NCBI GenBank assembly: GCA_016187335.1
Contig: JACPJW010000001.1
Coordinates: 404,170-468,169 of the forward strand
Direction: 5' to 3'
DNA: 64,000 nt
Origin: Candidatus Aenigmatarchaeota archaeon
Lineage (GTDB): Archaea > Aenigmatarchaeota > Aenigmatarchaeia > GW2011-AR5
Part shown: in pieces, positions 1-64,000 of the stretch
Layout of the letters: each line of letters opens with the position of its first letter
Position numbering within the stretch: position 1 is the first letter of the stretch
The notes under the pieces: model-generated
Database searches by the model: none
What the model was told of the DNA's origin: nothing
What the model saw: the letters and a program-made list of their open reading frames with translations, nothing else
Position numbers and translations under genes: made by a program

Positions 1-436
1 CGGCGGCTTTACTTTGTCCAGATCATGGATACCTATGGCTATTTTCTTTCTTTTCCTGCCGAAGGTCTCGTGTATCTTTTCCTGCAGCTGTATCAGCGAG
101 CCAATCACGTAATCGTTGAGCTTTGCATTGCGCACGACAGCGGCAACAACATAAGGCCTGGACTCAACATTTTTTGCAGCCAGCTTTATGCCGCTTGACT
201 TTGACTTGTATTTGGAAAGTCCCTTGCTCAACCCCAGAAACGTCCGCAAGGCACGCGCAAACCCCTCGGGGCTCAGCAAATCAGGCCTGTTAGGGAATAT
301 CTCGTAATAAATCTTGCCGTCTTCCAGCTTCTCAAAGGGGCATCCCATCATGGGTATCAGTTCCGTTAATTCCTTTTCTGATAACTTCTTGCCTACAAGA
401 TTTTCTAGGTCGCTCAGGAAAAATTCTACTACTGCC
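1..436 (-). CDS. pheT: Phenylalanyl-tRNA synthetase beta subunit, N-terminal fragment (gene runs off window start)
   Basis: Minus-strand ATG near 434; hand translation MAVVEFFLSDLENLVGKKL...IFPNRPDLLSPEGFARALRTFLGL resembles archaeal PheT N-terminus; starts a few nt before the pheS stop (operon-like overlap). Confidence 0.65.
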
Positions 437-1658
437 ATAACACCGCTTCCCTCAGCAATTTCAGGTCATTCTTGTAATAGAAATTCCTGATATCATTCAT
501 ACCCATCTTGAGCATTATCAGCCGCTCAAGTCCAAGCCCCCACGCAAGTACAGGAACGTCAATGCCTACGGCTTTGCACATTTCCGGCCTGAATATCCCG
601 GACCCGCCCATCTCAATCCACTCCCCCTTTTCTTCAAAATATATCTCCGGCTCCGTTGACATCTCCGTGTAAGGGAAGTAAGCCGGACGAAACCTTACTT
701 TGAAGCCCATCCTCTGGTAGAATTCCTTCAGGTAGCCCAGCAAATCGCGGAAACCTATGTTTTCATCAAGAACTATGCCTTCTATCTGGGTGAATTCTGC
801 CGTATGCTTGTAATCTATGCTTTCATTGCGAAATGTCTTGCCTATGCAGAAGACCTTTGCAGGCGGCGTAAGCTTGCTCATCTCGCGGATGGAAACTGCT
901 GTCGTGTGCGTCCTTAACACAGCTTGTTTTGCAATTTCCTCGCTCCATTTGTAGCGCCATCCCAGCGAGCCTGTGCCGCCTCCGTTTTCATGAGCAGCCT
1001 TGACCTGATTAACAAGATTTTTGTCAGGTAATTTACATTTTTTAGGGTTTTTCATGTAGAAAGTATCCTGCAATTCCCTGCCTGGATGATCCTGCGGCAC
1101 GAACAGCGCGTCAAAGTTCCAGAAAGAGCTTTCTATCAACGGACCCGACGCTTCCTTAAAACCGAGGTCAAAAAATATATCTCTTATTTTCTGGATATAG
1201 AAAGAAACGATATGCTTTTTGCCGGGCTGAATTTTCTGACCGGGAACTTCAACATTATACGGTCTGAATTTCCCTAGACGCCAGTCCCGGGTTTTTATCA
1301 TTTCTTCCGTAAGAAATATAATTTCCTTTTCAATTTTTCTCGATTTTTCCGCAAGCTTCCTCTGGATCAGGACAGAAAGGATGTTTTCGTCAACTTTCTC
1401 CCCTCTGGATATTTTCTCCAGCGCCAGCTGCTCGGGGAAGCTTTTCGGTTCTTTGGCAAGATGGATTTTGCCTCCCTTCACTTCCACCCAGCCCTTTTTC
1501 TTCGCCCATTGTATGGCTATGGAAAAATTCTTCATCCTCCCTTTCAGCAGGTCAAAGGAAACTGGACCCTCTATAAGCAGCTCAACAAGGTTTTTTTCAG
1601 GCAAGCCTTCTTCTAGGTATTCTTTGCCCTCCTCTGTCAGCGCATACATGATAATCAC
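429..1658 (-). CDS. pheS: Phenylalanyl-tRNA synthetase alpha subunit (archaeal/eukaryotic type)
   Basis: 409 aa ORF; class II aaRS core motifs (FRPAYFPYTEMSTEPE, GWGLGLERL) and archaeal PheS N-terminal domain. Confidence 0.9.
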   Translation of the reverse strand: MIIMYALTEEGKEYLEEGLPEKNLVELLIEGPVSFDLLKGRMKNFSIAIQWAKKKGWVEVKGGKIHLAKEPKSFPEQLALEKISRGEKVDENILSVLIQRKLAEKSRKIEKEIIFLTEEMIKTRDWRLGKFRPYNVEVPGQKIQPGKKHIVSFYIQKIRDIFFDLGFKEASGPLIESSFWNFDALFVPQDHPGRELQDTFYMKNPKKCKLPDKNLVNQVKAAHENGGGTGSLGWRYKWSEEIAKQAVLRTHTTAVSIREMSKLTPPAKVFCIGKTFRNESIDYKHTAEFTQIEGIVLDENIGFRDLLGYLKEFYQRMGFKVRFRPAYFPYTEMSTEPEIYFEEKGEWIEMGGSGIFRPEMCKAVGIDVPVLAWGLGLERLIMLKMGMNDIRNFYYKNDLKLLREAVLWQ

Positions 1659-1702
1659 TTGCTTTTCCGAGTCTTAAATATTGGATTCTGGTAAATTTTT
1701 TA

Positions 1703-2059
1703 TCAGCGGATAAATCCCCATCCACGTCTTCGAGGCATTTGATCTGGATTTTCTGCCTTTGGATAAGCAGCATGCAGGCACCCGCCTGTGCACTCATTAT
1801 CCAGTACAGGCCTTATACTTACCAGTTCATCTCCACGTACCAAACCAGCACGAATGACGGAACCATAAGGACATCCTTTATGGCATTTAATTCCTCTGAC
1901 AGTAGCGCCATCATATGTGACAGCTTCGCATTCATGCGTGCCCTCGGGTAGAGACGCTCCGGTCAATATAGTTGCCTTGTCTCTTCTACTTCCTGCTTGT
2001 TCTATTTGTTTTGCAATGTATCCGCTTATTCTTGGGATTCCGTTTCCATCTGAACTCAT
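1703..2059 (-). CDS. Small Cys-rich hypothetical protein
   Basis: 118 aa ORF upstream of pheS on the same strand; several Cys/His (HECE, CHKGCPYG, CTGGC) suggest metal binding; no family recognised. Confidence 0.4.
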   Translation of the reverse strand: MSSDGNGIPRISGYIAKQIEQAGSRRDKATILTGASLPEGTHECEAVTYDGATVRGIKCHKGCPYGSVIRAGLVRGDELVSIRPVLDNECTGGCLHAAYPKAENPDQMPRRRGWGFIR

Positions 2060-2317
2060 TTCTCAGCACCTCTTTTCTATTTTCCTGCCTAACTGCTTAT
2101 CGGGCACAGCAGAACGCTGTGCCTAGATGTAAAAGAAAAACTCAAAAAATTCCGTGCAGAAGTTAGACAAGAAATCAGTATAACAACTAATCAGAACATT
2201 CCGGTTTAGCGAAGAAATTGGTACGGCATCAGTCCACCCTTGTAACATAATAATGAAGCGCTCAAATATATAAATTTATCTGAGCCGCTTTTAAAAACAT
2301 CTTGGCAAAATAAGATT

Positions 2318-3778
2318 ATGTCAAATACAGCGGAGATAGAAAAGATAGCGCTGCGAAGAGGCTTTTTCTTCCCGTCATCAGAAATTTACGGGGGGCTGTC
2401 CGGCTTATATGATTACGGCCCTCTGGGAACGCTGATGAAAAGGAAATGGGAGGGACTGTGGAGAAGGTTCTTTCTCGGACTGGACGAGAATTTCTACGAG
2501 ATAGAAGCAGCTGACATAATGCATGAAGGAGTTTTCATTGCTTCCGGCCATCTTCAGAGCTTTGTTGACCCTGTCGTGAAATGCAAGAAATGCGGTTATG
2601 CGGAAAGAGCTGACCACATCCTCGAAGATGTCCTGCAGGAAAAGTTTGAAGGACTTTCGCCGCAGCAGCTTGACGAGATAATAAAGAAGCACAATATAAA
2701 ATGCCCGAAATGCGGCGGCGCGTTTCAGGAAGTTGGAATTCTGAATATGATGTTCCCGCTGAATGTCGGCGTGGACAAGCCAGCTCGTGCCTATCTAAGG
2801 CCCGAAACGGCGCAGGGTGCCTATGTAAACTTCCGTAGAGCCTTTGAGGTATTACGCAAAAAACTTCCGTTGGGCTTGGCAATTATAGGCAAAGCCTACC
2901 GCAACGAGATATCGCCGCGTAATCTGCTGATAAGGATGAGGGAATTCACGCAAGCAGAATTACAGATCTTTTTCAATCCGAAGAAAATAGACGAGCATCC
3001 TGATTTCAACGAAGTGAAGGATTACCCGTTGCGTATTTATTCCGAAGAAAAAAAGCTGAAGTTCACCGAAGAGCTGTCGTCCTCACAGGTTTGCAAGGAG
3101 CAGAATTTGCCGGAATTCTACGTTTATTACATGGCGAAAATCCAGCAGTTTTATCTTGACGTGCTCAAGATAGACCCCAAGAAATTCCGCTTTCGTGAAT
3201 TAAGCAAAGAAGAAAGGGCGTTTTACAACAAGTACCACTGGGATGTAGAGTTAGAGCTGAGCGATGGTTTCAGGGAAGTCGGCGGCATCCACTACAGGAC
3301 TGACCATGATTTATCAGGGCATCAGAAAGTGTCGAAGCAGGACATGTCTGTTTTTGCTGACGCCGAGAAGTTTGTTCCCCATGTCCTTGAACTGAGCTTC
3401 GGGGTGGACAGGAATATTTTTGCCCTGATGGATTTGTCTCTGAAGAAAGGAAAAGAAGGAATGATTTTCGCTTTCCCGAAGATAGCTGCGCCTTATGACG
3501 CTGCCGTGTTTCCGCTGGTAAGCAAGAACGGCCTTCCTGAAAAGGCCCGGGAAATATTCGGAATCCTCTCAGGCTTCACCATGCTGTACGACGAGTCAGG
3601 CAGCATCGGCCGCAGATACGCTCGGCAGGACGAGGCAGGAACGCCTTTCTGCATCACCGTGGACCATCAGACGCTTGAGGACAATACCGTCACGGTCCGC
3701 GACAGGGATACTACAAAGCAGGTAAGGGTGGGCATAAACGAGCTAGCAGAAAAAATATCAGAAATGCTTTCCGAATAG
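2318..3778 (+). CDS. glyS: Glycyl-tRNA synthetase (archaeal/eukaryotic-type class II)
   Basis: 486 aa; N-terminal GFFFPSSEIYGGLSGLYDYGPLG signature and class II motifs; TATA-like AAATATATAAATTTAT about 40 nt upstream. Confidence 0.9.
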   Translation: MSNTAEIEKIALRRGFFFPSSEIYGGLSGLYDYGPLGTLMKRKWEGLWRRFFLGLDENFYEIEAADIMHEGVFIASGHLQSFVDPVVKCKKCGYAERADHILEDVLQEKFEGLSPQQLDEIIKKHNIKCPKCGGAFQEVGILNMMFPLNVGVDKPARAYLRPETAQGAYVNFRRAFEVLRKKLPLGLAIIGKAYRNEISPRNLLIRMREFTQAELQIFFNPKKIDEHPDFNEVKDYPLRIYSEEKKLKFTEELSSSQVCKEQNLPEFYVYYMAKIQQFYLDVLKIDPKKFRFRELSKEERAFYNKYHWDVELELSDGFREVGGIHYRTDHDLSGHQKVSKQDMSVFADAEKFVPHVLELSFGVDRNIFALMDLSLKKGKEGMIFAFPKIAAPYDAAVFPLVSKNGLPEKAREIFGILSGFTMLYDESGSIGRRYARQDEAGTPFCITVDHQTLEDNTVTVRDRDTTKQVRVGINELAEKISEMLSE

Positions 3779-3804
3779 ATTTTTGATTAAACTTTTTAAA
3801 AAGT

Positions 3805-4947
3805 TCACCTGAACTTTCTCAGCTGCCCGCTTTTCTTGGCGGCTTCGTGCCTTTGTACCTTCCCGTATTTTTTCTTTATTTCCCGTTCCAGCTTGCCCAG
3901 AACATCCTGCGCAACGTCAAGAGGCTTCCAGCCCATTGAGTGAGACACGAAAAGCCCCAGCGGCGTGCCTATTCTCGCGCGCATCACATAGCGGATTTTC
4001 TTATCGCCACCGCCATGGTCGTTCTGCCTCTCTACATGAACAAAGAGATATTGTACGCTGTCCATCATCCTCCCGATTTTCTGGACAAATCTTGTTGTTG
4101 CCTCGTCCACGCCGGCAATCAGTTCGCTGCTTTCGCCGTGAAGCCCAGTGACTTGCACGTAAACCTGTTTTTTAGGGCCTGAAACGAGCAGTTCAAGGAT
4201 ATCCTTTGGGGTTATTATTCCCGGCTCGCCGTTCATGACGATAACTTCTTCGCTTTTCTGCAGTAAGTCCAAAGCCCTTTCCAGAGGAGAGTTTTCTTTC
4301 AGTATGGCAGCAGCATGCATGAAAGATTCCACGCCAGCACTTTCAGTGGACATCTTTTCGCTGGCGCCCCGCTCCTTTGTTTTTCCTCTCATCTCCATTT
4401 TTTCTTTTCCTTCGAGCAGCTTTATCATGTCCAGCGTCCCTACGACCCCGAGAACCTTTTGGCCGTCGATAACAGGGACGCGCGATACGTTTTTGTTGAA
4501 CATGATTTTTTTGACTTTCCCGGCATTGTCACCTTTCGACACGCACTCACACTTGACAGCAATATCCCCGCAGGTTTTCTTCGTGTTCATCAGTTTTGAT
4601 GCAACCTTGACAACATCATATTCGGAAACAATACCCACCAGATTCCCTTTGTCCACAACAGGAACAGCCCTTAATCCCGTGTTCAGTAGGAGTTCTATGA
4701 TTTTCTGCAAGTCATGCTCCGGCGAAGCAGTGGAAGTGCTCGTTACGTAGTTCTCAACCTTTGTTGACTGTATGTCTATGTCCTTTGTAACAATGTTTTT
4801 CAATTCAAGCAGCCCGAGAACATTCTTCCCTTCAACGACAGGAAGCCGGTGGATATTGTATTTTTTCATCTTGGCCAATGCCGTGTTCAATGTGTCGCCC
4901 CTTCCGCAGGTTATCACGTTTCTGGTCATGATTTCGCTTACTTTCAT
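3805..4947 (-). CDS. CBS-domain protein (tandem CBS pairs plus C-terminal domain)
   Basis: 380 aa; repeated CBS-like segments (RLPVV, RAVPVVD, RVPVID with hydrophobic cores). Confidence 0.7.
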   Translation of the reverse strand: MKVSEIMTRNVITCGRGDTLNTALAKMKKYNIHRLPVVEGKNVLGLLELKNIVTKDIDIQSTKVENYVTSTSTASPEHDLQKIIELLLNTGLRAVPVVDKGNLVGIVSEYDVVKVASKLMNTKKTCGDIAVKCECVSKGDNAGKVKKIMFNKNVSRVPVIDGQKVLGVVGTLDMIKLLEGKEKMEMRGKTKERGASEKMSTESAGVESFMHAAAILKENSPLERALDLLQKSEEVIVMNGEPGIITPKDILELLVSGPKKQVYVQVTGLHGESSELIAGVDEATTRFVQKIGRMMDSVQYLFVHVERQNDHGGGDKKIRYVMRARIGTPLGLFVSHSMGWKPLDVAQDVLGKLEREIKKKYGKVQRHEAAKKSGQLRKFR

Positions 4948-4970
4948 GAAAACACCTAGGGTTTATGCCT

Positions 4971-4989
4971 TACTCTATAGAATAGAGTA
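4971..4989. promoter_or_regulatory. Perfect inverted repeat TACTCTAT-AGA-ATAGAGTA in divergent promoter region
   Basis: Lies between divergently transcribed CBS gene and DAHP synthase gene, next to A/T-rich TATA-like AAATAAATTTATA. Confidence 0.4.
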
Positions 4990-5054
4990 AATAAATTTAT
5001 ACAGATGAAATCTGGGAAAAATTTCTTTTTAAGGTTAATTGTTGTCGTTTATTT

Positions 5055-6335
5055 ATGGCTAAAGACGGTAAATCCAAAAAAGAACATGTAAGAGTCATGG
5101 TAAGAAATTTTGAAGTAGGTAGTGACGAATTATTCATAATAGCAGGCCCTTGTTCTGTTGAAAGCCGAGACCATATCATAGAAATGGCTTATTTAGTTAG
5201 AGGTGCTGGTGCTGATGCCCTACGTGGCGGTGCTTTCAAACCACGCACAGAAGCTGGTAAATTTGATGGCTTGAAAGAAAATGGTTTAAGGTATCTGGTT
5301 GAAGCTAGAGAAAAGACAGGATTGCCGATAGTTACTGAGATAATGGCAATAGAAGATATCCCATTATTTCAACAATACGGTGTTGATGTATATCAAGTAG
5401 GAACAAGAAATGCCCAGAACTTCCCCCTATTACATGCACTCGGAGATCTTGGTGTAACTGTTTTGCTGAAGAGAGGAATGGGAAACAAAGTTGAGGAATG
5501 GCTAGGTGCTGCAAGTCATGTAGTTTCAAGAAGGAATAAAAATCTGATTTTGTGTGAACGAGGAGTGTCTACATTTGATTCTAAGTTATTCAGAAACATG
5601 GCGGATATTGCAGGAATGGCTTACGCAGAAATGGAAGATAAATATCCGGTTTTATTTGACCCAAGCCACGCAACCGGTATTAGAAAACTTGTTCGTCCAA
5701 TGTCTCGCGCTGCTGTTACAGCAGGCGCTGACGGGCTTTTAATAGAAGTTCATGATGATCCGAATTACGCAAAAACAGATGGTCAACAGAGCATATACCC
5801 ACGTGAGCTTGAATTTTTAATAAAGGAAGCTAGGCGACTTAGAGCAGAATATATTGATTCGACGGCAGGACATGAAAAATGGATGGAAAAGCTGCAACCT
5901 AACATGACAATATACTTTCAGAAGGAATATCTAGATGATGTATGCGCTTTATTGGGATCTGATGCAGAGAGATTGAGGGTCAGGTCATACGGAGAAGACA
6001 CAGGAATTCTTCAGGCAAGGGTAAAGACAGGTCATGTAGGAAAATTAAAACAAAAAGGCGGTTATGCTATCGGAAGACTTTCGATGTGGAGTTCAGGTCC
6101 TGGAGAACCAGCTACAATACCGATGGCGAGTGTTGAGGCAGGGGGTCAACCAAAAACAATTCTAACCCTTTACGACAAAGAATTATTAGAAGACGCAGGT
6201 AAAAAGACAATAGACCAACGATACACACATCTTAGAAGATTACAAGTGAGACAATCGCACCCGGGAGATTTAGAACTTATAGCAAAAGCCTTTACGACTT
6301 ATACGGATAGACCTCTTATTCTATATCAACCATAG
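5055..6335 (+). CDS. 3-deoxy-7-phosphoheptulonate (DAHP) synthase, KDO8P-synthase-like class, with ~165 aa C-terminal extension
   Basis: 426 aa; FIIAGPCSVES and DPSHATG motifs typical of class I-beta DAHP synthase; codon third positions visibly more A/T-rich than neighbours. Confidence 0.75.
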   Translation: MAKDGKSKKEHVRVMVRNFEVGSDELFIIAGPCSVESRDHIIEMAYLVRGAGADALRGGAFKPRTEAGKFDGLKENGLRYLVEAREKTGLPIVTEIMAIEDIPLFQQYGVDVYQVGTRNAQNFPLLHALGDLGVTVLLKRGMGNKVEEWLGAASHVVSRRNKNLILCERGVSTFDSKLFRNMADIAGMAYAEMEDKYPVLFDPSHATGIRKLVRPMSRAAVTAGADGLLIEVHDDPNYAKTDGQQSIYPRELEFLIKEARRLRAEYIDSTAGHEKWMEKLQPNMTIYFQKEYLDDVCALLGSDAERLRVRSYGEDTGILQARVKTGHVGKLKQKGGYAIGRLSMWSSGPGEPATIPMASVEAGGQPKTILTLYDKELLEDAGKKTIDQRYTHLRRLQVRQSHPGDLELIAKAFTTYTDRPLILYQP

Positions 6336-6944
6336 TCAAGGCTTATGTCTTGTAATAGCGTAGTAGGTCACGTCTCCTTCGTTATCCACAATCGCCCATA
6401 ACATCCTTGCTCGTATGTTGTGGGCAAGCCTGACAGAGCGCGAAAGTTCCTGGAACGACATGGTGAAATCCTCCGGCACCGAGAAAACTATCCATTTCGT
6501 GTGCTCTTTGGCGGATTTCGGCCCTTTCTTCAGCTGCACGCCCCTTTCATACACGCGGAAGTCGCAGCCGAACTTGAATCCTGTCCTGACAAGCAGCCCG
6601 CGCTCCCTGAGGTCTTCGTAAACGCGGTAGCGCTCCGTGAACCTTTTGTCCAGAGCAGAAGAATGCCTGAACAGCTCGTCGAATGTTATTTGTTTCTTGC
6701 TGCTGTCAAAGACCCTTATCCTGCCGCGCTTCAGCAGCAGGCACGCTTCTACCAGAGCCAGTTCAAGCCTGTCAGGAAGAATTTTGCCGTAATAGCCGGG
6801 CTCGTAAACGCTTTCAAAGTTTTTCCATGCAACTGCTTTGTTCTCTTCCAGCGTTGTATCCACAACTTCTTTGAAAGGCTCCGGCTCCACGTATTCCGGT
6901 CTATCCTCTTCAGAATCATGCTTTTTCTTGGACATTTTGAACAC
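6336..6944 (-). CDS. endA: tRNA-splicing endonuclease subunit
   Basis: 202 aa; GFKFGCDFRVYERG and EHTKW segments match the EndA catalytic-domain fold (Tyr/His/Lys region). Confidence 0.7.
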   Translation of the reverse strand: MFKMSKKKHDSEEDRPEYVEPEPFKEVVDTTLEENKAVAWKNFESVYEPGYYGKILPDRLELALVEACLLLKRGRIRVFDSSKKQITFDELFRHSSALDKRFTERYRVYEDLRERGLLVRTGFKFGCDFRVYERGVQLKKGPKSAKEHTKWIVFSVPEDFTMSFQELSRSVRLAHNIRARMLWAIVDNEGDVTYYAITRHKP

Positions 6945-7079
6945 CTGAGAGGATTATGGATTACCAAAGCCTAGAGTATTCCTTATCATCAATGAAAATT
7001 ATTTCCGTTTGACAGAAGCAAGGTATGGGTCTATGCCCCCTTACTTCATGTTTTTGTTTTTATGACAAAGCTTAAAAGA

Positions 7080-7643
7080 TTAAGCGTAGTTTGTCTCGCC
7101 CGTTGCGCAATTGACGGTCAGATTTCCGCTGCATATGATTTTGTCATTCTCGATGCGCCACTGCTTCACCGTTGCGCTGTCCACATCGGATATTGTGCAG
7201 CATATGGATTTCACTGAGTTTTTCACAAGGTTCTTGTAGCCTATTGCAGATGCAGACTGGTTGGATTTTATGCTGTTTAACTCATTTCTGCATTCGTTCA
7301 GGCTGCTTTCCGACGAAGTTCTCAGGCTTGACAAATCGCCCTCGCACTTGCCAAGGCTTGCCGAATTACTCTGCAGATTCCCGGAACACTCGTTATAAAG
7401 AGCCGTTTTGTCATTAAGGCTTTTTGCGCAATCCACGCGCGCAGTTGAAATAATCTTCAGGTCCTCTTTGGTGTTGTTGAGCTCCGATTCAAGCTTTGTG
7501 GTGTAGGTCGTGTAGCCTGTAAAAACAGTTCCTACGGAATAAAGCACAAAAACAACAAGCACGGCAATAAGCGCGATTCCTATTTTTTTAGTATCTATAT
7601 TCATCTTGCCCGGCGGCGCGTATTCGTAACCCATAATTACCAT
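7080..7643 (-). CDS. Membrane-anchored Cys-rich extracellular protein
   Basis: 187 aa; N-terminal TM helix (IGIALIAVLVVFVLYSVG) followed by Cys-containing repeats. Confidence 0.5.
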   Translation of the reverse strand: MVIMGYEYAPPGKMNIDTKKIGIALIAVLVVFVLYSVGTVFTGYTTYTTKLESELNNTKEDLKIISTARVDCAKSLNDKTALYNECSGNLQSNSASLGKCEGDLSSLRTSSESSLNECRNELNSIKSNQSASAIGYKNLVKNSVKSICCTISDVDSATVKQWRIENDKIICSGNLTVNCATGETNYA

Positions 7644-7743
7644 TTCGCCGGGGCGATATTAATAGGTTGCCTTTAGAAAGCAGCAAAGAAAGCGTAATGC
7701 GGGTGTGATTTAACCCTTTTAGAAAAAGCGTCACGGAAAAAGA

Positions 7744-7980
7744 TGGGAAGGGAGGGATTTCCAGAACTTTTCATCGTTTTCCTCGAAGAACATCAGTTCT
7801 TCGGTATCTCGGAGAACTATCGTTCTCCGCAGATGATCGAACTTTTCTGAAAAGTTCGTTTGGACCCTCGACATTCCCGGCGTAGCACCAATCAAGTGCT
7901 ATGCTCCACGGTCTTCAGCCGTGTGCTCTCCCAGGCTTTGCCAACCGAAAAAATCATTCTCGGTTTTGAGCTACCTTCCC
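7744..7980 (-). tRNA. tRNA-Phe (anticodon GAA) with three putative introns (D-loop, variable loop, T-loop)
   Basis: Minus-strand acceptor GGGAAGG/CCTTCCC with discriminator A; D-stem GCTC/GAGC with AGCCUGGGA loop; anticodon arm CACGG-CUGAAGA-CCGTG; exons sum to about 73 nt; T-loop junction uncertain. Confidence 0.5.
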
Positions 7981-8399
7981 ATGGATGGAAAATATACTTT
8001 TTTCGTTTTCAAAGCTTCCAACGCTATTTTTACCGGTTCGAAAAGCGGTTTAGGCAGATTTTTCAGGTCAAACCACTTAAGTTCGCTGATATTTTCTTTG
8101 TCGACAATCCTTGGCTTGCCGGATTTTATTTTCGCAGTAAATTCCACATCAACGTAGTGTTTTTTGCCGTATTTCATTATGTCGCTGATGCACAGCAGCC
8201 TTAGATTACCGACTTCAAGTCCGACCTCTTCCTTTACCTCTCTCTTGGCGCATTCTTCCAGCGTCTCGCCAAATTCAACATGGCCGCCGAACCCTGACCA
8301 TTCTCCTTCGCCGTGAGAGCCCTTTCTCCTGCCCAGCAAAATCTTGTTGCCCTGTATTATCTGGCATCCTACGCCTACCAGAGGCCTTTCCTTTCTCAT
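7971..8399 (-). CDS. NUDIX hydrolase
   Basis: Nudix box GGHVEFGETLEECAKREVKEEVG; start taken at the internal Met (MRKERPL) because the track ORF extends over an upstream tRNA. Confidence 0.75.
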   Translation of the reverse strand: MRKERPLVGVGCQIIQGNKILLGRRKGSHGEGEWSGFGGHVEFGETLEECAKREVKEEVGLEVGNLRLLCISDIMKYGKKHYVDVEFTAKIKSGKPRIVDKENISELKWFDLKNLPKPLFEPVKIALEALKTKKVYFPSMGR

Positions 8400-8402
8400 G
8401 AG

Positions 8403-8521
8403 CGCCCCGGGACGGACTCGAACCGTCGACCTTCTGCAATTAGTCAAGAAATCCAAAAACTTGCTTGACTGTTAACAGCCAGACGCTTTAGGCGTCTATC
8501 TACCTGCTGAGCTACCAGGGC
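8403..8521 (-). tRNA. tRNA, anticodon unresolved, with D-arm intron and a second 27-nt hairpin intron
   Basis: Minus-strand 5' GCCCTGG TAGCTCAGCAGGTAG and 3' GACGG-TTCGAGT-CCGTC-CCGGGGC-G; removing a 19-nt hairpin restores D-stem GAGC; two parses give 73-nt exons but neither yields a canonical anticodon loop. Confidence 0.5.
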
Positions 8522-8558
8522 ATGCGTAGAAATAATCTGAGAATTAATATTTAAAACG

Positions 8559-9407
8559 TTAGAAGAAAGGCCTTATTACAAGCGCGGTTCCTGCGATAAT
8601 GAACAATGCGCCAATGAGCCTTCTTATCAGGTCTCCTTCCTTGTGGAACAGGTATCCGCCGAGAACGCTTATGACAATGCTCATCTGAACTACTATGGCT
8701 ACGTTGCTCACGTCCGTCAAATTATACGCCGTTATCTGCGAGAAATACCCGGCGGCAGCCAGCAAAGAAACGGCTATCATAGGCATTTTCATCTTATGAA
8801 ATGAAGCCTTAACTCTGTCGGCCCTGCCAAGCGCGGCTGGGGTAAGTATCATTGTAGGAAAAAGAAATACGAGAAATCCGTAGAATGCCGGGGTGAAATA
8901 AGCCAGACCTGTTTTGTCGATTACCGCTACCAAGCCCATAAGAAATGCGTTAATCAAAGTCAGAATTATACCCTTCTTGGAAATCCTTTTCAGCGGGTCT
9001 TTGTGCCATGCAAGGATTACAGCGCCTATCAGCAGCAAAAAGACGCCGAGGAACTTGTTAATCGTTAGCGATTCCTTCAGAATCAGCATAGAAAATATCA
9101 GCGTGAATAAAACGCTGGTCTTGGACAGCGGATCCCTTACAGAAATATCAGTATGCTTGTAAGCTTCGAGGCCCGTCACGTTGGCCAAAACGTACAATGA
9201 ACTCGCAAGCAGGACAATCAGCCACGCAATGTAGCTGGGCGGGAAGCTGGCTTCCCTCACAAACAGGAGAAAAAAGAAAGCCGCTGAAAAGACGTTGAAG
9301 AACCATGCATACACTATGGTGTTTTCCGTCTTCATTATATGCTTCTGGACAAGATTCCCCGCGCCGTAGCAAAGAGCCGCGAAAAGCGCGAGCAGTTCCC
9401 ATGACAT
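8559..9407 (-). CDS. EamA/DMT-family membrane transporter
   Basis: 282 aa, about 10 predicted TM helices in two-repeat arrangement typical of drug/metabolite transporters. Confidence 0.75.
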   Translation of the reverse strand: MSWELLALFAALCYGAGNLVQKHIMKTENTIVYAWFFNVFSAAFFFLLFVREASFPPSYIAWLIVLLASSLYVLANVTGLEAYKHTDISVRDPLSKTSVLFTLIFSMLILKESLTINKFLGVFLLLIGAVILAWHKDPLKRISKKGIILTLINAFLMGLVAVIDKTGLAYFTPAFYGFLVFLFPTMILTPAALGRADRVKASFHKMKMPMIAVSLLAAAGYFSQITAYNLTDVSNVAIVVQMSIVISVLGGYLFHKEGDLIRRLIGALFIIAGTALVIRPFF

Positions 9408-9431
9408 TAGAATACCTTGAGAAACAGGCTT

Positions 9432-12146
9432 TTAATCCAGGAAATCGCCCTTCTTCAGCTTATTAGGAAGGTAGGTCTCGGACATGAACTTAAGGCCGCG
9501 GTGCGACAAAGCTTCTATCTCGGCTTTTATTCCTTTTTCTATCATCAGGTTGATTTCCTTCTTCCATCTCGGGTTCTTGCTAAACCACTCGTAGTTGAGT
9601 AGTTCCTTCGCGCGCTTTATGTCAACTTCCTTGCATTTTATTGTCGCTTTTTTCAGGTCATACTCAAATATATCCGATATAGTAAGACCTATGTATCTGG
9701 CTTCCGGTGTCGCAATCCGATCTGAGACGTGAGCTAGGCTTATGGATCCGGATTTGATAACTGAATAAATATAGAAGCCGTACGAATCACTGTCGCAGCA
9801 TACATATACAGGCAGCTTGTGATCTTGGTTCAGCCTTTGTATCAGCAGCCTTGTTCCGCGTGATGGCTGCCCGCCTGTGCCGATCAAAACGCACTTCTGT
9901 TTCTGCCAGAACTTGTCCTCATGAAGCCGCTCAAAGCCTGCGTTCTTCTCCACGACCAAGACAAAGTCCGCGTTGACTTTTTTGAAATCTATTTCATCCA
10001 CGGTGCTCGGTATGGACCATCCCCCGCTTCCGAGCTTTGACCAGTCTATGCTGTCGCCGCGGTCTTCAATAATAACGTTGCCGGCGACAATGCCCTTTCT
10101 GTCGGTGGTGAGGTGCAATTGCTCGCGCAGAACGTCTATAGCCACTTCTATGTCAACAATTATAGGGTCAGAATTATGTAGAATTATAAATCCATTACCA
10201 CCAATGAAATTCTCAGTAGGTTCGACTGAAAGATCAACTGTATATTCAGGAGTTGGAGCGTCATTTATTTCAACTATCTTGTCCCACATAATGTCACTAT
10301 TAGCTATGGTTTCAAGTTCGGATACCAGCTGTAAATCTGGAGAATACTTTTGTAACTGCATCAAGGCGTTATATAACACAGGTCTGCTTATCGATTCGTT
10401 TTTATTTTCTATATAACTCCATGAAAAGTGGTTCCATTCAACACGATCCTTACAGGACTTTCTGACTTTTTCTACCAATTTCCCTATGTTTGGTATCCTG
10501 TCAGAAGATACGTCGTGTTTCCGCGGCTTACTGAATCTTTTATCATTGATTATTTCAGCCATCAATTTTACATCTTCTCTATTACCTATTCTAATTTCAT
10601 ATGCGTTATGGTGATTAGGATTTTGGACGCTTCTTTTATAGCGATAAATTCTTGCAAAAATTCCAAGCCTAAGCAGTAAAAATACCAATCCGTTAGCCAG
10701 CTTTTCGCTAGTTGTGTGGTACCTTAATCTAAATTTTGGAAGAAAAGTACTACCGTCTCCAAGCATAAACGAGAAAAGAAACATCTGTATACAATTTTCA
10801 GGTGAATCAAGCAAAACACGCGGTATTTCTTTATTCCATGCTCTGCAAGGCTTATACCCAATAACATAAGTCAATATGTGACTCAAAGTATCGTAACCTA
10901 CATTTAGCTTATAAACTCCATCTTTACCTAAACGTATCTTTCCGCTTACACAGCTTTTACCAAATGATTTTTCAAAGCAAATCATAAACTGCTTGAGAAG
11001 CTCTGAAGATTTGTTAGAAATAGCTACATGGTATGATTTTCGTGGTTCAAAAAGTGAATGCGAGCCTTCGCTCAAAAGAAGCCCTAGTACAAATCCTAAA
11101 TTTTCATCTTTTTTTATTAAAGCGTTGTAATAGTTCTTTGCACCCCTTCTTCCAATTTTTATTTTAGGAAGCAGATCTGAAATATCAATTCCGGTCGTTT
11201 TTACGACTTTAATTGGAATTGTTTTCCAGTTAATCCAGTTGGCTTTAACGTCAGACCATACATTCTTGTATCCGAAGTCATTTGAAATATTTTTTAGCTT
11301 ATCATTACCTATAAGCCTGATTATTTCTTTTATCGTGTCTTTATCCGATTTTATGTAAAATTCTTTTAATACACTTTCAGGGCAATTTTCAATAAGCTTT
11401 TCTAAAATATTTATATGATCAGAATTAACACCGACTTCTATTTTTCTTGGGATGGCTATCCAGTCTCCTATCTTTAGTTCTGATGTTTTTATGGATACAG
11501 GTTTTCCTTCAGAATTTGTAAACAAGCTGTGAGATTTAGTTACTTTGACACGCCTGCCACTTGATGTGATTATTTCCTTTACAATGTTAGGCGGGTGTTT
11601 CATTACCATCAGAACTTTCTGCTCCTTAATCCTGTAATTTTCATCGAAAGCGCAAACCTTAATGTCGCCAACTAAAATCTTCTTTTTATTACCATCATCA
11701 TAAATAATTCTCCCAAATTTTTCAGCATGGTCTACGACTTCGCTTGCTTGAGCTATTCTGAGTTCATCGTTTATTCTTACCAACAAAGGTTCATCGGGGC
11801 ATACAGACTCGCTCTGCTCGTCAAAGGTATTCTCGTTGCTGTCCGGCAGTGTCCTTTTCAGGTTGTAGTACATGTCTCGGATGCTGGCATGGATTTTCTC
11901 ATCAATGAGCGATTTACAGAAAGCACCGACCATAAGCGTCTGCATGAACTTCTTGGAGTGCGCGACGTTGAAGTAATACCTTTTTGCTGTCTTGGTGCCA
12001 AGCCTGAGCTGGCCGGTTTTCCTGTCGTAAACTACGTTGGAAAGAGCGCGTATTGGTATCTCTATGTTCGGGTTCTCGCCTTTCTCTATGTCATGCACGA
12101 CTTTCTTGCCCAGAACATTCAGTTCCTTTCTTACGTCTTTTTCCAT
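9432..12146 (-). CDS. top6A: DNA topoisomerase VI subunit A (Spo11-like) interrupted by an intein
   Basis: 904 aa; extein N-part (IPIRALSNVVYD...RDMYY) and C-part (WSKLGSGGWSIPS, Toprim LIGTGGQPSRGTR) match Top6A; central 543 aa has intein/LAGLIDADG blocks. Confidence 0.85.
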   Translation of the reverse strand: MEKDVRKELNVLGKKVVHDIEKGENPNIEIPIRALSNVVYDRKTGQLRLGTKTAKRYYFNVAHSKKFMQTLMVGAFCKSLIDEKIHASIRDMYYNLKRTLPDSNENTFDEQSESVCPDEPLLVRINDELRIAQASEVVDHAEKFGRIIYDDGNKKKILVGDIKVCAFDENYRIKEQKVLMVMKHPPNIVKEIITSSGRRVKVTKSHSLFTNSEGKPVSIKTSELKIGDWIAIPRKIEVGVNSDHINILEKLIENCPESVLKEFYIKSDKDTIKEIIRLIGNDKLKNISNDFGYKNVWSDVKANWINWKTIPIKVVKTTGIDISDLLPKIKIGRRGAKNYYNALIKKDENLGFVLGLLLSEGSHSLFEPRKSYHVAISNKSSELLKQFMICFEKSFGKSCVSGKIRLGKDGVYKLNVGYDTLSHILTYVIGYKPCRAWNKEIPRVLLDSPENCIQMFLFSFMLGDGSTFLPKFRLRYHTTSEKLANGLVFLLLRLGIFARIYRYKRSVQNPNHHNAYEIRIGNREDVKLMAEIINDKRFSKPRKHDVSSDRIPNIGKLVEKVRKSCKDRVEWNHFSWSYIENKNESISRPVLYNALMQLQKYSPDLQLVSELETIANSDIMWDKIVEINDAPTPEYTVDLSVEPTENFIGGNGFIILHNSDPIIVDIEVAIDVLREQLHLTTDRKGIVAGNVIIEDRGDSIDWSKLGSGGWSIPSTVDEIDFKKVNADFVLVVEKNAGFERLHEDKFWQKQKCVLIGTGGQPSRGTRLLIQRLNQDHKLPVYVCCDSDSYGFYIYSVIKSGSISLAHVSDRIATPEARYIGLTISDIFEYDLKKATIKCKEVDIKRAKELLNYEWFSKNPRWKKEINLMIEKGIKAEIEALSHRGLKFMSETYLPNKLKKGDFLD
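10173..11801 (-). mobile_element. Intein with LAGLIDADG homing-endonuclease domain inside top6A
   Basis: Begins with Cys after ...DEQSESV, block B GRRVKVTKSHSLFT, LAGLIDADG-like LGFVLGLLLSEGS and FLFSFMLGDGS, ends GFIILHN followed by Ser; region is A/T-rich relative to exteins. Confidence 0.7.
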
Positions 12147-12184
12147 AGAATCACTTTCCCAAAATATGGTTCCATTCCGCTTTA

Positions 12185-13837
12185 CTATTCTTCTTCAGCT
12201 TCTTCAGGCTTTTCTTTTTTAGGGTTCGACTGCGCAGCCGCCAGCTGCGGCGGCTGGACCGTTTCCAGCTCTTCGAAATCTTTCATCTTGTTCTTGTTTT
12301 CTATTATGGACAGCAGCTTCTTTTCTATAACAGCATCCTTGTCGCCCGTGAGAACGGACAGCGACGAGGCAACCTCCTTTGCGTACCTTTCAAAAATCTG
12401 TATCCTGCGTTTCTGCTCGCCGGCGCGCCGCTTTCCCGAAAGGTAGCGGGACAGCTCACGTGCCGCGTCCTGTATTGCCAGCTTCATTTCCTTGACAATT
12501 TCCGGGTACGGCGCAATGGCTTCTTTGCTTTCCGAAACGAAGGGCACCCACACGGACGACATGTGTATTACGAGAATCATGGGGCCTGATGGCAGCGAGT
12601 TCTTCGGATGCTGCAAGCCATACCGCTTCCAGTCCACGTCCTTGGCAGCTTCCGTCGTTGCGCAAGCGCCTGCTTGGTAGAGAAGAGGCACCCTGTTTGC
12701 AATTCTTATCACGTCTATCTGCTCTTCCAAAGCGCCTACATTGCCGAAAACGATGCCGATTTCAATCTGGAAAGGCATGCCGCGATAAACTTCACTTTCC
12801 CTTCCAATCACGGTTATAAATTCAGCCTGCGGATATTCCTTTTTCAGGCTTTTCTCGAGCTCTGCTTTCCCTACAGGCGACAGGCAATCCAAAGGAGGCC
12901 TTTGTATCTTGACTTTCTGCATGGCGCTGAGCAGTTTTTCTATTCCCGCCCTGTCAAGCGCCTGGGGCTTTCCGTTCGGATCTATTTTTGCCGTTTTGCA
13001 TATTTCCTTTGCTGTCTGCGACCCCACGGAAGAGAACTCGTTTACAAGAAATGACTGCACGGTCTTTGAATTTGTTTTTGACAGGAACCGCTGCAGAATT
13101 CCGAACTCAACGCCGTAGGGGTGCATTCTCATTTCCTTCGGCGGCTTCGGGAGATCGTCAAAGCTCCTTGGAAATGCCATCTTTGTTCCGTCGGGGGCGT
13201 GATAATTTATCTTTGCGAAAGGGTTTGAGATGCTCGTCTGCTTGAGATAGTCGTCAACGCCCTGCGTTTTCCTGTAGCGCCCGACAACATCAATTTCAAC
13301 TTTAACGCCGCGCTCCAGCCCGTCTTCCAGCGTTTCTTCCTTCACGATTTCCGGCTCGTTCTTGCTTGTGTTGATAAAAAGCTCGTAGTAACTGACCTTT
13401 TTCTTTTCGTCGGTCCTGGACCATACCTTTGTGGGGGAGCCTGTTGTAAGCTGCGAATAGAGCACCACAGCGGAAATTCCTATGCCCTGCTGGCCTCTTG
13501 ACTGGCGAAGACGGTGGAACTTGCTGCCATAAAGCAGTTTTCCGAAAATTCTGGGCACTTGTTCTTTCACGATGCCCGGTCCGTTGTCCTGTACGGTCAC
13601 GCGGAAGCGGTCCTCCCCGGTCTGCTTTATTTTCACGTTGATGTCCGGCAGAATGCCTGCTTCCTCGCATGCGTCTAGGGAGTTGTCCACGGCTTCCTTT
13701 ACGGTCATCAGCAGCGCTTTTGTCGGGTTGTCAAAGCCCAAGAGATGCTTGTTTTTTTCAAAGAACTCGCTTATTGATATTTCCTTCTGCTCTTTAGCAA
13801 ACTCCTCAGCGGTTTTTTTCGGGGATTTGTCAGACAT
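12185..13837 (-). CDS. top6B: DNA topoisomerase VI subunit B (GHKL ATPase)
   Basis: 550 aa; Bergerat-fold motifs (EAVDNSLDA, DNGPGI, GQQGIG) and transducer domain; directly upstream of top6A. Confidence 0.9.
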   Translation of the reverse strand: MSDKSPKKTAEEFAKEQKEISISEFFEKNKHLLGFDNPTKALLMTVKEAVDNSLDACEEAGILPDINVKIKQTGEDRFRVTVQDNGPGIVKEQVPRIFGKLLYGSKFHRLRQSRGQQGIGISAVVLYSQLTTGSPTKVWSRTDEKKKVSYYELFINTSKNEPEIVKEETLEDGLERGVKVEIDVVGRYRKTQGVDDYLKQTSISNPFAKINYHAPDGTKMAFPRSFDDLPKPPKEMRMHPYGVEFGILQRFLSKTNSKTVQSFLVNEFSSVGSQTAKEICKTAKIDPNGKPQALDRAGIEKLLSAMQKVKIQRPPLDCLSPVGKAELEKSLKKEYPQAEFITVIGRESEVYRGMPFQIEIGIVFGNVGALEEQIDVIRIANRVPLLYQAGACATTEAAKDVDWKRYGLQHPKNSLPSGPMILVIHMSSVWVPFVSESKEAIAPYPEIVKEMKLAIQDAARELSRYLSGKRRAGEQKRRIQIFERYAKEVASSLSVLTGDKDAVIEKKLLSIIENKNKMKDFEELETVQPPQLAAAQSNPKKEKPEEAEEE

Positions 13838-13921
13838 TATTCCGGACTCCTAAGGTTTGAAAGTCGCCGAAACTTCTCTGAAGTTTCGTGCGAAATGCTT
13901 TTGCCTGCAATGCATTTTATT

Positions 13922-14416
13922 TTATACGAGGAGATGAATTCTTTTTATGCCAATGGATTTGTAAACACTTTTATGCGAGTGCCCTATAATTAATCTCTCA
14001 ACGGCGCCTCTGGCCTTTTCTGCATCCTCGTATCTGCCTATAATCGAGACAGTTCTGCCGTAAACGGATATGAACGTCTTCGTCATAATCTCTATGTTTT
14101 TTCTGGCCTTGCCTCTGGTTCCAATTATCCTTGAGCGAACCCTTTTTAATGCTTTTTCGTTTTTCGGAAGCGGTATCATGTCAAGGGTGTATTCCTCGTC
14201 CAGCAGGTACATGGACCTCTCAGGAGAAAACCCGCGCCCTATGGCCTTCACTATGTTTTCCGCGTTCATTACGCGGAGCGCATCGCCCTCTATTTCAACA
14301 TCTTCATTCACAGATATTTTTACTTCTGCAAGATTTTCTATCTCCTTTTTTACCAGGCCGCCTTTTCCTATCAGAACGGCAAGTCTCTCTTTTGGTATCT
14401 TGACAACCCTGAGCAT
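13922..14416 (-). CDS. KH-domain RNA-binding protein (Dim2/Pno1-like)
   Basis: 164 aa; two KH-like segments with GXXG loops (VLIGKGG, IIGTRG). Confidence 0.65.
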   Translation of the reverse strand: MLRVVKIPKERLAVLIGKGGLVKKEIENLAEVKISVNEDVEIEGDALRVMNAENIVKAIGRGFSPERSMYLLDEEYTLDMIPLPKNEKALKRVRSRIIGTRGKARKNIEIMTKTFISVYGRTVSIIGRYEDAEKARGAVERLIIGHSHKSVYKSIGIKRIHLLV

Positions 14417-14420
14417 AAAA

Positions 14421-14711
14421 TCACTCTACGAGAAGTATGCCTTTCCTTTTCAGCCACGAAGCCTCTGTGGGGTTGTATTTCCATATTATGTCGCCGCTTT
14501 TCTCTCCTTGCACGCTCCACGGCTCTACGAGGACGGCATCGTCCTTCCTTATCCATATCCTTTTTCTCAGCTTGCCCGGTATCCTGCATATCCGCATTCT
14601 GTTGTCCTGGCACCGGACCATGAGCTTGTTGGAGCCTAGCATGGATTCTACTATGCCCAAAACTTCCTTGCCCCTCGGGATCCTCACGCGGAATACAGGC
14701 TGCTCAACCAT
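14421..14711 (-). CDS. Translation initiation factor 1A (aIF-1A)
   Basis: 96 aa; S1-like OB fold signature (RCQDNRMRICRIPGKLRKRIWIRKDDAVLVEPW). Confidence 0.8.
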   Translation of the reverse strand: MVEQPVFRVRIPRGKEVLGIVESMLGSNKLMVRCQDNRMRICRIPGKLRKRIWIRKDDAVLVEPWSVQGEKSGDIIWKYNPTEASWLKRKGILLVE

Positions 14712-14715
14712 GAAA

Positions 14716-15336
14716 TCACCTTATGGAATAATAGTCCCTGTAAAGCTTCTTTCCTTTCTTCTCCGTTATAAGCTTGTAGCTTTTCTTTATCTGAAAATTT
14801 TTAAGCATGCCAGCAATCCTTGCCGCGGTTCTTTTGTCGATAAATTTAACGTTGCAGCCGTCTTTGTCGCTTTCCGAAAACGCTTCGCCTTCCCCGGTCA
14901 GGAGAGAAACCTTTCTGATTATTTTTTTCATTCTGTCGCCTCTTATCTGGAAGATTGCCTGGTAGTATCCGCTCAGCAATTTAATGCAGGAATCGCACTT
15001 TCCCCTTTCTATAAGGAGCGGCACTGTTTTTTTCTCTCCCTTTATTTTTTTGCTGGGTTTAACGTAACCGCTGCATGAAAATTCCGCCTTGCCGTTGCCA
15101 ACCCTGATATTCATGTCCGATATCCTGTTTCTGGAAGATACCTTGCTTTCCAGTATTTTTTCCAGAGTGTTTTTTACCCACCCTTTGTCGTAATAAGCGC
15201 CGCAGCTGGTGCAGTGCCTGAGGAGTATTTTCTCCGGCACTTCAAAAAGGCTCCTGCTTTTCAGGAAGCATTTTTCACAGTAGTTGCTGGAGAAAACAGG
15301 CGAGCCGCAAACTATGCATATCTGCTGCGTTTTCAT
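14716..15336 (-). CDS. Zinc-ribbon protein, possible NMD3-like factor
   Basis: Four CxxC pairs (CIVCG..CEKC, CTSCG, CDSC) near N-terminus; start taken at the second Met (MKTQQICIVCG); family assignment tentative. Confidence 0.4.
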   Translation of the reverse strand: MKTQQICIVCGSPVFSSNYCEKCFLKSRSLFEVPEKILLRHCTSCGAYYDKGWVKNTLEKILESKVSSRNRISDMNIRVGNGKAEFSCSGYVKPSKKIKGEKKTVPLLIERGKCDSCIKLLSGYYQAIFQIRGDRMKKIIRKVSLLTGEGEAFSESDKDGCNVKFIDKRTAARIAGMLKNFQIKKSYKLITEKKGKKLYRDYYSIR

Positions 15337-15392
15337 GCGATGAAATTTGCTGTAAAGTATAAGAACACATGACGGATACATTTTTTTGACAG

Positions 15393-15473
15393 AACTTTTT
15401 CCTAAAAAGTTCTTTTTGATTAAACTTTTTCCTAAAAAGTTCTTTTTGATTAAACTTTTTCCTAAAAAGTTTA
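15393..15473. repeat. Tandem array (about 2.7 copies) of 30-bp unit AACTTTTTCCTAAAAAGTTCTTTTTGATTA
   Basis: Direct repeats read from sequence; each unit contains the palindrome AACTTTTT-CCT-AAAAAGTT; lies immediately upstream of the zinc-ribbon gene start. Confidence 0.85.
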
Positions 15474-16526
15474 GAAGAAGACCTTCCAGAACAACAGGCT
15501 CAATTCAAACTGATCGCCGCCAATTGATGAAAGGAGAGAGCTTTCCGAAAAAGACGGCGCCGGTGTTTTCTTGAAATTGTCCATTTTGTAATGTTCACCG
15601 GAAGCCCACATAAGCGCCGCCTTCGTAAGGTTCTTCGTCTCCTGCGCGCCCTGAGTGTCTTTTGCATAGTCGTATCCCGAAAACCACACGGTTCGCCCAT
15701 GGTTGTTCACAATGAACTGGTTTATCTTCACATAGGATATCTGGTTTCCTGGCGATGTTATTATAACGGACTTGTCCGTTACTTCAATCTGGTTTACGCC
15801 GCCGCCTGAAAATTCGCTGAATGCCGCGCTGGCGGGGTCTTTGCCAGTTAAGCCTCTGTAATATTTCGCTATCTTGTAAGAAACCTTTGAAGGCGTTACG
15901 GTGCTGTAAAATATTCCTTCGCCCCCGCCGCTCCCGGTCCACCTCAAATCAAAGACGCTGTTCATGAATCCGTCGCTTACCTGGTTTTCCGTCAGGTGCC
16001 CGAGCATGAATATTGTCCCGCCGCCGTCAAGGAAGCTGTTCAGCGCTGACATGTACGGATTGAGATTCTCATACCCGATTATGAAGGCAACGTCGGTCCG
16101 GGGGTTTATGTTGTTCAGGTTGTCGAGCCTCTGGATCCTCACGTCTATTTCCCTGTCCTTGTAGCCGAAGCGAAGAGGTGCAAGGAGAGATTCAAGGTCA
16201 TCTTTCTCTGTTTCACTGCAGAAGCATTCGACGTAAATTATGTCGTTGGGAATATCCCTGACTTCCAGCGAGAATTCTATGTTAGGGGGAAGGGTTTTCC
16301 TAAGGTCGTTGTTCAGCGAAGCTGCGTCATTGTTCTTCACATAGCCGGCAAGTTTGCCGCTTTTTTCCAAAGCAATAAGCGATTCCTTTGTCCTGGTGCT
16401 CAGAACCACGTCGTCCCACGAAGTCTGCTGCGTTGTGGGCAGGAAAAAATAGGATACTGAGGCTATGAGGATTATGGAAGCTATGATGGCTTCAAGCACC
16501 CTTATGAAACCTTTCATTATACCCAC
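15471..16526 (-). CDS. Pilin-like protein with class III (type IV pilin-like) signal peptide
   Basis: 351 aa; N-terminus MGIMKG-FIRVLEAIIASIILIASV (basic residues, Gly, hydrophobic helix). Confidence 0.5.
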   Translation of the reverse strand: MGIMKGFIRVLEAIIASIILIASVSYFFLPTTQQTSWDDVVLSTRTKESLIALEKSGKLAGYVKNNDAASLNNDLRKTLPPNIEFSLEVRDIPNDIIYVECFCSETEKDDLESLLAPLRFGYKDREIDVRIQRLDNLNNINPRTDVAFIIGYENLNPYMSALNSFLDGGGTIFMLGHLTENQVSDGFMNSVFDLRWTGSGGGEGIFYSTVTPSKVSYKIAKYYRGLTGKDPASAAFSEFSGGGVNQIEVTDKSVIITSPGNQISYVKINQFIVNNHGRTVWFSGYDYAKDTQGAQETKNLTKAALMWASGEHYKMDNFKKTPAPSFSESSLLSSIGGDQFELSLLFWKVFF

Positions 16527-16560
16527 CTTCGTCCTTGCTGCGACCCCATTTCATTTTTCA

Positions 16561-17058
16561 TCATGCGACGCCTACTTCTATGCTCACCCTTTCTTTGCTT
16601 TCCAAGACCCCGTATCTTTTCACGAGCGACTGCGGCAAAACAAGCGTAGCGACGGGCGGGGCGCAGTAAACATAAACCTCGTTTGTTTCCACGTTGGTTA
16701 TGTTTATGACGACAGCGAAATTGGGGTCGCCAGTTACCAGGTCCCTCACATTGTTGTAGTTATCGCTGCACATCCCCTTCAGGGCGTTTATTTTCTGCAT
16801 TGATATGACATATTTTTCCGGGGTTGACAGCCCGATTCTCTTCACGTTGCCGCTGTTCCAGTTTTTTGGTGCTCCCTCGTCCAGAAGAAGCGCTTCGGAC
16901 ATGGAAAAGCTTCTTGACCTCAGGGAAGATACCAGGGAGCCCTCGTGAAACTGCGGCACGTTGTTGGCCACGCTTATAATCAGAAAAAAAACCGTGCCTA
17001 AAAACACAAGGACAGAAATGATAAACTCTATGTTCACTACTCCCTTCATTTTGAACAC
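16561..17058 (-). CDS. Small pilin-like protein with class III signal peptide
   Basis: 165 aa; MFKMKG-VVNIEFIISVLVFLGTVFFLII. Confidence 0.45.
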   Translation of the reverse strand: MFKMKGVVNIEFIISVLVFLGTVFFLIISVANNVPQFHEGSLVSSLRSRSFSMSEALLLDEGAPKNWNSGNVKRIGLSTPEKYVISMQKINALKGMCSDNYNNVRDLVTGDPNFAVVINITNVETNEVYVYCAPPVATLVLPQSLVKRYGVLESKERVSIEVGVA

Positions 17059-17076
17059 CGATACGATTCTCTGTCT

Positions 17077-18027
17077 TCACGCGAACCCGGCTTTTATGAC
17101 CAGTACGAATATGAAGAAGCCGCTCAGCGTCATTATCAGGCTGTGCTTTATTCCCGCGGAAACGGAATCGGACACTATCTGGCCAGCTATAAGCCCGGAA
17201 AAGAATCCCTGGATGATTATCATGACAAGGAACAGCGAGCGGTAGTAAGACTCCGGCGCCTTTGCCGGGCCGAAATCAAGCGAGGACGAAACGCCCATGA
17301 ACAATGAGCATCCCAGGCATTCCGGGCTGTTCGACGAGATGCATGGCGTGCACGGGTTCGGGTTGAATTCCTGGAATATGCCGGCGATGCTTCCGCCTGT
17401 GCCGCCCGGCTGCAGGAGCGGTATAAGGAATTTGAGCAGCGCTATGCTGATTCCCAGGAATATGAAGAATATTGCGTACATCATAAGCACCTGCTGGTTA
17501 AGCAGGGAGGATTTTTCTTCCTGGACTTCCTTTATCATTTCAATGTTTTTCGCAAGCGACTCCATCGTATCTTCTATGCTGCCGCCGGATTTGTTCGCCT
17601 CATGGATTATCATTATGGACCTGACGATTATCCTGCTGTGCCTCATCCTTTTCGCCCAGTCATTGAGCACCTTTTCCAGCGGGATGTTCCAGCTGAGCTG
17701 GTTGTCTATCCTTTTTATCTCGGCGGTGAGCGGCCCGTAATCGGATTTTGCCGCGGATTTTATTGCCTGCAATACAGTAAGGCCAGCCCTTTGCGATTCC
17801 GACAAATCCCTGAGGAAGTTCGGGAACTCTTTTTCGTACGCCCGCACTTTCTTGAATTCAAAGAACCTGTAAAGGCTGTAAGGTATTGTCAGGACTGCAA
17901 GACCGATAAATACAAGGTTCAGCGCAAGAACTATGTCGCCGGAAAGGATTCCCATGGCCAGCAGGGAAATAAAAATAGCCGATGAAACCAGGATAATCTT
18001 CCTGCCATGGCTTAGTTTTTTCAGCAT
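17077..18027 (-). CDS. Pilus/secretion platform membrane protein (TadC/FlaJ-like, T2SS-F domain)
   Basis: 316 aa polytopic membrane protein with cytoplasmic helical domain; adjacent to TadB-like gene and secretion ATPase. Confidence 0.6.
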   Translation of the reverse strand: MLKKLSHGRKIILVSSAIFISLLAMGILSGDIVLALNLVFIGLAVLTIPYSLYRFFEFKKVRAYEKEFPNFLRDLSESQRAGLTVLQAIKSAAKSDYGPLTAEIKRIDNQLSWNIPLEKVLNDWAKRMRHSRIIVRSIMIIHEANKSGGSIEDTMESLAKNIEMIKEVQEEKSSLLNQQVLMMYAIFFIFLGISIALLKFLIPLLQPGGTGGSIAGIFQEFNPNPCTPCISSNSPECLGCSLFMGVSSSLDFGPAKAPESYYRSLFLVMIIIQGFFSGLIAGQIVSDSVSAGIKHSLIMTLSGFFIFVLVIKAGFA

Positions 18028-18033
18028 GATGAT

Positions 18034-18906
18034 CTACTCTTCTATAGGCGATATTGACTTTATCAAAAGGATAAAGCCCACGGAGATAAGCGGTATCAGT
18101 ATGAACACTATGAATGTCTGTATTGCTATCGTACCGAGTCCGCCCGAAAGCGCCGCCACTATTGACGACAGTATTATAAAAAATATTGAGCCGGTTATTA
18201 TCAGCGTCAGGTATATCTCCATGAACAGCGAAAGGTCCTGAGAATATTTTCTTATTTTTCTTCTGTACTCGCCCATAAGCTCTTCGGATTTCTTTTCAAG
18301 GTATTCCGCAAGGTTTCCCCCGGAAGAAGTGACGTTGTCTATGCCCCAGAAAAGCTCTCTCAACTCCGAGGACGGCGTCCTTCTGGCCTGCCTCCTCATG
18401 GCGTTTGAAAAAGTCATTCCGAACACTTCAACATTCTGGACTATTTCCCTTGCTTCCCTGCTCACTTCGCCGTACTCTTCAAAGCCTGCCAGCGTCCTGA
18501 AAGAGTCTATAGGCGGCAGACGCGACGAAGACATTGTGGCAAGGTATGAAACGGCGAAAGGCAGGGCCTTGTTAATCTTGCTGCTCCGGTTTTTCGATGC
18601 GGTCACGGGGTAAGAATAAAACAGGAAAAAAAGAATTCCCGACAGCGTAAAGGAAAGAGTGAGGCCAAGAATGATTGATGTCACAACAGGGAATCCCAGA
18701 AGCCCGAAGATGAAAGCGGACAGGGCTGCCTCAACGAGAAAGGTTACGGAAACGGCAAACAGCGCTATGGAAATGTATTCTTCCAACGTGTACTTGATGC
18801 CCGCCTTCTGCAAGTCGTCCTGCAAATCGCTCAGGTAATTCTTCAAGGACTTGCTGAGGCTGCCGAATATTTTGTAGGCAATAGCAGCATAATTAGGCAT
18901 ATTCAA
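18034..18906 (-). CDS. Pilus/secretion platform membrane protein (TadB/FlaJ-like, T2SS-F domain)
   Basis: 290 aa; TM helices flanking a cytoplasmic domain; start overlaps the ATPase stop. Confidence 0.6.
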   Translation of the reverse strand: MNMPNYAAIAYKIFGSLSKSLKNYLSDLQDDLQKAGIKYTLEEYISIALFAVSVTFLVEAALSAFIFGLLGFPVVTSIILGLTLSFTLSGILFFLFYSYPVTASKNRSSKINKALPFAVSYLATMSSSRLPPIDSFRTLAGFEEYGEVSREAREIVQNVEVFGMTFSNAMRRQARRTPSSELRELFWGIDNVTSSGGNLAEYLEKKSEELMGEYRRKIRKYSQDLSLFMEIYLTLIITGSIFFIILSSIVAALSGGLGTIAIQTFIVFILIPLISVGFILLIKSISPIEE

Positions 18907-20740
18907 TCCTCTGCAGCAAGAACTCGGGAGCAGTATAGAACAAATTGAATACGGAACCTAATTTCTGGTAGTCGTTGAGGTTTTTTTCAGCAGACCACTT
19001 CAGGACATTTGATTTTCTTTTTATGTCCTCGTTTATTTCTTCTTCTGATGCTCCGGTTGTTTCGGAGATTTTCTTAAGCAGCGAACTCTTGTTAACTACA
19101 GTGTAGGAATCATTTTTGGGGTTCCACCTGAAAACCTCGTTGGATACCACGGAATTGCTTCTCCTGTCGTACCCGAGGATTTCTATTACAGAAGAAATCC
19201 TCCTCTTGTAGACGCGTCCGTACTTCACCCTTTTGACGAATATTATCACGTCCAGGTTCTGTATAAGCCCTATAGGAAGGCTTATCGGCGGCGTTGAAAG
19301 CCTGTCCATAAGCTTGTTGAAATTTTCCGCATGTATTGTCGACAGGCCGGCATGGCCCACGGCCATCTGCTGGAAAAGAACGTACGCTTCGCGCCCGCGG
19401 ACCTCGCCGACGATTATGTAGTCAGGCCTCTGCCTCAGTGATTCTCTGAGCAATTCAAACATGTCAACCTTGCCTTCTTCCGACAGCGGAGTTCTTGCCA
19501 CTTCCGATATCCAGTGGGAATGCGGCAGCCTCAGTTCCGGCGTGTCCTCTATGCTCACTATTTTCATCTGCGGCTTGATGAACAGGGAAAGCGCGTTGAG
19601 GAGCGACGTCTTTCCGGTAGCAGTTCCCCCGGATATGAGCAGGCTCTGGTTGTGCTCTATAAGGTACCAGAAATACGAGAGCATCTTCAGGTCGCACGTC
19701 CCGAACTTTACCATGTCCACGGGTGTTAGCGGCTTTTCCGTGAACATTCTTATGGTGAAATTGCTGCCGTGCATTGCAACGTCGCTGCTCAGGGTTGCCT
19801 GGACCCTTGAGCCGTCGGGCAGCGCCCCGTCAAGGAGCGGCTTCGCGACAGAGATAAGCTTTCCGCACCTTTCGGCAAGCTTGTTTGCAAAGGAATCAAG
19901 GGAGTCCTTGTCGGAGAACTTTATGTTAGTCCTCATTGAGCCGAGCCGCGGGTCCCTGTGGTAAATAAAAATAGGGATGTTCATGCCGTCGCAGGATATG
20001 TCCTCTATCTGCTTGTCCTTCAGGAGGGGCTCTATTTTTTCCAGCCCGACAAAATCCCTTATAACGTAATACATGAGGACGTCTACATCCACGTCAGGCC
20101 CGGCGCGGAAATAAGAGAGCGCACCCTCAAATATTTTTTTGATGTAGCTCGTGGCGTCGCCCCTTACTTCCCCGAAGTTCACGTCAATCTTTTCCTGTAC
20201 ATACTCCTTTATTTCCCTGAGCAGCGCAGAGCTTTTCTCGTCAAGCTGCGGCTCAACAATGTCGTAGACAATTTCATTTATTTTCGGATTGAAGTAAATA
20301 TGGGCGTAAGCGAAGACGCGCTCGCCCTTTTTCGGCTCCGAGGGTATTAGCGGATATGTGATGTTGATTCTTCTCATCTCAATTGTTTCTTCAGTCATGC
20401 CGACGCTTTCAATAGTCGGGGACTCGGCGGTTTCAGGTATTTTTATCCCGCCTTTTACGAATTCCTTCATATCGTAATCTTCCGTCAGTATAACAGGTAT
20501 GGGGCCTGCCGGAAGCGCTGCAGCAGGCGGCGTTGAATACCCGCGGAATTCTGAAGAAGAATCAGGCTGCGAAGAATGCGGGCTGATATCCTGGGAAATT
20601 ATACCGGGTTGTTCTTTGGCTGGCTGGGTTTTCACTTTTAGCCTTATTTTCTTCAGGCCGGTGGAAGTTTTCATGGAAATTAACACGGTCTTTTCCGGCC
20701 ATGCTTCCTTTTTAGCGAGTTTTATCTTCATTCCAAACAC
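18893..20740 (-). CDS. Type IV pilus/archaellum-family secretion ATPase (FlaI/TadA/VirB11-like)
   Basis: 615 aa; Walker A LLISGGTATGKTSLLNAL, Walker B and His box region; low-complexity N-terminal extension. Confidence 0.85.
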   Translation of the reverse strand: MFGMKIKLAKKEAWPEKTVLISMKTSTGLKKIRLKVKTQPAKEQPGIISQDISPHSSQPDSSSEFRGYSTPPAAALPAGPIPVILTEDYDMKEFVKGGIKIPETAESPTIESVGMTEETIEMRRINITYPLIPSEPKKGERVFAYAHIYFNPKINEIVYDIVEPQLDEKSSALLREIKEYVQEKIDVNFGEVRGDATSYIKKIFEGALSYFRAGPDVDVDVLMYYVIRDFVGLEKIEPLLKDKQIEDISCDGMNIPIFIYHRDPRLGSMRTNIKFSDKDSLDSFANKLAERCGKLISVAKPLLDGALPDGSRVQATLSSDVAMHGSNFTIRMFTEKPLTPVDMVKFGTCDLKMLSYFWYLIEHNQSLLISGGTATGKTSLLNALSLFIKPQMKIVSIEDTPELRLPHSHWISEVARTPLSEEGKVDMFELLRESLRQRPDYIIVGEVRGREAYVLFQQMAVGHAGLSTIHAENFNKLMDRLSTPPISLPIGLIQNLDVIIFVKRVKYGRVYKRRISSVIEILGYDRRSNSVVSNEVFRWNPKNDSYTVVNKSSLLKKISETTGASEEEINEDIKRKSNVLKWSAEKNLNDYQKLGSVFNLFYTAPEFLLQRIEYA

Positions 20741-20748
20741 CAGAACGC

Positions 20749-21219
20749 TTACCCGCGCCTTATTTTTATTGTCTTCCCGTCCAAGTATATTTCTGCCCTG
20801 CCGGCTGTACTCAGGACCTCACCGCTCAGGCAGAAAATACCTTCAATACTACAATCTGTCTGGGCTATGTTAAATAGTTTTTGAGATACTTTTGTTTCCG
20901 GATCGCTGAAATCGTAAACTATAACGGAATCATCCTTGAGGGACACGACATAAACCTTTCCCGATATTTTATCCGGCAAACTTATCACTGCAGAAGAATT
21001 CTGGGCTGCTGTCCTGACAACGCCTGCTGCCACGACATCCCCGATGTTGCGGAAATGGTCCTTTGTGGAGACGCTGTTAAGCGATGCCTGTATTGTGCTG
21101 AAGCTGAGAGCAACATGGGCGGTTATCAGGACTCCTATGGCAAACAGTAGAACTTCGTTGACGACGAGATGCTGGCCCTTCATTCCCTTATTAAGAATAT
21201 TATTTTTCCTTTTTTTCAT
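20749..21219 (-). CDS. Pilin with class III signal peptide
   Basis: 156 aa; KGMKGQ-HLVVNEVLLFAIGVLITAHVALS (KGQ motif before hydrophobic helix). Confidence 0.6.
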   Translation of the reverse strand: MKKRKNNILNKGMKGQHLVVNEVLLFAIGVLITAHVALSFSTIQASLNSVSTKDHFRNIGDVVAAGVVRTAAQNSSAVISLPDKISGKVYVVSLKDDSVIVYDFSDPETKVSQKLFNIAQTDCSIEGIFCLSGEVLSTAGRAEIYLDGKTIKIRRG

Positions 21220-21261
21220 AAATATTCTTTATTGAGGCCGATAATAAAGATGCGGAATAAA

Positions 21262-21981
21262 TCAGATTAAGTCCAGATTTATGACGGTTTTTGTTATGAT
21301 CTTGCCGTTTTCTTCCGTTTCCGACGTGCCTTTGCTTTCAATTATGATTGAGTGGTCAAGGCCGGCGCTTTTGACCTGGTCTGAAGTGAGCACAAGAGAA
21401 TAAACCCTTATAGTCTGCGTTTTCAGCGGCACATATCGCAGCGTATAAGATGTCAGGTACTTGTTTTCGTCAAGCTTCACGCTCTTGACGCACAGGATGC
21501 CTGCGTCGTCAGAGCCCCATGCCCCTTCCGAAGCCGTGCACGTGCTGTTCTTCAGCGGTATCTCCGCGCCCGTGGCGTATATCGTCCCTTGCGTATCTGC
21601 GTCGAGCTGGATTACCCAGCCGTTCGGGCTGCTGTCTATTTTCACGATGCCTGACGCCGTGATTTTCAGCTGGTCTCGTCCGCCGGTGTTTGCAACTGTC
21701 TTTATCTTGCTGTCCAGGGTTTTCATGAACTGCTCGCTGCTCTGCAGCAGCGAGACGTCCTTGTTTTTCTGTATAAGGGGTATTCCCCAAAGATAGACGG
21801 ATCCCACGATGCCGATCAGTATCCCGCTCAGGAGTATCGCCGTGACAGCCTGTTCCTGGCCTTTAGAGGAGAAAAACCAAGGTTTTTCTCCCTCTACCCT
21901 CTTTTCCTTATTATTTTTTGATAGAACTTTTTTGTAAAAAGTTCTTCTCATTCCCTTATTAGAAATATTATTTGACATCAA
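21262..21981 (-). CDS. Pilin-like protein with class III signal peptide
   Basis: 239 aa; SSKGQEQAVTAILLSGILIGIVGSV; true start uncertain, an AACTTTTTT-AAAAAGTT palindrome sits in the first codons. Confidence 0.5.
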   Translation of the reverse strand: MMSNNISNKGMRRTFYKKVLSKNNKEKRVEGEKPWFFSSKGQEQAVTAILLSGILIGIVGSVYLWGIPLIQKNKDVSLLQSSEQFMKTLDSKIKTVANTGGRDQLKITASGIVKIDSSPNGWVIQLDADTQGTIYATGAEIPLKNSTCTASEGAWGSDDAGILCVKSVKLDENKYLTSYTLRYVPLKTQTIRVYSLVLTSDQVKSAGLDHSIIIESKGTSETEENGKIITKTVINLDLI

Positions 21982-22083
21982 AACCTAATTGTTTTCAAGG
22001 GTAATTAAGCTTTTCCAGATTTGGTAAAGCAAAGCTTTCCAAATCTTCAAGATGAATCAAAGATTTATCTTAGAAGAAAAAGT

Positions 22084-22491
22084 TCACACTATGGGCGCGG
22101 CTGGCATTCTTGGTCTTGCCATTTTCTTGGACATCGCTGACATGAGGATGGCATTAACGCGCTTTTCTAATTTTGCCAGACGCTCGTCCATCTTCCTTTC
22201 AAGCTGTGGCGACTCTTCCTTTACTTCCTCGCCTTCTATCTCAACCCGTGCCATGAAATCATCCAGTCTTGCCGTCAGCGCGCTCACGGACTGAATAGTG
22301 CTGTTCACCCTGTCAACCATCTCCGAGTTGCTTTTCACTATTTCATCCACAATCTGCTGGTTTGTCTTGACTATTTCCATCAAATCCTTCATCAATTCCT
22401 CGGAACCGCCGGACCGCTCAATCTTGTCAACCCTTTTTTCCAGCCGCCTTACCGGATTCATAGGCACAAGCTCGTATTCGTCTTCTTCCAT
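22084..22491 (-). CDS. Coiled-coil hypothetical protein
   Basis: Start taken at MEEDEYELVP because the track N-terminus (ELFKKVLSK) is the translation of an upstream palindromic element. Confidence 0.45.
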   Translation of the reverse strand: MEEDEYELVPMNPVRRLEKRVDKIERSGGSEELMKDLMEIVKTNQQIVDEIVKSNSEMVDRVNSTIQSVSALTARLDDFMARVEIEGEEVKEESPQLERKMDERLAKLEKRVNAILMSAMSKKMARPRMPAAPIV

Positions 22492-22577
22492 GAACAATAC
22501 ACCACATATCCGTTTTGATAGAACTTTTTTGAAAAGTTCTCTTTTATTATATTTGCAAAAGCGGTATAAATAGGTTT

Positions 22578-22895
22578 TCACGATCTCAAAGAGCTTCGCT
22601 CTTTGAGAATGTCCCCGAAAGCCCGGCAGAAATATTCCTTTGCACGCATAACGGCTTTCTTGCCCTCAGGCGTCAGCGAGTACACAATTATTTTGCCCCT
22701 TTTATCCCCCTTTATGAGGCCCTTGCTTTTCATGTCCTTCAGCGCAGGGTATATCGTTCCTGCCTTGGGCTTCTCGCCCCGGCGCTTCCCTATCTCCCCG
22801 GCAAGCTGCTCGCCGTTCATCTCCTTCTTTGACAGAAGCCATAAAACCTGGAAGGACAGCATCCCCCGCATGTCGCAGCCGTGATCATGTTTCAT
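22578..22895 (-). CDS. PadR-family transcriptional regulator
   Basis: Winged-helix core GEKPKAGTIYPALKDMKSKGLI; start taken at an internal Met (MKHDHG or MRGMLSFQ). Confidence 0.65.
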   Translation of the reverse strand: MKHDHGCDMRGMLSFQVLWLLSKKEMNGEQLAGEIGKRRGEKPKAGTIYPALKDMKSKGLIKGDKRGKIIVYSLTPEGKKAVMRAKEYFCRAFGDILKERSSLRS

Positions 22896-22931
22896 AGCAA
22901 TTATAGGGCATCCTATATATTTAAATACATG

Positions 22932-22948
22932 ACCGATACATAATATCG
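22932..22948. promoter_or_regulatory. Inverted repeat CCGATA-CATAA-TATCGG, candidate PadR operator
   Basis: In the ~80 bp spacer between divergent PadR and LUD-domain genes, flanked by two ATCCTATAT copies. Confidence 0.35.
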
Positions 22949-22975
22949 GATATCCTATATGCAGGAAGTGATGAA

Positions 22976-23578
22976 ATGGCGTTTGACAAATTGGGAAGCG
23001 ATGAAAGCATTGAAAAGGCTGTGGCTTCCTTGAAAGCCAACGGCATAGAAGCCTTTGTGGTTGAGAACGGCGAGCAGGCAAAGCAGAAAGCCCTGGAAAT
23101 GATACCGGAGGGTGCGGAAGTGATGAACATGACCTCCGTCACGCTTGATGCAATCGGCTTGACGGAAGAAATAATGTCTGGAAGGAATTCCGTCCGCAAA
23201 AAACTTATGAGCATGGACAGGACCAAGCATGGCAGCGAGATGAAAAAACTGGGGATTGCGCCTGATTACGCTGTCGGAAGCGTCCACGCCATTACCGAAG
23301 ACGGCAAGGTGCTTATCGCTTCCGCTTCCGGGAGCCAGCTTCCCGCTTACGCTTACGGGGCAGGCAAGGTTATCTGGATAGCAGGCACCCAGAAGATTGT
23401 GAAAAATCTGGAGGAAGGCATGAAGCGGATTTATGAGTATACATTGCCGCTGGAGGACCAGAGGGCGAGGATAGCATACGGCGTCGGGAGCGGCGTCAAC
23501 AAACTGCTGGTTGTAAACAAAGAATTCGCGCCCGGAAGGATAACCCTGATACTAGTGAAAGAAAAGCTCGGTTTCTGA
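22976..23578 (+). CDS. LUD-domain (YkgG/LutC-like) protein
   Basis: 200 aa; overall pattern consistent with lactate-utilisation LutC-like DUF162 fold. Confidence 0.6.
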   Translation: MAFDKLGSDESIEKAVASLKANGIEAFVVENGEQAKQKALEMIPEGAEVMNMTSVTLDAIGLTEEIMSGRNSVRKKLMSMDRTKHGSEMKKLGIAPDYAVGSVHAITEDGKVLIASASGSQLPAYAYGAGKVIWIAGTQKIVKNLEEGMKRIYEYTLPLEDQRARIAYGVGSGVNKLLVVNKEFAPGRITLILVKEKLGF

Positions 23579-23617
23579 TGTCTGTTTTGATGCTTAAACA
23601 AAAAGGAGTTGGTTGAA

Positions 23618-23749
23618 ATGTGCGTTGGTGCAATGAGAGGCTTCCTTACAAAGGAGGAAAAAATAGAAATGCTCAAGGAATACAAGGACTCCCTGGAAAA
23701 GGAAGCCGACGGGGTTGAGGAAAGAATCAAGGAACTGGAAAAAGACTGA
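23618..23749 (+). CDS. Small 43-aa hypothetical protein (not in ORF track)
   Basis: ATG preceded by GGAG; MCVGAMRGFLTKEEKIEMLKEYKDSLEKEADGVEERIKELEKD; charged helical. Confidence 0.3.
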   Translation: MCVGAMRGFLTKEEKIEMLKEYKDSLEKEADGVEERIKELEKD

Positions 23750-23951
23750 TTTTTTCTTTGTTTTTTATAAATTTTTTCTGCTGCTCAGGCATGAAAGGGA
23801 GCTGGAAAAAAACCAGCAGCCTGTCGAGAAGCGCAGGAAGAAATGAAAAAAGAACTCTGAGAAGTTCTGCCCTTTTGGTTAAACTCCTTCGAAGAACAAA
23901 GTTCTTCGAGGTCTCAGAGAAACTTCGTTTCTCTGCAGATTTTGGAAAAGT

Positions 23952-25598
23952 TTACTCCATGTCCATGTCTTCGCCGCCGGGCATTCCGCCAGGGCCGCCT
24001 CTCGGCATGCCGCCGCCGGACTTTGACGTTATGACGTCGTCTATGCGCAGTATCATTTCCGCCGCTTCCGTTGCGGACTTGATGGCCTGCGTCTTTATCT
24101 TCAGCGGCTCGACGACGCCGTTCTTCTTCATATCCTCTACTTTTCCGTTGACAACATCTATGCCGTAAGCGGATTTTCCTTTGTCGTGCAGCGTCCTTAA
24201 CTCTACAAGAAGATCAATAGGATCGCGTCCAGTGCTTTCAGCCAGCGTTCTTGGAATTATTTCAACAGCCTCGGCAAACGAATTTATTGCCAGCTGTTCT
24301 CTTCCGCCGACGGATTCTGCGTATTCCCTGAGCTTGCGGGCGATCTCTATCTCTACGGCTCCGCCGCCGTAGACAACCTTGCCTACTTCCAGGGCAGAAA
24401 TAACACCCAGGACTGCGTCGTCCATTGCGCGCTTCGCCTCGTCAACAACATGCTCCGTTCCGCCGCGCACAAGAATGCTTACTGATTTAGGATCCTTGCA
24501 GTCGCGGACAAAGATCATCTCTTCGCCGGCAATCTTCTGCTCCTCAACTAATCCGGCATAGCCTAAATCATCCTTTGATATCTCTTCCAGGTTCGAAACG
24601 ATGTTGGCGCCCGTGGCTTTTGCCAGCTTTTCCATGTCGCTTTTCTTCACGCGCCTTGCAGCTATAGTGCCTTCCTTGGCAAGATAATGCTGCGCTAAAT
24701 CATCAATGCCTTTCTGGCAGAAAACAACATTGCATCCTGTCGCTGACACCTTCTTTACCATTTCCTTGAGCATCTTTGTTTCCTGCTCGAGAAACGCCTG
24801 AAGCTGGTCAGGTGATGTTATTCTTATTTCCGCGTTCGTTTCGGTTTCCTTTACCTCCAGAGCCACATCCAGCAGCACTATTTTCGCATCCTTGACGCGC
24901 TTTGGCATGTTAGGATGCACAACTTCCTTGTCAATGACAATTCCCTTTATCAGTTCCGTGTCGTCAATTGAGCCGCCCTGCTTCTTCTCTATTTTCACAT
25001 CGTCCTTGTCGATGACAACCTTGCCGTTGTCCTGTTCCGCGACCATCTTGACAGCTTCAACGGCTAATTTCGCCAGGGATTCCTTTGCCGCTTCGCCGCC
25101 CTTCCCTGTCATTGCTGTCATCGCTATTTTCTGCAGCATTTCCGTGTCATTAATGTCAATGTCTTCGCCTATTTCCTGCAAAACTTCCAGCGCTTTTGTC
25201 TTCGAAAGCCTGTAACCCCTTACGATCATCGTGGGATGTATTTCCTGCTCCAGAAGACCCTCTGCTTTCTTCAGCAATTCACCAGCAAGAATTACTGCCG
25301 TGGTCGTGCCGTCGCCGACCTCGTCTTCCTGCGTCTTCGCCACTTCAACAATCATCTTTGCGGCAGGATGCTCTATTTCCATGTCCTCCAGTATTGTCGC
25401 GCCGTCGTTGGTTATGGTGACGTCACCTATAGAATTAACAAGCATCTTGTCCATGCCGCGCGGGCCCAGCGTAGTCCTTACAGACTCAGCAACGGCTTTC
25501 GCTGCCATTATGTTGCGCGACTGCGCGTCCCTTCCAGTGTTCCTCAAAGTGCCTTCCGGCAGGATGAATATAGGCTGTCCGCCAAGCTGGTTCACCAT
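23952..25598 (-). CDS. ths: Thermosome subunit (group II chaperonin)
   Basis: 548 aa; [27 protein letters not shown] and C-terminal GGMPGG repeats. Confidence 0.95.
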
Positions 25599-25750
25599 TT
25601 CAAATACACCTCGTTAATAGAATTTCTTTCCATGCACGCTTTCATTTTTGACGCAACTTTTTCCTAAAAGTTGCCGTATACTTTCATGCACATACATAGA
25701 AGAAGCTAATCTTTAAAAGGGTTGCGGTGCGGCTTAGCGTGTCACACAAT

Positions 25751-26329
25751 TCACAGGAACGACAGGCCGTAGCTTCCCAGATGAAGCCTGTAGTGAGACC
25801 TTACGTTATCGCTTCCAAAATAGTTCAGCAGGCCGAGACTTCTTGCCGCTTTCAGCGCATGAGTCCATGCGAACCTCTCTGAAAATCTTTCGTATTCCTC
25901 ATCCCCGAACGCTTTTATGCAGAATTCATGCACGGCCGCCAGCTGCTCAGAGTAAGACCCTGACAGGCTGCCGTGGCATAGTAAGGCATGGAGCGAGTCG
26001 TAAGTTTTTGCATGTCCTATTTCATGAAAAGACGACAGGATCCTTATCTCCCTTTCCCGCAGTTTCGGAATGCTTATTTGTATCTCCGGCACTGGCCTTA
26101 TGACGCCGTTCTCCCTTATGCAAATTTTGAAATTGGACCTGACAGGAATGAAAGTCCATCTGCCATTTTCCAGCAGATCGTTGAGCCTTATTACGCTTCC
26201 ATTTACACGGTAGTCGAAGAAATAGTTGCCACCTTCATGGGATTTGTCTTTGTAGAATGAAACCCCGTTTCCATTTTGATATTCGATTGAGCCCTCTTCG
26301 TATATTCTTGATGTAGGATTAGTATTCAC
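25751..26329 (-). CDS. HExxH-motif protein, putative zinc metallopeptidase
   Basis: 192 aa; FHEIGHAKTY motif; directly downstream of HTH regulator on same strand. Confidence 0.45.
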   Translation of the reverse strand: MNTNPTSRIYEEGSIEYQNGNGVSFYKDKSHEGGNYFFDYRVNGSVIRLNDLLENGRWTFIPVRSNFKICIRENGVIRPVPEIQISIPKLREREIRILSSFHEIGHAKTYDSLHALLCHGSLSGSYSEQLAAVHEFCIKAFGDEEYERFSERFAWTHALKAARSLGLLNYFGSDNVRSHYRLHLGSYGLSFL

Positions 26330-26331
26330 GT

Positions 26332-27312
26332 TTAGCTTCCATCACCCTTCTTTGCTGCTCTGACAATGTCCCGCTTTGTCATCTCCTTCAGCTCATCGGC
26401 AGGAATAACCGGGATTTCCAGTTCCATTCTTTTCTTCGTGACAACAATGACGGGTTTTTCGGTTATTTCTGAAAACGCCAGCATATATCCCTCGTTCTTC
26501 TCCACTCTTTTCTCGTTTTCTTCAGCATCGGAGAATACCAGAAAACGCTCCTTGTCATGCGTTTTGGCAATGATGTTGAAAGGCGCCTGGTAAACAAAGG
26601 AAGTTCCAAAGCCCTTCCTTTTCAGCTCTTTTGATATTGCCCTTTCAAATGCAGTCCTCGGCTCTTTGCCTGCCTCTTCAAAAGAGAAAGAAGTGAAGTC
26701 AATGCTTCTCGTTACGGAGCCCAGCAGCCGCTCCATTTTCTTCGCTATAACATATTTTGATTTCATCATTTTCCTTTCATGTTCGTAGACGTTCTTCTTT
26801 GTCGTGCCCAGTTTTTCCGCCAGTTCGCTCTGAGAGAATCCCCTGCCCTCTCTGGCATCCCGCAGCAGTTCTGGATCCACTTCGGCAAAAAAGCCGCCCC
26901 TGAACCTGTAAATCAGCGGGTTTATGTTGTGCACAAGAATATTTTCAAGCGTCTTAGGCGTGAAGGTGGGTATATCAAACCTGTCGTATATCACATTGTC
27001 ATGGAGCTTCTCGCGCCTTGTCCAGATGCCTACCAGGGCGGGCGAGGCGTCCAGATTTGATGACAGCGTTTTCAGGTTGTCTGATTGCTCTTCCTGGAAA
27101 GAATCAACGTTCTCAAGAACCTTCAGCAGAATCACTTCCTGCTTCCTGGCTATTATGTCAAAGCACCCGCTGTATTCGCTGTAATCGTAGTCAGACCTTT
27201 CCAGGATACGCCCGATTTCCTCCCTTAGCATGCATAACGTTTTCGGGAAAACTTTAAAACAATAATATCCAAGCAGATATTCAAAGAGCCAATTCAAAAG
27301 AGCTTGAAGCAC
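26332..27312 (-). CDS. HTH (XRE-like) transcriptional regulator with extra domains
   Basis: 326 aa; helix-turn-helix GRGFSQSELAEKLGTTKKNVYEHERKM in the middle of the protein. Confidence 0.6.
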   Translation of the reverse strand: MLQALLNWLFEYLLGYYCFKVFPKTLCMLREEIGRILERSDYDYSEYSGCFDIIARKQEVILLKVLENVDSFQEEQSDNLKTLSSNLDASPALVGIWTRREKLHDNVIYDRFDIPTFTPKTLENILVHNINPLIYRFRGGFFAEVDPELLRDAREGRGFSQSELAEKLGTTKKNVYEHERKMMKSKYVIAKKMERLLGSVTRSIDFTSFSFEEAGKEPRTAFERAISKELKRKGFGTSFVYQAPFNIIAKTHDKERFLVFSDAEENEKRVEKNEGYMLAFSEITEKPVIVVTKKRMELEIPVIPADELKEMTKRDIVRAAKKGDGS

Positions 27313-27332
27313 TTTGTGCTTCGTTCGGCTAT

Positions 27333-27491
27333 GGGCCGGTAGCTCAGTGGTAGAGCACCTGTCTTATACGACGTGTTTTCTTAATTGGAAAAAGAAAACA
27401 TTGCTAAGCCAGCAGGGGGTCGAGAGTCCGATACAAACTTTTCCAAAAAGTTTGATCAAAAGGGAAAGTTGCGGAATCCTCTCCCGGCCCA
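27333..27491 (+). tRNA. tRNA-Ile (anticodon UAU) with anticodon-loop intron and T-loop intron
   Basis: GGGCCGG-TA-GCTC-AGTGGTA-GAGC-A-CCTGT-CTTATA then ~42-nt intron, A-GCAGG; 3' end CTCTC-CCGGCCC-A; exons sum to about 72 nt; T-loop junction ambiguous. Confidence 0.6.
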
Positions 27492-27534
27492 TTCGGCTCT
27501 TTCAGAAAATGGCGGAAAATGTAGCAGAATAAAT

Positions 27535-28008
27535 TTATCCCTGGTACGTTTGCCTTCTTTCCCTGAACTCCAGTTTTTGCCACGAATCAGAAAGCTTTTT
27601 AGAAACCTTCGACAGATCCGGTTCAAATTCTCCGTTCCAGAAGTCCCAGACCTTCTTGATCCATTCGGCTGTCGCGTTTTCATCCGGCTTGAGCGTCAGC
27701 ATGGTGTTTTCCCATTTCAGGACCTGTATTTTCTTGTACAGCCTGAAAAGCTGCGTTACTTCCCTTTCCGTGAGCATGTTCTGCTCGTAAATGCCGGAAA
27801 ACGAATCGTAACCGGAAATTATGGGCTCTATTATCTTTTCCGTGAACATGAACAGTTTGTCTGACATCTCCGTTCTTATCTCGTCAAACGTCACTTCCTC
27901 GTCCTCAAGCTCCAGCTTGAACGCGGCTTTAAGGTCCGTCAGCTGGGGGAGCCCGAAGCGCTCTTGGATATTTTTGTATTTCTGAAAAGTAGGCTGCATT
28001 TTAGGCAC
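27535..28008 (-). CDS. Hypothetical protein
   Basis: 157 aa ORF with coherent codon usage, no recognised motif. Confidence 0.45.
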   Translation of the reverse strand: MPKMQPTFQKYKNIQERFGLPQLTDLKAAFKLELEDEEVTFDEIRTEMSDKLFMFTEKIIEPIISGYDSFSGIYEQNMLTEREVTQLFRLYKKIQVLKWENTMLTLKPDENATAEWIKKVWDFWNGEFEPDLSKVSKKLSDSWQKLEFRERRQTYQG

Positions 28009-28295
28009 CTTCAGCGTTATTTTTTTCTAAATCCAGGCAAAAATAAAAAAAGACTGATTTAATTGATAACAAATAAAGTATTAAAGCCTATTTCTGAAAA
28101 AGCACGAAGAAAATTTTGGAAAATTTTTCAATGTTGCCGCATTTTCAGGAATCAAAAGGCTATTTCAAACCTCAGAAGGAAAAAAAGAAGCAGTAAGTAT
28201 ATGGCAATCATCCCGAGCACAACGTATTTTTCTTCTTTTGGCATAATTTTATTTCTTTGCCACGCTTAAAAAGATTTTTGCCTTATTTTTTCGGT

Positions 28296-28802
28296 ATGAC
28301 AGAATATTTTGATGTCGTGGACGAAGGAAACAGCGTAATAGGAAGGGCAGCAAGGGAAGAATGCCACTCCAAAGGCTTGTGGCACAGGGCTTCGCACGTA
28401 ATTATAGTTAATTCTAAGGGCGAGCTGTTATTGCAGAAAAGGAGCATGAAGAAGGATCTGTACAAGGGGTACTGGATTGACGCAGCAGCGGGCCATGTGG
28501 ACAGCGGAGAAGCCTATGAACACGCAGCAAAAAGGGAGCTGAAGGAAGAAATTGGAGTAACCGCTGCATTGATGCAGCTTTTTGATTTCAAGAAACAAAC
28601 GGGCAATGACAATGAAATAATTAGGGTATTTGCAGCGAGGCACGACGGGCCGTTTTTTCCCAACAAGGAAGAAGTCGATTTTGTCAAGTTTTTCACTCTT
28701 GAGGAAATAAACGAGATGCTGAAAAAAGACAAATTCACCCCGGCAACCCTGGATATTCTCAAGGAAATAAACAGGGACCCGTCAATACTAAGCAGGTTTT
28801 AA
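28296..28802 (+). CDS. NUDIX hydrolase
   Basis: Nudix box GHVDSGEAYEHAAKRELKEEIGV; start taken at MTEYFDVVDEG; lacks the Cys motif of type-1 IPP isomerase. Confidence 0.7.
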   Translation: MTEYFDVVDEGNSVIGRAAREECHSKGLWHRASHVIIVNSKGELLLQKRSMKKDLYKGYWIDAAAGHVDSGEAYEHAAKRELKEEIGVTAALMQLFDFKKQTGNDNEIIRVFAARHDGPFFPNKEEVDFVKFFTLEEINEMLKKDKFTPATLDILKEINRDPSILSRF

Positions 28803-28827
28803 TCCTATTCTTCCGTAATTTTAGAAA

Positions 28828-28940
28828 GGGCTTGTAGTCTAGAGACCCTTTAGAAAAAGCGTCTACGAAAAGGGTTGGAAAATGGTTATGACGTCGCCTT
28901 CACACGGCGAAGGTCGGCGGTTCGAATCCGCCCGAGCCCA
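28828..28940 (+). tRNA. tRNA-Val (anticodon CAC) with 40-nt D-loop intron
   Basis: GGGCTTG-TA-GTCT-AG [intron 28843-28882] TGGTTA-TGAC-G-TCGCC-TTCACAC-GGCGA-AGGTC-GGCGG-TTCGAAT-CCGCC-CGAGCCC-A; exons sum to 73 nt. Confidence 0.8.
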
Positions 28941-28993
28941 TAGCAACTTTCTGGAAAAAAGTTGCATTTAAGCATTACGATATTAGTGGAAAT

Positions 28994-29983
28994 ATGAAAT
29001 CAACAGCGGCAGCCAACGCGAATATTGCGCTGGTGAAATACTGGGGCAAAAGGGACAGCAGGCTCATTCTGCCACAGAACAGCAGCATATCCATGACCTG
29101 CGACGGTCTCACGACAAAGACAACTGTAGAATTTTCCGAAAAATACGGCAAAGATACTGTGCTGATAAACGACGAGGAGCTTGTGAAGGACGAGCGTGAC
29201 ATATTAGGCCACATAGAGCGTATCCGAAGCATGGCTGGAATAAAGGAAAAGGCAAAGGTGATTTCTGAATCTAATTTCCCTGTAGCTGCAGGGCTTGCCA
29301 GCAGCGCTAGTGGCTTTGCTGCCCTGACGCTTGCAGCAGCAACAGCTGCAGGTTTGAAGTTAAGTGAAAAAGAATTGACAATACTTTCAAGGCAGGGATC
29401 CGGTTCTTCATGCCGCTCAATTCCTGAAGGCTTTGTGGAATGGCACAAAGGAATCGCCGCGGACGGCAGCGACAGCTATGCGGAAAGCATTGCCGGCAAA
29501 AATCACTGGCATGATTTCAGTATGATAGCCTGCATTGTGTCAGAAGCGAAAAAGAAGGTCAGCAGCCGCGCAGGCATGGCGCAGACCGTTGCAACATCGC
29601 CTTATTATGACGGATGGCTGAGAACGGTTGATGAAGACCTGAGAAAAATCAGGGAAGGAATATTGAACAAAGACTTTTCTTTGGTCGGCATTACAGCAGA
29701 GCAGAACTGCCTGAAGATGCATGCGCTGATGATGACAACGAGGCCTTCCATAATCTACTGGATTCCTGCAACGCTTGAAATTATCCATCACGTTCAGGCG
29801 TGGAGAGAAGAAGGAATAGAGTGCTATTTCACGATAGACGGCGGACCGCAGGTGAAGGTCATGTGCCTAGAAAAAGACGAAAAAGAATTAAACAAGAGAT
29901 TGCTGGATCTGGAAGGCGTCAAAAAAACCGTGTTATGCAAGCCCGGTGATGGCGCCCAGCTTATAGGAGAACATTTGTTCTGA
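28994..29983 (+). CDS. Diphosphomevalonate decarboxylase-family GHMP enzyme (MVD/PMD)
   Basis: 329 aa; NIALVKYWGKRD N-terminal signature and GHMP Gly-rich loop (AAGLASSASGFAAL). Confidence 0.8.
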   Translation: MKSTAAANANIALVKYWGKRDSRLILPQNSSISMTCDGLTTKTTVEFSEKYGKDTVLINDEELVKDERDILGHIERIRSMAGIKEKAKVISESNFPVAAGLASSASGFAALTLAAATAAGLKLSEKELTILSRQGSGSSCRSIPEGFVEWHKGIAADGSDSYAESIAGKNHWHDFSMIACIVSEAKKKVSSRAGMAQTVATSPYYDGWLRTVDEDLRKIREGILNKDFSLVGITAEQNCLKMHALMMTTRPSIIYWIPATLEIIHHVQAWREEGIECYFTIDGGPQVKVMCLEKDEKELNKRLLDLEGVKKTVLCKPGDGAQLIGEHLF

Positions 29984-29988
29984 TTGGT

Positions 29989-30732
29989 ATGAAAGTAATC
30001 GCACTTGATTTTGACGGCGTCATTGTAGACAGCATCGGCGAGCACTATTACCTTGCTGTTTCAGCCTTTGAAGAGATGAGAAGGAACGCACAAAAATTCA
30101 GAAACCTCAGGAAGAACTTCGATTTTTTCCGCAGATTCGCAAAGGTAGCCGAGGATTTTTACGCATTTTTCGTCATGATGGAACGCGGCAAGATTCCAAA
30201 GGACGAAAAAAAGCTTGTCGCAATGCGCGATGAAATACTGAAAAAGGAAAAGAAAAACGCCGAAAGTTTTGCGAAAATTTATTTTGACATAAGAAAAAGA
30301 ACGAAAGGCAGCGAAAATTGGGCAAGGTTTTTCAAGCCAAATAAGAAGTTCGTGAGCATGGCAAGGAAGCTTTCTTTGGAACATCCCATATTCATAGCGA
30401 CAACAAGAGACGGAGAAACCGCTTACAGCATTCTCCAAAGACTCGGCGTTGAAATATCCATGGGAAATATTTTATCAAAGGATGACACTACAAACAAAGG
30501 AGAGCAGATGAGAATAATAGCCCAAAGAAGCGGCGCCAGTCTTGGCGACATAATCTTCATTGAGGATAACTTCGAGAATCTCGTGGAATCTTCCAAGACA
30601 GGCATAAAGCCCGTCCTTGTTGAATGGGGTTACAACACGCCTAGCCAGAGAAAAGAAGCCAGGAAACTCGGCATACCTGTCCTTAAGAAAAAAGGATTTG
30701 AGAAGCAGCTTATGGAAATAATTGGGAATTGA
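29989..30732 (+). CDS. HAD-superfamily hydrolase
   Basis: 247 aa; motif I ALDFDGVIVDS; embedded between decarboxylase and mevalonate kinase genes. Confidence 0.65.
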   Translation: MKVIALDFDGVIVDSIGEHYYLAVSAFEEMRRNAQKFRNLRKNFDFFRRFAKVAEDFYAFFVMMERGKIPKDEKKLVAMRDEILKKEKKNAESFAKIYFDIRKRTKGSENWARFFKPNKKFVSMARKLSLEHPIFIATTRDGETAYSILQRLGVEISMGNILSKDDTTNKGEQMRIIAQRSGASLGDIIFIEDNFENLVESSKTGIKPVLVEWGYNTPSQRKEARKLGIPVLKKKGFEKQLMEIIGN

Positions 30733-31765
30733 TAGAATGATTACCGTCTCCGCACCGGGAAAGGTTCACCTGATAGGCGAGCACGCTGTCGTATACGGCG
30801 AGCCTGCAATAATAGCTGCTATAGGTAAGAGAACTTTTGTAACACTGGAAAAATCCCCTTCATTTGTTTACAAAGACGGCAGGTTTGACGAAGCCACGGA
30901 ATTTTCCTTGGAAGAAGCCTTTGAGAAAGCCGGTGAGGCGAAAAAATTGTGGCAGGAATGTTTTGAAAAAAAGGACTTCTCGCAGCTTTTTGCTTTTGTA
31001 AAGAAGGATTACTACGGCAATTACAGAAAAGCCGCCGTCGGCTTGCTTGCGAAGAAATTCGGAATTGACCATGGACTGAAAATTCATATTCACTCAGAAA
31101 TCCCGGCAGGCTCCGGCCTGGGTTCTTCTGCCTCTCTTGCGGTTGCTTTAACAAAAGGGCTTGCAGAATTTGCCGGAAAGAGACTATCCTTGGAAGAAAT
31201 ATACAACACTGCCTTTGAGCTTGAGCATTTTATTCACGGCACTCCGTCAGGCGGCGACCATTCACCGCCATGTTATGGAGGCTTGATATGGTTCCAGAGA
31301 AGCCAGCCGAGAAACATAATAAAATCGCTGAAGCAGGAAATCCCATACCAGCTGGAAAACTTTGTTCTTGTTTACACAAAGGAGCCGGAAAAAAACACGG
31401 GCGAACTGGTGCAGGCAGTAAGAAACCTGCCTGAAGATTACAGAAACCCAAGAATTAAAGAAATAGGCTTGATGACGGAAGAAATGAAAGGCGCACTGAT
31501 CAGGAAAGATTTCTTTAAAGTGAAGGAACTGATGAATAAAACGCAAAGGATTCTGGCAGAGCTTGGCGTTTCCGTTCCGGAGATAGACGAGATTCACGAG
31601 GCTGTCAAAGCGATAGGCGGCGCGGCAAAGCTTTCGGGCGCAGGCGGAGGCGGCGTTATGATCTGCTATCACGAAGACAATGAAAAACTCAACGAAACAA
31701 TCCGCTCCCTGGGCTACGAGCCTTTGGAAACGGACTTGGGTGTGGAAGGAGTTAGGGTAGAATGA
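30722..31765 (+). CDS. mvk: Mevalonate kinase
   Basis: 347 aa; SAPGKVHLIGEHAVVYG and GHMP ATP loop PAGSGLGSSASLAVA. Confidence 0.85.
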   Translation: MGIDRMITVSAPGKVHLIGEHAVVYGEPAIIAAIGKRTFVTLEKSPSFVYKDGRFDEATEFSLEEAFEKAGEAKKLWQECFEKKDFSQLFAFVKKDYYGNYRKAAVGLLAKKFGIDHGLKIHIHSEIPAGSGLGSSASLAVALTKGLAEFAGKRLSLEEIYNTAFELEHFIHGTPSGGDHSPPCYGGLIWFQRSQPRNIIKSLKQEIPYQLENFVLVYTKEPEKNTGELVQAVRNLPEDYRNPRIKEIGLMTEEMKGALIRKDFFKVKELMNKTQRILAELGVSVPEIDEIHEAVKAIGGAAKLSGAGGGGVMICYHEDNEKLNETIRSLGYEPLETDLGVEGVRVE

Positions 31766-32865
31766 TTCATTATTCCGCTCCCGGCAAGCAGTTCATATCG
31801 GGCGAATGGTCTATCCTTGAAATGGGCAACGTAGGCGTCGTTGCGGCCGTGAACAAACGAGTGCACGCTGTTGTTCAGGCTGCTGAAAAAATTACAATAA
31901 GCATAGATGATTTTGCTATCAGCGGTCTGGAAGCGGATTGGAACGGGAAGGAGATTGTTATTTCAGGCGGCCATGAAAAAGAAAAGCTGCAGTTCATCAA
32001 GGAATCCATGGAGACAACGCTGCGTTTCCTGCAGGACAAAGGCATCAAAACAAAGCCGTTCAAAATCCGCAGCTGGGGCGAGCTTTCGCAAATAATTGTG
32101 AATGGCGAAGCCAAGAAAATCGGCTTCGGCTCGTCTGCTTCGGTTACAGTGGCTGTAACCGCGGTGCTTCTGGATTATCACGGGTATGAAGCAAGCAAGG
32201 AAGAAATATACAAATTAGCGACAATAGCTCATTACTTCGCGCAAGGAAAGGTCGGCTCTGCCTTTGATGTTGCCGCATCCACATATGGCGGCGTCTTTGC
32301 TTATTCCCGTTTTGATCCTGGCTGGCTGACAAGCAAAATAGAAAGAGTAGAAAGAATTGCAGACATAGTGAAGGAAAAGTGGCCCGGGTTCTTCGTGGAG
32401 CAGCTCGAAGTCCCTGCGGATTTTTACTTGCTTATTGCTTGGACAGGAGAATCCTTTTCCACGTCCGCAGCCATAAAAAAGATGAACGAGTTCAAGGCGG
32501 CAGATTCCGGGCAGTACCAGGAACTTATTGGAAGGGTTGCAAATACGGCCCGAAGCGTTGCTGATTACTGGAAAAGAAAAGAACGGTCTTCGGTGCTGGA
32601 ATTGCTGCGGAAGAACGAGGATTATTTGCGCGAGCTTGGGGAAAAATCCGGGGTTCCTATAGAAACGCCTGCGCTGAAGCTATTGGCAGATATTGCAAAC
32701 AAGTGCGGCGCTGCCGGGAAGCTCTCTGGCAGCGGCGGCGGAGACTGCGGCATCGGCGTATGCTTTGATGACAGGACGGCTGGAAAAGTTAAGGAAGAAT
32801 GGGAAAAAGCAGGTTTGTACTTTGTTGATGCCACAATAGACTATGAAGGCGTCAAGAAGCATTAG
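31762..32865 (+). CDS. Phosphomevalonate kinase (ERG8/bacterial type)
   Basis: 367 aa; SAPGKQFISGEWSILE, KIGFGSSASVTVAV, KLSGSGGGDCGIGV as in ERG8-type PMK. Confidence 0.8.
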   Translation: MIHYSAPGKQFISGEWSILEMGNVGVVAAVNKRVHAVVQAAEKITISIDDFAISGLEADWNGKEIVISGGHEKEKLQFIKESMETTLRFLQDKGIKTKPFKIRSWGELSQIIVNGEAKKIGFGSSASVTVAVTAVLLDYHGYEASKEEIYKLATIAHYFAQGKVGSAFDVAASTYGGVFAYSRFDPGWLTSKIERVERIADIVKEKWPGFFVEQLEVPADFYLLIAWTGESFSTSAAIKKMNEFKAADSGQYQELIGRVANTARSVADYWKRKERSSVLELLRKNEDYLRELGEKSGVPIETPALKLLADIANKCGAAGKLSGSGGGDCGIGVCFDDRTAGKVKEEWEKAGLYFVDATIDYEGVKKH

Positions 32866-33050
32866 GCCTTTCTTTTGGCTACCCGGGCGATGTAGCCGGC
32901 GACCTTGTTCCTTACTATCTTGCTTTCAAATAATTTCAGTTCCTCAAGGATTTTCTTGTTTGCTTCAAAATCCCTGGAAAATCTGTCAGGGAATTTTTCC
33001 AGCAGGTCGTTGCTTACGCCTTTGATGTCAGATGTCATTATATTGCCCAT
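32862..33050 (-). CDS. rps17e: Ribosomal protein S17e
   Basis: 62 aa; MGNIMTSDIKGVSNDLLEKFPDRFSRDFEANKKILEEL matches S17e; 3' end overlaps the PMK stop. Confidence 0.8.
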   Translation of the reverse strand: MGNIMTSDIKGVSNDLLEKFPDRFSRDFEANKKILEELKLFESKIVRNKVAGYIARVAKRKA

Positions 33051-33127
33051 TTTTTCACCGTGAACCTTCCATTTGGATTGCTTCTTTTCCCGAAGGTTTT
33101 AATAGTATATAAAAAACTTAAATATCC

Positions 33128-34102
33128 ATGAAAGCCTTTGTCGTAAAATCGCCAATAGGCGTCTTCGCCTTCAGCGAAAGCGGCGAACTGGTTTACTACA
33201 GGGTATTCAGCAGCGATCCGCCAAAGGCGCTGCAGGAGTTTGAAAGCGTTATCGACAAAGACTTCATAGACGACCTGAAGGACTATGAATTAGCAGAAGA
33301 CAAGGGCGCGCAAATGATTCTCAGAAAGCACTTCCGGGAATATGCATTGTCTCTGGGCTTTGCAAAAAGCAGCGAGGAACTGAATAAATTTCTTTCTTCT
33401 TTTGCTGCGCTGCTCTCGCGCAAGAGGATGAAGCAGCAGATGAGTCGCGACAGGCTCATTATACAGGCATCCAACGCTTTGGAGGACATAAAGAAGACAG
33501 AAAACCTGCTTTCAGAGCGGTTCAGGGAATGGTACACCCTTCATTATCCCGAGCTGAAGAGCGTTAAAGCAGAAGATGTCATCAAATACGGCCCGCGCGA
33601 AGCGTTCCCCGATTTTAGGGAAAGCGTCGGCGTTGATCTGGCGGAAAACGATTTAGAAATAATCCTGGAGCAGGCAAAGACCCTGAAATCCGTGCAAGAG
33701 CACAGGAAAAGCCTGGAAAGGTATATCCGGAATGCCGCAAGGGAAGTGATGCCGAATTTTTCATCTCTTATTGAACCCTTTTTGGCAGCGCGCTTTCTTT
33801 CACTGGCCGGCTCTCTGGAAAAGCTGGCCAAGATGCCTGCCTCGACGCTGCAGCTGCTTGGCGCAGAGAAGGCCTTGTTCAGGCATCTCCGTGAGAAAGG
33901 AAAGTCGCCGAAATACGGCATCCTGTTTTTGGACACCCGCATCCATACTGCGCCTGACGAGCAAAGGGGCAAAATAGCCCGCGCCATATCGTCAAAACTT
34001 ATGCAGGCCGCGCGCATAGATTTTTACTCAGGCAGGGAAGAGCCGCGCCTGAAAGCAGAGCTTGGTCAAGAAATAAAGAAAATCAATGAGGAAAGGAAAT
34101 GA
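33128..34102 (+). CDS. nop5: Nop5 (Nop56/58) box C/D snoRNP protein
   Basis: 324 aa; NOSIC/Nop domain; immediately upstream of and overlapping fibrillarin. Confidence 0.8.
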   Translation: MKAFVVKSPIGVFAFSESGELVYYRVFSSDPPKALQEFESVIDKDFIDDLKDYELAEDKGAQMILRKHFREYALSLGFAKSSEELNKFLSSFAALLSRKRMKQQMSRDRLIIQASNALEDIKKTENLLSERFREWYTLHYPELKSVKAEDVIKYGPREAFPDFRESVGVDLAENDLEIILEQAKTLKSVQEHRKSLERYIRNAAREVMPNFSSLIEPFLAARFLSLAGSLEKLAKMPASTLQLLGAEKALFRHLREKGKSPKYGILFLDTRIHTAPDEQRGKIARAISSKLMQAARIDFYSGREEPRLKAELGQEIKKINEERK

Positions 34103-34749
34103 AAGAGATTTTTCCCGGCGTGTTCAGGTCAGGCAAAGACTTGCTTACTGTTAATTTAGTTCCCGGAAAGAGGGTCTACGGCGAAAAGCTGCTTGCCAAA
34201 GGCAGGCAGGAATTCAGGGAATGGGTCCCCCAGAGGAGCAAGCTTGCCGCAGCGATAATGAACGGGCTACAGAACATGCCGATGAAGCAGGGCAGCAGGA
34301 TACTCTATCTAGGCGCAGCATCAGGGACAACGCCGTCGCACGTGAGCGATATTGTTGGCCATGACGGAATTGTCTATGCCCTGGAATTCTCTGAACGCCC
34401 GTTCAGGTCACTGATAGAGCTGGCGCGAACCCGCAAGAACATTGCCCCGCTGCTTGCTGACGCGCGGAAGACAGAGGATTATTACTGGGTCGAGGCGTGC
34501 GACATTCTATATTGCGACATCGCGGACCCCCAGCAGACTGAGATTGCTATCCGCAATTTTGAAGAATTCATTGCCGAAGGTTTTCTTTTACTTTCAATAA
34601 AATCACAGAGCATCGACGTTGTCAAGGAGCCGCTGCGCGTTTACGAAGAGGAAAAAAGGAAATTAGAGAAAGCGGGATTTGACGTTCTTGAACTGATCGA
34701 CCTAGAGCCATACGAGGAAAAGCACTGCTTCATCGTAGCGAAGAAATAA
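34099..34749 (+). CDS. flpA: Fibrillarin (rRNA/tRNA 2'-O-methyltransferase)
   Basis: 216 aa; SAM-binding VLYLGAASGTTPSHVSD and conserved fibrillarin N-terminus. Confidence 0.9.
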   Translation: MKEIFPGVFRSGKDLLTVNLVPGKRVYGEKLLAKGRQEFREWVPQRSKLAAAIMNGLQNMPMKQGSRILYLGAASGTTPSHVSDIVGHDGIVYALEFSERPFRSLIELARTRKNIAPLLADARKTEDYYWVEACDILYCDIADPQQTEIAIRNFEEFIAEGFLLLSIKSQSIDVVKEPLRVYEEEKRKLEKAGFDVLELIDLEPYEEKHCFIVAKK

Positions 34750-35802
34750 TCACTTGCACAGCTTCGCCAGGTGCTCCTTGAACTTTTCCCAGTCGCTGGT
34801 ATTCAGAGTCGCGCCGGCTGCGGCTTCGTGCCCGCCTGCCGATGCTTTCAGCCCACGAGCGGCTTTCTGCAGCAGCTTTGCCACATCCATGCCGCTGTGC
34901 GTTCTTGCGGACATCTTCGCTTTCGCGCCGCTTTTCTCGTAAACGACAATTATTTTGTTCTTGTGCTTTTCCGCCAGCTTTGTTGAAATTATGGAAGAAA
35001 TATTGTATCTTGATTTTATGCCGTACAAGACAAGTCTGCCTAAAATCTCCGAGTTAACTTCGGCATCGGCGAACGTCATGTCAATTTCCGACTGCAGTTC
35101 CCTGTAGGCTTCCGTCATCTTTTCCGCGTCTTTGCTTTCCAAGAATTCTTTGTAGTCTTCGTGCCTTGCCAGAACGTTCACGATTTCCTCGCACGTCATT
35201 TTTTTCGTTGCTCTTGACGACTCGATCATGAAAGAAATCATTGAAAAATCCCCCATCGCATCATGGCCGTATCTATTTTTCACTTCGTCAACAAGCTCCT
35301 TTGAGTGGGAAAGGTCGTAATCCGCAACCATGCCTATTGCGGCGACCCATAAATACTGCGAAATATCGTGGACCCTTGAGCAAATCTTGTAAGCTAAATA
35401 AGAAGTGGACTGGTAGATCTTTGGATTCCTGAATCGCGGGTTGTAATGCACGACGTTGCCGCTGTTTAAATTTTTGAAGACCTGGTGGTGGTCGATAATC
35501 AGGATGTCGCAGATGCCCTTCAGCTTTTTTACAACATCCTCTTTCTGGTCTATGGCCATGTCAAGAAATATCATCTTGTTGGGCAGAGAAGTCTGAACCC
35601 TTTTTATCAAATTTTTCTCGGGCGGCATAGGCTGCGCTATGATGAAAGGCTTCTTCACGCCGTTCTTTTCCAGGGTTTTCATGACGAGCAAACAGGAAGC
35701 AATGCCGTCGCTGTCGTTGTTGAATATGATGACTACGCCGTCTTTTGCCGTTGTGTTCTTCAGGAACTCTACGGTCTTGTCTGTTTCAGTCATGACAATC
35801 AA
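34750..35802 (-). CDS. DHH/DHHA1 phosphoesterase (RecJ/NrnA-like)
   Basis: 350 aa; DHH motifs (NNDSDGIASC, IIDHH) and DHHA1 GGHEAAAG. Confidence 0.75.
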   Translation of the reverse strand: MIVMTETDKTVEFLKNTTAKDGVVIIFNNDSDGIASCLLVMKTLEKNGVKKPFIIAQPMPPEKNLIKRVQTSLPNKMIFLDMAIDQKEDVVKKLKGICDILIIDHHQVFKNLNSGNVVHYNPRFRNPKIYQSTSYLAYKICSRVHDISQYLWVAAIGMVADYDLSHSKELVDEVKNRYGHDAMGDFSMISFMIESSRATKKMTCEEIVNVLARHEDYKEFLESKDAEKMTEAYRELQSEIDMTFADAEVNSEILGRLVLYGIKSRYNISSIISTKLAEKHKNKIIVVYEKSGAKAKMSARTHSGMDVAKLLQKAARGLKASAGGHEAAAGATLNTSDWEKFKEHLAKLCK

Positions 35803-35903
35803 CAGAATAATTGAAGGAAAGGCTTAAATGAAGTTCAGAATGTTGAGGCAGAAGTCCCGGGCAAAGCTCTGTTGGAGGCAGAAAACCAATCTCCCTTTTG
35901 TTC

Positions 35904-38900
35904 TTACTTTATTTTCTTTATCTCTATACCTATTTTCCTGCCTTCAAAGTCCAGTTTTTCCCCTTCCGCCTTCGCGAACACGACCTTCGCCGCCCCCACT
36001 TCGTTCTTTATTTCTTTTTCCCATTTCTTCAGTTCCCCGGCCCCTTCTATTTTCAAGGCAATTTTGTCCATGACAACAAGCCCTGATTTCTTGCGCATAT
36101 CCTGCACTTTTCTGACAACCTCGCGGAGCAGGGCCTCTTTTTTCAGCTCGTCGGTGAGCAGCGTGTCCAGTTCCAGCTTGCCGCCGTCAAAGGGAACGCC
36201 ATTGTTCGTGTTTGCAAAAACAGCGGCTTTGACATTGCACATATTCTTTATTATTTCTGCAAAAGGCTTGAGATTCTCTTTGCTGTCCACTGTAAGCTTT
36301 GCCAGGGGCCACCTTATTTTTATGTTGCTTTCATGCCTTTGCGAGTTGGATGCTTCGACAAGGTTTTTTACGATATTCATGGCTTTCTCCGCCTTTGCGC
36401 TGATGTATTTTGAATCGTACTTAGGCCAGTCCCTGGTATGCACGGATTCCTTTTCGCCGAGGATTTCGAGGTTTATCTGCTCGGCGAGATACGGCGTTAT
36501 AGGCGCTAAAAGCTGCGATGTTTTTTCTGCTATCTCGTATAAGGTGTAAAAGGCCGCTTCCTTGTCTTTCCCTGAATACGCCGGCCATACGCGGTCCCGG
36601 ATCAGCTTTATGTACCACCTTGAAAAGTCGTTTACTAGGAAATCATGCAGCTCTGTTACGGCCTTGTGGCCGTTGTAGCTGCAGAAATGCTGGGTGCAGT
36701 TCTTTATGGTGGTGTTCAGGCGCGAAAGAATCCATTTGTCCTCTATATTCAGTTTTTTTGGCATTGAACCGCTTGACGCGTCGGTCTGTTTCGGTTTTGT
36801 TGCGTAGGTCTTCACGAAATTAAAGCTGTTTTCTATCACAATAAGAGACCTCGCAATGGCTTCAACGTCCGGCCACTTGAAGTAGAAGTCATCCCACGGC
36901 GCGCTTGACAGCAGATAGAAGCGAAGCACGTCCCGGCCGTATTTTTTTATAATGTCCTCCGGCTCGACAATATTTCCTTTGCTCTTTGACATTTTCACGC
37001 CGTGAGCGTCAAGTATGAAGCCGTGGAAAAGTATGTTCGTGAAGGGCTTCTCATCAAATGTTATTACCGACGTTATCAGCTCGGCGTTCCACCAGCCTCT
37101 GATTTGATCCGGGCCTTCTGTCTGGAAGTCGCTTGGCCACAGTTTCTTGAACAACGCCTTGTTTTTCGGGTAGCCGAGGGATGCCCATCCGGCAAGGCCG
37201 GCGTCAAACCAGACATCAAGGACATCGGCTATCCGTTTCATCGCAGAGCCGCACCTGCATTTCAAAAAAACGTTATCAATGTAAGGCCTGTGCAAATCAC
37301 GGGGTATTTCCGGCAATTCGTCAGCGGAGCCGATGACCTTGACGCTTTCGCATTTCTCGCATATCCATATCGGCAGCGGTATGCCCCAGTAGCGCTGCCT
37401 TGATATAGGCCAGTCGCCGAGGTTTTCAAGCCAGTTGTTGAACCGTTGCTTTGCCCATTCAGGGTACCAGTTCACATTCTTGTTTTCCTTGATGAGCTTG
37501 TCCCTTATCTTCGTCACGCGGAAGAACCACTGCGACACGGATATCAGCAGCAGGGGAGTGCTGCAGCGCCAGCATTGCGGGTAGTCGTGCGTTATCGTTT
37601 CCTCCTTCAGCAGCAGGTCTTTTTCCTTCAGCAGTTCAATTATTTTTTTGTCGCTTGCCTTGACAGGATTTCCAGCAAAAGCACCGCATTTCTCGTCAAA
37701 AGTGCCGTTGATTTTCACCGGAGATATTATGGGCAATTTGTTTTCCAGACCGACTTTGTAGTCCTCCTGTCCGTGCCCGGGGGCGGTGTGGACAAGCCCG
37801 GTGCCGTCTTCCATGCTCACGTACTGCTCTGAAAGCACAACCTTGTGCGCGCCTTTGAGCTGCTGCTGGAATGTAAAAATGTCCCGGAGCGGATGCTCGT
37901 ATTCTGTCCCAGCCAGCTTTTTTCCGGGAAACGTTTCCACAATGCTGAATGGCAGTCCGGCTTTCTTCATAACAGCTTCAAGAAGCGGCTTTGCCAGGAT
38001 AAGAAATTCAGTTCCACCAGAACTTTCCACCATTACCTTGACATATTCGTGCTTCGGATGCGCCATGATGCCTGTATTAGCTGGTAACGTCCACGGCGTT
38101 GTCGTCCATATGACCAGGAACACGTTTTCTTGTCCTTTCACCGGAAACTTAACATAAATAGAAGGGTCCTTGGCTTTGCTGTATTCTATTTCGTTGTACG
38201 CAACGGCTGTTTCGCAATTATGTGTCAAGAAGCCGTTAGTTATAAAGTTGTGATGAGTTTCAACTGCTATATCACATACTTTCCGTTTCCCCTTATATTT
38301 TATAGAATTTATTTCATCCCAAATAAATCCGTCTCTGAGGTCTTTTGCAGCATTTTTTAACCATGCATCGAATGCAGGGGTATATTTGGCAGCACGAACT
38401 GACTTAGACTTGCCATAAACCACATGCCTTACATAAAGTTCAGGTAAGTTAAGCATAATTGCGATTTTGCTGCAAGGGATCTTAGAATGTCTTAGTGATA
38501 AGATCCTACCTTTCAATTTTCTGTATTGTTTCTCAAGTGATTTTTTGTACAGAAGATAGCCCAAAACATGCGAAGCCCTGATTTTTCTGTATTTACAGTA
38601 CTCGTATCCTAAATACCGTATGAATTTAATGAGGTTGTAATCGTTGCAATCTATACTGATAGTGGTCTTCGATTTTTCTATTTTATTAACAATATTTCTT
38701 TCTGTTTTTATTTCTCCTGTCGATACCCCAAACTTATTGATAAGCGCGCATATCTGTTTTGCAAATTCCATCCCGTTTTCTTCTAGATGTCTATTTTTTG
38801 TAAGGTAAAGCCTCAGGCATTCAAATCCCTTTCCATATTTTCTGGGGCTTATTATCTGGAGTTCGCTTCCGAAGTAAGATGCCAAAAATTCCCTTGTTAA

Positions 38901-40421
38901 TTTTTTATTGGACTTTATCCATTTTGGCACAAATGTCTTTGTTTCCGTCTTTTTTCCTATAGGACAGCCTAGCGTTATAAGCAAAACAGCCAAAGACAAA
39001 GAATAACATCTCATGGATGTTGTAAATCCCTTTATTGCTCTGCCATTTACGACAGATTTAGTTGGCACGGTTGAAATATCCGAATGGCTAAAGCCAAGAA
39101 TCTTTAGGTCTTTTTGGATTTCTTTTAAATCTTCCTCTTTTCCGCAGAAATCTATGCCAAATACCGGGAATTTTCTGTTTTTAGATGTACGTACAACAAT
39201 AGATCCATCACCAAAAATATGACCTGCCAATCTGGCTAAAATAAATGATTTTGTAGATTTACTGTGAAGAGGTATCAGTTCTTTATCTTTCAATTCATTT
39301 ATTATAGAATCGTAGCGCGTAAACGTATTTACTTTTAAAATTTTTGCTACCCATGATTTTGAAACTCTTATTTTGAAGGCGTTTTGTATTTCTTTAATAA
39401 TTTTAGTATATGAATAGTTATTTTTTCTAAGTTCGGCAACAAAGTTCTTAATTTTAATTTTCGAATGACTTGTAAGGTCGTTAAATTTATGCAGATCTCT
39501 GAAAACTATATTTTCTAAGTTCTGCAAAGTAAACATTACATTATTCTCATTTACAAGAGCTTTGCCTGTTTCCGTAATTTCCGGCAGTCTGCTTTCCACA
39601 TTATTATATACGGCCACTTTGGTTCCTATTCTGAGCTTAGAAAGAGTCATCCATCCATCTTGCGTCCAGAACGGATGATCACTCGAAGCGATTAGTTTCT
39701 TTCCTGTTAGCGTTTTTACAAGAAATACATTATCTTCCAATTCCACATAGCCCAGAGGTTTTGCCGTAGTTAGAAGTTTAGAATTAGTATCAACAGCTAC
39801 AACCGTGTTGTGTTTCCAGCAGCCTTTCAGTTCTCCTATTTTTCTTGTTCCCCCTTCAACAAGAATAGTAGAATTAGGATCAACGCATCTCGGGCATACA
39901 TGCACCGGATAAAGACCCTTGTAGAGCAGTCCCTTGTCGTAAGCGGTCTTGAACGTGTGCCACGCGCCCTCTATGTACTCGTTGTTGTACGTTATGTAAG
40001 GGTTGTCCCAGTCCATCCACACGCCAAGATTCAGGAACTGGTTATTCATGACAGAAATGAACTGGCTGACGAACGCCCTGCATTCCTTGTTGAATCTCTC
40101 GACGCCTAGCCTTTCTATATCAGCCTTTGATTTTATCTCCAGTTTTTGCTCGACCTTGTTTTCTATCGGCAGCCCGTGGGTGTCGTAGCCCGGCTGGTCC
40201 CATACGTCGAAGCCGGACATGCGCCAGAATCGGATGTAGCTATCCTTCAATATTTTGTTCCAGGCAGTGCCTATGTGTATGTAGCCCGTGGCGTAAGGCG
40301 GGCCGTCAAGGAAGTAGAATTTCTTCTTTCCTTTTCTTTTTGTCTTGGCCTTCTGGTAAATGCCGTCTTTTGCCCAGAACTCGGCGATTTCTTCTTCTTT
40401 TTTCTTGCGGCTTTCTATCAT
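35904..40421 (-). CDS. ileS: Isoleucyl-tRNA synthetase interrupted by an intein
   Basis: 1505 aa; HIGH (YIHIGT), KMSKS (KMSKSKGN), WPISRQRYWGIPLP; 557-aa insertion between CPR and CETA of the zinc-binding region. Confidence 0.9.
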   Translation of the reverse strand: MIESRKKKEEEIAEFWAKDGIYQKAKTKRKGKKKFYFLDGPPYATGYIHIGTAWNKILKDSYIRFWRMSGFDVWDQPGYDTHGLPIENKVEQKLEIKSKADIERLGVERFNKECRAFVSQFISVMNNQFLNLGVWMDWDNPYITYNNEYIEGAWHTFKTAYDKGLLYKGLYPVHVCPRCVDPNSTILVEGGTRKIGELKGCWKHNTVVAVDTNSKLLTTAKPLGYVELEDNVFLVKTLTGKKLIASSDHPFWTQDGWMTLSKLRIGTKVAVYNNVESRLPEITETGKALVNENNVMFTLQNLENIVFRDLHKFNDLTSHSKIKIKNFVAELRKNNYSYTKIIKEIQNAFKIRVSKSWVAKILKVNTFTRYDSIINELKDKELIPLHSKSTKSFILARLAGHIFGDGSIVVRTSKNRKFPVFGIDFCGKEEDLKEIQKDLKILGFSHSDISTVPTKSVVNGRAIKGFTTSMRCYSLSLAVLLITLGCPIGKKTETKTFVPKWIKSNKKLTREFLASYFGSELQIISPRKYGKGFECLRLYLTKNRHLEENGMEFAKQICALINKFGVSTGEIKTERNIVNKIEKSKTTISIDCNDYNLIKFIRYLGYEYCKYRKIRASHVLGYLLYKKSLEKQYRKLKGRILSLRHSKIPCSKIAIMLNLPELYVRHVVYGKSKSVRAAKYTPAFDAWLKNAAKDLRDGFIWDEINSIKYKGKRKVCDIAVETHHNFITNGFLTHNCETAVAYNEIEYSKAKDPSIYVKFPVKGQENVFLVIWTTTPWTLPANTGIMAHPKHEYVKVMVESSGGTEFLILAKPLLEAVMKKAGLPFSIVETFPGKKLAGTEYEHPLRDIFTFQQQLKGAHKVVLSEQYVSMEDGTGLVHTAPGHGQEDYKVGLENKLPIISPVKINGTFDEKCGAFAGNPVKASDKKIIELLKEKDLLLKEETITHDYPQCWRCSTPLLLISVSQWFFRVTKIRDKLIKENKNVNWYPEWAKQRFNNWLENLGDWPISRQRYWGIPLPIWICEKCESVKVIGSADELPEIPRDLHRPYIDNVFLKCRCGSAMKRIADVLDVWFDAGLAGWASLGYPKNKALFKKLWPSDFQTEGPDQIRGWWNAELITSVITFDEKPFTNILFHGFILDAHGVKMSKSKGNIVEPEDIIKKYGRDVLRFYLLSSAPWDDFYFKWPDVEAIARSLIVIENSFNFVKTYATKPKQTDASSGSMPKKLNIEDKWILSRLNTTIKNCTQHFCSYNGHKAVTELHDFLVNDFSRWYIKLIRDRVWPAYSGKDKEAAFYTLYEIAEKTSQLLAPITPYLAEQINLEILGEKESVHTRDWPKYDSKYISAKAEKAMNIVKNLVEASNSQRHESNIKIRWPLAKLTVDSKENLKPFAEIIKNMCNVKAAVFANTNNGVPFDGGKLELDTLLTDELKKEALLREVVRKVQDMRKKSGLVVMDKIALKIEGAGELKKWEKEIKNEVGAAKVVFAKAEGEKLDFEGRKIGIEIKKIK
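38217..39887 (-). mobile_element. Intein with LAGLIDADG homing-endonuclease domain inside ileS
   Basis: Starts CVDPNSTILVEGG, contains ILARLAGHIFGDGSI, ends FLTHN followed by Cys; A/T-rich relative to exteins. Confidence 0.7.
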
Positions 40422-40600
40422 CGTTGAACACCGGAAAATACCATAACGGAAAGAAAAGGGAAATCCCAGGCATAACCTTTCTTTTCCGCCTTAATTACCC
40501 TTTTAAACCTAACTCTGTTGCTTAATTTTTTAAGCATTGAATGGTACTCTTATTAATCAAAGCCAGTGAGGTCATGTAGTCAGTTCTCGATGGTGCTTTC

Positions 40601-41038
40601 ATGACAGAATGCGAAATGTGCGGCTGGAACGGCGATTTGGTCAGGGCCAACGTCGAGGGCACGATCCTGAGGGTCTGCAAAAAATGCTCCGTCCTGGGCG
40701 CAAAAATGGAAGAAGCGAAAACGGAGCAGAAGCCGCTGAGTTTAGCCAGAAAGATGGAAATCTCCGAATTCGTGCCGGATTTTGCCGAGAAAATAAGGCA
40801 CGCCAGGGAGTCAGCAGGAATGAACAAAAGCGACCTGGCGCGCAGGATTGGCGTGAGCCCGTCATTGCTGTCGCGCATCGAGAAGGGCATGCGCCCTACC
40901 GATGCTTTGGCAAGAAAGCTGGAAAAAGAGCTGAAGATAGGCTTGTTCTACACGGACACATTGACCACGGTAAAGGCGGAAAGAACGCCTGAAGTAACCC
41001 TAGGCGACGTCGTTGAGCTGAGGATAAGGAAGAAGTAG
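40601..41038 (+). CDS. mbf1: Archaeal multiprotein bridging factor 1 (zinc ribbon plus HTH)
   Basis: 145 aa; N-terminal CEMCG...CKKC ribbon and HTH MNKSDLARRIGVSPSLLSRIEKG. Confidence 0.75.
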   Translation: MTECEMCGWNGDLVRANVEGTILRVCKKCSVLGAKMEEAKTEQKPLSLARKMEISEFVPDFAEKIRHARESAGMNKSDLARRIGVSPSLLSRIEKGMRPTDALARKLEKELKIGLFYTDTLTTVKAERTPEVTLGDVVELRIRKK

Positions 41039-41195
41039 TTTTTTCTAAAGCGGACATTCCATTTCCGATGGTTATCCCACGTTTTCTTATTTAAGTCTTG
41101 GCAAATTATTAGCAAAAGCAAACTGACTGATACACTTTGTACGTCAGTCAGGAATGGCCATTAAGAATCGGCATTGCTGGTAATGACTTAATCAT

Positions 41196-41330
41196 GGCCG
41201 CCATGGTGTAGAAAGCCCTTTTTGACGCTTCGCTTATCAAAAAGCGCTTGCGGAAATAATTAGGGTTTGCAAATTGGTAGCATCGGAGCCTGTGGAGCTC
41301 CTTGGCTGGGTTCGAATCCCAGTGGCGGCC
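41196..41330 (+). tRNA. tRNA-His (anticodon GUG) with encoded G-1 and 63-nt D-loop intron
   Basis: G-1 plus GCCGCCA, D-stem GTGT/GCAT, D-loop AG [intron 41212-41274] TGGTA, anticodon arm GGAGC-CTGTGGA-GCTCC, T-arm CTGGG-TTCGAAT-CCCAG, acceptor TGGCGGC, discriminator C. Confidence 0.8.
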
Positions 41331-41360
41331 CTAAATTATTGTTATGATTAAGAAAATAAT

Positions 41361-42248
41361 TCAATAACATAAATTCAAGCCAAGATGTCTGTCCAACTGT
41401 TCTTTTGCCATTCTTTGTTCTCTGTTGTTAAGATGCCAATATCGAAATGATTCTCTACGACAAAGATCCGTTCCTTCGTAGCATTCCAATAAATGCGGAT
41501 ACCCTGCGCCTATTATTCTCGGCTTCCCACCGTATTGGGAAGCCACGATTATTGGCGTGTCAAGGCTGTTTGGCGACAAGTTTGCAGGATAGAAAGTGAT
41601 GTGCATTTTTGCCGGGTCAAATTCGAAATAGGGCACTATGGTAAATCCATTTCTCTTGTAATCAAGCTCTACAGGCCTTTGTTGTGCTCTTTTCCCCCGT
41701 CGCCTCAATCCTTCGACAAGATTTCTGTAAAACTTGGAAGTTTTTACAGGCGATGCCAACAGTGGCATGTTTGCACTCTTAACATATCCGCTTGGTGTAT
41801 CATAATTTGGTTCGATTTCACCAAAGCGGAAGGAATACCAGAAGAAGTGCTTACCGGTAGTTTCTACTGCAATGCCTCTTATGTGAGGAGTTTCATAAGA
41901 TGATGGCGGAAAGCCAAATTCATCCCTTCCTGAAATATCTAGTCGGGGCCAATGAGATGCCGGCTTAACAGAAATAAAACATGGGACATTCAATCCATCT
42001 ATATTGACGTCTCTGACCAATATAGGAACATCATTTCTTGTCCACAGGCGAAATTCCTTCTCATCTTTATCCCCACGTCTGTTAATGAATACATGCCACT
42101 TAACTGTTGTCAGGCCTGCGCTGAATTCATCTTCTGTAAAAATTCGCCTTCCTTCAAAACCAAGCTGCCACCAGAATAAGTACCTTTTGTCTATTATCTT
42201 TTCCCCATCTAGTTTGTCAACTAGGCTTCTGTCAATCATATATAACAA
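41361..42248 (-). CDS. Hypothetical protein (A/T-rich gene beside tRNA-His)
   Basis: 295 aa; no recognised motif; no tyrosine-recombinase signature seen. Confidence 0.45.
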   Translation of the reverse strand: MLYMIDRSLVDKLDGEKIIDKRYLFWWQLGFEGRRIFTEDEFSAGLTTVKWHVFINRRGDKDEKEFRLWTRNDVPILVRDVNIDGLNVPCFISVKPASHWPRLDISGRDEFGFPPSSYETPHIRGIAVETTGKHFFWYSFRFGEIEPNYDTPSGYVKSANMPLLASPVKTSKFYRNLVEGLRRRGKRAQQRPVELDYKRNGFTIVPYFEFDPAKMHITFYPANLSPNSLDTPIIVASQYGGKPRIIGAGYPHLLECYEGTDLCRRESFRYWHLNNREQRMAKEQLDRHLGLNLCY

Positions 42249-42300
42249 GAATCAGGAAAATATTTAGCTGTAAAATAAACCACAGAAAATAAAATCAGCC

Positions 42301-42576
42301 CTATCCAGTCCTCTTTATCACGTGCCAGCCGAACTCGGTTTTCACGGGCTGGGAAATCTGGTCCTTTTCCAGAGCGAATGCAGCCATCTCGAACGTCCTG
42401 ACCATCATGCCCCTTCCAAAAGAACCAAGGTCTCCGCCATGCTTTCTTGACGGGCATAAAGAATGCTGCTGCGCAAGCTCCGCGAAGCTCTCGCCTTTCT
42501 TGATCTTGTCAAGGATAAGCTTTACTTCCTGCTCAGTTTTCACAAGGATGTGCGAGCATCGCACTTGGGATGGCAT
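42301..42576 (-). CDS. Parvulin-type peptidyl-prolyl cis-trans isomerase
   Basis: 91 aa; CSHILVKT, GGDLGSFGRGMMV, TEFGWHVIKR. Confidence 0.8.
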   Translation of the reverse strand: MPSQVRCSHILVKTEQEVKLILDKIKKGESFAELAQQHSLCPSRKHGGDLGSFGRGMMVRTFEMAAFALEKDQISQPVKTEFGWHVIKRTG

Positions 42577-42696
42577 CGTTCAATTTACCCACAAAAACTT
42601 TATATATTTCTTAGTAGGTTAATACAGACGGTGACAGAATGACCGGCTCAAGAAGGGATCTACTTCACTCGGCGCAGGAAGCGCGGTTCAGTTAGT

Positions 42697-42870
42697 TTAC
42701 TTAATTCTCAAAACAGGTTTTCTGTCACCATTGATGACCGCGGAAGGATATTCATCCCGGCAGAGATACGAAGGTCTTTCGGAATGACCGCAGGCGAGAC
42801 GCTGTTCCTTTACCCGATTACTTCTGAGAATGCTGTTTTGATTAAGAGAGGTGTTGGAAATGCTAAATGA
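42697..42870 (+). CDS. AbrB/SpoVT (MazE-like) swapped-hairpin small protein, start codon unclear
   Basis: Hand translation ...SVTIDDRGRIFIPAEIRRSFGMTAGETLFLYPITSENAVLIKRG...; no in-frame ATG/GTG/TTG upstream of the domain before a TGA at about 42640. Confidence 0.35.
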   Translation, partial: LLNSQNRFSVTIDDRGRIFIPAEIRRSFGMTAGETLFLYPITSENAVLIKRGVGNAK

Positions 42871-43495
42871 TTGTCTACTTTTCATATTCGATCTTGATGG
42901 AACGCTGTATTCTAAGGATAGGGAAAAAAATTACTACAGAGAGCTTCAAAAATTGAGGAAAAGATTCATTGCTAAAACATTAGGCGTACCATTGAAAGAA
43001 GCGGATAGAATTCTTGCAGGTCTAATCAGCAATTATGGTGAAAATATAGATATCACCTTAGAAACCGAATATGGTGTACCAAAGCCGAGATACTATGCAG
43101 AAACTGCAGGTTCTGTTCCTGTTGAAGACATAATTTCTTATGACCCAAAACTACGTTGCATCTTATGTCAAATAGACTCTACGAAATCTGTTTTGACAAA
43201 TGCACCTAGTGTCTGGGCAGAAAAAGCGATAGGACAGCTAGGAATTGCAGACCAGTTTGGCTTGGTAATGACATGTGATGACGGCATCGTAAAGCCGCAG
43301 GAAGAAGCCTTTCTAAGGGTATGCAGAGGCGCCGCTGTGGAACCAAAAAGAGCCATTGCCGTAGGAGATAACCCTCAACGGGACTTATACGTTCCAAGAA
43401 AGCTCGGGATGAAAACTGTTTCTGTGGGTGTTTTTGACACAAATGCAGATTTCTTCATAGATTCCATTTACGGGTTGCCAGAAATTTTGAGGTGA
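42851..43495 (+). CDS. HAD-superfamily hydrolase
   Basis: 214 aa; motif I FIFDLDGTLYS, motif IV AVGDNPQRD; A/T-rich codons. Confidence 0.7.
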   Translation: MLEMLNDCLLFIFDLDGTLYSKDREKNYYRELQKLRKRFIAKTLGVPLKEADRILAGLISNYGENIDITLETEYGVPKPRYYAETAGSVPVEDIISYDPKLRCILCQIDSTKSVLTNAPSVWAEKAIGQLGIADQFGLVMTCDDGIVKPQEEAFLRVCRGAAVEPKRAIAVGDNPQRDLYVPRKLGMKTVSVGVFDTNADFFIDSIYGLPEILR

Positions 43496-43504
43496 TAGTC
43501 ATGG

Positions 43505-44254
43505 GTGAATTACTTCATCGGCGAGAAAGTTGAAGGCAGTATCTTTGTGCTAGATGACGCAAAGCCTTTTGGGATAAAGTTTCCAGATGATTACGAAAAA
43601 CTGCTCAGAAAAAATAACGGCACTCTGAGAGTCATTGATGCAGAAGAGCTTACTTTTTACTTGATGTATTTTATGGAAACATCAACTGGGCAGAAGCCTG
43701 TTACCCTTATAGGAAAGGGCGGTGCATTGACAGGAGTTCTTCTGAGGCGCAGAGGATTCTCAAAACAAATGAGTTTTGCGGATGTTGAAAGGACTTACAG
43801 CAGCGATGGAAATGGTACGAAGATAAACTACCGTATTATTTCCTGCGATGATGAACTATACCCTCGCATAGCTGACGATGTAATTGCAAGCGGGACGACT
43901 TTGAATTTTCTGATGAGAGAACTTGGCCTGAGGGAGTCTGATGTATATACATTGGTCCTGAGCGGAGATACGAACAGCGGCTGGAGAGATGCAACAGGCA
44001 GTACACTGGCGAATTCAAGGAATGTTTACGCAGCTGCTGTTGCACTACGTCCTAACGCAAAGCCTGCAATATTTTCTACACGATATCTTTTGTACGGCGT
44101 CAAAAACAATCCAAGATACAGGGATTATTTGGCAAAATACGTCGGCGGGGAGCAGAATGTTCGTAGTATTCTGCCAATGCTCAGGGAAATTGATTTGTCA
44201 CCTTTTGATTTGCTGTACAAAGAACCGCGAGAATTTCTCCGGAAATATGGATAG
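43505..44254 (+). CDS. Phosphoribosyltransferase-like protein
   Basis: 249 aa; PRPP-binding-like motif IADDVIASGTTL preceded by acidic residues; N-terminal domain unassigned. Confidence 0.5.
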   Translation: MNYFIGEKVEGSIFVLDDAKPFGIKFPDDYEKLLRKNNGTLRVIDAEELTFYLMYFMETSTGQKPVTLIGKGGALTGVLLRRRGFSKQMSFADVERTYSSDGNGTKINYRIISCDDELYPRIADDVIASGTTLNFLMRELGLRESDVYTLVLSGDTNSGWRDATGSTLANSRNVYAAAVALRPNAKPAIFSTRYLLYGVKNNPRYRDYLAKYVGGEQNVRSILPMLREIDLSPFDLLYKEPREFLRKYG

Positions 44255-44261
44255 TGATTCT

Positions 44262-44798
44262 ATGAAGATTCAGGTTGGAGTTATAGGTCCTGCGGAAGAA
44301 GAGTATTCTTCTGACAAAAAAATGCGCGAAAAAATTGAGATAACGGCAGAGAGATTAGGCGAACTTGTCGCAGAAAGCGGCGCTGTTTTGTTTACAGGCG
44401 GCATGAGCGGCGTAATGGAAGCTGCATCGCGGGGTGCAAAAAAGAAAGGAGGTTTGACCATCGGCACGCCCGGACGAGACAGAGGAATTTCAAACAAATA
44501 CGTGGATGTGGAAATATGCACGCCTATAGACATAGGCGACTTTTTGTTTGCCGGGACGTGGAGCTGTGACGCAATTATTGTTGTTCCCGGAAGCGCAGGA
44601 ACACTGGCGGAAATGTGCCTGGCTTACAGGGCTAAAAAACCTATAATCGTATTGAGAGGATTTGATGAAATATACGAAAAATGGATAGATAACTACATTG
44701 ACGAAGGAAAGTTCGTAAAAATCTTAGGGACAGAAACTCCAGAAGAAGCAGTTGAAATGGCTATTAAAATCGCCAAATTAAATCTAAATAAAAAGTGA
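44262..44798 (+). CDS. LOG/SLOG-family (TIGR00725-like) Rossmann protein
   Basis: Start taken at MKIQVGVIG; GGMSGVMEAASRGAKKKGGLTIG and PGSAGTLAE motifs typical of LOG-like proteins. Confidence 0.65.
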   Translation: MKIQVGVIGPAEEEYSSDKKMREKIEITAERLGELVAESGAVLFTGGMSGVMEAASRGAKKKGGLTIGTPGRDRGISNKYVDVEICTPIDIGDFLFAGTWSCDAIIVVPGSAGTLAEMCLAYRAKKPIIVLRGFDEIYEKWIDNYIDEGKFVKILGTETPEEAVEMAIKIAKLNLNKK

Positions 44799-46069
44799 TT
44801 ATCATGCCCAAATTCCAGACGCCACGAGGCACCAGGGACTTTTTGCCTGAGAAGATGCTCAGAAGGCAGTTCGTTCTGGATACGCTGCGCGCTGTCTTTG
44901 AGAAATGGGGCTACGAGCCTTTGGAAACGCCTGCATTCGAGGACTGGGCCTTGCTGTCGGCGAAGCAGGGCGGCGGAGAAGAGATCAAGAAAGAGATATT
45001 TTATTTCAAGGACAAGGGCGACAGAGAAGTTGGCTTGCGTTTTGACCTGACCGTGCCGCTTGCCCGCGTTGTTGCAGGCAATCCCCAGCTGCCTAAGCCT
45101 TTCAAAAGATACGCCATCGGCAGGGTGTGGCGCTACGACGAGCCGCAGGCCGGCAGGTACAGGGAATTCTGGCAGGCTGACGTTGATATTATAGGCTCGC
45201 CCGAGAGCGACGCTGACGCCGAAATAATTGCTATAGCCTGCGAAGCCCTGCTGGTTCTAGGTTTCAAGGAATTCCAGATACGGCTGAACAACAGGAAGAT
45301 TCTGGAATCCTTTGTGAAGTCTCTGGGCATCAAGGACCCTATGGCTGTTTTCCGCGCCGTTGACAAGCTGGAAAAGACAGGAGAGGAGCAGGTCAGAAAA
45401 GAGCTGAAAAAAACAGTCAGCAGCGCCCAGGCAGACGAAATAATGAAATTCCTGAAGATTAGGGAAACGGAAGAATTGCGTTCCTTGGCAAAAAGCGACG
45501 AGATGAGGGAAGCCATAGCGGAATTGGAATCGGTCCTTAACTCAATGAAGGGCTACGGCTATTCTGCTTTTGTTCGCAGCGACATGTCCCTGGTCCGCGG
45601 CCTTGAATATTATACAGGGCCGGTTTTCGAAATAAAGGTGGGCAAAGCCAGGCTAAGCATAGGCGGCGGCGGCAGGTATGACAAGCTCATAGAATTGTTC
45701 GGCGGCAAGCCAACGCCTGCCACGGGCATTTCCTTCGGCGTTGAAAGGCTTGTGGATATCATGGAAGCGGAGAAAATGCTGGACACGCCGAAAACCATTG
45801 CAAGGGTGTTTATTGCGAGCGCCGGCGACGTCCGTCCGGCTGTCCTGAAAGCCGCCAAGGAGCTGAGAAGGCTTGGCATCAATTGCGAATACGACGTCAT
45901 GCAGCGCGACTTGGGCAAGCAGCTGCAGTACGTCAACGCCAGAAGCGTTCCTTTCGTGCTGATTATCGGCGAGAAAGAGGTTAAGGAAGGCGTTTATCGG
46001 CTAAGGGACATGAAAAGCGGCGAAGAGCAGTTGTTGAAAAGCTTGGAAGACGTGAAAAAGTGGGGTTAA
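44795..46069 (+). CDS. hisS: Histidyl-tRNA synthetase
   Basis: 424 aa; class II motifs and HisRS signatures (GLRFDLTVPLARV, RYDEPQAGRYREFWQ, GGGGRYD). Confidence 0.9.
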   Translation: MIIMPKFQTPRGTRDFLPEKMLRRQFVLDTLRAVFEKWGYEPLETPAFEDWALLSAKQGGGEEIKKEIFYFKDKGDREVGLRFDLTVPLARVVAGNPQLPKPFKRYAIGRVWRYDEPQAGRYREFWQADVDIIGSPESDADAEIIAIACEALLVLGFKEFQIRLNNRKILESFVKSLGIKDPMAVFRAVDKLEKTGEEQVRKELKKTVSSAQADEIMKFLKIRETEELRSLAKSDEMREAIAELESVLNSMKGYGYSAFVRSDMSLVRGLEYYTGPVFEIKVGKARLSIGGGGRYDKLIELFGGKPTPATGISFGVERLVDIMEAEKMLDTPKTIARVFIASAGDVRPAVLKAAKELRRLGINCEYDVMQRDLGKQLQYVNARSVPFVLIIGEKEVKEGVYRLRDMKSGEEQLLKSLEDVKKWG

Positions 46070-46129
46070 AGGAAAAAATTTGCAGGCCAGAAAGAGTCTC
46101 TCCTGTATCAAAGCCCTGTATCGCTGTTT

Positions 46130-46261
46130 TTATGACTTAACCAAGATGTACGAGCACGCCATGCAGATGAATTCTTCATCCGCGCTGTAAGTCCTGTACG
46201 AGCCGCATCTCGGGCAGCCTTTTCTTGTTTTTGCTTCTGCAAGTCTTGTCTTTGCTTTCAT
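46130..46261 (-). CDS. Small zinc-ribbon protein (43 aa, not in ORF track)
   Basis: Hand translation MKAKTRLAEAKTRKGCPRCGSYRTYSADEEFICMACSYILVKS with CPRC...CMAC pairs. Confidence 0.3.
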   Translation of the reverse strand: MKAKTRLAEAKTRKGCPRCGSYRTYSADEEFICMACSYILVKS

Positions 46262-46533
46262 TTTCGTCAGCCCACCTGTTCCCACAATATCGGCATCAGA
46301 ATATAAAGCTTCTAGCGGCGGAAACTATCTTTTACCCTACAATAATGCTTTTATGCGTAGTCTCTGGCAAGGGGTGAAAGCTTTAAAAAGGTTCCAGCCA
46401 AGTATAAAATGCTCTTACTTCTACGGTGTTTTAGCCAATGACAGTAAGGTTAGACAAAAATATGCAAAGCGGAAGAGCAGAACCGATTTCCGGCTTTTGG
46501 TGAGCTTCCGCCTTAGAAAAAGGTGAAAATATT

Positions 46534-48327
46534 ATGGCAAAGGAAAAAATAGTGCCTGATACGTCAGTGATTATTTCAGGCATCTTAACGGATCTGATAG
46601 CCAAAGGCGAGCTGTCGGACGCGGAAATAATCATGCCGGAGTTCGTTGTGGAAGAGCTTCGCGCCCAGTCGTCAAAAGGCAGGGAAATAGGCTTCAAGGG
46701 CCTGGAAGAACTGAAGAAATTGCGGGAGCTCAGCGGCGAGAAAATCAAGCTTGTCAAAATAGGCCGCAGGCAGACGATGGAGGAAATACAATTGGCAAAA
46801 TACGGCAGGATAGACGCTCTAATCATTGATATTGCCAGGGAATACGATGCCGTTCTTTACACTGCTGACTATGTCCAGTTCCTCGTGTGCGATGCCGAGG
46901 GCATCAAGACGCGCTACTTCAAGCCTTACGAAAAAAAAATAGAAACAAAGCTTTCCTCGATGCTGACCAAGGATACAATGTCCCTGCATCTGAAGGAAGG
47001 GACGGTGCCGATGGCGAAGCGAGGCCTGCCCGGTAAGTTTTCTTTAGTCAAGCTGAGGGAGGAGCTGCTGACAGAGGACGAACTGGAAGAGATTATCAAG
47101 GAGGTCATGGACGCGGCCAGGTATGAAGAGGACACGTTCATAGAAGTGGGCGGCCACGTGGCTTCTGTCGTGCAGATGGGCGACATGAGGATAGCGATAG
47201 CACGTCCTCCTTTCTCCGACGGCGTAGAGATTACAGTGGTCAGGCCAATAATCAAGCTGACGCTGGAAGACTACAAGCTTTCTGAAAAGCTCAAAGAGCG
47301 CCTTGCAAAGCGCGCTGACGGAATTCTCATAGCCGGCCCGCCCGGCTCAGGAAAAAGCACTTTTGCCGCCTCCCTTGCGGAGTTTTATGAAAGACAGGGC
47401 AAGATTGTGAAGACAATGGAATCACCAAGGGACTTGCAGGTAGGCCCGGAGATAACGCAGTACAGCAAATTGAAGGGCTCTTTCGAGAATACAGCGGACA
47501 TGCTCCTGCTTGTGAGACCGGACTACACTGTTTTCGACGAGGTGCGGAAAACCGAGGACTTTCTTATATTCAGCGACATGCGCCTTGCGGGAATAGGCAT
47601 GATCGGCGTTGTCCATGCCACGGAGCCCGTTGACGCCGTGCAGCGCTTCATCGGCAGGATTGAACTGGGCATGGTGCCTCACATCATTGACACAATCATA
47701 TACATCAAGGACGGCGTCATCAAAAATGTTTACGTATTGTCTTTGGTCGTGAGGACGCCGACAGGCATGACAGAAGCTGACCTGGCAAGGCCTGTTGTTG
47801 AAGTCAGGGATTTTGAAACAGGAACAATGGAATACGAAATATACACCTACGGCGAGGAGAACGTAATCATACCGGTGAAAGAGAAAAAAGAATCAGCGCT
47901 GCAAAGGCTTGCCAAAAAACACATATTCGAGGAAATCAAGCGCTTCGACAGGGACGCGCAGGTGGAATTCATGAGCGACGAGAAGATCCTCGTCAAGGTG
48001 GACAACGAAATTATCCCAAGAATCATCGGCAAGGAAGGCGTGACTATAAAGCATCTGGAAGAAAAGCTGGGATTGCACATTGACATCCTGCCGAAGGTGG
48101 AAACATTCGGAAAGGAGACGAAGTTTGACCAGGAAGAGAGCGGCGCGTACATGCAGTTCGTTTTCAGCGAGAAGCAGGGCAGGATTGTCAACTTCTACGC
48201 AGGAAAGGATTATTTGTTCTCGGCAACAATAGGCAAGAACGGCCGCATCAAGGTCAGCAAGGATTCCGATATAGGCAAGGAAGCCATGAAGGCGCTGGCC
48301 AAAGGGACCCTGAAGACGTTTGTATAA
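46534..48327 (+). CDS. PIN-domain/PilT-family ATPase with C-terminal KH domain
   Basis: 597 aa; N-terminal PIN-like region, Walker A GPPGSGKST, KH motif IIGKEGVTIKHLEEKLG. Confidence 0.8.
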   Translation: MAKEKIVPDTSVIISGILTDLIAKGELSDAEIIMPEFVVEELRAQSSKGREIGFKGLEELKKLRELSGEKIKLVKIGRRQTMEEIQLAKYGRIDALIIDIAREYDAVLYTADYVQFLVCDAEGIKTRYFKPYEKKIETKLSSMLTKDTMSLHLKEGTVPMAKRGLPGKFSLVKLREELLTEDELEEIIKEVMDAARYEEDTFIEVGGHVASVVQMGDMRIAIARPPFSDGVEITVVRPIIKLTLEDYKLSEKLKERLAKRADGILIAGPPGSGKSTFAASLAEFYERQGKIVKTMESPRDLQVGPEITQYSKLKGSFENTADMLLLVRPDYTVFDEVRKTEDFLIFSDMRLAGIGMIGVVHATEPVDAVQRFIGRIELGMVPHIIDTIIYIKDGVIKNVYVLSLVVRTPTGMTEADLARPVVEVRDFETGTMEYEIYTYGEENVIIPVKEKKESALQRLAKKHIFEEIKRFDRDAQVEFMSDEKILVKVDNEIIPRIIGKEGVTIKHLEEKLGLHIDILPKVETFGKETKFDQEESGAYMQFVFSEKQGRIVNFYAGKDYLFSATIGKNGRIKVSKDSDIGKEAMKALAKGTLKTFV

Positions 48328-48374
48328 CGGGTTGATTCTACAAGTTTTAATACTTTAAAGTAGTAACGAGTCGT

Positions 48375-48962
48375 GTGGTTAGAATGCCCAATGAAGGTTC
48401 AGGTCTAATCGTATTTCTTAATGGCACAAGCAGTTCTGGAAAAACCAGTATAGCTGCTGAGCTGACCAGAACACTGTTTGGCTACGAGTACATGGGGGTA
48501 GATGAATATTTAACGCGTGACAGAAATTTAGACGAACAACTTCAAAGACAGGATGAGCAAGGCATAGTTAAAGCGGCTACAGATGCCATTTATAATTTCC
48601 ACAACTCAATTGCGGCCAGGGCTGCTGCAGGACGGAACGTTGTCGCGGATCATGTTCTTTGGGATTCCGAACTGACAGAGCACGCCGCGAGAACCCTAGG
48701 GCCTTACCATGTCCTTCTCGTGGGCGTATATTGCCCTCTTGATATCGCAAAGGAGAGGGAAAAGAAACGTGGTGACAGAATTCTAGGGATTGTGCAATGT
48801 CAATTTCCGGTTGTTCATGAAGGCAAGCTATATGATGTGACGGTCGATACTTCTGTTTTGAGACCCGAGCAGTGCGCAACAGAAATTATAGACGCAATTA
48901 ATAGTAGGCAGTATATTTCTCGGCCTACTCGTGAAAAATTTGTTGTACCAACTGAATTATAA
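48375..48962 (+). CDS. P-loop kinase of the chloramphenicol-phosphotransferase-like family
   Basis: 195 aa; Walker A FLNGTSSSGKTSIA; overall CPT-like layout; A/T-rich codons. Confidence 0.5.
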   Translation: MVRMPNEGSGLIVFLNGTSSSGKTSIAAELTRTLFGYEYMGVDEYLTRDRNLDEQLQRQDEQGIVKAATDAIYNFHNSIAARAAAGRNVVADHVLWDSELTEHAARTLGPYHVLLVGVYCPLDIAKEREKKRGDRILGIVQCQFPVVHEGKLYDVTVDTSVLRPEQCATEIIDAINSRQYISRPTREKFVVPTEL

Positions 48963-49000
48963 ATAATAAGAGAAAGAAATCAAGGAAAACAAAGGAGAGG

Positions 49001-49321
49001 TTGGTCTTGTCTATGGACATAGAGTTTTGTGGTTGCGGCGGCATGCTTGCGCCTGCCGGAAAGGGATTGCTAAGGTGCAGGTCCTGCGGCAAGGAACTGG
49101 AAAAAAAATTTCATGGCAAAATAACGGCAAAGTCCGAGAAAAAGGAAATCGTCGTGATAGAAGACAACGCTCCTGATCTGCCGACAACTGACAAGGAATG
49201 CCCGAAGTGCAAGCATGGAAAGGCTTACTGGTGGCTCATCCAGACAAGGAGCGCGGACGAGCCGCCCACGCAGTTCTTCCGATGCATAAAGTGCAGGCAC
49301 GTGTGGCGGGAGTACAAGTGA
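49001..49321 (+). CDS. tfs: Transcription factor S / RNA polymerase subunit M (TFIIS-type zinc ribbon)
   Basis: 106 aa; N-terminal CxxC ribbon and C-terminal CPKC...QTRSADEPPTQFFRCIKCRHVWRE with acidic hairpin. Confidence 0.75.
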   Translation: MVLSMDIEFCGCGGMLAPAGKGLLRCRSCGKELEKKFHGKITAKSEKKEIVVIEDNAPDLPTTDKECPKCKHGKAYWWLIQTRSADEPPTQFFRCIKCRHVWREYK

Positions 49322-49394
49322 TTTTTTCGCAGTCTTCACGTGATTAATTAAAGTTTTCAATTTCCTTTAAGAAAATTGTTTCCAAAGGAAATTC

Positions 49395-50465
49395 ATGAAT
49401 TCTTCAGATGCACTTCTCAGGGAGCTTTCTCCTTATTTCATACCGCCTGAAAAGACCCGTGCAAGGCAGCGTTTCGGCGGCTTTGATGCGGCGAAAACAA
49501 CATTCAGGGATGCGAAGGTCATCGTATACGGCGTGCCGTTTGAAGGCACACAGACATATCATGCGGGCAGTCACCTCGGGCCGTGGGCAATCAGGGACGT
49601 AACGGGCAACCAGCTTGAACCCTTTGTAATCGACCAGGGAATCGATCCTTATGCCGCAGTCGGAGTTTTTGATATCGGCGACTTCAAACTTCGCGTTTAT
49701 AGAAACGATAGAAAACTGATTTATGATGTAATGCATCCTTCTGTCAGGGCAACCAAAAGGCAGATAGAAGCAGCCAAAGCCAGAGTAAACAGGGCTGTTG
49801 AAAAGCTAGGTAGCCTGGAAAGAATTACCGAAATGCTGAGGAATGAAGGCAAAGTTCCGCTCATGCTTGGAGGCGAGCATCTGGTTTCTTTGTGGCCTAT
49901 CAGGGGCGTTTCCAGAGAAAATCCTGTAGTTCTTCATTTTGACGCTCATATGGACATGAAAAGACAGTATTTAGGCGTCGTTTATTCTCATACAACACCG
50001 ATGTATCATGTGATTTACGGCGACAAGCCTGTTGAGGGCAGGGATTTTGTCCAGATAGGAATAAGGCAGGCGTCACCTGATGAGATTGGTAACGCCAAGG
50101 AAAAAGGCGTAAATGTTTTTTATTCGCTGAAACACACATGGAGAGGAATAGAATCGCAGTTTTCGGATGAAATGATAGCTGATGTGAAAACCTTTGTAAG
50201 GGAAATCACGCATGGCAGGCGGGTTTACGTGACATTTGATATGGACGTTTTGGATTGCCCTTACGTCCCATTCAGTGGAACTCCCGAGCCTTTTGGAATA
50301 ACTCCGCTACAGGCTTACAAAATATTTCAGTCAATAGATGACGGTGCCGAAATAATAGGCATGGATTTTGTTGAAACAAGTTCTGATGGCAAAAGCACAA
50401 TAGAAGGAGCTGTTGCCTCGCATCTGATTCTAAGAATGCTCTGCCACCCTTCACTGAGGCGCTAA
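49395..50465 (+). CDS. Arginase/agmatinase-family ureohydrolase
   Basis: 356 aa; manganese-binding motifs GGEHLVS, HFDAHMD, TFDMDVLD. Confidence 0.8.
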   Translation: MNSSDALLRELSPYFIPPEKTRARQRFGGFDAAKTTFRDAKVIVYGVPFEGTQTYHAGSHLGPWAIRDVTGNQLEPFVIDQGIDPYAAVGVFDIGDFKLRVYRNDRKLIYDVMHPSVRATKRQIEAAKARVNRAVEKLGSLERITEMLRNEGKVPLMLGGEHLVSLWPIRGVSRENPVVLHFDAHMDMKRQYLGVVYSHTTPMYHVIYGDKPVEGRDFVQIGIRQASPDEIGNAKEKGVNVFYSLKHTWRGIESQFSDEMIADVKTFVREITHGRRVYVTFDMDVLDCPYVPFSGTPEPFGITPLQAYKIFQSIDDGAEIIGMDFVETSSDGKSTIEGAVASHLILRMLCHPSLRR

Positions 50466-51163
50466 ACCCAAACCCCCAGCAATGAGCCGATAAGGAAGCC
50501 TGTCAATGCCGCTGCCATCCCGACCAAGGACATCTCTATTCCGCTCTTCCACCATGTGCCCAGAGTCATCTTCGCCTTGACGGAGCCGGCGATGAACAAA
50601 GTGATAGTTGAAATTATTACGGAAACAATTATAGCATCCTTTATCGGTATGAAGAAGAAAGGCAGCAGCGGTATCAGCGAGCCGATGATAGCTGAGAATC
50701 CTACGACGAATGCGCTTTTTGTCGGGTTCTCAGAGTCCTCAGGCGATACGTGAAGTTCCTCTGTCATCATCGTGTCCAGCCACACCTTCTTGTCGGACGT
50801 GATTTTGTCCACTATTTTTTTCAGCGGGGCGCCGCGGAATCCTTTCCTGTAATAAATGTCGCGAATTTCCTTCCTTTCGACATGCGGCAGTTCCCTTATC
50901 TCCTTCATCTCCCTTTCCTTTTCGCTTTTGTAGAAATCCCTGCTTGCCTTGAAGGACGTGTAAGCGACAGCTGCCATGGAAATGCTCTCCGCAAAGGTGG
51001 CGGCAATGCCGGCAATAATGACTATTCTGGCGTCCTGCACGGCTGTCGCGACACCGAGAATGATTCCCAGAACATTGACGAGGCCGTCCTGCCCGCCGAG
51101 GATGAAGTCGCGCAGCGTAGAGCCGCTCTTGTGCATTTCCCTGTGAACGTCTGCTGACGACAT
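50462..51163 (-). CDS. VIT1/CCC1-family membrane protein (iron/manganese transporter-like)
   Basis: 233 aa; GGQDGLVNVLGIILG N-terminal helix, central cytoplasmic segment, C-terminal TM helices. Confidence 0.7.
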   Translation of the reverse strand: MSSADVHREMHKSGSTLRDFILGGQDGLVNVLGIILGVATAVQDARIVIIAGIAATFAESISMAAVAYTSFKASRDFYKSEKEREMKEIRELPHVERKEIRDIYYRKGFRGAPLKKIVDKITSDKKVWLDTMMTEELHVSPEDSENPTKSAFVVGFSAIIGSLIPLLPFFFIPIKDAIIVSVIISTITLFIAGSVKAKMTLGTWWKSGIEMSLVGMAAALTGFLIGSLLGVWV

Positions 51164-51228
51164 GGTTTTCTCTTGGCGAAAACGTGATTTAAAGATTTTA
51201 GTTGAGTTTTAGTGTAGCATTAGTTCAT

Positions 51229-51492
51229 GCGCCCGTAGCTCAGCTTGGCAAACTTTGCTACTCCAAAGTTTGATCAAAAGAGGTCTGTGACGAAGTTTGA
51301 GCAAATAGAGCACTTCTCTCCTAGAGGTGAATTGAGCGCAACGGAAGACTGAAGTTTCTGAAGAAACTTCAGCCGGTTTTGTGCGATGATAATTTCCTGA
51401 AGTGAGGAAGGGGCCGCGCGTTCGAATGCACCCTTTCTTGGAAAGAAAGCGTGCACGGAAAGAAAAGGGTGCCGAATATCGCGCCGGGCGCG
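51229..51492 (+). tRNA. tRNA-Arg (anticodon CCU) with three introns
   Basis: Exons GCGCCCG-TA-GCTC-AGCTTGG / TAGAGC-A-CTTCT-CTCCTA / A-GGAAG-GGGCC-GCGCG-TTCGAAT / CGCGC-CGGGCGC-G; introns about 51249-51305, 51324-51404, 51428-51479; exons sum to 74 nt. Confidence 0.8.
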
Positions 51493-51495
51493 CTT

Positions 51496-51798
51496 ATGTT
51501 CCATTACAGAGATCCGATAAGGGAAATAGCGGAAGAAGACGGATATTTCCTCACCGAGACAGCCGAAGGTATGAATCTTGCCTTGAAGACAATCTTAGGC
51601 TTTGCAAGCATAATACTCAGGGAACTGGAAGGGGGGAAATGTTATGTAAAAATAGTACTTGAGCCTCCTAGAGGTTTATCAAGGACAGCCGAAGAAATTT
51701 TTGAAAGTCCTTATTCCGCGGCCGGATATGTTGCAAAATGGATGTGCGGACCTATCTATACGGATCTGGTTCAAGAAGTTGAGGCGTTAATTCTCTAA
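51496..51798 (+). CDS. Hypothetical protein
   Basis: Start taken at MFHYRDPIRE because the track ORF overlaps the tRNA-Arg 3' exon. Confidence 0.4.
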   Translation: MFHYRDPIREIAEEDGYFLTETAEGMNLALKTILGFASIILRELEGGKCYVKIVLEPPRGLSRTAEEIFESPYSAAGYVAKWMCGPIYTDLVQEVEALIL

Positions 51799-51832
51799 TC
51801 TTTATATTCCGCCTTCGCACAAAAGATTCATT

Positions 51833-53170
51833 ATGAGGAAATATCTGTTATCAATAGTCCTGCTGCTGCTTTCGTCTGTACCTGTTTTTGCAGTGGGCAA
51901 CCTCACGGTTTTCAGCGTTCCTTTATCACAGCCGGCTGTCTACGCAAACACCAACCAGTCCGTTAACGTCCTTAACCTGACCCTGAACGTGACGGCGGGC
52001 AGCGGCGCGGACGGCGTCATCAACATAACTGTCATCAATATTACGGTGACCAACAGCAGCGAAGGCAACCTGTCAGCGGGCAATATATCAGCGGTTGAGG
52101 TCAGGAACAGCACGGGGTTCCCGATAGCAAGGAACACAACAGTCAATCCTGCAAACAACATGACGTTCACGATTTCAATCCCGGGAGGGCTGACCATAAA
52201 CACATCTAATGCGACCATATGGATTGCCATCAACATATCAAGGTCGGCGGCGCGCTTCCTGAACATATCAGTGAACATAACGGGTCCCGGGGAAATAGGC
52301 ACGAACAGCTCTGTGAACAATATCACGATATCAGGCGTTTCAATAAAGTCAAACGGCGTGCAGATACAGAATTTACATTCAAACTCAACAATATCGCCGC
52401 GCTTTGTGGACACGGGCGTTGAGAACCAGTCGTTCACTTACACCTTGGTTCCGCCGACTGGAACGGATGCAATAAAGAACGTCAGTATTTCGTTCCCGGC
52501 CAATTACACCTTGTCCAAGCTCATTTCAATAATGGTTGGCGGCGGCGTCCCGGACGGCGCGACAAACAATACAGCCGTCAACGGCATAAACATTTCCCTG
52601 AGCACGGCCACGACCCAGACAATACAGGTAAACTTCACCGCCAACACTTCCGTCAATCCTATCCAGAACAGGGCGTTCTCATCAACCCTGGACGGAGGAA
52701 ACCTCTCTGCCGTGTCAACTGATCCCACGCTGGAAGGGGTGAATGTAAGCACACAGCCCATACTGAACCTTACGAACGTCACCCTGGTAAAAAGCACTGC
52801 AATAATCAACGGCACCGATTACTGGGAATTCAATTTCACTTTGAATTACACTGCCAACATATCAACAGGAGGCCTGATTCAGTTCAGGCTCACGGACTGG
52901 AACACTTCTTCCGGCAGCACGCTTGCATTGAACAATTCATTGTGCGATGGCAGCAGGTGCGCGTCCCTGAGGAACGAGACAACCATGAACACCACAGGGA
53001 AATTCAACATAACGAATGATTACGAATCTTTCACAAAGGGAATCACCATATCGTCCATAACACAGGGCACCCTGACAATACTGGTCTTGAGAATGGTAAT
53101 ACCTTCAAATGCCCCGACATCATCCAACTGGCAGGCTGCTTACGGATTTTTGTTCAGGTCAAGCCCTTGA
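51833..53170 (+). CDS. Secreted surface protein, extremely N-glycosylation-sequon rich
   Basis: 445 aa; signal peptide MRKYLLSIVLLLLSSVPVFA; about 40 N-x-S/T sequons counted by hand. Confidence 0.6.
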   Translation: MRKYLLSIVLLLLSSVPVFAVGNLTVFSVPLSQPAVYANTNQSVNVLNLTLNVTAGSGADGVINITVINITVTNSSEGNLSAGNISAVEVRNSTGFPIARNTTVNPANNMTFTISIPGGLTINTSNATIWIAINISRSAARFLNISVNITGPGEIGTNSSVNNITISGVSIKSNGVQIQNLHSNSTISPRFVDTGVENQSFTYTLVPPTGTDAIKNVSISFPANYTLSKLISIMVGGGVPDGATNNTAVNGINISLSTATTQTIQVNFTANTSVNPIQNRAFSSTLDGGNLSAVSTDPTLEGVNVSTQPILNLTNVTLVKSTAIINGTDYWEFNFTLNYTANISTGGLIQFRLTDWNTSSGSTLALNNSLCDGSRCASLRNETTMNTTGKFNITNDYESFTKGITISSITQGTLTILVLRMVIPSNAPTSSNWQAAYGFLFRSSP

Positions 53171-53191
53171 CGTTTTTAATAGTGATGCTGA

Positions 53192-54403
53192 ATGGATTAT
53201 CGCCTTTCAATACTTTTAGCTGCGGCATGCCTGCTTCTGCTGTCCTTCGTTTCCAGAGGAGAAACAACCGGCAATGTAAGCATCTCAACGCAGGGAAATA
53301 TTTCCCCGTCAACAGGGGTTTACGGATATGTAGCTCCCGGCGGATGCAACAGCAACGCGGAGTGCTACGACTATAAATGCTTCCAGGATTTTTTGGTGCC
53401 ATCCGGAAACAAGACCGGCAGGTGCGACGTCCCGGCAACCACAAAATGCTTTCACAGCGGGACAGGCTATTCAACCGGCACTTATTATTGCTCGGCTAAC
53501 ACATCGTATTACCGGTGCGATACAGGCGGCAACGGAAGCTGGACAGGCGCGTTTTCGTGCTCGTCAGGCCAGACGTGTTCTGTTGATAGTACGTCGTCTT
53601 CAGCCCCTTGCTCAACATCGTCGCCTTCAAGCAGCTCAAGCAGCAGCGGAGGCGGAGGCACAGCAATAAAGAAAGCCTCTGTCCAGCTTGTCTCGGGCAT
53701 AGCCGGCTTTGAAATTTATCAGGAGGAAGATGTCAACAAAACGGTTATCGTGAAAAACAACGGCGATTATGTCCTTGGCAATGTCTACCTTGACATACAG
53801 GGAATTCCTTTTGCTTCCGTCCTTACGGGCAGCAGCGAGATCAATTTGTCAAAAAATTACAACTTCACCGTGTCTTTCATGCCCAAAAACTCTACTGAAA
53901 TCAGGACGTACCCCGCCAATGCAACGGTTTATACCAACTTCACCAATACGACGGCAAACTTTTCCTTCACAGTCAAAGTACTCCCAAGCAACAGGACCGT
54001 TTCAGAGTCAATCATTCCCGCGTACGCAGAATATATCAACCTTTCTCTGGAATACGAAAAGAACGTAACGGCCCTGGAAAAGGAAGGGCATAACCTCACG
54101 GATGCGAGGGCGATTCTTACGACAATAAAGGCAAAGATGCAGGACATCAACCAGTCGATATCCAAGAAGGACTACTTTTCTGCTGCATCCCAGATCAGCG
54201 AGGTGAAGGTTCTTTTTGATGAGCTCCAGAAAACCATTTCAAAATCCGAAAAGCCGAAAGGAACGGATATAATAATTTATCTGGCCGTCGCCGCTGCCAT
54301 TCTGGTGGCAGTTATTCTGGCCTACCTTCTGTGGCCGTCAAAGCAGCAAAGAAGAGTTTTTCAGGGCCAGCAGTATTCGCAAGCAGCAGTAATTAAGCAA
54401 TAG
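53192..54403 (+). CDS. Surface protein with Cys-rich N-domain, Ser-rich linker and C-terminal TM anchor
   Basis: 403 aa; signal peptide, Cys-rich segment, poly-Ser stretch, many sequons, C-terminal hydrophobic helix IIIYLAVAAAILVAVILAYLLW. Confidence 0.6.
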   Translation: MDYRLSILLAAACLLLLSFVSRGETTGNVSISTQGNISPSTGVYGYVAPGGCNSNAECYDYKCFQDFLVPSGNKTGRCDVPATTKCFHSGTGYSTGTYYCSANTSYYRCDTGGNGSWTGAFSCSSGQTCSVDSTSSSAPCSTSSPSSSSSSSGGGGTAIKKASVQLVSGIAGFEIYQEEDVNKTVIVKNNGDYVLGNVYLDIQGIPFASVLTGSSEINLSKNYNFTVSFMPKNSTEIRTYPANATVYTNFTNTTANFSFTVKVLPSNRTVSESIIPAYAEYINLSLEYEKNVTALEKEGHNLTDARAILTTIKAKMQDINQSISKKDYFSAASQISEVKVLFDELQKTISKSEKPKGTDIIIYLAVAAAILVAVILAYLLWPSKQQRRVFQGQQYSQAAVIKQ

Positions 54404-54758
54404 AGATCCGGCCGGCGTCAGCGGCTGGTGGTTTCTTTCCCTGAACCGACCTTTCTGCGGCAAACTTGCAGAGGATGACAAATCTGCTGTTCAGTTCGCC
54501 GCGGTCAAGCTTGTTTTCAAAAATCACGGAAGCCAGTTTTCTCGCCTCTGAAATTATTTCGTCGTTGGAAAAAACCCTGTCGTTTTTCCCCCTTATCCTG
54601 CGCAGGTATTGCGATATTGCCGGCTGCGATATTCCCATCAGCCTTGCGGCCTCGCTCTGGTTAAGATTGTAGCCCTCAATAAGCTCTCTGGCTATCAATG
54701 ATCTCAGAGACGGAACTATTTCGCTGGCAATCAGTTCCCATTCAATTTTCATTTTCAA
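54393..54758 (-). CDS. HTH transcriptional regulator
   Basis: 121 aa; helix-turn-helix NQSEAARLMGISQPAISQYL. Confidence 0.55.
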   Translation of the reverse strand: MKMKIEWELIASEIVPSLRSLIARELIEGYNLNQSEAARLMGISQPAISQYLRRIRGKNDRVFSNDEIISEARKLASVIFENKLDRGELNSRFVILCKFAAERSVQGKKPPAADAGRISIA

Positions 54759-54993
54759 TCACCGATGCAAGGAGAAGCAAAGCTTCTATGATAAGAGATT
54801 GAAACAAACGTTTTTAAGCCTGATAAGTTTCTAGAATTTTATTATACCGAGGGCTATGAGGCCTGTCACCAGAACGATGGCCGTTATGAGTATCCAGAAA
54901 TAAGTGTAAACGTAATCATGCGTCGACTTTTCTTTCATAATCAGAACCCATCATGTTAATTAATTTTATTTAGTCGGTTCCGGTACCTCCGAC

Positions 54994-55518
54994 TTATTTC
55001 TTCATCATCAGGGGCTCCCCTTTTTCAGGGTAATGCACGTCAATCAGCTCGTAATCCTGCAGTACGCGGGCCCACTGCTCTACAAGGCCTTCATGGACGC
55101 CGAATTTCTTCGCGGCGTCTTTCAGTTTCACCTTTTTGTTTTTCATCACCAGGTCAAACAGCTCGTCCAGAGGCGCCTTGTAATCCTTCTTCAAATCAGC
55201 AATAACCTTTTCATTGCTCACGATGCCTTCCTTGGCGACTCTTTCAAAGAACTTTGCATTATCAATGATTATCTGCTTTGCAGGCTTGACAATGCTTTCT
55301 TTTACCGGCTCTGAAATGCTTGGCAGCTTTCTCAGAATATCCTTGTATCTTTCAAGAAGAAAATCCCTGTCGCTTTTCAGCTCGATGTTTTCTTTTTTCA
55401 GCTTGATTATAGTATCCTTCATGATGGAGAAGGATTCCTCCATGCGCTGCATCCTCCTGTTCATTTCCCTTTCAAGTCTGGCAATTTTTTTTTCGGCGTC
55501 GTCAGCGAATAGAGGCAT
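54994..55518 (-). CDS. Coiled-coil hypothetical protein
   Basis: 174 aa; heptad-like charged N-terminal half. Confidence 0.45.
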   Translation of the reverse strand: MPLFADDAEKKIARLEREMNRRMQRMEESFSIMKDTIIKLKKENIELKSDRDFLLERYKDILRKLPSISEPVKESIVKPAKQIIIDNAKFFERVAKEGIVSNEKVIADLKKDYKAPLDELFDLVMKNKKVKLKDAAKKFGVHEGLVEQWARVLQDYELIDVHYPEKGEPLMMKK

Positions 55519-55578
55519 AAGAAAAAATTCTTTTGATATTTTTTAAAGCTTATAACGAACGGGAGCGAACACATATGC

Positions 55579-56379
55579 ATGTACGTTGTCAAGGCCGACG
55601 GCCGGCGCGAGACTTTCAGCAAAGAGAAAATAATAAATACATGCCTCAAGGCCGGAACCGACAGGAAGAAGGCTGAGGAAATATCAGGAAAAGTTTTTTC
55701 GTCCGTCAAAGACGGGATTGCCACGAAGGAAATATACAGAATGATTCTGAATCTTCTTGAAAAAGCGAGCCATAGGTCATCTTTCTTTTTCCGCCTCAGG
55801 GACGCAATAGCAAAGCTCGATTCTGAAAGCTATGAACTCTATGTAAAAGAGCTTTTGGAATCCATGGGCTACAAATGCTCGTGGAATAAAATCATTGCCG
55901 GAAAATCCGTGGAGCATCAGGTTGATATTGTTGCAAAAAACGCGAAAGGCAGAATGTTTCTTGTTGAATGCAAAAGGCACGTGAACCCCCACAGGTTCTG
56001 CGGCCTGGGCGTCATTTTGCAGGTCCAGGCGCGCCTTGAGGACATAGATGACGGCTTCGAATCAGGGAAAAATAATTGCAGGTTTGACCAGGCGTGGATA
56101 TTCAACAACACGAAATTCTCGGAGCACGCAAAGCAGTACGCTGCGGCAAAAAATATCCTCCTGAGCGGATGGGGGTACAAAGGAAGCATTTCTATAGAAA
56201 AGCTTGCTGGCAGGAACAGGATATATCCCGTGACGCTGCTGAAAGCAGACAATTCAACAATACAGCAGCTGCTCCGTCAGAAAATAATCACGGTGGAGGA
56301 TGTCCTGAAAGAAAAGATAAGCATGCCGAAGAGCGTTGCCGATGAGCTCAGGAAGCAGGCACGTATCATTCTTTCTTAA
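55579..56379 (+). CDS. ATP-cone domain fused to Mrr-like restriction-endonuclease domain
   Basis: 266 aa; ATP-cone start MYVVKADGRRETFSKEKI; nuclease-like core YELYVKELLESMGYK...QVDIVAKNAKGRMFLVECKRH. Confidence 0.6.
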   Translation: MYVVKADGRRETFSKEKIINTCLKAGTDRKKAEEISGKVFSSVKDGIATKEIYRMILNLLEKASHRSSFFFRLRDAIAKLDSESYELYVKELLESMGYKCSWNKIIAGKSVEHQVDIVAKNAKGRMFLVECKRHVNPHRFCGLGVILQVQARLEDIDDGFESGKNNCRFDQAWIFNNTKFSEHAKQYAAAKNILLSGWGYKGSISIEKLAGRNRIYPVTLLKADNSTIQQLLRQKIITVEDVLKEKISMPKSVADELRKQARIILS

Positions 56380-56404
56380 AAATTATCTGTGCAGTTATTA
56401 GCAG

Positions 56405-56509
56405 GCCGGCGTCGCATAATCTGGTGGTGCACTGATTGCATGCGAAGCAAGTGTATGTCTCGAAAACCAGCGGGCTCTGCCCATGCAGGTTCAAATCCTG
56501 CCGCCGGCG
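56405..56509 (+). tRNA. tRNA, anticodon unresolved, probably intron-containing
   Basis: Acceptor GCCGGCG/CGCCGGC with discriminator G; T-arm GCAGG-TTCAAAT-CCTGC; internal 73 nt could not be folded into a unique cloverleaf. Confidence 0.5.
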
Positions 56510-56513
56510 CTTT

Positions 56514-56981
56514 ATGATAGAAATAAAACTAGCTGCTGAAAAGGATAGGCAAGGCTTTGAAAATCTGGCTGCAGAAAGAGACAAAGAAATAAGGCAGCGC
56601 AGGGCAAAAAATTACTGGGGCAAAAAATTCACGAAGCTTGTCATGGAAAAGAGGCTGGTAATTAGCCTTGACAAAGGCAAGCCATCAGGATTTCTTTATT
56701 TTACATTCGAATTTATCGACTATCCTGCGGCGTACGTTGAGCTTATTTTTGTTTCAAAGAAGAGCCGGAGAAAGGGTTCAGCCTTGTATTTGTTGAATAG
56801 ATTCGAGCGGCTCGCGTCAGAAAACGGTTTTGTCAATGTATTTTCCAGCACAAATCCAAGCAACAGGATCTCGCTGAAATTGCACAAGAAGCTCGGCTAC
56901 AAAGAATGCGGCTTTATCTACGGCATAGAAAACAGGCGCAGCAAGGAGATTTTTCTCTCAAAAGAACTGAAAAAAACCTAA
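56514..56981 (+). CDS. GNAT-family N-acetyltransferase
   Basis: Start taken at MIEIKLAAEK; acetyl-CoA motif region VSKKSRRKGSALYLLNRFERLA. Confidence 0.6.
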   Translation: MIEIKLAAEKDRQGFENLAAERDKEIRQRRAKNYWGKKFTKLVMEKRLVISLDKGKPSGFLYFTFEFIDYPAAYVELIFVSKKSRRKGSALYLLNRFERLASENGFVNVFSSTNPSNRISLKLHKKLGYKECGFIYGIENRRSKEIFLSKELKKT

Positions 56982-57022
56982 ACTTCCTTTTTAAGTTTTG
57001 AAACAAGTTCTTAGTATTTCAT

Positions 57023-57282
57023 GCCGGGATACCGAAATCAGGTCTCTCAAGATAAGAGTGAAGAAATTCACGATGATTGCCTTTCATTGGTAAACGGGCC
57101 AGTGCAGTTCCGCTTCAAAGAAGCGGTGCGGCCAACCTTGAGAGCTGGTGCGCCTTCGGCGCGTGGGGGTTCAAAGCACCCTTTCTTTTTGCAAAAGAAA
57201 GCGTGCGCGGAAAGAAAAGCAACTTTTCAGAAAAGTTGCATCAAAAATAAAGGAAAGGGCTGTGAAATTCCCTCTCCCGGCG
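57023..57282 (+). tRNA. Class II tRNA, tentatively tRNA-Ser (UGA), with three putative introns
   Basis: Acceptor GCCGGGA/TCCCGGC, discriminator G; anticodon arm CCAGT [intron] CTTGAGA-GCTGG; variable arm GCGCC-TTC-GGCGC; T-arm GGGGG-TTCAAA [~93-nt intron] T-CCCTC; exons sum to about 87 nt. Confidence 0.5.
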
Positions 57283-57336
57283 CTTTTTTCTTGAAGATGC
57301 AAGAAGCTTTTAAAATAACCATTTCTAATTATAAAC

Positions 57337-57861
57337 ATGGCAAGCGATTTTTACCGCCAGCTGGGGTCAGGCGTTGCCAGCCTGACGTTCGGCGTTGCGC
57401 TTTCCGTATTCATTTACGCTGCCGCTTCTGGTGCGGCAAGCAGCCTGCAGTCATGGCTGCTCTTTGCGGCATCGTTCCTGCTGATGCTCAGGTTCTGGTG
57501 GCGGTACAGCGAACTTTTCGTGCAGTTCCTGCCGTCCCGCACGTTTTCGCATTTCCTGTTTGACTTTGCGATTTCATTCTTCGGCATTCTGGCAGTGCTT
57601 TTTGTAAGCGCTATGCAGACATGGGCAGCCTTGGGGGCACTGGCTATGCTTTCAAGCGCGATACGATGCAGGCTTTCGTGGAACGAAGCATCCAAGGATG
57701 TAAAGGCAAAGCTGAAAAGAACTTTTGCAGGAGCATTGGCGATGCTTTTTGTCTTCGCTGCGATATACGCCCTTGCACCGGTCTTTGATCAGATTTTGCT
57801 TGCTGCATTAGTATTTCTCATAGTTCTGCTGTTCGTTGTTTACGCCTCAAGAAAGCCGTGA
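57337..57861 (+). CDS. Integral membrane protein (four predicted TM helices)
   Basis: 174 aa; hydrophobic segments separated by short loops. Confidence 0.55.
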   Translation: MASDFYRQLGSGVASLTFGVALSVFIYAAASGAASSLQSWLLFAASFLLMLRFWWRYSELFVQFLPSRTFSHFLFDFAISFFGILAVLFVSAMQTWAALGALAMLSSAIRCRLSWNEASKDVKAKLKRTFAGALAMLFVFAAIYALAPVFDQILLAALVFLIVLLFVVYASRKP

Positions 57862-57966
57862 TTTTGAAATCTCCCGGCGCTTTTTATATTCTGAAGAATA
57901 TATGTCAGCCAAGACAAAAGTATTTAAATCTTTAATCACTAATAAGTAGTATCAAAATTATGAGGT

Positions 57967-58230
57967 GTGGATATGGTAGAACATTTCATTGGAAAGATAT
58001 CAACTCAAGTTCTTACGGATTTAAATAGAGGCAGGGATACGTGGGAAGTTCCATATGAAGCCGTGATTTATGTAAAGGAAGGTCCAGAAGCATGTGGACA
58101 GGTTCTTGGAATAGTTCCGGGACTTAGCCCTGATATGAGAATGCGTACAATGAGCGTTTATGCAGGCAGAAAATTCGTGTCAAAGCCTTCAGAACACGGC
58201 TACAAAGATATTTTCGAAATCGTGGAATAG
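57967..58230 (+). CDS. Small hypothetical protein
   Basis: 87 aa; A/T-rich codons; no motif recognised. Confidence 0.4.
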   Translation: MDMVEHFIGKISTQVLTDLNRGRDTWEVPYEAVIYVKEGPEACGQVLGIVPGLSPDMRMRTMSVYAGRKFVSKPSEHGYKDIFEIVE

Positions 58231-58431
58231 AAATTTTCTAACGTAAAACAAAAACGTTGATTATTTTACAATTCTCTTTTTTATTTCACTATTTATCTTT
58301 CTTTTATTTCAAATTATAAAATTCTTTGATTAATTCTTCAAAATCCCGTGCTTCTCTCGTGCTTTCTGCGTAATTTGCGCCTTGGAAAATCTTTATTAAT
58401 GGGTTTTTACAAGAACTATAAAGGTGAAGAA

Positions 58432-59067
58432 ATGGTATCCCAGATAGTAGATGTATTATCTCAGTTTACCGTTGGTACAGTGTCTTTCCTGCCAAGCCTG
58501 GTTGCTGCCGTCATTCTTCTGGTCATCGGCTTGGTTGTTGGAAAAATAGTGGGAAGGGTAGTCAAGGAAGCCTTGGAAAAGCTGAAGGTTGACTACTACG
58601 TTTCGGAAACCAAGAAGCCCGTTGTGATGCTGAGCGATTTGTTCGCCCTCATAGCAAGATGGTGGATATACCTTGCGTTCGTAACGGCGGCTTTGTCCAC
58701 GAACGTTCTTGGCATACCGTCATTGGCGTTGTGGGTTTCTGAAATCAATGCATTCATCCCGCGAATCATCGGCGCAGCCGTGATTCTGATTTCGGGCTAC
58801 ATCCTGGCTGAGTACATCAGGGGTCACTTGGTGTCATTGAAGAAACTCTATGCAGAGGTTGTCGGCAAGATGCTATTCTTCTTCGTCATGTACGTGGCGC
58901 TTGCGCTTGCCCTGCCTATTCTAGGGGTTTCAGCAATCCTGGTGAACAACATCCTGATAGTAATCATAGCCTCGATAGGGCTTGCAATGGCAATAGCCCT
59001 GGGCCTGGGATTGAAGGACGCTGTTTCTGACGTTTCCAAGAGATATGTCAAAAAGCTGAAAGTTTGA
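58432..59067 (+). CDS. Integral membrane protein
   Basis: Start taken at MVSQIVDVL; multiple TM helices. Confidence 0.55.
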   Translation: MVSQIVDVLSQFTVGTVSFLPSLVAAVILLVIGLVVGKIVGRVVKEALEKLKVDYYVSETKKPVVMLSDLFALIARWWIYLAFVTAALSTNVLGIPSLALWVSEINAFIPRIIGAAVILISGYILAEYIRGHLVSLKKLYAEVVGKMLFFFVMYVALALALPILGVSAILVNNILIVIIASIGLAMAIALGLGLKDAVSDVSKRYVKKLKV

Positions 59068-59097
59068 TTTTTTTGCTTTCATTTCAATTTTTCATTT

Positions 59098-59442
59098 CTA
59101 ATGACTAGGCCGCCAAGCAATGGGATTGAGGCCTGATATTTCCCACCATGAAAAATCCTTGCCGGTTAAAATTTCCCTCGGGTCGTGTATTCCCGCTTTT
59201 CCGGAATGAACCGGCAGTTCTACCCCTTCCAGTTCCTGCTCACTTACAACACAGTAGTGTTCGTCGGATCTGGCGTGGCTGAATACAAGCCTGATTGAAG
59301 CAATCCCCGGAGCGATATACCCTTTATCCCATAATTGCTGGTACGGCTCAAGCCCTCTGAAAGCAAAGGGAAGGTTCGTCTCCCTGCGGTTTTTCAGATA
59401 ATTTTCAATAGTTCCGTCCCTTTCAGGTTTATAAAATGGCAT
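59098..59442 (-). CDS. Hypothetical protein
   Basis: 114 aa ORF, no motif recognised. Confidence 0.4.
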   Translation of the reverse strand: MPFYKPERDGTIENYLKNRRETNLPFAFRGLEPYQQLWDKGYIAPGIASIRLVFSHARSDEHYCVVSEQELEGVELPVHSGKAGIHDPREILTGKDFSWWEISGLNPIAWRPSH

Positions 59443-59484
59443 ACCCTTAGTTCTTAAGAATTAAGCATAAATAGAAATCTTGAC

Positions 59485-59665
59485 GCGATGGTAGTCTAGG
59501 AACCCTTTTTCTCGTTGCGCTCGAAAAAGCGTTCACGGAAAATGGGTTGGAAGATGGTAGGATACAACCTTGCCAACGGCCCTTTTCAAAAAGCGCCGGC
59601 GGAAAATGCAAACAGGTTGAGAGGCGAAAGCCCGACAAACCCGGGTTCAAATCCCGGCCGTCGCA
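59485..59665 (+). tRNA. tRNA-Gly (anticodon GCC) with D-loop, anticodon-loop and variable-region introns
   Basis: GCGATGG-TA-GTCT-AG [intron] TGGTA-GGAT-A-CAACC-TTGCCA [intron] A-GGTTG ... CCGGG-TTCAAAT-CCCGG-CCGTCGC-A; exons sum to about 72 nt. Confidence 0.6.
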
Positions 59666-59759
59666 TAAACAAGAAAAAAATAGCCGGAAACAAGGGTCCC
59701 AGTCAGGCAACGCATCTCAATTATTTATATAGCCCCCTGACAAATATTGTATTGATATC

Positions 59760-60242
59760 ATGTTCTTCAAAAAGAAAGACAATTACGAGGAAATAAAGCG
59801 CGCCGTTGAAGAGCCTGTTTCTTCCGAGCCGACATTGCAGGACCTGGAAATAGAGGACCTGCCGCCGGAAATGCGCTACGACAAGAATTATGCGGAGCCC
59901 CGGGACAGCGCGCCTCTTTTCGTCAAGGTGGAGAAGTACAAGGAACTGATAGGCCTCATACAGGAAATGCGGGCATTTACAAACGGATTGAAGCAGACGT
60001 TTTCTGTGATACACGAGTCTGATGCGCTGCGCAACGATGCCGTTAAAATCATGCGCACGACGGTCCAGCGGCTGGACAAGACCTTGGCAGAAATTGACAG
60101 CGAGCTGGTAAGGCCGCGCGGCATTGACATGGAAAAGCCGCCTTACGCCGGCAGCGAAATGAAATACATTGAAGGATCGCTGTCAGAATTGCAGCGCCAT
60201 TTGGCTGTTTTGCGCAAGGATCTGCAGGAAATGAAGGAATGA
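59760..60242 (+). CDS. Coiled-coil hypothetical protein
   Basis: 160 aa; charged helical segments. Confidence 0.45.
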   Translation: MFFKKKDNYEEIKRAVEEPVSSEPTLQDLEIEDLPPEMRYDKNYAEPRDSAPLFVKVEKYKELIGLIQEMRAFTNGLKQTFSVIHESDALRNDAVKIMRTTVQRLDKTLAEIDSELVRPRGIDMEKPPYAGSEMKYIEGSLSELQRHLAVLRKDLQEMKE

Positions 60243-60291
60243 TCAGGTTATCTGGTTCTTAAATATTTCATCAAAAATTACTACATTCAGT

Positions 60292-60563
60292 GCGGCCGTC
60301 GCCAAGAGGCCCTTTTTAGAAAAAAGCGTCTACGGAAAAACTAAAAAGCGTCTGGAAATCTGGTCAAAGGCGCGGGTTTCACTTGAGTGTTGATGCGCAA
60401 GCAGGTGAAAGCGTAACTCAAGGCAGCTGACGAGGCTGACGCACTTCGTGCGTCATGCTGTTTGATATCCCGTCGGTTAGTCCGTTCGGCGGTTCGAATG
60501 CACCCTTTCTTAGAAAGAAAGCGTGCACGGAAAGAAATGGTGCCGAAAATCCGCCCGGCCGCA
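60292..60563 (+). tRNA. Class II tRNA, probably tRNA-Leu, with three introns (anticodon unresolved)
   Basis: GCGGCCG-TC-GCC-AAG [53-nt intron] CTGGTCAAA-GGC matches the tRNA-Leu D-arm; T-arm GGCGG-TTCGAAT [51-nt intron] CCGCC-CGGCCGC-A; a third ~83-nt intron in the anticodon region gives 85-nt exons. Confidence 0.55.
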
Positions 60564-60621
60564 TTTATTCAATTTTCGCTTCACCAAAACCCTTAAAACC
60601 GCTCACTTTAAAGTAGCAACC

Positions 60622-61395
60622 ATGGATGAGTACCTGCTGACAGTGGGCATCGGCGTATTGATTCTTGCGCTCCTGCTGCTGATAACGAATGCCCAGTTCA
60701 TAACCGGCGCCGCCCCTTCAAGGCAGCTTGTCCCGGCTACGAGCGTTTTTGACCTTGGCAGTTTCAGCTCAACCTTCGTCAAGGAAACGAAAACTTATGA
60801 TTTGGGCAGCAAGGAAGTGTCTAATGGTGTTTTGTTTGGCGAAAACAAGCTGGAGTTCCACGCAGAAGCGCCTGAGATCGAATCAGCACTGGTAAAATTC
60901 CGTGTCGCGCGCATGAATGACCTGGGACCTCTTTTCGTGAAGTACAACGGCGACGTCGTTGAAAAAAAGCGCTACGCTGCGGGGGATTATGCCGTAAGAG
61001 TGCCAAAAGAAATGCTTAACGAATCAAGCACCATTGAAATGTCTGCTTCATCATCGCTTTGGCAGTTCTGGGCGCCCAATATCTACAGCCTCAGGAATAT
61101 AAATCTTATAGTGAAATCCTTTGATTTCAGCCCCGCGGAGCTTAACTTCACGCTTGGCGAGGAATACACAACGCTGAAGCAGGGAAGGATTGAGTTCAGC
61201 TTAGAAGAAAACACTGGAAGAATGGCTGTTGTTCTCAACGGGAAAGAAATCATGAATGATTTTGCGCGCAACGAGCAGTCCGTGCCATTCAGCAAAGAGG
61301 AAGCGAGAGCAGGGGAAAACAAAATAAGGATTGTGCCGCTGCAGGGCTCGCGCTTCAGCGGAACTGCGCATGTTGTCGTGTTTTGGGAGAAATAG
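60622..61395 (+). CDS. Membrane-anchored extracellular protein
   Basis: Start taken at MDEYLLTVGIGVLILALLLLI because the track ORF overlaps the tRNA-Leu 3' exon. Confidence 0.5.
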   Translation: MDEYLLTVGIGVLILALLLLITNAQFITGAAPSRQLVPATSVFDLGSFSSTFVKETKTYDLGSKEVSNGVLFGENKLEFHAEAPEIESALVKFRVARMNDLGPLFVKYNGDVVEKKRYAAGDYAVRVPKEMLNESSTIEMSASSSLWQFWAPNIYSLRNINLIVKSFDFSPAELNFTLGEEYTTLKQGRIEFSLEENTGRMAVVLNGKEIMNDFARNEQSVPFSKEEARAGENKIRIVPLQGSRFSGTAHVVVFWEK

Positions 61396-61547
61396 AAATT
61401 CGTTTTCTGTGTAATGTTTTTGCCTTACTAGTTTTCTGGAAACCTATATATTGCGCTTCTCACAAATCTATTGCAGAACAAAGTTTCTGCAATTTGTGAA
61501 ACTATGGTTCCACAGTATTGCAGTTAGTCGTAACTATCTGTGGTAAA

Positions 61548-64000
61548 GATGACGCTTATACTAAGAATAAACGGGCATAACGTTGCAATAGCCCCGGGCG
61601 CTCCTTATCCGACAGGGGCGTTTCCGCCCGCAGGAGTTGTTTTGCCTGCCGGCGAGCAGGAGCTGGATTTTTATTGCGAAGTCCAGACTGGCGGTCCAGG
61701 TGCTATTCCTGCCGGCTACGGTGGAAACTGGTTCTTTAATTTCTTTTCAGTGGACGACGGGATTTCCATAAATCCCAATCCCGAAACTCCAAGGCCGACA
61801 AACGCTGTGAAATTCAAGGCAAAACTGAAGCCCGGGGCTCACCAGATACTTGTAAGGGTTCAGGGAAGCCTGAGATTGCCGGCAGGGTACCCTCCTGTTG
61901 AATACGTCATGTTAACAATAACAATCCCGCCGCCGATAACGACATTGACAGTCAAAATAAAAAGCCCTGAAAACAATTCCAACGTAGTCCTAAAAAGAAC
62001 TCCTGCAGGACTGCCTTATCACGACCCCCTGAATTTTCAGTGCGAAATAAAAGGCGGAAGGTCTCCTTACATTGTCAGATGGTTTTCATATTCTGAATCA
62101 AATTTTAATGTATACACCGTGTCCAAAATACTCGTACACGAGGAAACGACAAAAAGCGGTTCTGTATCTTTTTCGCGCGGAGGAGAAGAATACCCGGTTC
62201 CTGCAAAGACGCTTCCACCTCCTCCAGCGCTACCTCCACCGTTTCCACCGCCTCCGGATCCAAAAATTCCGTTCAGCCTGCTTGAAGGCAGGCATACAAT
62301 TAGTGTAAACGTAGTAGATTCAACTGCGCCTGCGCCAATAACAGTCGGTGATATGGTCAATATCACGGTGAGCACGGAGCCTAAAAAAGCAGGAGACATA
62401 CTTCCGGGCGGCGACGAAAGCCTGGGAGGCGCTGCCCGCGGCAGGGAAGGCATGGGGCTTGCGGGCCTTCCCGGAATCAGGAAAAGGCTCGGCAAAGAAG
62501 TGGGAAGGCTTGACTGGTCAAAGCGTGCGGCAAATCCTGCATTGCGCTCAGCTATCAACAGAGGCAAGAAACTGCTTGACCAGGCGACCAATGCCGCTTA
62601 CTACAGGCTCTTTGATGGCCCCGGCGGCGTCCAGCAAAGGCAGCAAAGAAGAATACGGGAGCTTGAGGACGCGAGAAAGGATTACGAAGCATCGATGAAC
62701 TCACTGAGAAAATATTTCCGGAAATACAAGATAAAGGCAGGCGTTCCGTTGCTCGTGACGGCAAGGATGGCATCCGCTCAGGACCTGACGAACATTGCAA
62801 ACACGATTGCGCAGGAGCAGCCCGCGCTTCAGGCGCAGATGCAGGAGCACCAGAACGCAATAAAAAGATACCTTGAGCTGCGGGACAAATTCGACGAGAC
62901 TTCCGAAAACGAAATTGATAAAGCAGGCAAGGAGCTTCAGGAATATGCAAAGCAAAGGGCAGGAACCTTTGCAACAAGGCTCGGATACCAGTACGGATTC
63001 CCTGCTAACCCTCCCGATGAAAGAAACGCCCTGAAAACCGAGCTTGAACAATACGCTGTTGATATTGCAGAAGAATTCCTGAGGCGCGGAAGGTCAAAAT
63101 TTTTTGCAGCGGCGAGGTTCATGCGCCGCGTCGGACTGGGAACGGAAACAATCGCAGAAAGTTATTATAACGTTATCCGCAGCCTGTGGGACCTGATAAC
63201 CGGTCCTTGGACAATCGCGTGGCTTTTCGTGGTTGCGCAGTTTTACTTCTCCTTGAGCTACATAGGCTACCAGCCTACCCTGTTGTTCACCATGCCGGCC
63301 GGCGGCGCCGTGATGATGTTCCTCATGAACTTTTCGCAGATAAAACGGCCTCTTGACGGCGTCACGCACGCGGGCGTCGGAGCGCTCTTAGGTCAGGGCA
63401 TCATAATCTTCATGTTCGCCCTGGGCATCACGCCGAACCTCTGGGGATGGGGATGGTTCGTTGGAATATGGTTCATCTTCGGCACCATAGGCGCGTTTGA
63501 GTTCTATCCCGTCGGCGGACCGCAGATAATGTTCCAGACAGCCGTGCTTGTCATCATTTTCGGCTACATAGCACTCGGCCCTTACAAGGGCTACTGGGAA
63601 CTTGTAAAAGACCAGCTGAGGGCGCCTTTGTACACCATGTACGTATCTATGAAAAACGCCGTCAATGACGTCTGGCTGCTGGCTACAAACCCCACTGCCT
63701 GGTACGCGAAGCAGCAGGTTATCAATGTCCGGCCCGAGCAGCCCATATCGTTCCCCGTGGAGATAGAAACGCCTGTTTTTGAAGGCCTGCCGCCGTCAGC
63801 GCCGGCAGGCACAGCTTTCTCCGTATCAATAGTTACGAAAAACAGCGGCAAGCTTGACGCGAAGAACATTGTCATAGAGCACGCATGCAACGAGTGGTGC
63901 GAGAACAGGGGCGCAATCGTGCCTGATGCATATCCGCTGCTGCATCCCGGAGAAAGCCAGGCGTTCTTCATGCAGAAGTTCGCAGCAAAGAAAGCCACGG
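61548..64000 (+). CDS. Large membrane protein, partial (runs off window end)
   Basis: Hand-translated open frame from ATG near 61548 with no stop to window end: N-terminal domain, proline-rich PPPPALPPPFPPPPDP segment, coiled-coil region, then several TM helices. Confidence 0.45.

Follow-up and report, generated by a model that had tools for sequence, protein, structure and literature searches.

We are highly confident that positions 51229-51492 on the forward strand of the 64,000-nucleotide stretch of DNA analysed here (the window) form a functional tRNA-Arg(CCU) gene with three introns of 56, 81 and 52 nt, all of the protein-spliced bulge-helix-bulge (BHB) type. The host is a Candidatus Aenigmatarchaeota (DPANN) archaeon. 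The introns interrupt the tRNA at 19/20 (between G19 and A20), at the canonical position 37/38 and at 59/60, and splicing yields a 75-nt product, GCGCCCGUAGCUCAGCUUGGAUAGAGCACUUCUCUCCUAAGGAAGGGGCCGCGCGUUCGAAUCGCGCCGGGCGCG, which ARAGORN calls tRNA-Arg(cct). With three introns, noncanonical sites included, the gene is a multiple-intron tRNA gene in the sense of SPLITS and tRNAscan-SE 2.0, that is, one with at least two BHB introns of which at least one occupies a noncanonical position. An earlier note on this DNA had proposed a single tRNA-Arg(CCU), cut in the D-loop, at 37/38 and in the T-loop, at exactly these coordinates. Both the coordinates (GCGCCCG at the start of the segment, CGGGCGC plus G at its end) and the reading stand, the latter on the strength of BHB motifs at the three sites, conserved exons beside divergent introns, and compensatory changes.

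Structure of the gene and its product

The four exons, like all features below on the + strand unless stated otherwise, are collinear inside 264 nt, which rules out a split or permuted tRNA. Exon 1 (GCGCCCGTAGCTCAGCTTGG, 51229-51248) supplies the 5' strand of the acceptor stem, U8 and A9, the 5' strand of the D stem and the D-loop as far as G19. Exon 2 (51305-51323) continues with A20, U20a and A21, the 3' strand of the D stem, A26, the 5' strand of the anticodon stem and the anticodon loop to A37, and contains the anticodon CCT at 51320-51322. Exon 3 (51405-51426) comprises A38, the 3' strand of the anticodon stem, the variable loop, the 5' strand of the T stem and the T-loop to A59, and exon 4 (51479-51492) adds U60, the 3' strands of the T and acceptor stems and the discriminator G73. 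Joined, the exons form a canonical cloverleaf, and we class the insertions as BHB introns; the conserved bases U8, A14, G18 G19, A20 and U33 and the T-loop UUCGAAU are all present. The stems had been described as Watson-Crick paired throughout, which fails at one place, pair 31-39 of the anticodon stem being U.G in the ARAGORN structure. CCA is not encoded, the bases after exon 4 being CTTATG. The exons have a G+C content of 66.7%, the introns 43.9% and the window 46.4%.

Upstream of the gene, a putative archaeal TATA box (TTTAAAGA, 51188-51195) lies approximately 34-41 nt before tRNA position 1, and GATTTAAAG(A/G)TTT is kept at the matching upstream place in two orthologues (L123 and L148). 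Its sequence suggests that it would serve as the promoter element of the gene.

Intron junctions and their BHB geometry

For every junction we required a 4-bp central helix with a 3-nt bulge on each side and a cut after the second bulge nucleotide, flanked by an inner helix within the intron and an outer helix within the exons, and every register near the proposed junctions was tested. The rule is validated within our data set by the canonical introns of two orthologous genes, L140 and L166, for which perfect motifs were found together with the right product.

Intron 1 (51249-51304, 56 nt) lies in the D-loop at 19/20 in a strict BHB motif, with the central helix G-C, C-G, U-A and U.G, the bulges GG|C and AA|A, and an inner helix of 8 bp. 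This strict motif exists only in the 56-nt register. The earlier note had read a 57-nt intron (51249-51305) instead, leaving a 74-nt tRNA with the D-loop AGCUUGGUA and without A20, the arginine identity base. The 74-mer is accepted by ARAGORN as tRNA-Arg(cct), and to that extent the earlier product stands up. However, the 57-nt register offers no BHB motif, since only two of the four central-helix pairs form and the inner helix is absent. It is also at odds with other tRNA-Arg genes. A contig scan with the 5' exon GCGCCCGTAGCTCAGYYTGG gave, among the matches listed, mostly bacterial tRNA-Arg genes, and of the tRNA-Arg genes among those matches that share this 5' exon and are uninterrupted, 110 of 110 have A after the GG, which the 57-nt register would drop; tRNA-Lys genes in the same comparison continue GG-UAGAGC, again among the matches listed. 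Finally, the 57-nt register contradicts the GGAUAGAGC that is found in every orthologue and is unbroken in L162 and L148. We therefore consider the longer D-loop intron very improbable. The 56-nt intron keeps A20, and thus the mature tRNA-Arg(CCU) is 75 nt long rather than 74.

Intron 2 (51324-51404) has the length and position that had been assigned to it, 81 nt at the canonical 37/38, and the BHB geometry fits these boundaries. Its central helix consists of C-G, U-A, CxA and C-G, so that three of four positions are paired and C34.A is the single mismatch; the bulges are UA|G and UG|A, the inner helix is AGG/CCU, and the 5-bp anticodon stem serves as the outer helix. The same geometry is repeated in L123, L148 and L162. 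Intron 3 (51427-51478), in the T-loop at 59/60, has a perfect BHB with the central helix UUCG/CGAA, the bulges AA|U and UA|U, a 9-bp inner helix and the 5-bp T stem as outer helix. Here the length of 52 nt and the product are those given previously, but the motif shifts the intron one nucleotide to the left of the boundaries first noted. All three introns thus have a BHB motif, strict in the first, with one mismatch in the second and perfect in the third. Self-splicing introns of group I or group II would be recognized by a match to a ribozyme core and a size of hundreds of nucleotides; they were rejected because the introns measure only 52-81 nt and a permissive Rfam search (E<=10) of 50900-51800 returned no relevant match.

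Conserved exons and divergent introns in orthologous genes

Orthologues from other metagenomes were obtained through a homologue of VIT1, the divergently oriented gene upstream of the tRNA, on a Logan contig (L123), and through a metagenome scan with exon 3 (all others). The exons of these orthologues are 93-99% identical to those of the window, and the introns vary in sequence, length, presence and position. L123 is a syntenic contig whose VIT1 is 82% identical to that of the window. Its mature tRNA (4745-5030, - strand) matches ours at 74 of 75 positions (98.7%), with exon 1 identical and, in the intergenic alignment, one variable-loop base as the sole exon difference, whereas the introns are 54-65% identical with indels. 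L123 has four interruptions, at 20a/21, 29/30 (28 nt, perfect BHB), 37/38 and 59/60. L131, with a precursor of 442 nt, likewise has four, at 15/16, 20a/21 (where a 7-nt micro-exon, TTTGGAT, is left), 37/38 and 59/60. L148, also syntenic, has introns at 29/30, 37/38 and 59/60 and an intact D-arm; L162 has introns at 37/38 and 59/60, L128 at 19/20 and 37/38, and L140, L149 and L166 a single one at 37/38. The orthologues thus carry from one to four introns and use six positions in a single tRNA, and together with the window locus they make up a natural series in which introns are gained, are lost and slide. No simple BHB is seen for the inserts at 37/38 in L131 and L128, which are possibly nested. 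Contigs L001, L002, L124 and L125, found through exact VIT1 or 445-aa proteins, contain too little of the tRNA region to be informative, and the VIT1 locus of L126 and L127, from a more distant Aenigmatarchaeota relative, lacks synteny with the window.

These genes also confirm how the exons are joined. L162 carries GCTCAGCTTGGATAGAGCACTTCTCTCCTA unbroken, which is window exon 1 joined exactly to exon 2, and GCTCAG(C)TTGGATAGAGCACTTCTCTCCTA is uninterrupted in both L162 and L148. All complete spliced orthologue products are called tRNA-Arg(cct) by ARAGORN. The exon 3 scan also retrieved uninterrupted bacterial tRNA-Arg(CCU) genes that match the predicted spliced product almost base for base, and the exon 3 22-mer, with C47 or U47, occurs in such genes. 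Paired positions change in concert. Acceptor pair 3-70 covaries among the orthologues as G-C, C-G and U-A. A compensatory difference separates the intron 3 inner helices of the window (GCACCC/GGGTGC) and L123 (CAGCCC/GGGTTG), and another is seen in the central helix of the 19/20 intron, where the window has C16-G and L128 has U16-A. Within the window, the 59/60 introns of tRNA-Arg and tRNA-Ser have the central helices UUCG/CGAA and UUCA/UGAA, respectively.

The observation that standard finders (ARAGORN, Rfam) see nothing at 51229-51492 could be taken to mean that the locus is a decaying pseudogene, namely a tRNA-Arg broken by three insertions and devoid of a working product. Decay would not be expected to preserve the exons while the introns diverge freely, nor to produce the compensatory changes seen in the stems and in the helices formed between exons and introns, nor to leave every insertion in a BHB motif. 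Moreover, all the other tRNA genes that were detected in the window are likewise interrupted. AGG is the commonest arginine codon in the 21 Pfam-supported window genes, where it accounts for 39% of Arg codons, indicating that a tRNA-Arg(CCU) is needed. We regard a pseudogene as highly unlikely, and a functional gene as the reading to follow.

Detection, chance and folding

The poor performance of the finders is not confined to this gene. ARAGORN reports no tRNA in the whole 64-kb window, and none in 51229-51492 even with its intron search switched on, and Rfam at gathering thresholds reports three tRNAs elsewhere in the window and none at this locus. Elsewhere in the window these tools also miss or misplace most tRNA genes; for example, the Rfam match at 28872-28940 aligns a tRNA-Val gene only in part and in the wrong place. 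Automatic annotation of this Aenigmatarchaeota genome would thus give a badly incomplete tRNA set, which could pass for dependence on a host.

A scanner that excises strict BHB candidates before running ARAGORN finds the gene at 51229-51492 with exactly 51249-51304 and 51427-51478 removed. Over the whole window it finds six interrupted tRNA loci, whereas five dinucleotide-shuffled control windows gave none. Under relaxed BHB rules with the acceptor stem and T-arm held fixed, 18,099 alternative splicings of 51229-51492 pass ARAGORN, so that a cloverleaf obtained after removal of segments is weak evidence when taken alone. It is the BHB geometry together with the orthologues that singles out the right splicing. 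This relaxed, exhaustive search gave thousands of ARAGORN-acceptable products and singled out none at three further loci (59485-59665, 60292-60563 and 7647-7882).

The tRNA-Arg(CCU) precursor folds better than its shuffles (z = -3.5), and the acceptor stem is present in the minimum-energy fold, as are the BHB motifs of introns 2 and 3. Because the BHB conformer of intron 1 is not the minimum-energy one, folding energies do not decide where the junction of intron 1 lies. In place of that conformer the minimum-energy fold pairs GAGC of the intron with GCUC of the D stem, which is 3.3 kcal/mol more stable locally. Were intron 1 cut in this conformer, after the manner of a 15/16 intron, the product would lack CUUGG, or else splicing would have to proceed in an obligatory order. 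A 15/16 intron with just this central helix, GCUC/GAGC, exists in L131. In the window, however, the conformer has no inner helix, and its product would be without the conserved G18 G19 and would match no orthologue, which makes cleavage there extremely unlikely and leaves the 56-nt intron at 19/20 in place. That the region codes for protein has a practically negligible chance of being right: although ORFs exist mechanically at 51274-51504 (-), 51402-51662 (+) and 51451-51798 (+), none of the three has a Pfam match, conservation tracks the tRNA exons and not codons, the orthologues are full of indels, and a 100-aa ORF downstream (51496-51798) is absent from L123.

A family of related introns in different tRNA genes

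Nine copies of one intron family, with the core CCCUUU..AAAGCG-N4-CGGAAA..GGG, are present in the tRNA genes of the window, and intron 3 is one of them. In intron 3 the core AAAGCGTGCACGGAAA lies at 51446-51461. Eight strict occurrences of the core were counted in the window where 0.02 would be expected, and all eight are on the + strand and inside tRNA genes; the ninth copy is a variant in tRNA-Val. The copies are found at 7725-7739, 28843-28880, 41213-41273, 51427-51478, 57176-57268, 59500-59552, 59578-59620, 60309-60362 and 60499-60549 (all +) and are spread over at least seven tRNA genes, where they occupy 15/16 (Val, His, Glu), the D-loop, and 59/60 (Arg, Ser and the gene at 60.3-60.6 kb), with 37/38 added by L140. 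Intron 3 and the copy at 60499-60549 have nearly the same sequence. The apical motif of the family matches no Rfam family. Related introns in different genes and at different positions imply that the family has transposed, a result that covers intron 3 and not introns 1 and 2.

A further case links the window to an orthologue. The window tRNA-His intron at 41213-41273 (15/16) is almost identical to the D-loop intron of L123 tRNA-Arg (4949-5008, - strand), which sits at 20a/21, and the D-loop intron of the window tRNA-Arg is 54% identical to this L123 counterpart and lies 2 nt away from it. These alignments suggest that an intron was replaced, or moved from one gene to another, and that the junction slid as well. 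Most likely, the multi-intron state of tRNA-Arg(CCU) arose by the spread of BHB introns between tRNA genes.

A hairpin and a K-turn-like module in intron 2

Intron 2 contains, as previously described, the 10-bp hairpin CTGAAGTTTC-TGAA-GAAACTTCAG (51349-51372). The hairpin is absent from the orthologous introns of L123, L148 and L162 and, judging by them, is dispensable. A K-turn-like module of the form ..UGA-hairpin-GAUGA.. spans 51334-51389, and four orthologues keep this module in their canonical tRNA-Arg intron, with a hairpin that varies in sequence while its pairing stays; next to the tandem G.A pairs, L162 has G-C in place of A-U. The D-loop intron of a tRNA-Ser holds a compact K-turn-like copy as well, at 57056-57076. 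The module could be a candidate L7Ae site. Because the window shows no enrichment of the pattern GA-hairpin-GAUGA (20 matches versus 11.3 expected), we keep the module as a lead only.

Euryarchaeal pre-tRNA-Trp is an example of an intron-encoded box C/D guide RNA. Such an RNA should have a C box (RUGAUGA) and a D box (CUGA) with guide spacers of approximately 12 nt, or else a match to a C/D family. In intron 2, GCGAUGA is followed by CUGA only 7 nt on, with no guide-length spacer, and no C/D Rfam match falls inside the tRNA-Arg gene; a box C/D guide RNA was therefore rejected. Elsewhere in the window, Nop5 and fibrillarin are encoded by an adjacent gene pair (33128-34749, +), which indicates that the organism has box C/D RNP machinery and hence presumably L7Ae.

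It is conceivable, though we think it rather unlikely, that the AAAGCG-N4-CGGAAA motif and the K-turn-like element are sites for a dedicated factor, such as L7Ae or a mobility or processing protein, or that they mark excised intron RNAs, possibly circular, with a function of their own. If so, they would provide a concrete handle on the unsolved mechanism by which archaeal tRNA introns transpose.

Splicing machinery and proposed pathway

The window itself encodes a tRNA-splicing endonuclease (EndA), a single alpha-type unit of 202 aa (6336-6944, - strand; Pfam PF02778 and PF01974), which would be the enzyme expected to cut the three introns. Among solved structures, 1a79 (M. jannaschii alpha4) and 3iey_A (N. 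equitans alpha) come nearest. Six inserted residues, KKGPKS, precede the catalytic His; N. equitans and ARMAN-2 have this insertion too, and M. jannaschii does not. Kaneta et al. (PMC5829648) associate DPANN EndAs that have an extra loop with raised tRNA disruption, and place the L3 loop 'in the C-terminus region'; the insertion here is at most a candidate for L3. No RtcB-type ligase was found among the 43 window ORFs scanned with Pfam.

We propose that transcription starts downstream of the putative TATA box at 51188-51195 and that the precursor, of at least 264 nt, would fold so that each exon-intron boundary takes the form of a bulge-helix-bulge. The window EndA (6336-6944, -) would then cut both 3-nt bulges of each motif, and an RtcB-type ligase would presumably join the four exons. 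RNase P and RNase Z would trim the ends and CCA would be added post-transcriptionally; ligation, end trimming and CCA addition are all modelled on established archaeal tRNA processing. From the sequence we infer that the three introns are excised in the cell, as well as the order of their removal.

Comparison with known systems

Multi-intron tRNAs, genes with four introns and intron transposition are already published, in Thermoproteales, ARMAN-2 and Asgard archaea, and the tRNA-Arg(CCU) gene changes no current concepts. The closest parallel is found in the multi-intron tRNA genes of Thermoproteales such as Pyrobaculum calidifontis and Thermofilum pendens (Sugahara 2007/2008, as cited in PMC4033280 and PMC8450103); these reviews put the maximum for archaeal tRNA genes at three introns per gene. 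The likeness lies in several BHB introns per gene, up to three, at canonical and noncanonical sites alike. It extends to related introns across tRNA genes, which in Thermoproteales were read as intron transposition (Fujishima 2010, as cited in PMC4033280), a signature also seen in the intron family of the window. In contrast to those Crenarchaeota, the host here belongs to DPANN (Aenigmatarchaeota), and the intron family differs in sequence. The endonucleases differ as well, the Thermoproteales enzyme being an (alpha-beta)2 with the crenarchaeal loop, whereas the window encodes a single alpha-type EndA with an N. equitans-like insertion, although a beta subunit may be encoded elsewhere.

ARMAN-2 (Micrarchaeota) and other DPANN archaea share the superphylum and have introns at 59/60, a known noncanonical tRNA intron site (PMC3239211), and at other noncanonical positions (PMC3239211, PMC5829648). 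These papers also tie a high fraction of disrupted genes to extra-loop EndA variants and describe incomplete tRNA sets from standard tools. The ARMAN-2 enzyme differs, being a three-unit epsilon2 protein, as against the single alpha-type unit of the window. Neither paper analyses Aenigmatarchaeota, the text consulted contains no three-intron tRNA or intron family for DPANN, and in the literature searched we found no description of tRNA introns in Aenigmatarchaeota.

In the Asgard Atabeyarchaeia and Freyarchaeia, which belong to a different superphylum from the DPANN host, 92-95% of tRNA genes are interrupted and more than half of them are multi-intron (PMC11291895). Four-intron tRNAs are listed there, e.g. 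Freyarchaeia Arg-TCT and Ile2-CAT (PMC11291895, Supplementary Data 4). Against the maximum of three given in the reviews, the four-intron orthologues L123 and L131 might have been taken to exceed what is published; that table refutes the idea, and they are not a record. The same three-arm arrangement of BHB-type introns is also known from a red alga tRNA, but this is a eukaryote with a eukaryotic endonuclease and the likeness is unrelated by descent. What the locus offers is material, in the form of an intron family, an EndA gene and an orthologue series, on the spread of archaeal tRNA introns and on the broadening of endonuclease specificity in DPANN.

Other interrupted tRNA genes and neighbouring genes

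The earlier note had called tRNA-Arg(CCU) the cleanest multi-intron example in the window. This is roughly true, yet tRNA-Ser(UGA) (57023-57282, +) is equally clean and also has three introns, at 57040-57087, 57103-57135 (approximately 31/32) and 57176-57268 (59/60). Its spliced product is 86 nt long; the anticodon arm is perfect and the variable arm long. The remaining genes comprise tRNA-Leu(UAA) (8402-8521, - strand, interrupted), tRNA-Val(CAC) (28828-28940, +, intron 28844-28881), tRNA-His(GUG) (41197-41331, +, intron 41213-41273) and tRNA-Ser(CGA) (56405-56510, +), with a 22-nt canonical intron. A Glu-like tRNA gene (59485-59665, +) has at least two family introns, and two more tRNA genes (60292-60563 and 7647-7882, both +) have at least two introns each.

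The 100-aa ORF at 51496-51798 (+) starts 4 nt past tRNA-Arg(CCU) and is identical to MBI2578603.1 (HYW26_02730). This protein is an orphan: among 5.8 billion clustered proteins only itself was found, and an exact look-up gave no contig that carries it. The segment of approximately 300 nt that contains the ORF is missing from syntenic L123. The window also encodes a thermosome. Two of its genes carry inteins, namely that of Topo VI subunit A (9432-12146, -), whose intein has a LAGLIDADG domain, and that of a class I (Ile-type) aminoacyl-tRNA synthetase (35904-40421, -). Together with the tRNA introns, the two inteins indicate a genome rich in intervening sequences at both the protein and the RNA level.

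Follow-up and report, generated by a model that had tools for sequence, protein, structure and literature searches.

Archaea are known to pair N-glycosylated surface proteins with partners anchored in the membrane. In the SlaA/SlaB S-layer of the thermoacidophilic Sulfolobales, adjoining genes encode an anchorless, beta-rich, heavily N-glycosylated outer protein (SlaA, 1424 aa) and a stalk partner anchored by a transmembrane (TM) segment (SlaB, 475 aa), which forms a long trimeric coiled coil from a single 132-residue helix (PMC10903991). SlaA contains 31 sequons (2.2 per 100 aa), a density termed 'remarkable', and SlaB contains 14 (2.9 per 100 aa) (PMC10903991); high glycan density has so far been attributed to adaptation to heat and acid. 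The archaeal thread pair Saci_0406/Saci_0405 consists of a Sec-secreted, N-glycosylated beta-sandwich subunit and a co-transcribed second, minor subunit able to donate its N-terminal strand and possibly acting as a strand plug (PMC9715654). The main thread subunit carries five glycans, and its N-terminus is nearly invariant, with the first seven mature residues identical and an isopeptide-forming Asp (PMC9715654). The haloarchaeal S-layer glycoprotein combines an N-glycosylated ectodomain, a C-terminal anchor and a Ser/Thr-rich, presumably O-glycosylated spacer (PMC5744192). For DPANN archaea, MSTP-like S-layer proteins (SLPs) have been predicted that are about 750–1070 aa long and are anchored by a C-terminal Glyco_hydro_67N-like (zincin-like) domain; their orthologues in Aenigmarchaeota include A0A842Q7F5 (745 aa) and A0A8T5PKF4 (794 aa), for which a p6 lattice was predicted (bioRxiv 10.1101/2024.05.28.596244). 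The 'S-layer genes' of Aenigmarchaeota mentioned in PMC8407114 were also considered and set aside as patchy matches to generic arCOG S-layer-domain families that define no gene.

The 64 kb stretch of DNA analysed here (the window) contains two adjacent genes, A and B, whose features are listed in Table 1. The initial annotation had described the product of A as a surface protein with about 40 sequons in 445 residues, often arranged in runs. Exactly 40 N-x-S/T motifs with x other than proline were counted, one per 11.1 residues, and the run given as an example, GVINITVINITVTNSS, was located at residues 62–76. Sequons account for about 28% of all residues of A and include 73% of its Asn. The 59 crude ORFs in the window that reach 100 aa have a median density of 0.3 sequons per 100 aa; A and B stand at 9.0 and 4.5, and the next highest ORF at 1.6.

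Table 1. Features of the A-B locus, with positions in the 64 kb window.
Feature	Positions	Strand	Basis
Candidate BRE/TATA element (ATCTTTATATT) of the A-B operon promoter, 25 nt before the ATG	51798..51808	+	conservation
Gene A, secreted, anchorless 445-aa protein with 40 N-glycosylation sequons	51833..53170	+	ATG start
A signal peptide, aa 1–20, ...PVFA/VGN	51833..51892	+	hydropathy, conservation; predicted cleavage site
A domain 1 (D1), aa 21–172, Ig-like beta-sandwich, 19 sequons (11.9 per 100 aa)	51893..52348	+	AF2 model, per-domain counts
A domain 2 (D2), aa 173–300, Ig-like beta-sandwich, 9 sequons	52349..52732	+	AF2 model, conservation, counts
A domain 3 (D3), aa 301–445, 12 sequons	52733..53167	+	AF2 model, conservation, counts
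Sequon-free conserved C-terminal tail of A, aa ~408–445 (last ~35 residues)	53054..53167	+	family-wide sequon counts
Shine-Dalgarno-like AGTGAT, 5 nt before B start codon	53181..53186	+	recurrence across loci
Gene B, operon partner of A; type-I membrane protein of 403 aa, 18 sequons	53192..54403	+	ORF, homologues, model
Mature N-terminal peptide of B, aa 24–47, ETTGxINxS/T...TGxxGY, G42 invariant	53261..53332	+	conservation
B Cys-rich head, aa 48–140, ten conserved Cys	53333..53611	+	alignment; fold of low confidence (AF2 pLDDT 35–60)
B Ser/Thr/Gly-rich linker, aa 141–160	53612..53671	+	sequence; disordered in model
B NEW3/CARDB-type Ig-like domain, aa 161–265	53672..53986	+	
B three-helix region, aa 266–352, four sequons, KDYF motif	53987..54247	+	
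B TM helix, aa 360–381; basic cytoplasmic tail to 54400	54269..54334	+	hydropathy; model helix 360–379

The sequon richness could be a by-product of Asn/Ser/Thr composition or of a structural Asn/Thr pattern, with A itself not notably glycosylated. These three residues together make up 37.5% of A, and archaeal sequons are not always used, as documented for an SLP of Np. piranensis. Against this, 5000 shufflings of the A sequence gave an expectation of 13.2 ± 3.0 sequons with a maximum of 24, whereas 40 were observed (z = 8.9). The possibility raised in the initial annotation, that the density is merely that of an Asn/Ser/Thr-rich protein, fails because the excess is about threefold over the expectation from A's own composition; the reading of A as a candidate for an unusually dense glycan shield is supported.

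The same pattern was found across the family. All 51 A homologues contain 29–48 sequons each, and N-x-S/T occurs 1934 times versus 690 occurrences of the mirror motif S/T-x-N, a 2.8-fold difference; over control motifs the enrichment was 2.8–3.8-fold and specific to both direction and register. Only three N-P-S/T motifs were present in the family, and Thr was favoured over Ser at a ratio of 2:1; the exclusion of proline at position x and the preference for Thr match the specificity of oligosaccharyltransferase. Modules homologous to those of A in other proteins average 1.4 sequons per 100 aa, where sequon-dense and sequon-sparse module-bearing proteins were split by density itself and one protein per class has a known taxonomy. 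The sequon excess in the A family looks selected, with an unusually clean signature that is directional, register-specific and missing from homologous modules elsewhere, and its origin as a compositional by-product is extremely improbable. HIV-1 Env gp120 contains roughly 25 sequons in about 480 residues, and the density of A is nearly twice as high. The analogy with this glycan shield is functional only, a surface masked by dense glycans, since the fold and biology of gp120 are unrelated to those of A. DPANN archaea possess their own clade of AglB (PMC8993221); no STT3/AglB family was present among the 25 most-matched of the 45 families in the window.

The signal peptide noted earlier was recovered as a Sec-type sequence, MRKYLLSIVLLLLSSVPVFA followed by VGN, and is the sole hydrophobic segment of A. 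Ala20 is kept in at least 90% of the family members, and the PVFA motif is common to the loci. Hydropathy analysis and a motif scan revealed no TM segment, LPxTG or PGF motif or C-terminal hydrophobic segment, so A is anchorless. The AF2 model of this protein of about 45 kDa consists of three confident tandem Ig-like domains with complete sandwiches (pLDDT 88; monomer models can self-complement). The model is beta-rich, and no fold match to any solved SLP was found. Likewise, A had no sequence or fold match to SlaA or MSTP/DUF1608, DUF1608 was matched by 0 of the 51 family members, and neither A nor B gave anything significant in Pfam, NCBIfam, PHROGs, PADLOC or PDB sequence searches. Fold matches of A include Gram-positive shaft pilins and stalk domains of fibrillar adhesins (RrgB, BcpA, SpaD, antigen I/II C123 and PrgB), at sequence identities of 5–13%; these pilins and adhesins are bacterial, whereas A is archaeal and has no LPxTG or sortase signal.

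The D1 module (profile positions ~17–170) recurs 3–18 times in giant proteins, and the D2 module also forms tandem repeats, as in P0106 with its nine copies. A Pfam scan of five giant module-bearing proteins left the D1 and D2 modules uncovered by any family. Of the 356 module copies in large proteins, every one fell into the D1 or D2 class and none into D3, although the giant P0171 matches once, over a long span (profile 77–426) that reaches into D3. Invariant residues of D2 are P189, D193, T194, N198 and Q199. The most conserved domain of A is D3, which is largely family-specific and has the invariant motif K320..A323..G327-D329-W331-F333 (NGTDYWEF). None of the 51 members has a sequon in the C-terminal tail, against 0.6–2.8 per member in almost all other 15-residue windows; the conserved residues of the tail include W433, Y437, F441 and R442. 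This conservation pattern suggests that the tail is a candidate bare protein-protein contact. All named members of both the A and B families are Aenigmarchaeota; these families were previously undescribed and have so far been found only in this phylum.

For the neighbouring gene, all three features given in the initial annotation were located. Of the 11 Cys residues of B, 10 lie between residues 52 and 140, the poly-Ser linker corresponds to STSSPSSSSSSSGGGG, and the TM helix at residues 360–381 is followed by a basic tail. B starts with a signal peptide and is anchored in the membrane. The mature N-terminal peptide is only modestly better conserved than the rest of the protein (0.56 vs 0.50), and B-prime variants (L020 and L022), despite lacking the Cys-rich domain, keep its motif. 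The peptide may be the part of B that binds A. The linker region is Ser/Thr-rich in all homologues. PF10633 (NEW3) matched 16 of the 24 B-family members with a best E-value of 2.3e-11, and CARDB (PF07705) matched 3 of the 24; the Ig domain of the window's B is below the PF10633 threshold, yet it aligns throughout with the family. The fold matches of B include PapD-like chaperone folds. In the monomer model, three helices of 22–31 residues resemble an antiparallel three-helix bundle. Around the TM helix, Y378, W381 and P382 are conserved. Like the haloarchaeal S-layer glycoprotein, B combines a C-terminal anchor, a Ser/Thr-rich spacer and a sequon-bearing ectodomain; however, the Ser/Thr cluster of the haloarchaeal protein is next to the anchor and that of B is between the head and the Ig domain, and B has no PGF-CTERM and no detected homology to this protein (PMC5744192).

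The A-B operon is conserved. The partner gene directly follows A in 22 of the 22 loci with room downstream, in which the proteins are as low as ~30% identical, and the A-B spacer is 21 nt in the window and 5–25 nt in most loci. In about 16 of 19 loci, whose proteins are only 35–45% identical, the element AATCTTTA(T/A)AT precedes the A start by 25–50 nt, and the 10-mer is present only twice in the window. Its resemblance to the archaeal TATA consensus points to a promoter, and a promoter 25 nt from the ATG would imply a leaderless or very short-leader mRNA. The motif (A)GTGAT recurs before the B start codon in related loci, and translation of A and B is probably coupled.

Several other leads were rejected. 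Codon usage was uncalibrated as an expression proxy, since A ranked 4th of 53 for NNC over NNT and the thermosome only 21st. Other loci have a 'gene C' after B; the ORF at 58348–59067, considered for this role, encodes a mechanosensitive-channel-type TM-repeat protein instead, and tblastn detected no gene C in the window. A tRNA-like sequence upstream of A (~51230) was not called by ARAGORN and matched nothing in Rfam, even at E <= 1. The ORF from 61540 to the window end (more than 820 aa, no Pfam match), considered as the missing SLP, has no signal peptide and is Pro-rich, with a coiled coil and multiple TM segments.

The contact between A and B is predicted from gene order, whose conservation is by itself no proof that two proteins interact. 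The two proteins could be co-expressed without binding, A being released as a soluble glycoprotein (matrix, adhesin or decoy), consistent with the lack of an anchor, and B being an independent membrane-anchored surface protein. The constancy of the partner at low protein identity, the tight spacing and the Shine-Dalgarno-like element argue against such independence; moreover, free release of a protein with 40 glycans would be a heavy loss for an ultra-small cell, and a dedicated protein contact is suggested by the one conserved patch of A that is free of sequons. We consider independent functioning of the two proteins quite unlikely.

Another possibility is that A polymerises head-to-tail by donor-strand exchange, as in threads, bundling pili and chaperone-usher pili, and the N-terminal strand of B, donated to the A subunit nearest the membrane, anchors the filament. 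The similarity of A/B to the thread pair, a glycosylated beta-sandwich subunit co-transcribed with a possible strand donor (PMC9715654), the survival of the B N-terminal motif without the Cys-rich domain, and the pilin and PapD-like fold matches are in line with this possibility. A thread-like filament was rejected: the defining conserved mature N-terminus is missing in A, where residues 21–35 have a mean top-residue frequency of 0.52 vs 0.54 for the whole protein. In addition, the thread subunit gave no structural match among the A matches listed, and B is membrane-anchored, while Saci_0405 is not described as such (PMC9715654). Donor-strand polymerisation of A is very unlikely.

Our initial working reading was a two-component S-layer of the SlaA/SlaB type, with A as the lattice subunit and B as the anchored stalk, serving as the only or an alternative S-layer. 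The logic of SlaA/SlaB is present in the locus, an anchorless sequon-rich beta protein beside a partner with beta-sandwiches, a sequon-bearing helical stalk and a C-terminal TM segment. The strict conservation of the pair with a conserved consensus promoter agrees with this assignment, and arrays of Ig-like domains are common among archaeal SLPs. The reading was downgraded once the SLPs of Aenigmarchaeota were assigned to MSTP-like proteins: p6 lattices were predicted for other proteins of the phylum, which have their own anchoring domain (bioRxiv 10.1101/2024.05.28.596244), and the case against a lattice role of A draws on this computational assignment in other Aenigmarchaeota genomes. MSTP-like SLPs are, like A, secreted beta-sandwich envelope proteins, but members of the A family are shorter (417–469 aa) and all-beta, with neither the zincin-like anchoring domain nor homology to the MSTP-like lattice domains. 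No sequence or fold relationship was found between A/B and SlaA/SlaB. Furthermore, D1 and D2 behave as tandem stalk modules of giant fibrillar proteins, the share of A residues within sequons would leave little bare surface for lattice contacts, and B has a Cys-rich head, a Ser-rich linker and, in its monomer model, three short antiparallel helices in place of the SlaB coiled coil. An S-layer built from A and B is unlikely.

The reading we prefer, in which our confidence is evenly balanced, is that A and B form an operon-encoded, glycan-dominated, stalk-mounted surface complex distinct from an S-layer lattice. In this complex, A would be exported via Sec with removal of the signal peptide, and AglB would glycosylate most of its ~40 sequons, predicted to sit on the solvent-facing sides of beta-strands in three tandem Ig-like stalk-type domains. 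At 0.4–1.2 kDa per glycan, finished A would be about 25–50% carbohydrate, with almost no bare protein surface left except the conserved C-terminal tail. B, from the same transcript, would retain the anchorless A at the cell surface on a stalk comprising, from the membrane outwards, the TM helix, the three-helix bundle, the NEW3 Ig domain, the Ser/Thr linker, the Cys-rich head and the N-terminal peptide. The complex would make up an outer coat or fibril (glycocalyx) separate from the MSTP-like S-layer lattice predicted for the phylum, and could act in shielding or host-cell contact.

A has 445 residues against the 1424 of SlaA, and its sequon density is about four times that of the archaeal SLPs with the heaviest glycosylation in this comparison. 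In contrast to SlaA/SlaB, most A/B-related loci were recovered in MAGs from groundwater, aquifers and sediment. A density of about 9 sites per 100 aa in a family of such origin, together with the clean selection signature, challenges the explanation of dense glycosylation by thermostability. More tentatively, and only as a possibility, A/B may be the outermost layer of the Aenigmarchaeota envelope, a coat mounted on stalks, with carbohydrate making up about half of its mass and an N-glycan array denser than any other described for a prokaryotic protein. This coat would have evolved in ultra-small archaea found mostly in groundwater and sediment rather than in thermophiles, as an interface for host-cell contact or a shield against viruses or host defences, and giant relatives with 150 or more sequons would extend the principle across the surface proteome. 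The two proteins point to a glycan-dominated cell surface in episymbiotic archaea that have no experimentally characterised surface protein. As a compact three-domain substrate, A could be used to examine the glycan density that an archaeal oligosaccharyltransferase can reach on a folded protein. For genome annotation, D3 of A and the Cys-rich head of B represent two new domain families.

The secreted protein A (445 aa) had been singled out in the initial annotation for about 40 N-glycosylation sequons (N-x-S/T, x not Pro), and the exact count is 40, the run NITVINITVTNSS included. Shuffling its own residues 5000 times gave 13.2 ± 3.0 sequons with a maximum of 24 (z = 8.9), and 73% of its Asn lie within a sequon. 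Its membrane-anchored partner B carries 18 sequons versus 5.0 ± 1.9 expected. The densities of A and B, 9.0 and 4.5 sequons per 100 aa, compare with a median of 0.3 across 59 crude window ORFs no shorter than 100 aa, where the top value apart from A and B was 1.6. At related loci, 141 other ORFs (150 aa or longer) had a median of 0.17, and none exceeded 3. Since A far exceeds both its own composition and the rest of the window, the objection that its density is ordinary for an Asn/Ser/Thr-rich protein fails and the observation stands. The sequon excess is real, strongly non-random and evolutionarily maintained, and it occurs in two undescribed protein families. Neither A nor B matched Pfam, NCBIfam, PHROG or PADLOC families or PDB sequences, and individual scans of all 51 aligned A members gave no family match. 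A database entry identical to B is annotated as a hypothetical protein from a Candidatus Aenigmarchaeota MAG.

Four independent lines of evidence, the low density of other ORFs at related loci among them, indicate that the sequon density of A is selected rather than compositional. The databases contained 54 homologues of A (283–469 aa), of which 51 (417–469 aa) were aligned. All 51 have 29–48 sequons each at identities down to 29%; in 28 alignment columns a sequon occurs in half or more of the members, and in 11 columns in 80% or more. The family totals are 1934 N-x-S/T, 690 S/T-x-N, 573 N-S/T at i+1 and 513 N-x-x-S/T, with only 3 N-P-S/T. The ratio of N-x-T to N-x-S is 2:1, with Thr and Ser about equally common overall. 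The x position is enriched in I/V/F/L, which an outward orientation of both Asn and Ser/Thr on beta-strands would predict. This directional, register-specific enrichment matches the specificity of oligosaccharyltransferase and not an effect of composition. An exhaustive profile search showed that the Ig-like domains D1 and D2 of A are also used as tandem modules in giant proteins. When these proteins were split by density itself, sequons per 100 aa inside the 356 module copies averaged 7.1 in the dense class (17 proteins) versus 1.4 in the sparse class (54 proteins); taxonomy is available for one protein per class, Aenigmatarchaeota for the dense and an Elusimicrobiota bacterium for the sparse. 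The existence of sparse homologous modules indicates that the sequons are not required by the fold.

Six giant surface proteins found by this search (P0112, P0121, P0135, P0137, P0171 and P0182; 1600–2700 aa) contain 125–176 sequons each (6.6–7.9 per 100 aa), up to 13 tandem D1 copies and an N-terminal hydrophobic anchor. Several share the C-terminal motif GGSTLKYxNNTN..Y.IN.TA, and P0171, from Aenigmatarchaeota, ends with an A-like unit that is close to complete. Apart from A and B, at least some further large surface proteins of this lineage appear to share the hyper-sequon habit.

A confident AlphaFold2 model of A based on the family alignment (pLDDT 88, pTM 0.79) is all-beta with three domains. 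Neither LPxTG nor PGF-CTERM was found in A. Conservation is highest in the third domain, D3 (invariant K320, A323, G327, D329, W331 and F333), which is largely limited to the ~440-aa family: none of the 356 module copies from large proteins was classed as D3, and one long profile match in P0171 extends into it. The last ~35 residues are conserved and form the sole sequon-free stretch in all 51 members, from which we infer a bare protein–protein contact. K320, the family's only invariant Lys, lies in the first strand of D3 (window ~52790–52835) and adjoins invariant D329 and conserved N326/N334 of the motif NGTDYWEFNF. Isopeptide-bonded Gram-positive pilin domains were among the best structural neighbours of A, and an intramolecular isopeptide bond in the K320 region is conceivable.

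Sequon residues make up 28% of mature A (44.6 kDa), and at full occupancy glycans of 0.4–1.2 kDa would bring carbohydrate to 26–52% of its mass. The archaeal oligosaccharyltransferase AglB was absent from the best 25 of the 45 families of the 64-kb window and is reported for DPANN archaea (PMC8993221). That the sequons of A are unused is highly improbable.

Archaeal surface glycoproteins with an anchoring partner are already known, and A/B is of this kind; what distinguishes it is the extreme sequon density and the lineage of occurrence. The 22 loci encoding an A relative are all from MAGs, either of Aenigmatarchaeota or of unclassified archaea, and most of these come from groundwater, aquifer or sediment. 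The window carries archaeal housekeeping genes (thermosome, fibrillarin/Nop, TFS, tRNA-splicing endonuclease, mevalonate pathway genes, topoisomerase VI). In the two-component S-layer of Sulfolobales, SlaA has 31 predicted sites in 1424 aa and SlaB 14 sites in 475 aa (PMC10903991). A review ascribed to SlaA a "remarkable glycosylation density", and A, with 9 sites per 100 aa, has about four times the SlaA value. The candidate S-layer protein (SLP) of N. aerobiophila has 15 sites in 1000 aa, the Ns. viennensis SLP has 6 sites and that of Np. piranensis 8, and the thread subunit Saci_0406 carries 5 glycans (PMC9715654). High glycosylation density is usually explained by thermoacidophily, whereas the lineage of A was recovered mainly from groundwater and sediment.

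Protein B proved to be as annotated, with ten conserved Cys, a Ser-rich linker and a C-terminal transmembrane (TM) helix. Its order is signal peptide, N-terminal motif, ten-Cys head (poorly modelled), Ser/Thr linker, Ig domain, three helices, TM helix and basic tail. The Ig domain is of the NEW3/CARDB type and confident in the model (PF10633 in 16 of 24 B members); the helices (22–31 residues) resemble an antiparallel bundle in the model. BLAST places a B homologue downstream of A, on the same strand, in 19 loci, and phmmer does so in 20. At the apparent exceptions, L020 and L022, this position is occupied by a shorter variant, B-prime, which has a long poly-Thr linker and keeps the signal peptide, the N-terminal motif (D/E)(S/T)G..N.(S/T)...TGLWG, the TM helix and a basic Y(R/K)Y tail. 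Since B-prime retains this motif without the Cys-rich head, its sequence argues that the N-terminal peptide, not the head, would be the indispensable extracellular element of B. The A–B spacer is 21 nt in the window and 5–25 nt in most loci, and an SD-like (A)GTGAT precedes the ATG of B. A near-consensus BRE/TATA element, AATCTTTAWAT, recurs upstream of A in about 16 of 19 loci; its position 25 nt before the ATG in the window suggests a leaderless mRNA. The wider gene order is conserved as well: a PIN/KH ATPase gene lies upstream of the pair, and genes for an HTH regulator and a 174-aa coiled-coil protein follow it. That A and B are independent, non-interacting proteins is improbable.

We give about an even chance to A/B being a surface complex that is coated in glycans, mounted on a stalk and distinct from the S-layer lattice. 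This reading is favoured because the fold matches are of stalk type, giant surface proteins employ D1 and D2 as tandem rod modules, and A has almost no bare surface. A two-component S-layer was the first reading, since SlaA/SlaB likewise combine an anchorless glycosylated outer protein with a TM-anchored stalk. However, a 2024 preprint assigned the Aenigmarchaeota SLPs to other proteins, clearly not A: A0A842Q7F5 (745 aa) and A0A8T5PKF4 (794 aa), orthologues of other DPANN SLPs with an MSTP-like beta-sandwich, their own zincin-like anchoring domain and p6 lattices predicted with AlphaFold-multimer (10.1101/2024.05.28.596244). Weakened by this literature, the S-layer reading is now unlikely. 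The thread system is an attractive analogy for a donor-strand filament anchored via the N-terminal peptide of B, but the thread hallmark is missing, as the mature N-terminus of A is not conserved beyond the rest of A, and such a filament is still less probable.

About ten related loci contain a third gene, C, which starts at or overlaps the stop codon of B and encodes a multi-pass membrane protein of 223–283 aa. It is of two mutually unrelated types, neither with a Pfam match, and is absent from the window. Gene C could serve in the assembly or export of the candidate A/B complex.

Coordinates of A, B, related genes and other features (window positions unless a locus is named)
Feature	Position	Strand	Details
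A	51833-53170	+	445 aa
A signal peptide	aa 1-20		PVFA/VGN; sole hydrophobic segment
A domains	D1 ~aa 21-172, D2 ~173-300, D3 ~301-445		AlphaFold2 model
B	53192-54403	+	403 aa
B mature N-terminus	after signal peptide		ETTGxINxS/T…TGxxGY; conserved, G42 invariant
B conserved Cys	residues 52-140		ten
B TM helix	residues 360-381		then basic tail
B-prime	L020:543-1565, L022:770-1792		340 aa
Gene C, first listed group	L009:6409-7233, L018:8492-9301, L003:3003-3812, L010:8574-9377, L007:5136-5987		
Gene C, second listed group	L017:8686-9381, L015:8566-9240, L021:2971-3642, L016:2821-3507, L012:8465-9187(-)		L012 on opposite strand
tRNA genes (Rfam)	8403-8521, 28872-28940, 56405-56509	-, +, +	
Isoleucyl-tRNA synthetase	35904-40421	-	1505 aa; intein (Intein_splicing)
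Topoisomerase VI subunit A	9432-12146	-	904 aa; intein (Intein_splicing) with LAGLIDADG homing-endonuclease domain
VIT1 transporter gene	50462-51163	-	
Second ATCTTTAWAT copy	51187-51196	-	promoter-like
Small ORF	51451-51798		115 aa
ORF past window end	61540-64000	+	>820 aa
Pilus/archaellum-like cluster	~15471-21219	-	
T2SSE-family ATPase	18893-20740		PilB3_C domain
T2SSF-matching ORFs, two (somewhere within the window)			

The ATCTTTAWAT 10-mer has one other copy in the window, ~25 nt upstream of the VIT1 gene start. The PIN/KH ATPase is separated from A by ~3.5 kb (48375-51800) with genes for a CPT-like kinase, a TFS-like zinc ribbon, an agmatinase/arginase-family protein and the VIT1 transporter; homologues of these four were found in 0 related loci, versus 15 for the ATPase. 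In the 670-bp gap upstream of A (51164-51832), GCGCCCGTAGCTCAGCTTGG at ~51230-51250 resembles a tRNA 5' acceptor and D-arm. No tRNA or other RNA family was detected there even at E <= 1; the sequence may be a piece of a tRNA that marks the site of an old insertion. Other loci contain no homologue of the small ORF in this gap, and it may be a spurious ORF. Two of the three tRNA genes are long (119 and 105 nt), presumably because they contain introns, and a tRNA-splicing endonuclease gene lies within the window; ARAGORN reported no tRNA in the whole window.

The ORF running past the window end, the sole large unannotated one, was considered as an SLP and rejected. It has no Pfam match. Its N-terminal region is beta-rich, its long middle part is charged and coiled-coil-like, several TM segments lie around residues 560-700, and there are proline-rich stretches (PPPPALPPPFPPPPDP). 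The minus-strand cluster resembles a type IV pilus or archaellum assembly system, and nowhere in the window is NNC codon bias stronger than in the small ORFs at 15471-18027, adjoining its T2SSE-family ATPase.

Follow-up and report, generated by a model that had tools for sequence, protein, structure and literature searches.

In ribonucleotide reductases (RNRs) and in the repressor NrdR, the ATP-cone is the textbook example of an allosteric switch. The output linked to the cone is a reductase or a Zn-ribbon in these proteins, which include NrdA, NrdB, and NrdD in addition to NrdR. The cones of RNR and NrdR undergo nucleotide-dependent changes in oligomeric state, and the nucleotide contacts in S. 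coelicolor NrdR are V48, K50, R51, E56, F58, and K62 (PMC9110341).

Mrr combines a catalytic domain of the Pfam family Mrr_cat with a winged-helix reader of modified DNA, Mrr_N. Card1, Can2, and Cdn1 consist of an adenine-nucleotide sensor fused to a PD-(D/E)xK nuclease, the sensor being CARF, which is activated by cyclic oligoadenylates. AF1548 of Archaeoglobus fulgidus (1y88) is a structural-genomics entry comprising Mrr_cat and AF1548-like_C. Its solved structure, corresponding to the nuclease half, entered the PDB in 2004 and still lacks an assigned function; D38, E51, and K53 are its predicted catalytic residues, its function is likewise a prediction (PMC1821046), and nothing relevant to its biochemistry was found in the searchable literature. 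[quoted passage not shown] DPANN archaea have been proposed to import DNA via pili and to degrade it with unnamed 'encoded nucleases' that feed this pathway (PMC7414124). The nuclease gene considered below is mentioned neither in that study nor in the genomic-context analyses of the pathway (PMC6389311, PMC5113843). Literature searches found no description of an ATP-cone–nuclease fusion, and nothing relevant on the ATP-cone in DPANN.

The window analysed here, the whole 64,000-nucleotide (64-kb) stretch of DNA from a Candidatus Aenigmatarchaeota archaeon, contains a complete ORF with an ATG start, encoding 266 amino acids plus a stop (Table 1). The original prediction had placed an ATP-cone at its N-terminus and an Mrr-like catalytic fold in its C-terminal half, and had proposed a profile search with the two models; both are matched above their curated thresholds. 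By Pfam hmmscan, the ATP-cone (PF03477) covers residues 1–65 (E=3.6e-9, 37.5 bits against a gathering score of 25.8) and Mrr_cat (PF04471) covers residues 78–195 (E=3.2e-10, 40.6 bits against a cut-off of 21). The catalytic fold that had been predicted is thus present, whereas the N-terminal reader of Mrr-type enzymes is absent. A third domain, AF1548-like_C (PF22357), absent from the prediction, lies at residues 216–247 (E=2.8e-6, 27.8 bits against a cut-off of 23.9).

The N-terminal region, residues 1–78, forms a complete example of the ~80–90-residue cone fold, with a β-hairpin (residues 2–4 and 10–12) capping a four-helix bundle (helices 15–24, 29–42, 49–62, and 66–78). The same region is matched by PHROGs to the N-terminal part of the RNR large subunit, and this RNR-like cone is the sole PHROGs match of the protein. 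The nuclease domain contains the restriction-endonuclease-like α-β-β-β-α-β core, together with a family-specific ECKRHxNPHR loop and a W-I-F-N-N-T-K-F-S motif. Its structural neighbours include MspJI, AspBHI, Card1, Can2, Shedu SduA, and Avs nuclease domains. The C-terminal domain is helix-hairpin-helix (HhH)-like, with conserved P217, T219, and D241, and is a probable non-specific DNA-backbone-binding or dimerisation module.

Table 1. Features of the nuclease gene and its upstream region, in window coordinates
Feature	Coordinates	Strand	Basis
ORF with ATP-cone, PD-(D/E)xK nuclease, and HhH-like C-terminal domain	55579..56379	+	ORF listing, Pfam, PDB search
ATP-cone domain, residues 1–78	55579..55812	+	
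Mrr_cat / AF1548-type PD-(D/E)xK nuclease domain, residues 79–200	55813..56178	+	
E86 codon, helix-1 acidic residue of the PD-(D/E)xK active site	55834..55836	+	Coordinate verified; invariant in 81/81
Catalytic core D116 ... E130-C131-K132 (D...ExK motif)	55924..55974	+	Coordinates verified; D116, E130, and K132 in 81/81
C-terminal helical domain AF1548-like_C, residues 205–266	56191..56376	+	
A/T-rich TATA-like element TTTTTAAAGCTTATAA	55540..55555	+	24–39 nt upstream of the ATG; read from sequence

Residue conservation was counted over 81 non-redundant family members, and for the catalytic residues also over a set of 35 sequences. E86, D116, E130, and K132 are invariant in both sets (35/35 and 81/81), and H134, D155, N177, and S181 are likewise invariant in 81/81. 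Because the catalytic residues do not vary across the 81 members, the enzyme is almost certainly catalytically active.

The cone residues 3–17 read V3-V4-K5-A6-D7-G8-R9-R10-E11-T12-F13-S14-K15-E16-K17, giving the motif V3-x-K5-A6-D7-G8-x-x-E11-x-F13-x-x-x-K17 at the nucleotide-contact positions. Five of the six contact positions of NrdR are kept, with V3, K5, E11, F13, and K17 corresponding to V48, K50, E56, F58, and K62. Among the 81 members, conservation at the contact positions amounts to 78 for K5, 69 for E11, 74 for F13, and 78 for K17, and other conserved cone residues are G8 (79/81) and T49 (73/81). The sixth contact, the phosphate-contacting R51 of NrdR, is replaced by A6 in the window protein. 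Across the family this position is Ala in 43 and Arg in 20 of the 81 sequences; most Aenigmatarchaeota have Ala, and 13 of 14 Archaeoglobi have Arg. Judged from these residues, the ATP-cone looks functional, and nucleotide binding by it is likely.

The closest relative of the window protein is the AF1548 family. A PDB sequence search returned one entry, AF1548 (1y88), at E=4.5e-25 over residues 89–247; the two are closely alike in sequence and structure, including the C-terminal domain, and D116, E130, and K132 align with the predicted catalytic D38, E51, and K53. In contrast to the window protein, the deposited chain of AF1548 (199 aa) lacks the ATP-cone, and its start corresponds to position ~66 of the window protein. 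Other Archaeoglobi homologues do have a canonical K-R-D-G ATP-cone.

The resemblance to NrdR and the RNRs is restricted to the cone, and the output here is a nuclease. The NrdR model of NCBIfam (TIGR00244) requires 124.65 bits, and the protein reaches 13.5, with the cone region alone aligning; it has no Zn-ribbon and is therefore not an NrdR. Moreover, the family has no genomic association with RNR genes. With Mrr, the window protein shares the Mrr_cat catalytic domain, including the post-β4 (N/T)-T-K-F-S...A motif. In contrast, it has an ATP-cone at the N-terminus where Mrr has its winged-helix reader, and Mrr_N finds no match in it even at E<=10, so it does not belong to the Type IV enzymes of the Mrr type. 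Unlike Mrr, the family is also vertically inherited and found in housekeeping contexts. Card1, Can2, and Cdn1 have the same design of an adenine-nucleotide sensor joined to a PD-(D/E)xK nuclease; however, the sensor of the window protein is an ATP-cone in place of CARF, and its family lacks a CRISPR or defence context. Its ligand is likely a primary metabolite (ATP/dATP) and not a second messenger.

The family is large and uniform. An exhaustive HMMER search over 1.84 billion cluster representatives (clusters at 50% identity) gave 763 clusters of relatives at E<=1e-3 and 526 at E<=1e-10. Among the best 150 clusters, nearly all proteins are 260–290 aa long and align from residue 1–3 to about 245; this near-uniform size and the end-to-end matches indicate that the three-domain fusion is ancient and fixed. 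A relative is encoded in 393 GTDB species-representative genomes, from Aenigmatarchaeota, Woese-, Undin-, Nano- and Micrarchaeota, Archaeoglobi, and CPR/Patescibacteria, as well as from single Bathyarchaeia and Methanobacteriota MAGs. In a neighbour-joining protein tree, the sequences group largely by taxonomy, and a scan of 2.9 million viral contigs found no viral relatives. In these respects the gene behaves as a vertically inherited housekeeping gene and not as a mobile defence gene.

Gene neighbourhoods were compared over 160 related loci overall; the ORFs of 81 loci were clustered without annotation, and the recurrent clusters were annotated afterwards. Linkage to nucleotide catabolism was defined as a gene for AMP phosphorylase, ribose-1,5-bisphosphate (R15P) isomerase, RuBisCO, or phosphoglycerate mutase within five upstream genes on the same strand. 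In the Aenigmatarchaeota clade, such a gene is present in 31 of 36 informative loci and directly precedes the nuclease (position -1) in 30. Elsewhere in GTDB, the corresponding counts are 3 and 2 of 35 informative loci. The metagenomic loci, which were found with an alignment of the non-Aenigmatarchaeota clade as the query and thus represent that other clade, give 2 of 45 informative loci within five genes, both at -1. A universal link to the AMP operon was dropped on this count of 2/45, and the claim was lowered to a lineage-specific one.

The gene order in the Aenigmatarchaeota is (GAPDH, PGK), IF-2B-family R15P isomerase, (HAD), (form III RuBisCO large subunit), AMP phosphorylase, phosphoglycerate mutase, and nuclease. 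GAPDH and PGK extend the cluster, and the nuclease is the last gene of the same-strand series, separated from its upstream gene by mostly -11 to +26 nt. In most loci, ApgM occupies the -1 slot; in others an unrelated mutase, His_Phos_1, takes its place, and the nuclease is retained with either. The neighbour is named 'AMP phosphorylase' by public annotators. At three loci (L064, L069, and L134), the linkage is present with a nuclease of the Archaeoglobi-like clade, ~37% identical to that of the window, so the linkage does not reflect the spread of a single operon. On the other hand, it is rare outside the Aenigmatarchaeota, so that much of the signal could be synteny inherited within one phylum. 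The operon link to nucleotide catabolism in Aenigmatarchaeota is unreported, and it is part of what is new, beside the reading of the protein as an ATP-cone-driven nuclease.

Other lineages have other, likewise stable contexts. In Undinarchaeota, the neighbours are a Na+/H+ exchanger and ParA. In Archaeoglobi, the gene lies either in the order RtcB, Cob_adeno_trans, nuclease, and signal-peptide peptidase, or with MscS and DUF432. A bacterial lineage has the order NusB (minus strand), DnaA, nuclease, and T2SSE type II/IV pilus-type ATPase at eight loci, with nuclease identities of 40–81% and a gap of 2–14 nt to the pilus-type ATPase in five of the eight. This pilus-ATPase context is compatible with DNA uptake followed by degradation.

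At the window locus, the nuclease stands alone. The adjoining gene is divergently transcribed and encodes a conserved 174-aa protein; other neighbours are an arginase-family gene, VIT1, two Asn/Ser/Thr-rich secreted proteins, and an HTH protein. Past the nuclease follow a tRNA gene with an insert, a GNAT acetyltransferase, and membrane proteins including an MscS-like one. By tblastn, AMPpase, R15P isomerase, ApgM, His_Phos, RuBisCO, HAD, ArsR, and TtuA have no match within the 64-kb window. Beyond the window, none of the best 120 of 7006 AMPpase homologues lies on its 918,042-bp contig. The closest relatives, P0002 and P0003, have the same arrangement with no adjoining pathway gene. The sub-lineage of the window (P0001, P0002, and P0003) and L021 no longer have the three pathway genes that separate the divergent 174-aa gene from the nuclease, and in this sub-lineage the nuclease is probably transcribed on its own. 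The TATA-like element lies within the 60-nt divergent intergenic region, on whose other side the minus-strand 174-aa gene is located, and relatives have similar A/T-rich boxes ahead of the first gene of the operon. It is a putative archaeal promoter of a stand-alone transcription unit. The window copy is an ordinary and intact family member and, because the operon context is lost there, the window itself adds little beyond membership.

Taken as a whole, the reading of this protein as an adenylate-gated AF1548-family endonuclease for nucleic-acid turnover and nucleotide salvage is given a probability of about 0.45, its architecture and catalytic competence being much more certain than its biological role. 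The protein would be a cytoplasmic, catalytically competent PD-(D/E)xK endonuclease, whose activity is probably switched by adenine nucleotides on the N-terminal cone, by analogy with known cones. Binding of ATP, dATP, or other adenylates would change the oligomeric state, as in the RNRs and NrdR, and this change would assemble or break up a nuclease dimer or oligomer and turn the nuclease on or off. The C-terminal HhH-like domain may position the nuclease on DNA, and DNA is the probable substrate in view of this domain and of the structural neighbours of the fold. From the gene context in relatives, the role would be the controlled breakdown of nucleic acids for nucleotide turnover and salvage, tied to adenylate status. 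The breakdown products would enter the route of AMP phosphorylase, ribose-1,5-bisphosphate isomerase, form III RuBisCO, and phosphoglycerate mutase, by which DPANN archaea obtain carbon and ATP from nucleotides. Several points count against this reading. The AMP pathway consumes ribonucleotides, whereas DNA is the substrate suggested by the fold and by the HhH-like domain; in addition, the copy in the window adjoins no pathway gene. Further counterpoints are the rarity of the linkage outside the Aenigmatarchaeota and the alanine in place of the R51 contact of NrdR.

A bolder form of the salvage reading is doubtful, though conceivable. It takes the family as the missing 'entry enzyme' for the catabolism of nucleic acids in archaea and bacteria with reduced genomes. 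The cone would read adenylate/deoxyadenylate status and allow DNA that is imported or in surplus to be degraded only under a shortage of energy or nucleotides, and the products would feed the AMP phosphorylase and RuBisCO pathway. If true, ATP-cone control of an enzyme would for the first time be shown beyond ribonucleotide reduction and its repressor, and the nucleotide-scavenging lifestyle of DPANN and CPR would have its first named nuclease. With a nuclease under its control, the switch would gain a new class of output enzyme. Members of the family are found chiefly in DPANN archaea, Archaeoglobi, and CPR bacteria, and many of these organisms are believed to live by scavenging nucleic acids; the operon position in Aenigmatarchaeota makes it a concrete candidate for the unnamed 'encoded nucleases' (PMC7414124).

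Of the other explanations, a structure-specific endonuclease of DNA repair or replication, NucS/EndoMS-like or similar to the short archaeal XPF, is somewhat improbable. The cone would then link cleavage to the dNTP supply or the replication state by way of the dATP/ATP pool. The short archaeal XPF is a nuclease domain plus a C-terminal HhH, and the NucS-like fold, the HhH domain, and the adjacency of dnaA in one lineage all agree with such a role. However, the dominant conserved context is metabolic, and repair or replication genes (PCNA, helicases, polymerases, and RadA) are not recurrent nearby in the 160 loci, dnaA in the one lineage excepted. A PIP-box or other evidence of a partner is also lacking.

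The original prediction had described a nucleotide-regulated nuclease, possibly defence-related, and the two parts fared differently. Nucleotide regulation is upheld as a likely reading by the presence of both domains, the invariant catalytic residues, the mostly conserved contact positions, and the stability of the fusion. Defence would call for a solitary nuclease, resembling Type IV restriction or abortive infection, that is unleashed when a virus disturbs the ATP/dATP pools, and this is unlikely. The fusion of a sensor domain to a PD-ExK effector is typical of defence systems, restriction and defence effectors commonly have the Mrr_cat fold, and such effectors are among the structural neighbours. 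PADLOC gives a weak match to the Mrr-like nuclease module of ZorD (E=9e-9); however, this match is limited to positions 907–1050 of the 1071 in the profile, with no ZorA, ZorB, or ZorC nearby, and there is no system-level match. Since none of the ten neighbours matches PADLOC (0/10), the ZorD match is generic, and the local GC content and the window context are unremarkable, the suggestion of defence is left without positive support. The comparison of neighbourhoods in other genomes, which the prediction had also proposed, goes against it as well: the 160 loci are housekeeping or metabolic, and methyltransferases, integrases, and other defence genes are not recurrent. Moreover, the protein lacks Mrr_N or any other reader domain for modified DNA, and the viral contigs contain no relatives. 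The congruence of the tree with taxonomy and the synteny kept over 40–50% identity are unlike mobile defence islands. A defence island as the leading reading was rejected, as PADLOC on the protein and its ten neighbours found nothing system-specific, PHROGs matched the cone only, and the viral scan was empty.

Very unlikely is an RNA- or tRNA-processing nuclease, which would supply ribonucleotides or act in tRNA maturation. Ribonucleotides are the input of the AMP pathway, and Card1 and Can2, which are among the structural neighbours, are able to cut RNA. In the window, the insert-containing tRNA gene lies 25 nt downstream of the nuclease gene. In Aenigmatarchaeota, genes for tRNA modification are found downstream, namely TtuA (22 loci) and THUMP/ThiI, and RtcB is two genes upstream in an Archaeoglobi subgroup. 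Against this, the tRNA-related signal is weak and heterogeneous; ARAGORN on 53 loci gave a heterogeneous picture of tRNA adjacency.

An NrdR-like nucleotide-sensing transcription factor, which would use the nuclease fold and the HhH only for DNA binding and regulate the adjacent operon or RNR genes, is hardly credible: an ATP-cone with a DNA-binding module follows the logic of NrdR, the gene borders a metabolic operon in Aenigmatarchaeota, and one homologue is annotated 'NrdR family' by JGI, but this was rejected as the leading reading on the NrdR model far below threshold, the missing Zn-ribbon, the lack of recurrent RNR genes in any neighbourhood, and the four catalytic residues invariant in 81/81, which is unexpected for a binding-only fold.

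The window protein is already public with both domains annotated, and NCBI holds a 100% identical protein under the name 'MAG: restriction endonuclease [Candidatus Aenigmarchaeota archaeon]'.

The nuclease gene in the window is flanked directly by a conserved pair of genes on the opposite strand, encoding a 174-aa protein and an HTH protein. Elsewhere in Aenigmatarchaeota, the same pair lies just upstream of the operon of R15P isomerase, AMP phosphorylase and phosphoglycerate mutase, again in divergent orientation, and the two proteins are candidate regulators of that operon. Within this nucleotide-catabolism cluster, the phosphoglycerate mutase slot at position -1 to the nuclease has undergone non-orthologous displacement, being occupied by either a cofactor-independent ApgM-type enzyme or a His_Phos_1 (dPGM-like) enzyme, as seen when loci L011, L018, L019, and L051 are compared with L005, L007, L009, and others.

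Relatives of the nuclease in other lineages have neighbourhoods of their own. In a bacterial lineage represented by eight metagenome contigs (L118, L128, L140, L148, L157, L158, L159, and L164), the gene order NusB (on the minus strand), DnaA, ATP-cone nuclease, and T2SSE (a PilB/GspE-like ATPase) is kept at nuclease identities of 40 to 81%, and a gap of 2-14 nt separates the nuclease and ATPase genes in five of them. In another lineage (L090, L094-L097, L101, L104, L106-L108, and L110), the genes run in the order DJ-1/PfpI, small unknown genes, DUF498, the nuclease, an unknown 218-aa protein or Na+/H+ exchanger, and finally an opposite-strand gene with a Glu_synthase domain. Here, the gene of the 218-aa protein, which has no Pfam match, overlaps that of the nuclease by 8 nt.

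Genes of type IV pilus or archaellum-like assembly (T2SSF, T2SSF, and T2SSE; positions 8989-12363 of L085, minus strand) are located just downstream of the nuclease, and convergent to it, in L085, the 67%-identical relative that is closest to the window locus among those with several genes. This arrangement echoes the pilus-ATPase adjacency of the bacterial lineage. The window itself encodes a protein with PIN, T2SSE/PilT-like ATPase, and KH domains. In a subgroup of Archaeoglobi, a member of this family is encoded by the second gene downstream of the nuclease. Two adjacent genes for sequon-rich proteins are kept in the sub-lineage of the window (L085, L086, and L021), and their products are likely to be S-layer or surface proteins with heavy N-glycosylation.

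Features of the window around the nuclease gene and tRNA genes
Feature	Position	Strand	Remarks
tRNA gene	8403-8521	-	Rfam RF00005, 39.3 bits
tRNA gene	28872-28940	+	Rfam RF00005, 38.2 bits
PIN-T2SSE/PilT-KH protein	46534-48327	+	597 aa
Secreted/surface protein	51833-53170	+	40 N-x-S/T sequons; no Pfam match
Secreted/surface protein	53192-54403	+	18 N-x-S/T sequons; no Pfam match
HTH protein	54393-54758	-	121 aa; paired with 174-aa protein
174-aa protein	54994-55518	-	No Pfam match
tRNA gene	56405-56509	+	Rfam RF00005, 36.8 bits
GNAT acetyltransferase ORF	56436-56981	+	Mechanical call; TTG start inside tRNA gene

AF1548 of Archaeoglobus fulgidus (PDB 1y88, 199 aa as crystallised) lacks the ATP-cone, whereas in other Archaeoglobi homologues (L057, L058, L063, L065, and others) the cone is complete and carries the canonical K-R-D-G motif. 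Either the cone was lost in A. fulgidus or the start codon of AF1548 was mis-called.

ARAGORN detected no tRNA over the whole window, in contrast to the three tRNA genes matched by the Rfam model. Two of these are 105 nt (the one located 25 nt past the stop codon of the nuclease) and 119 nt (the first one in the window) long, and these lengths suggest that both carry archaeal introns or inserts. Translation of the GNAT acetyltransferase more likely begins with the ATG at 56514 (MIEIKLAAEKD...), which would give a product of 155 aa.
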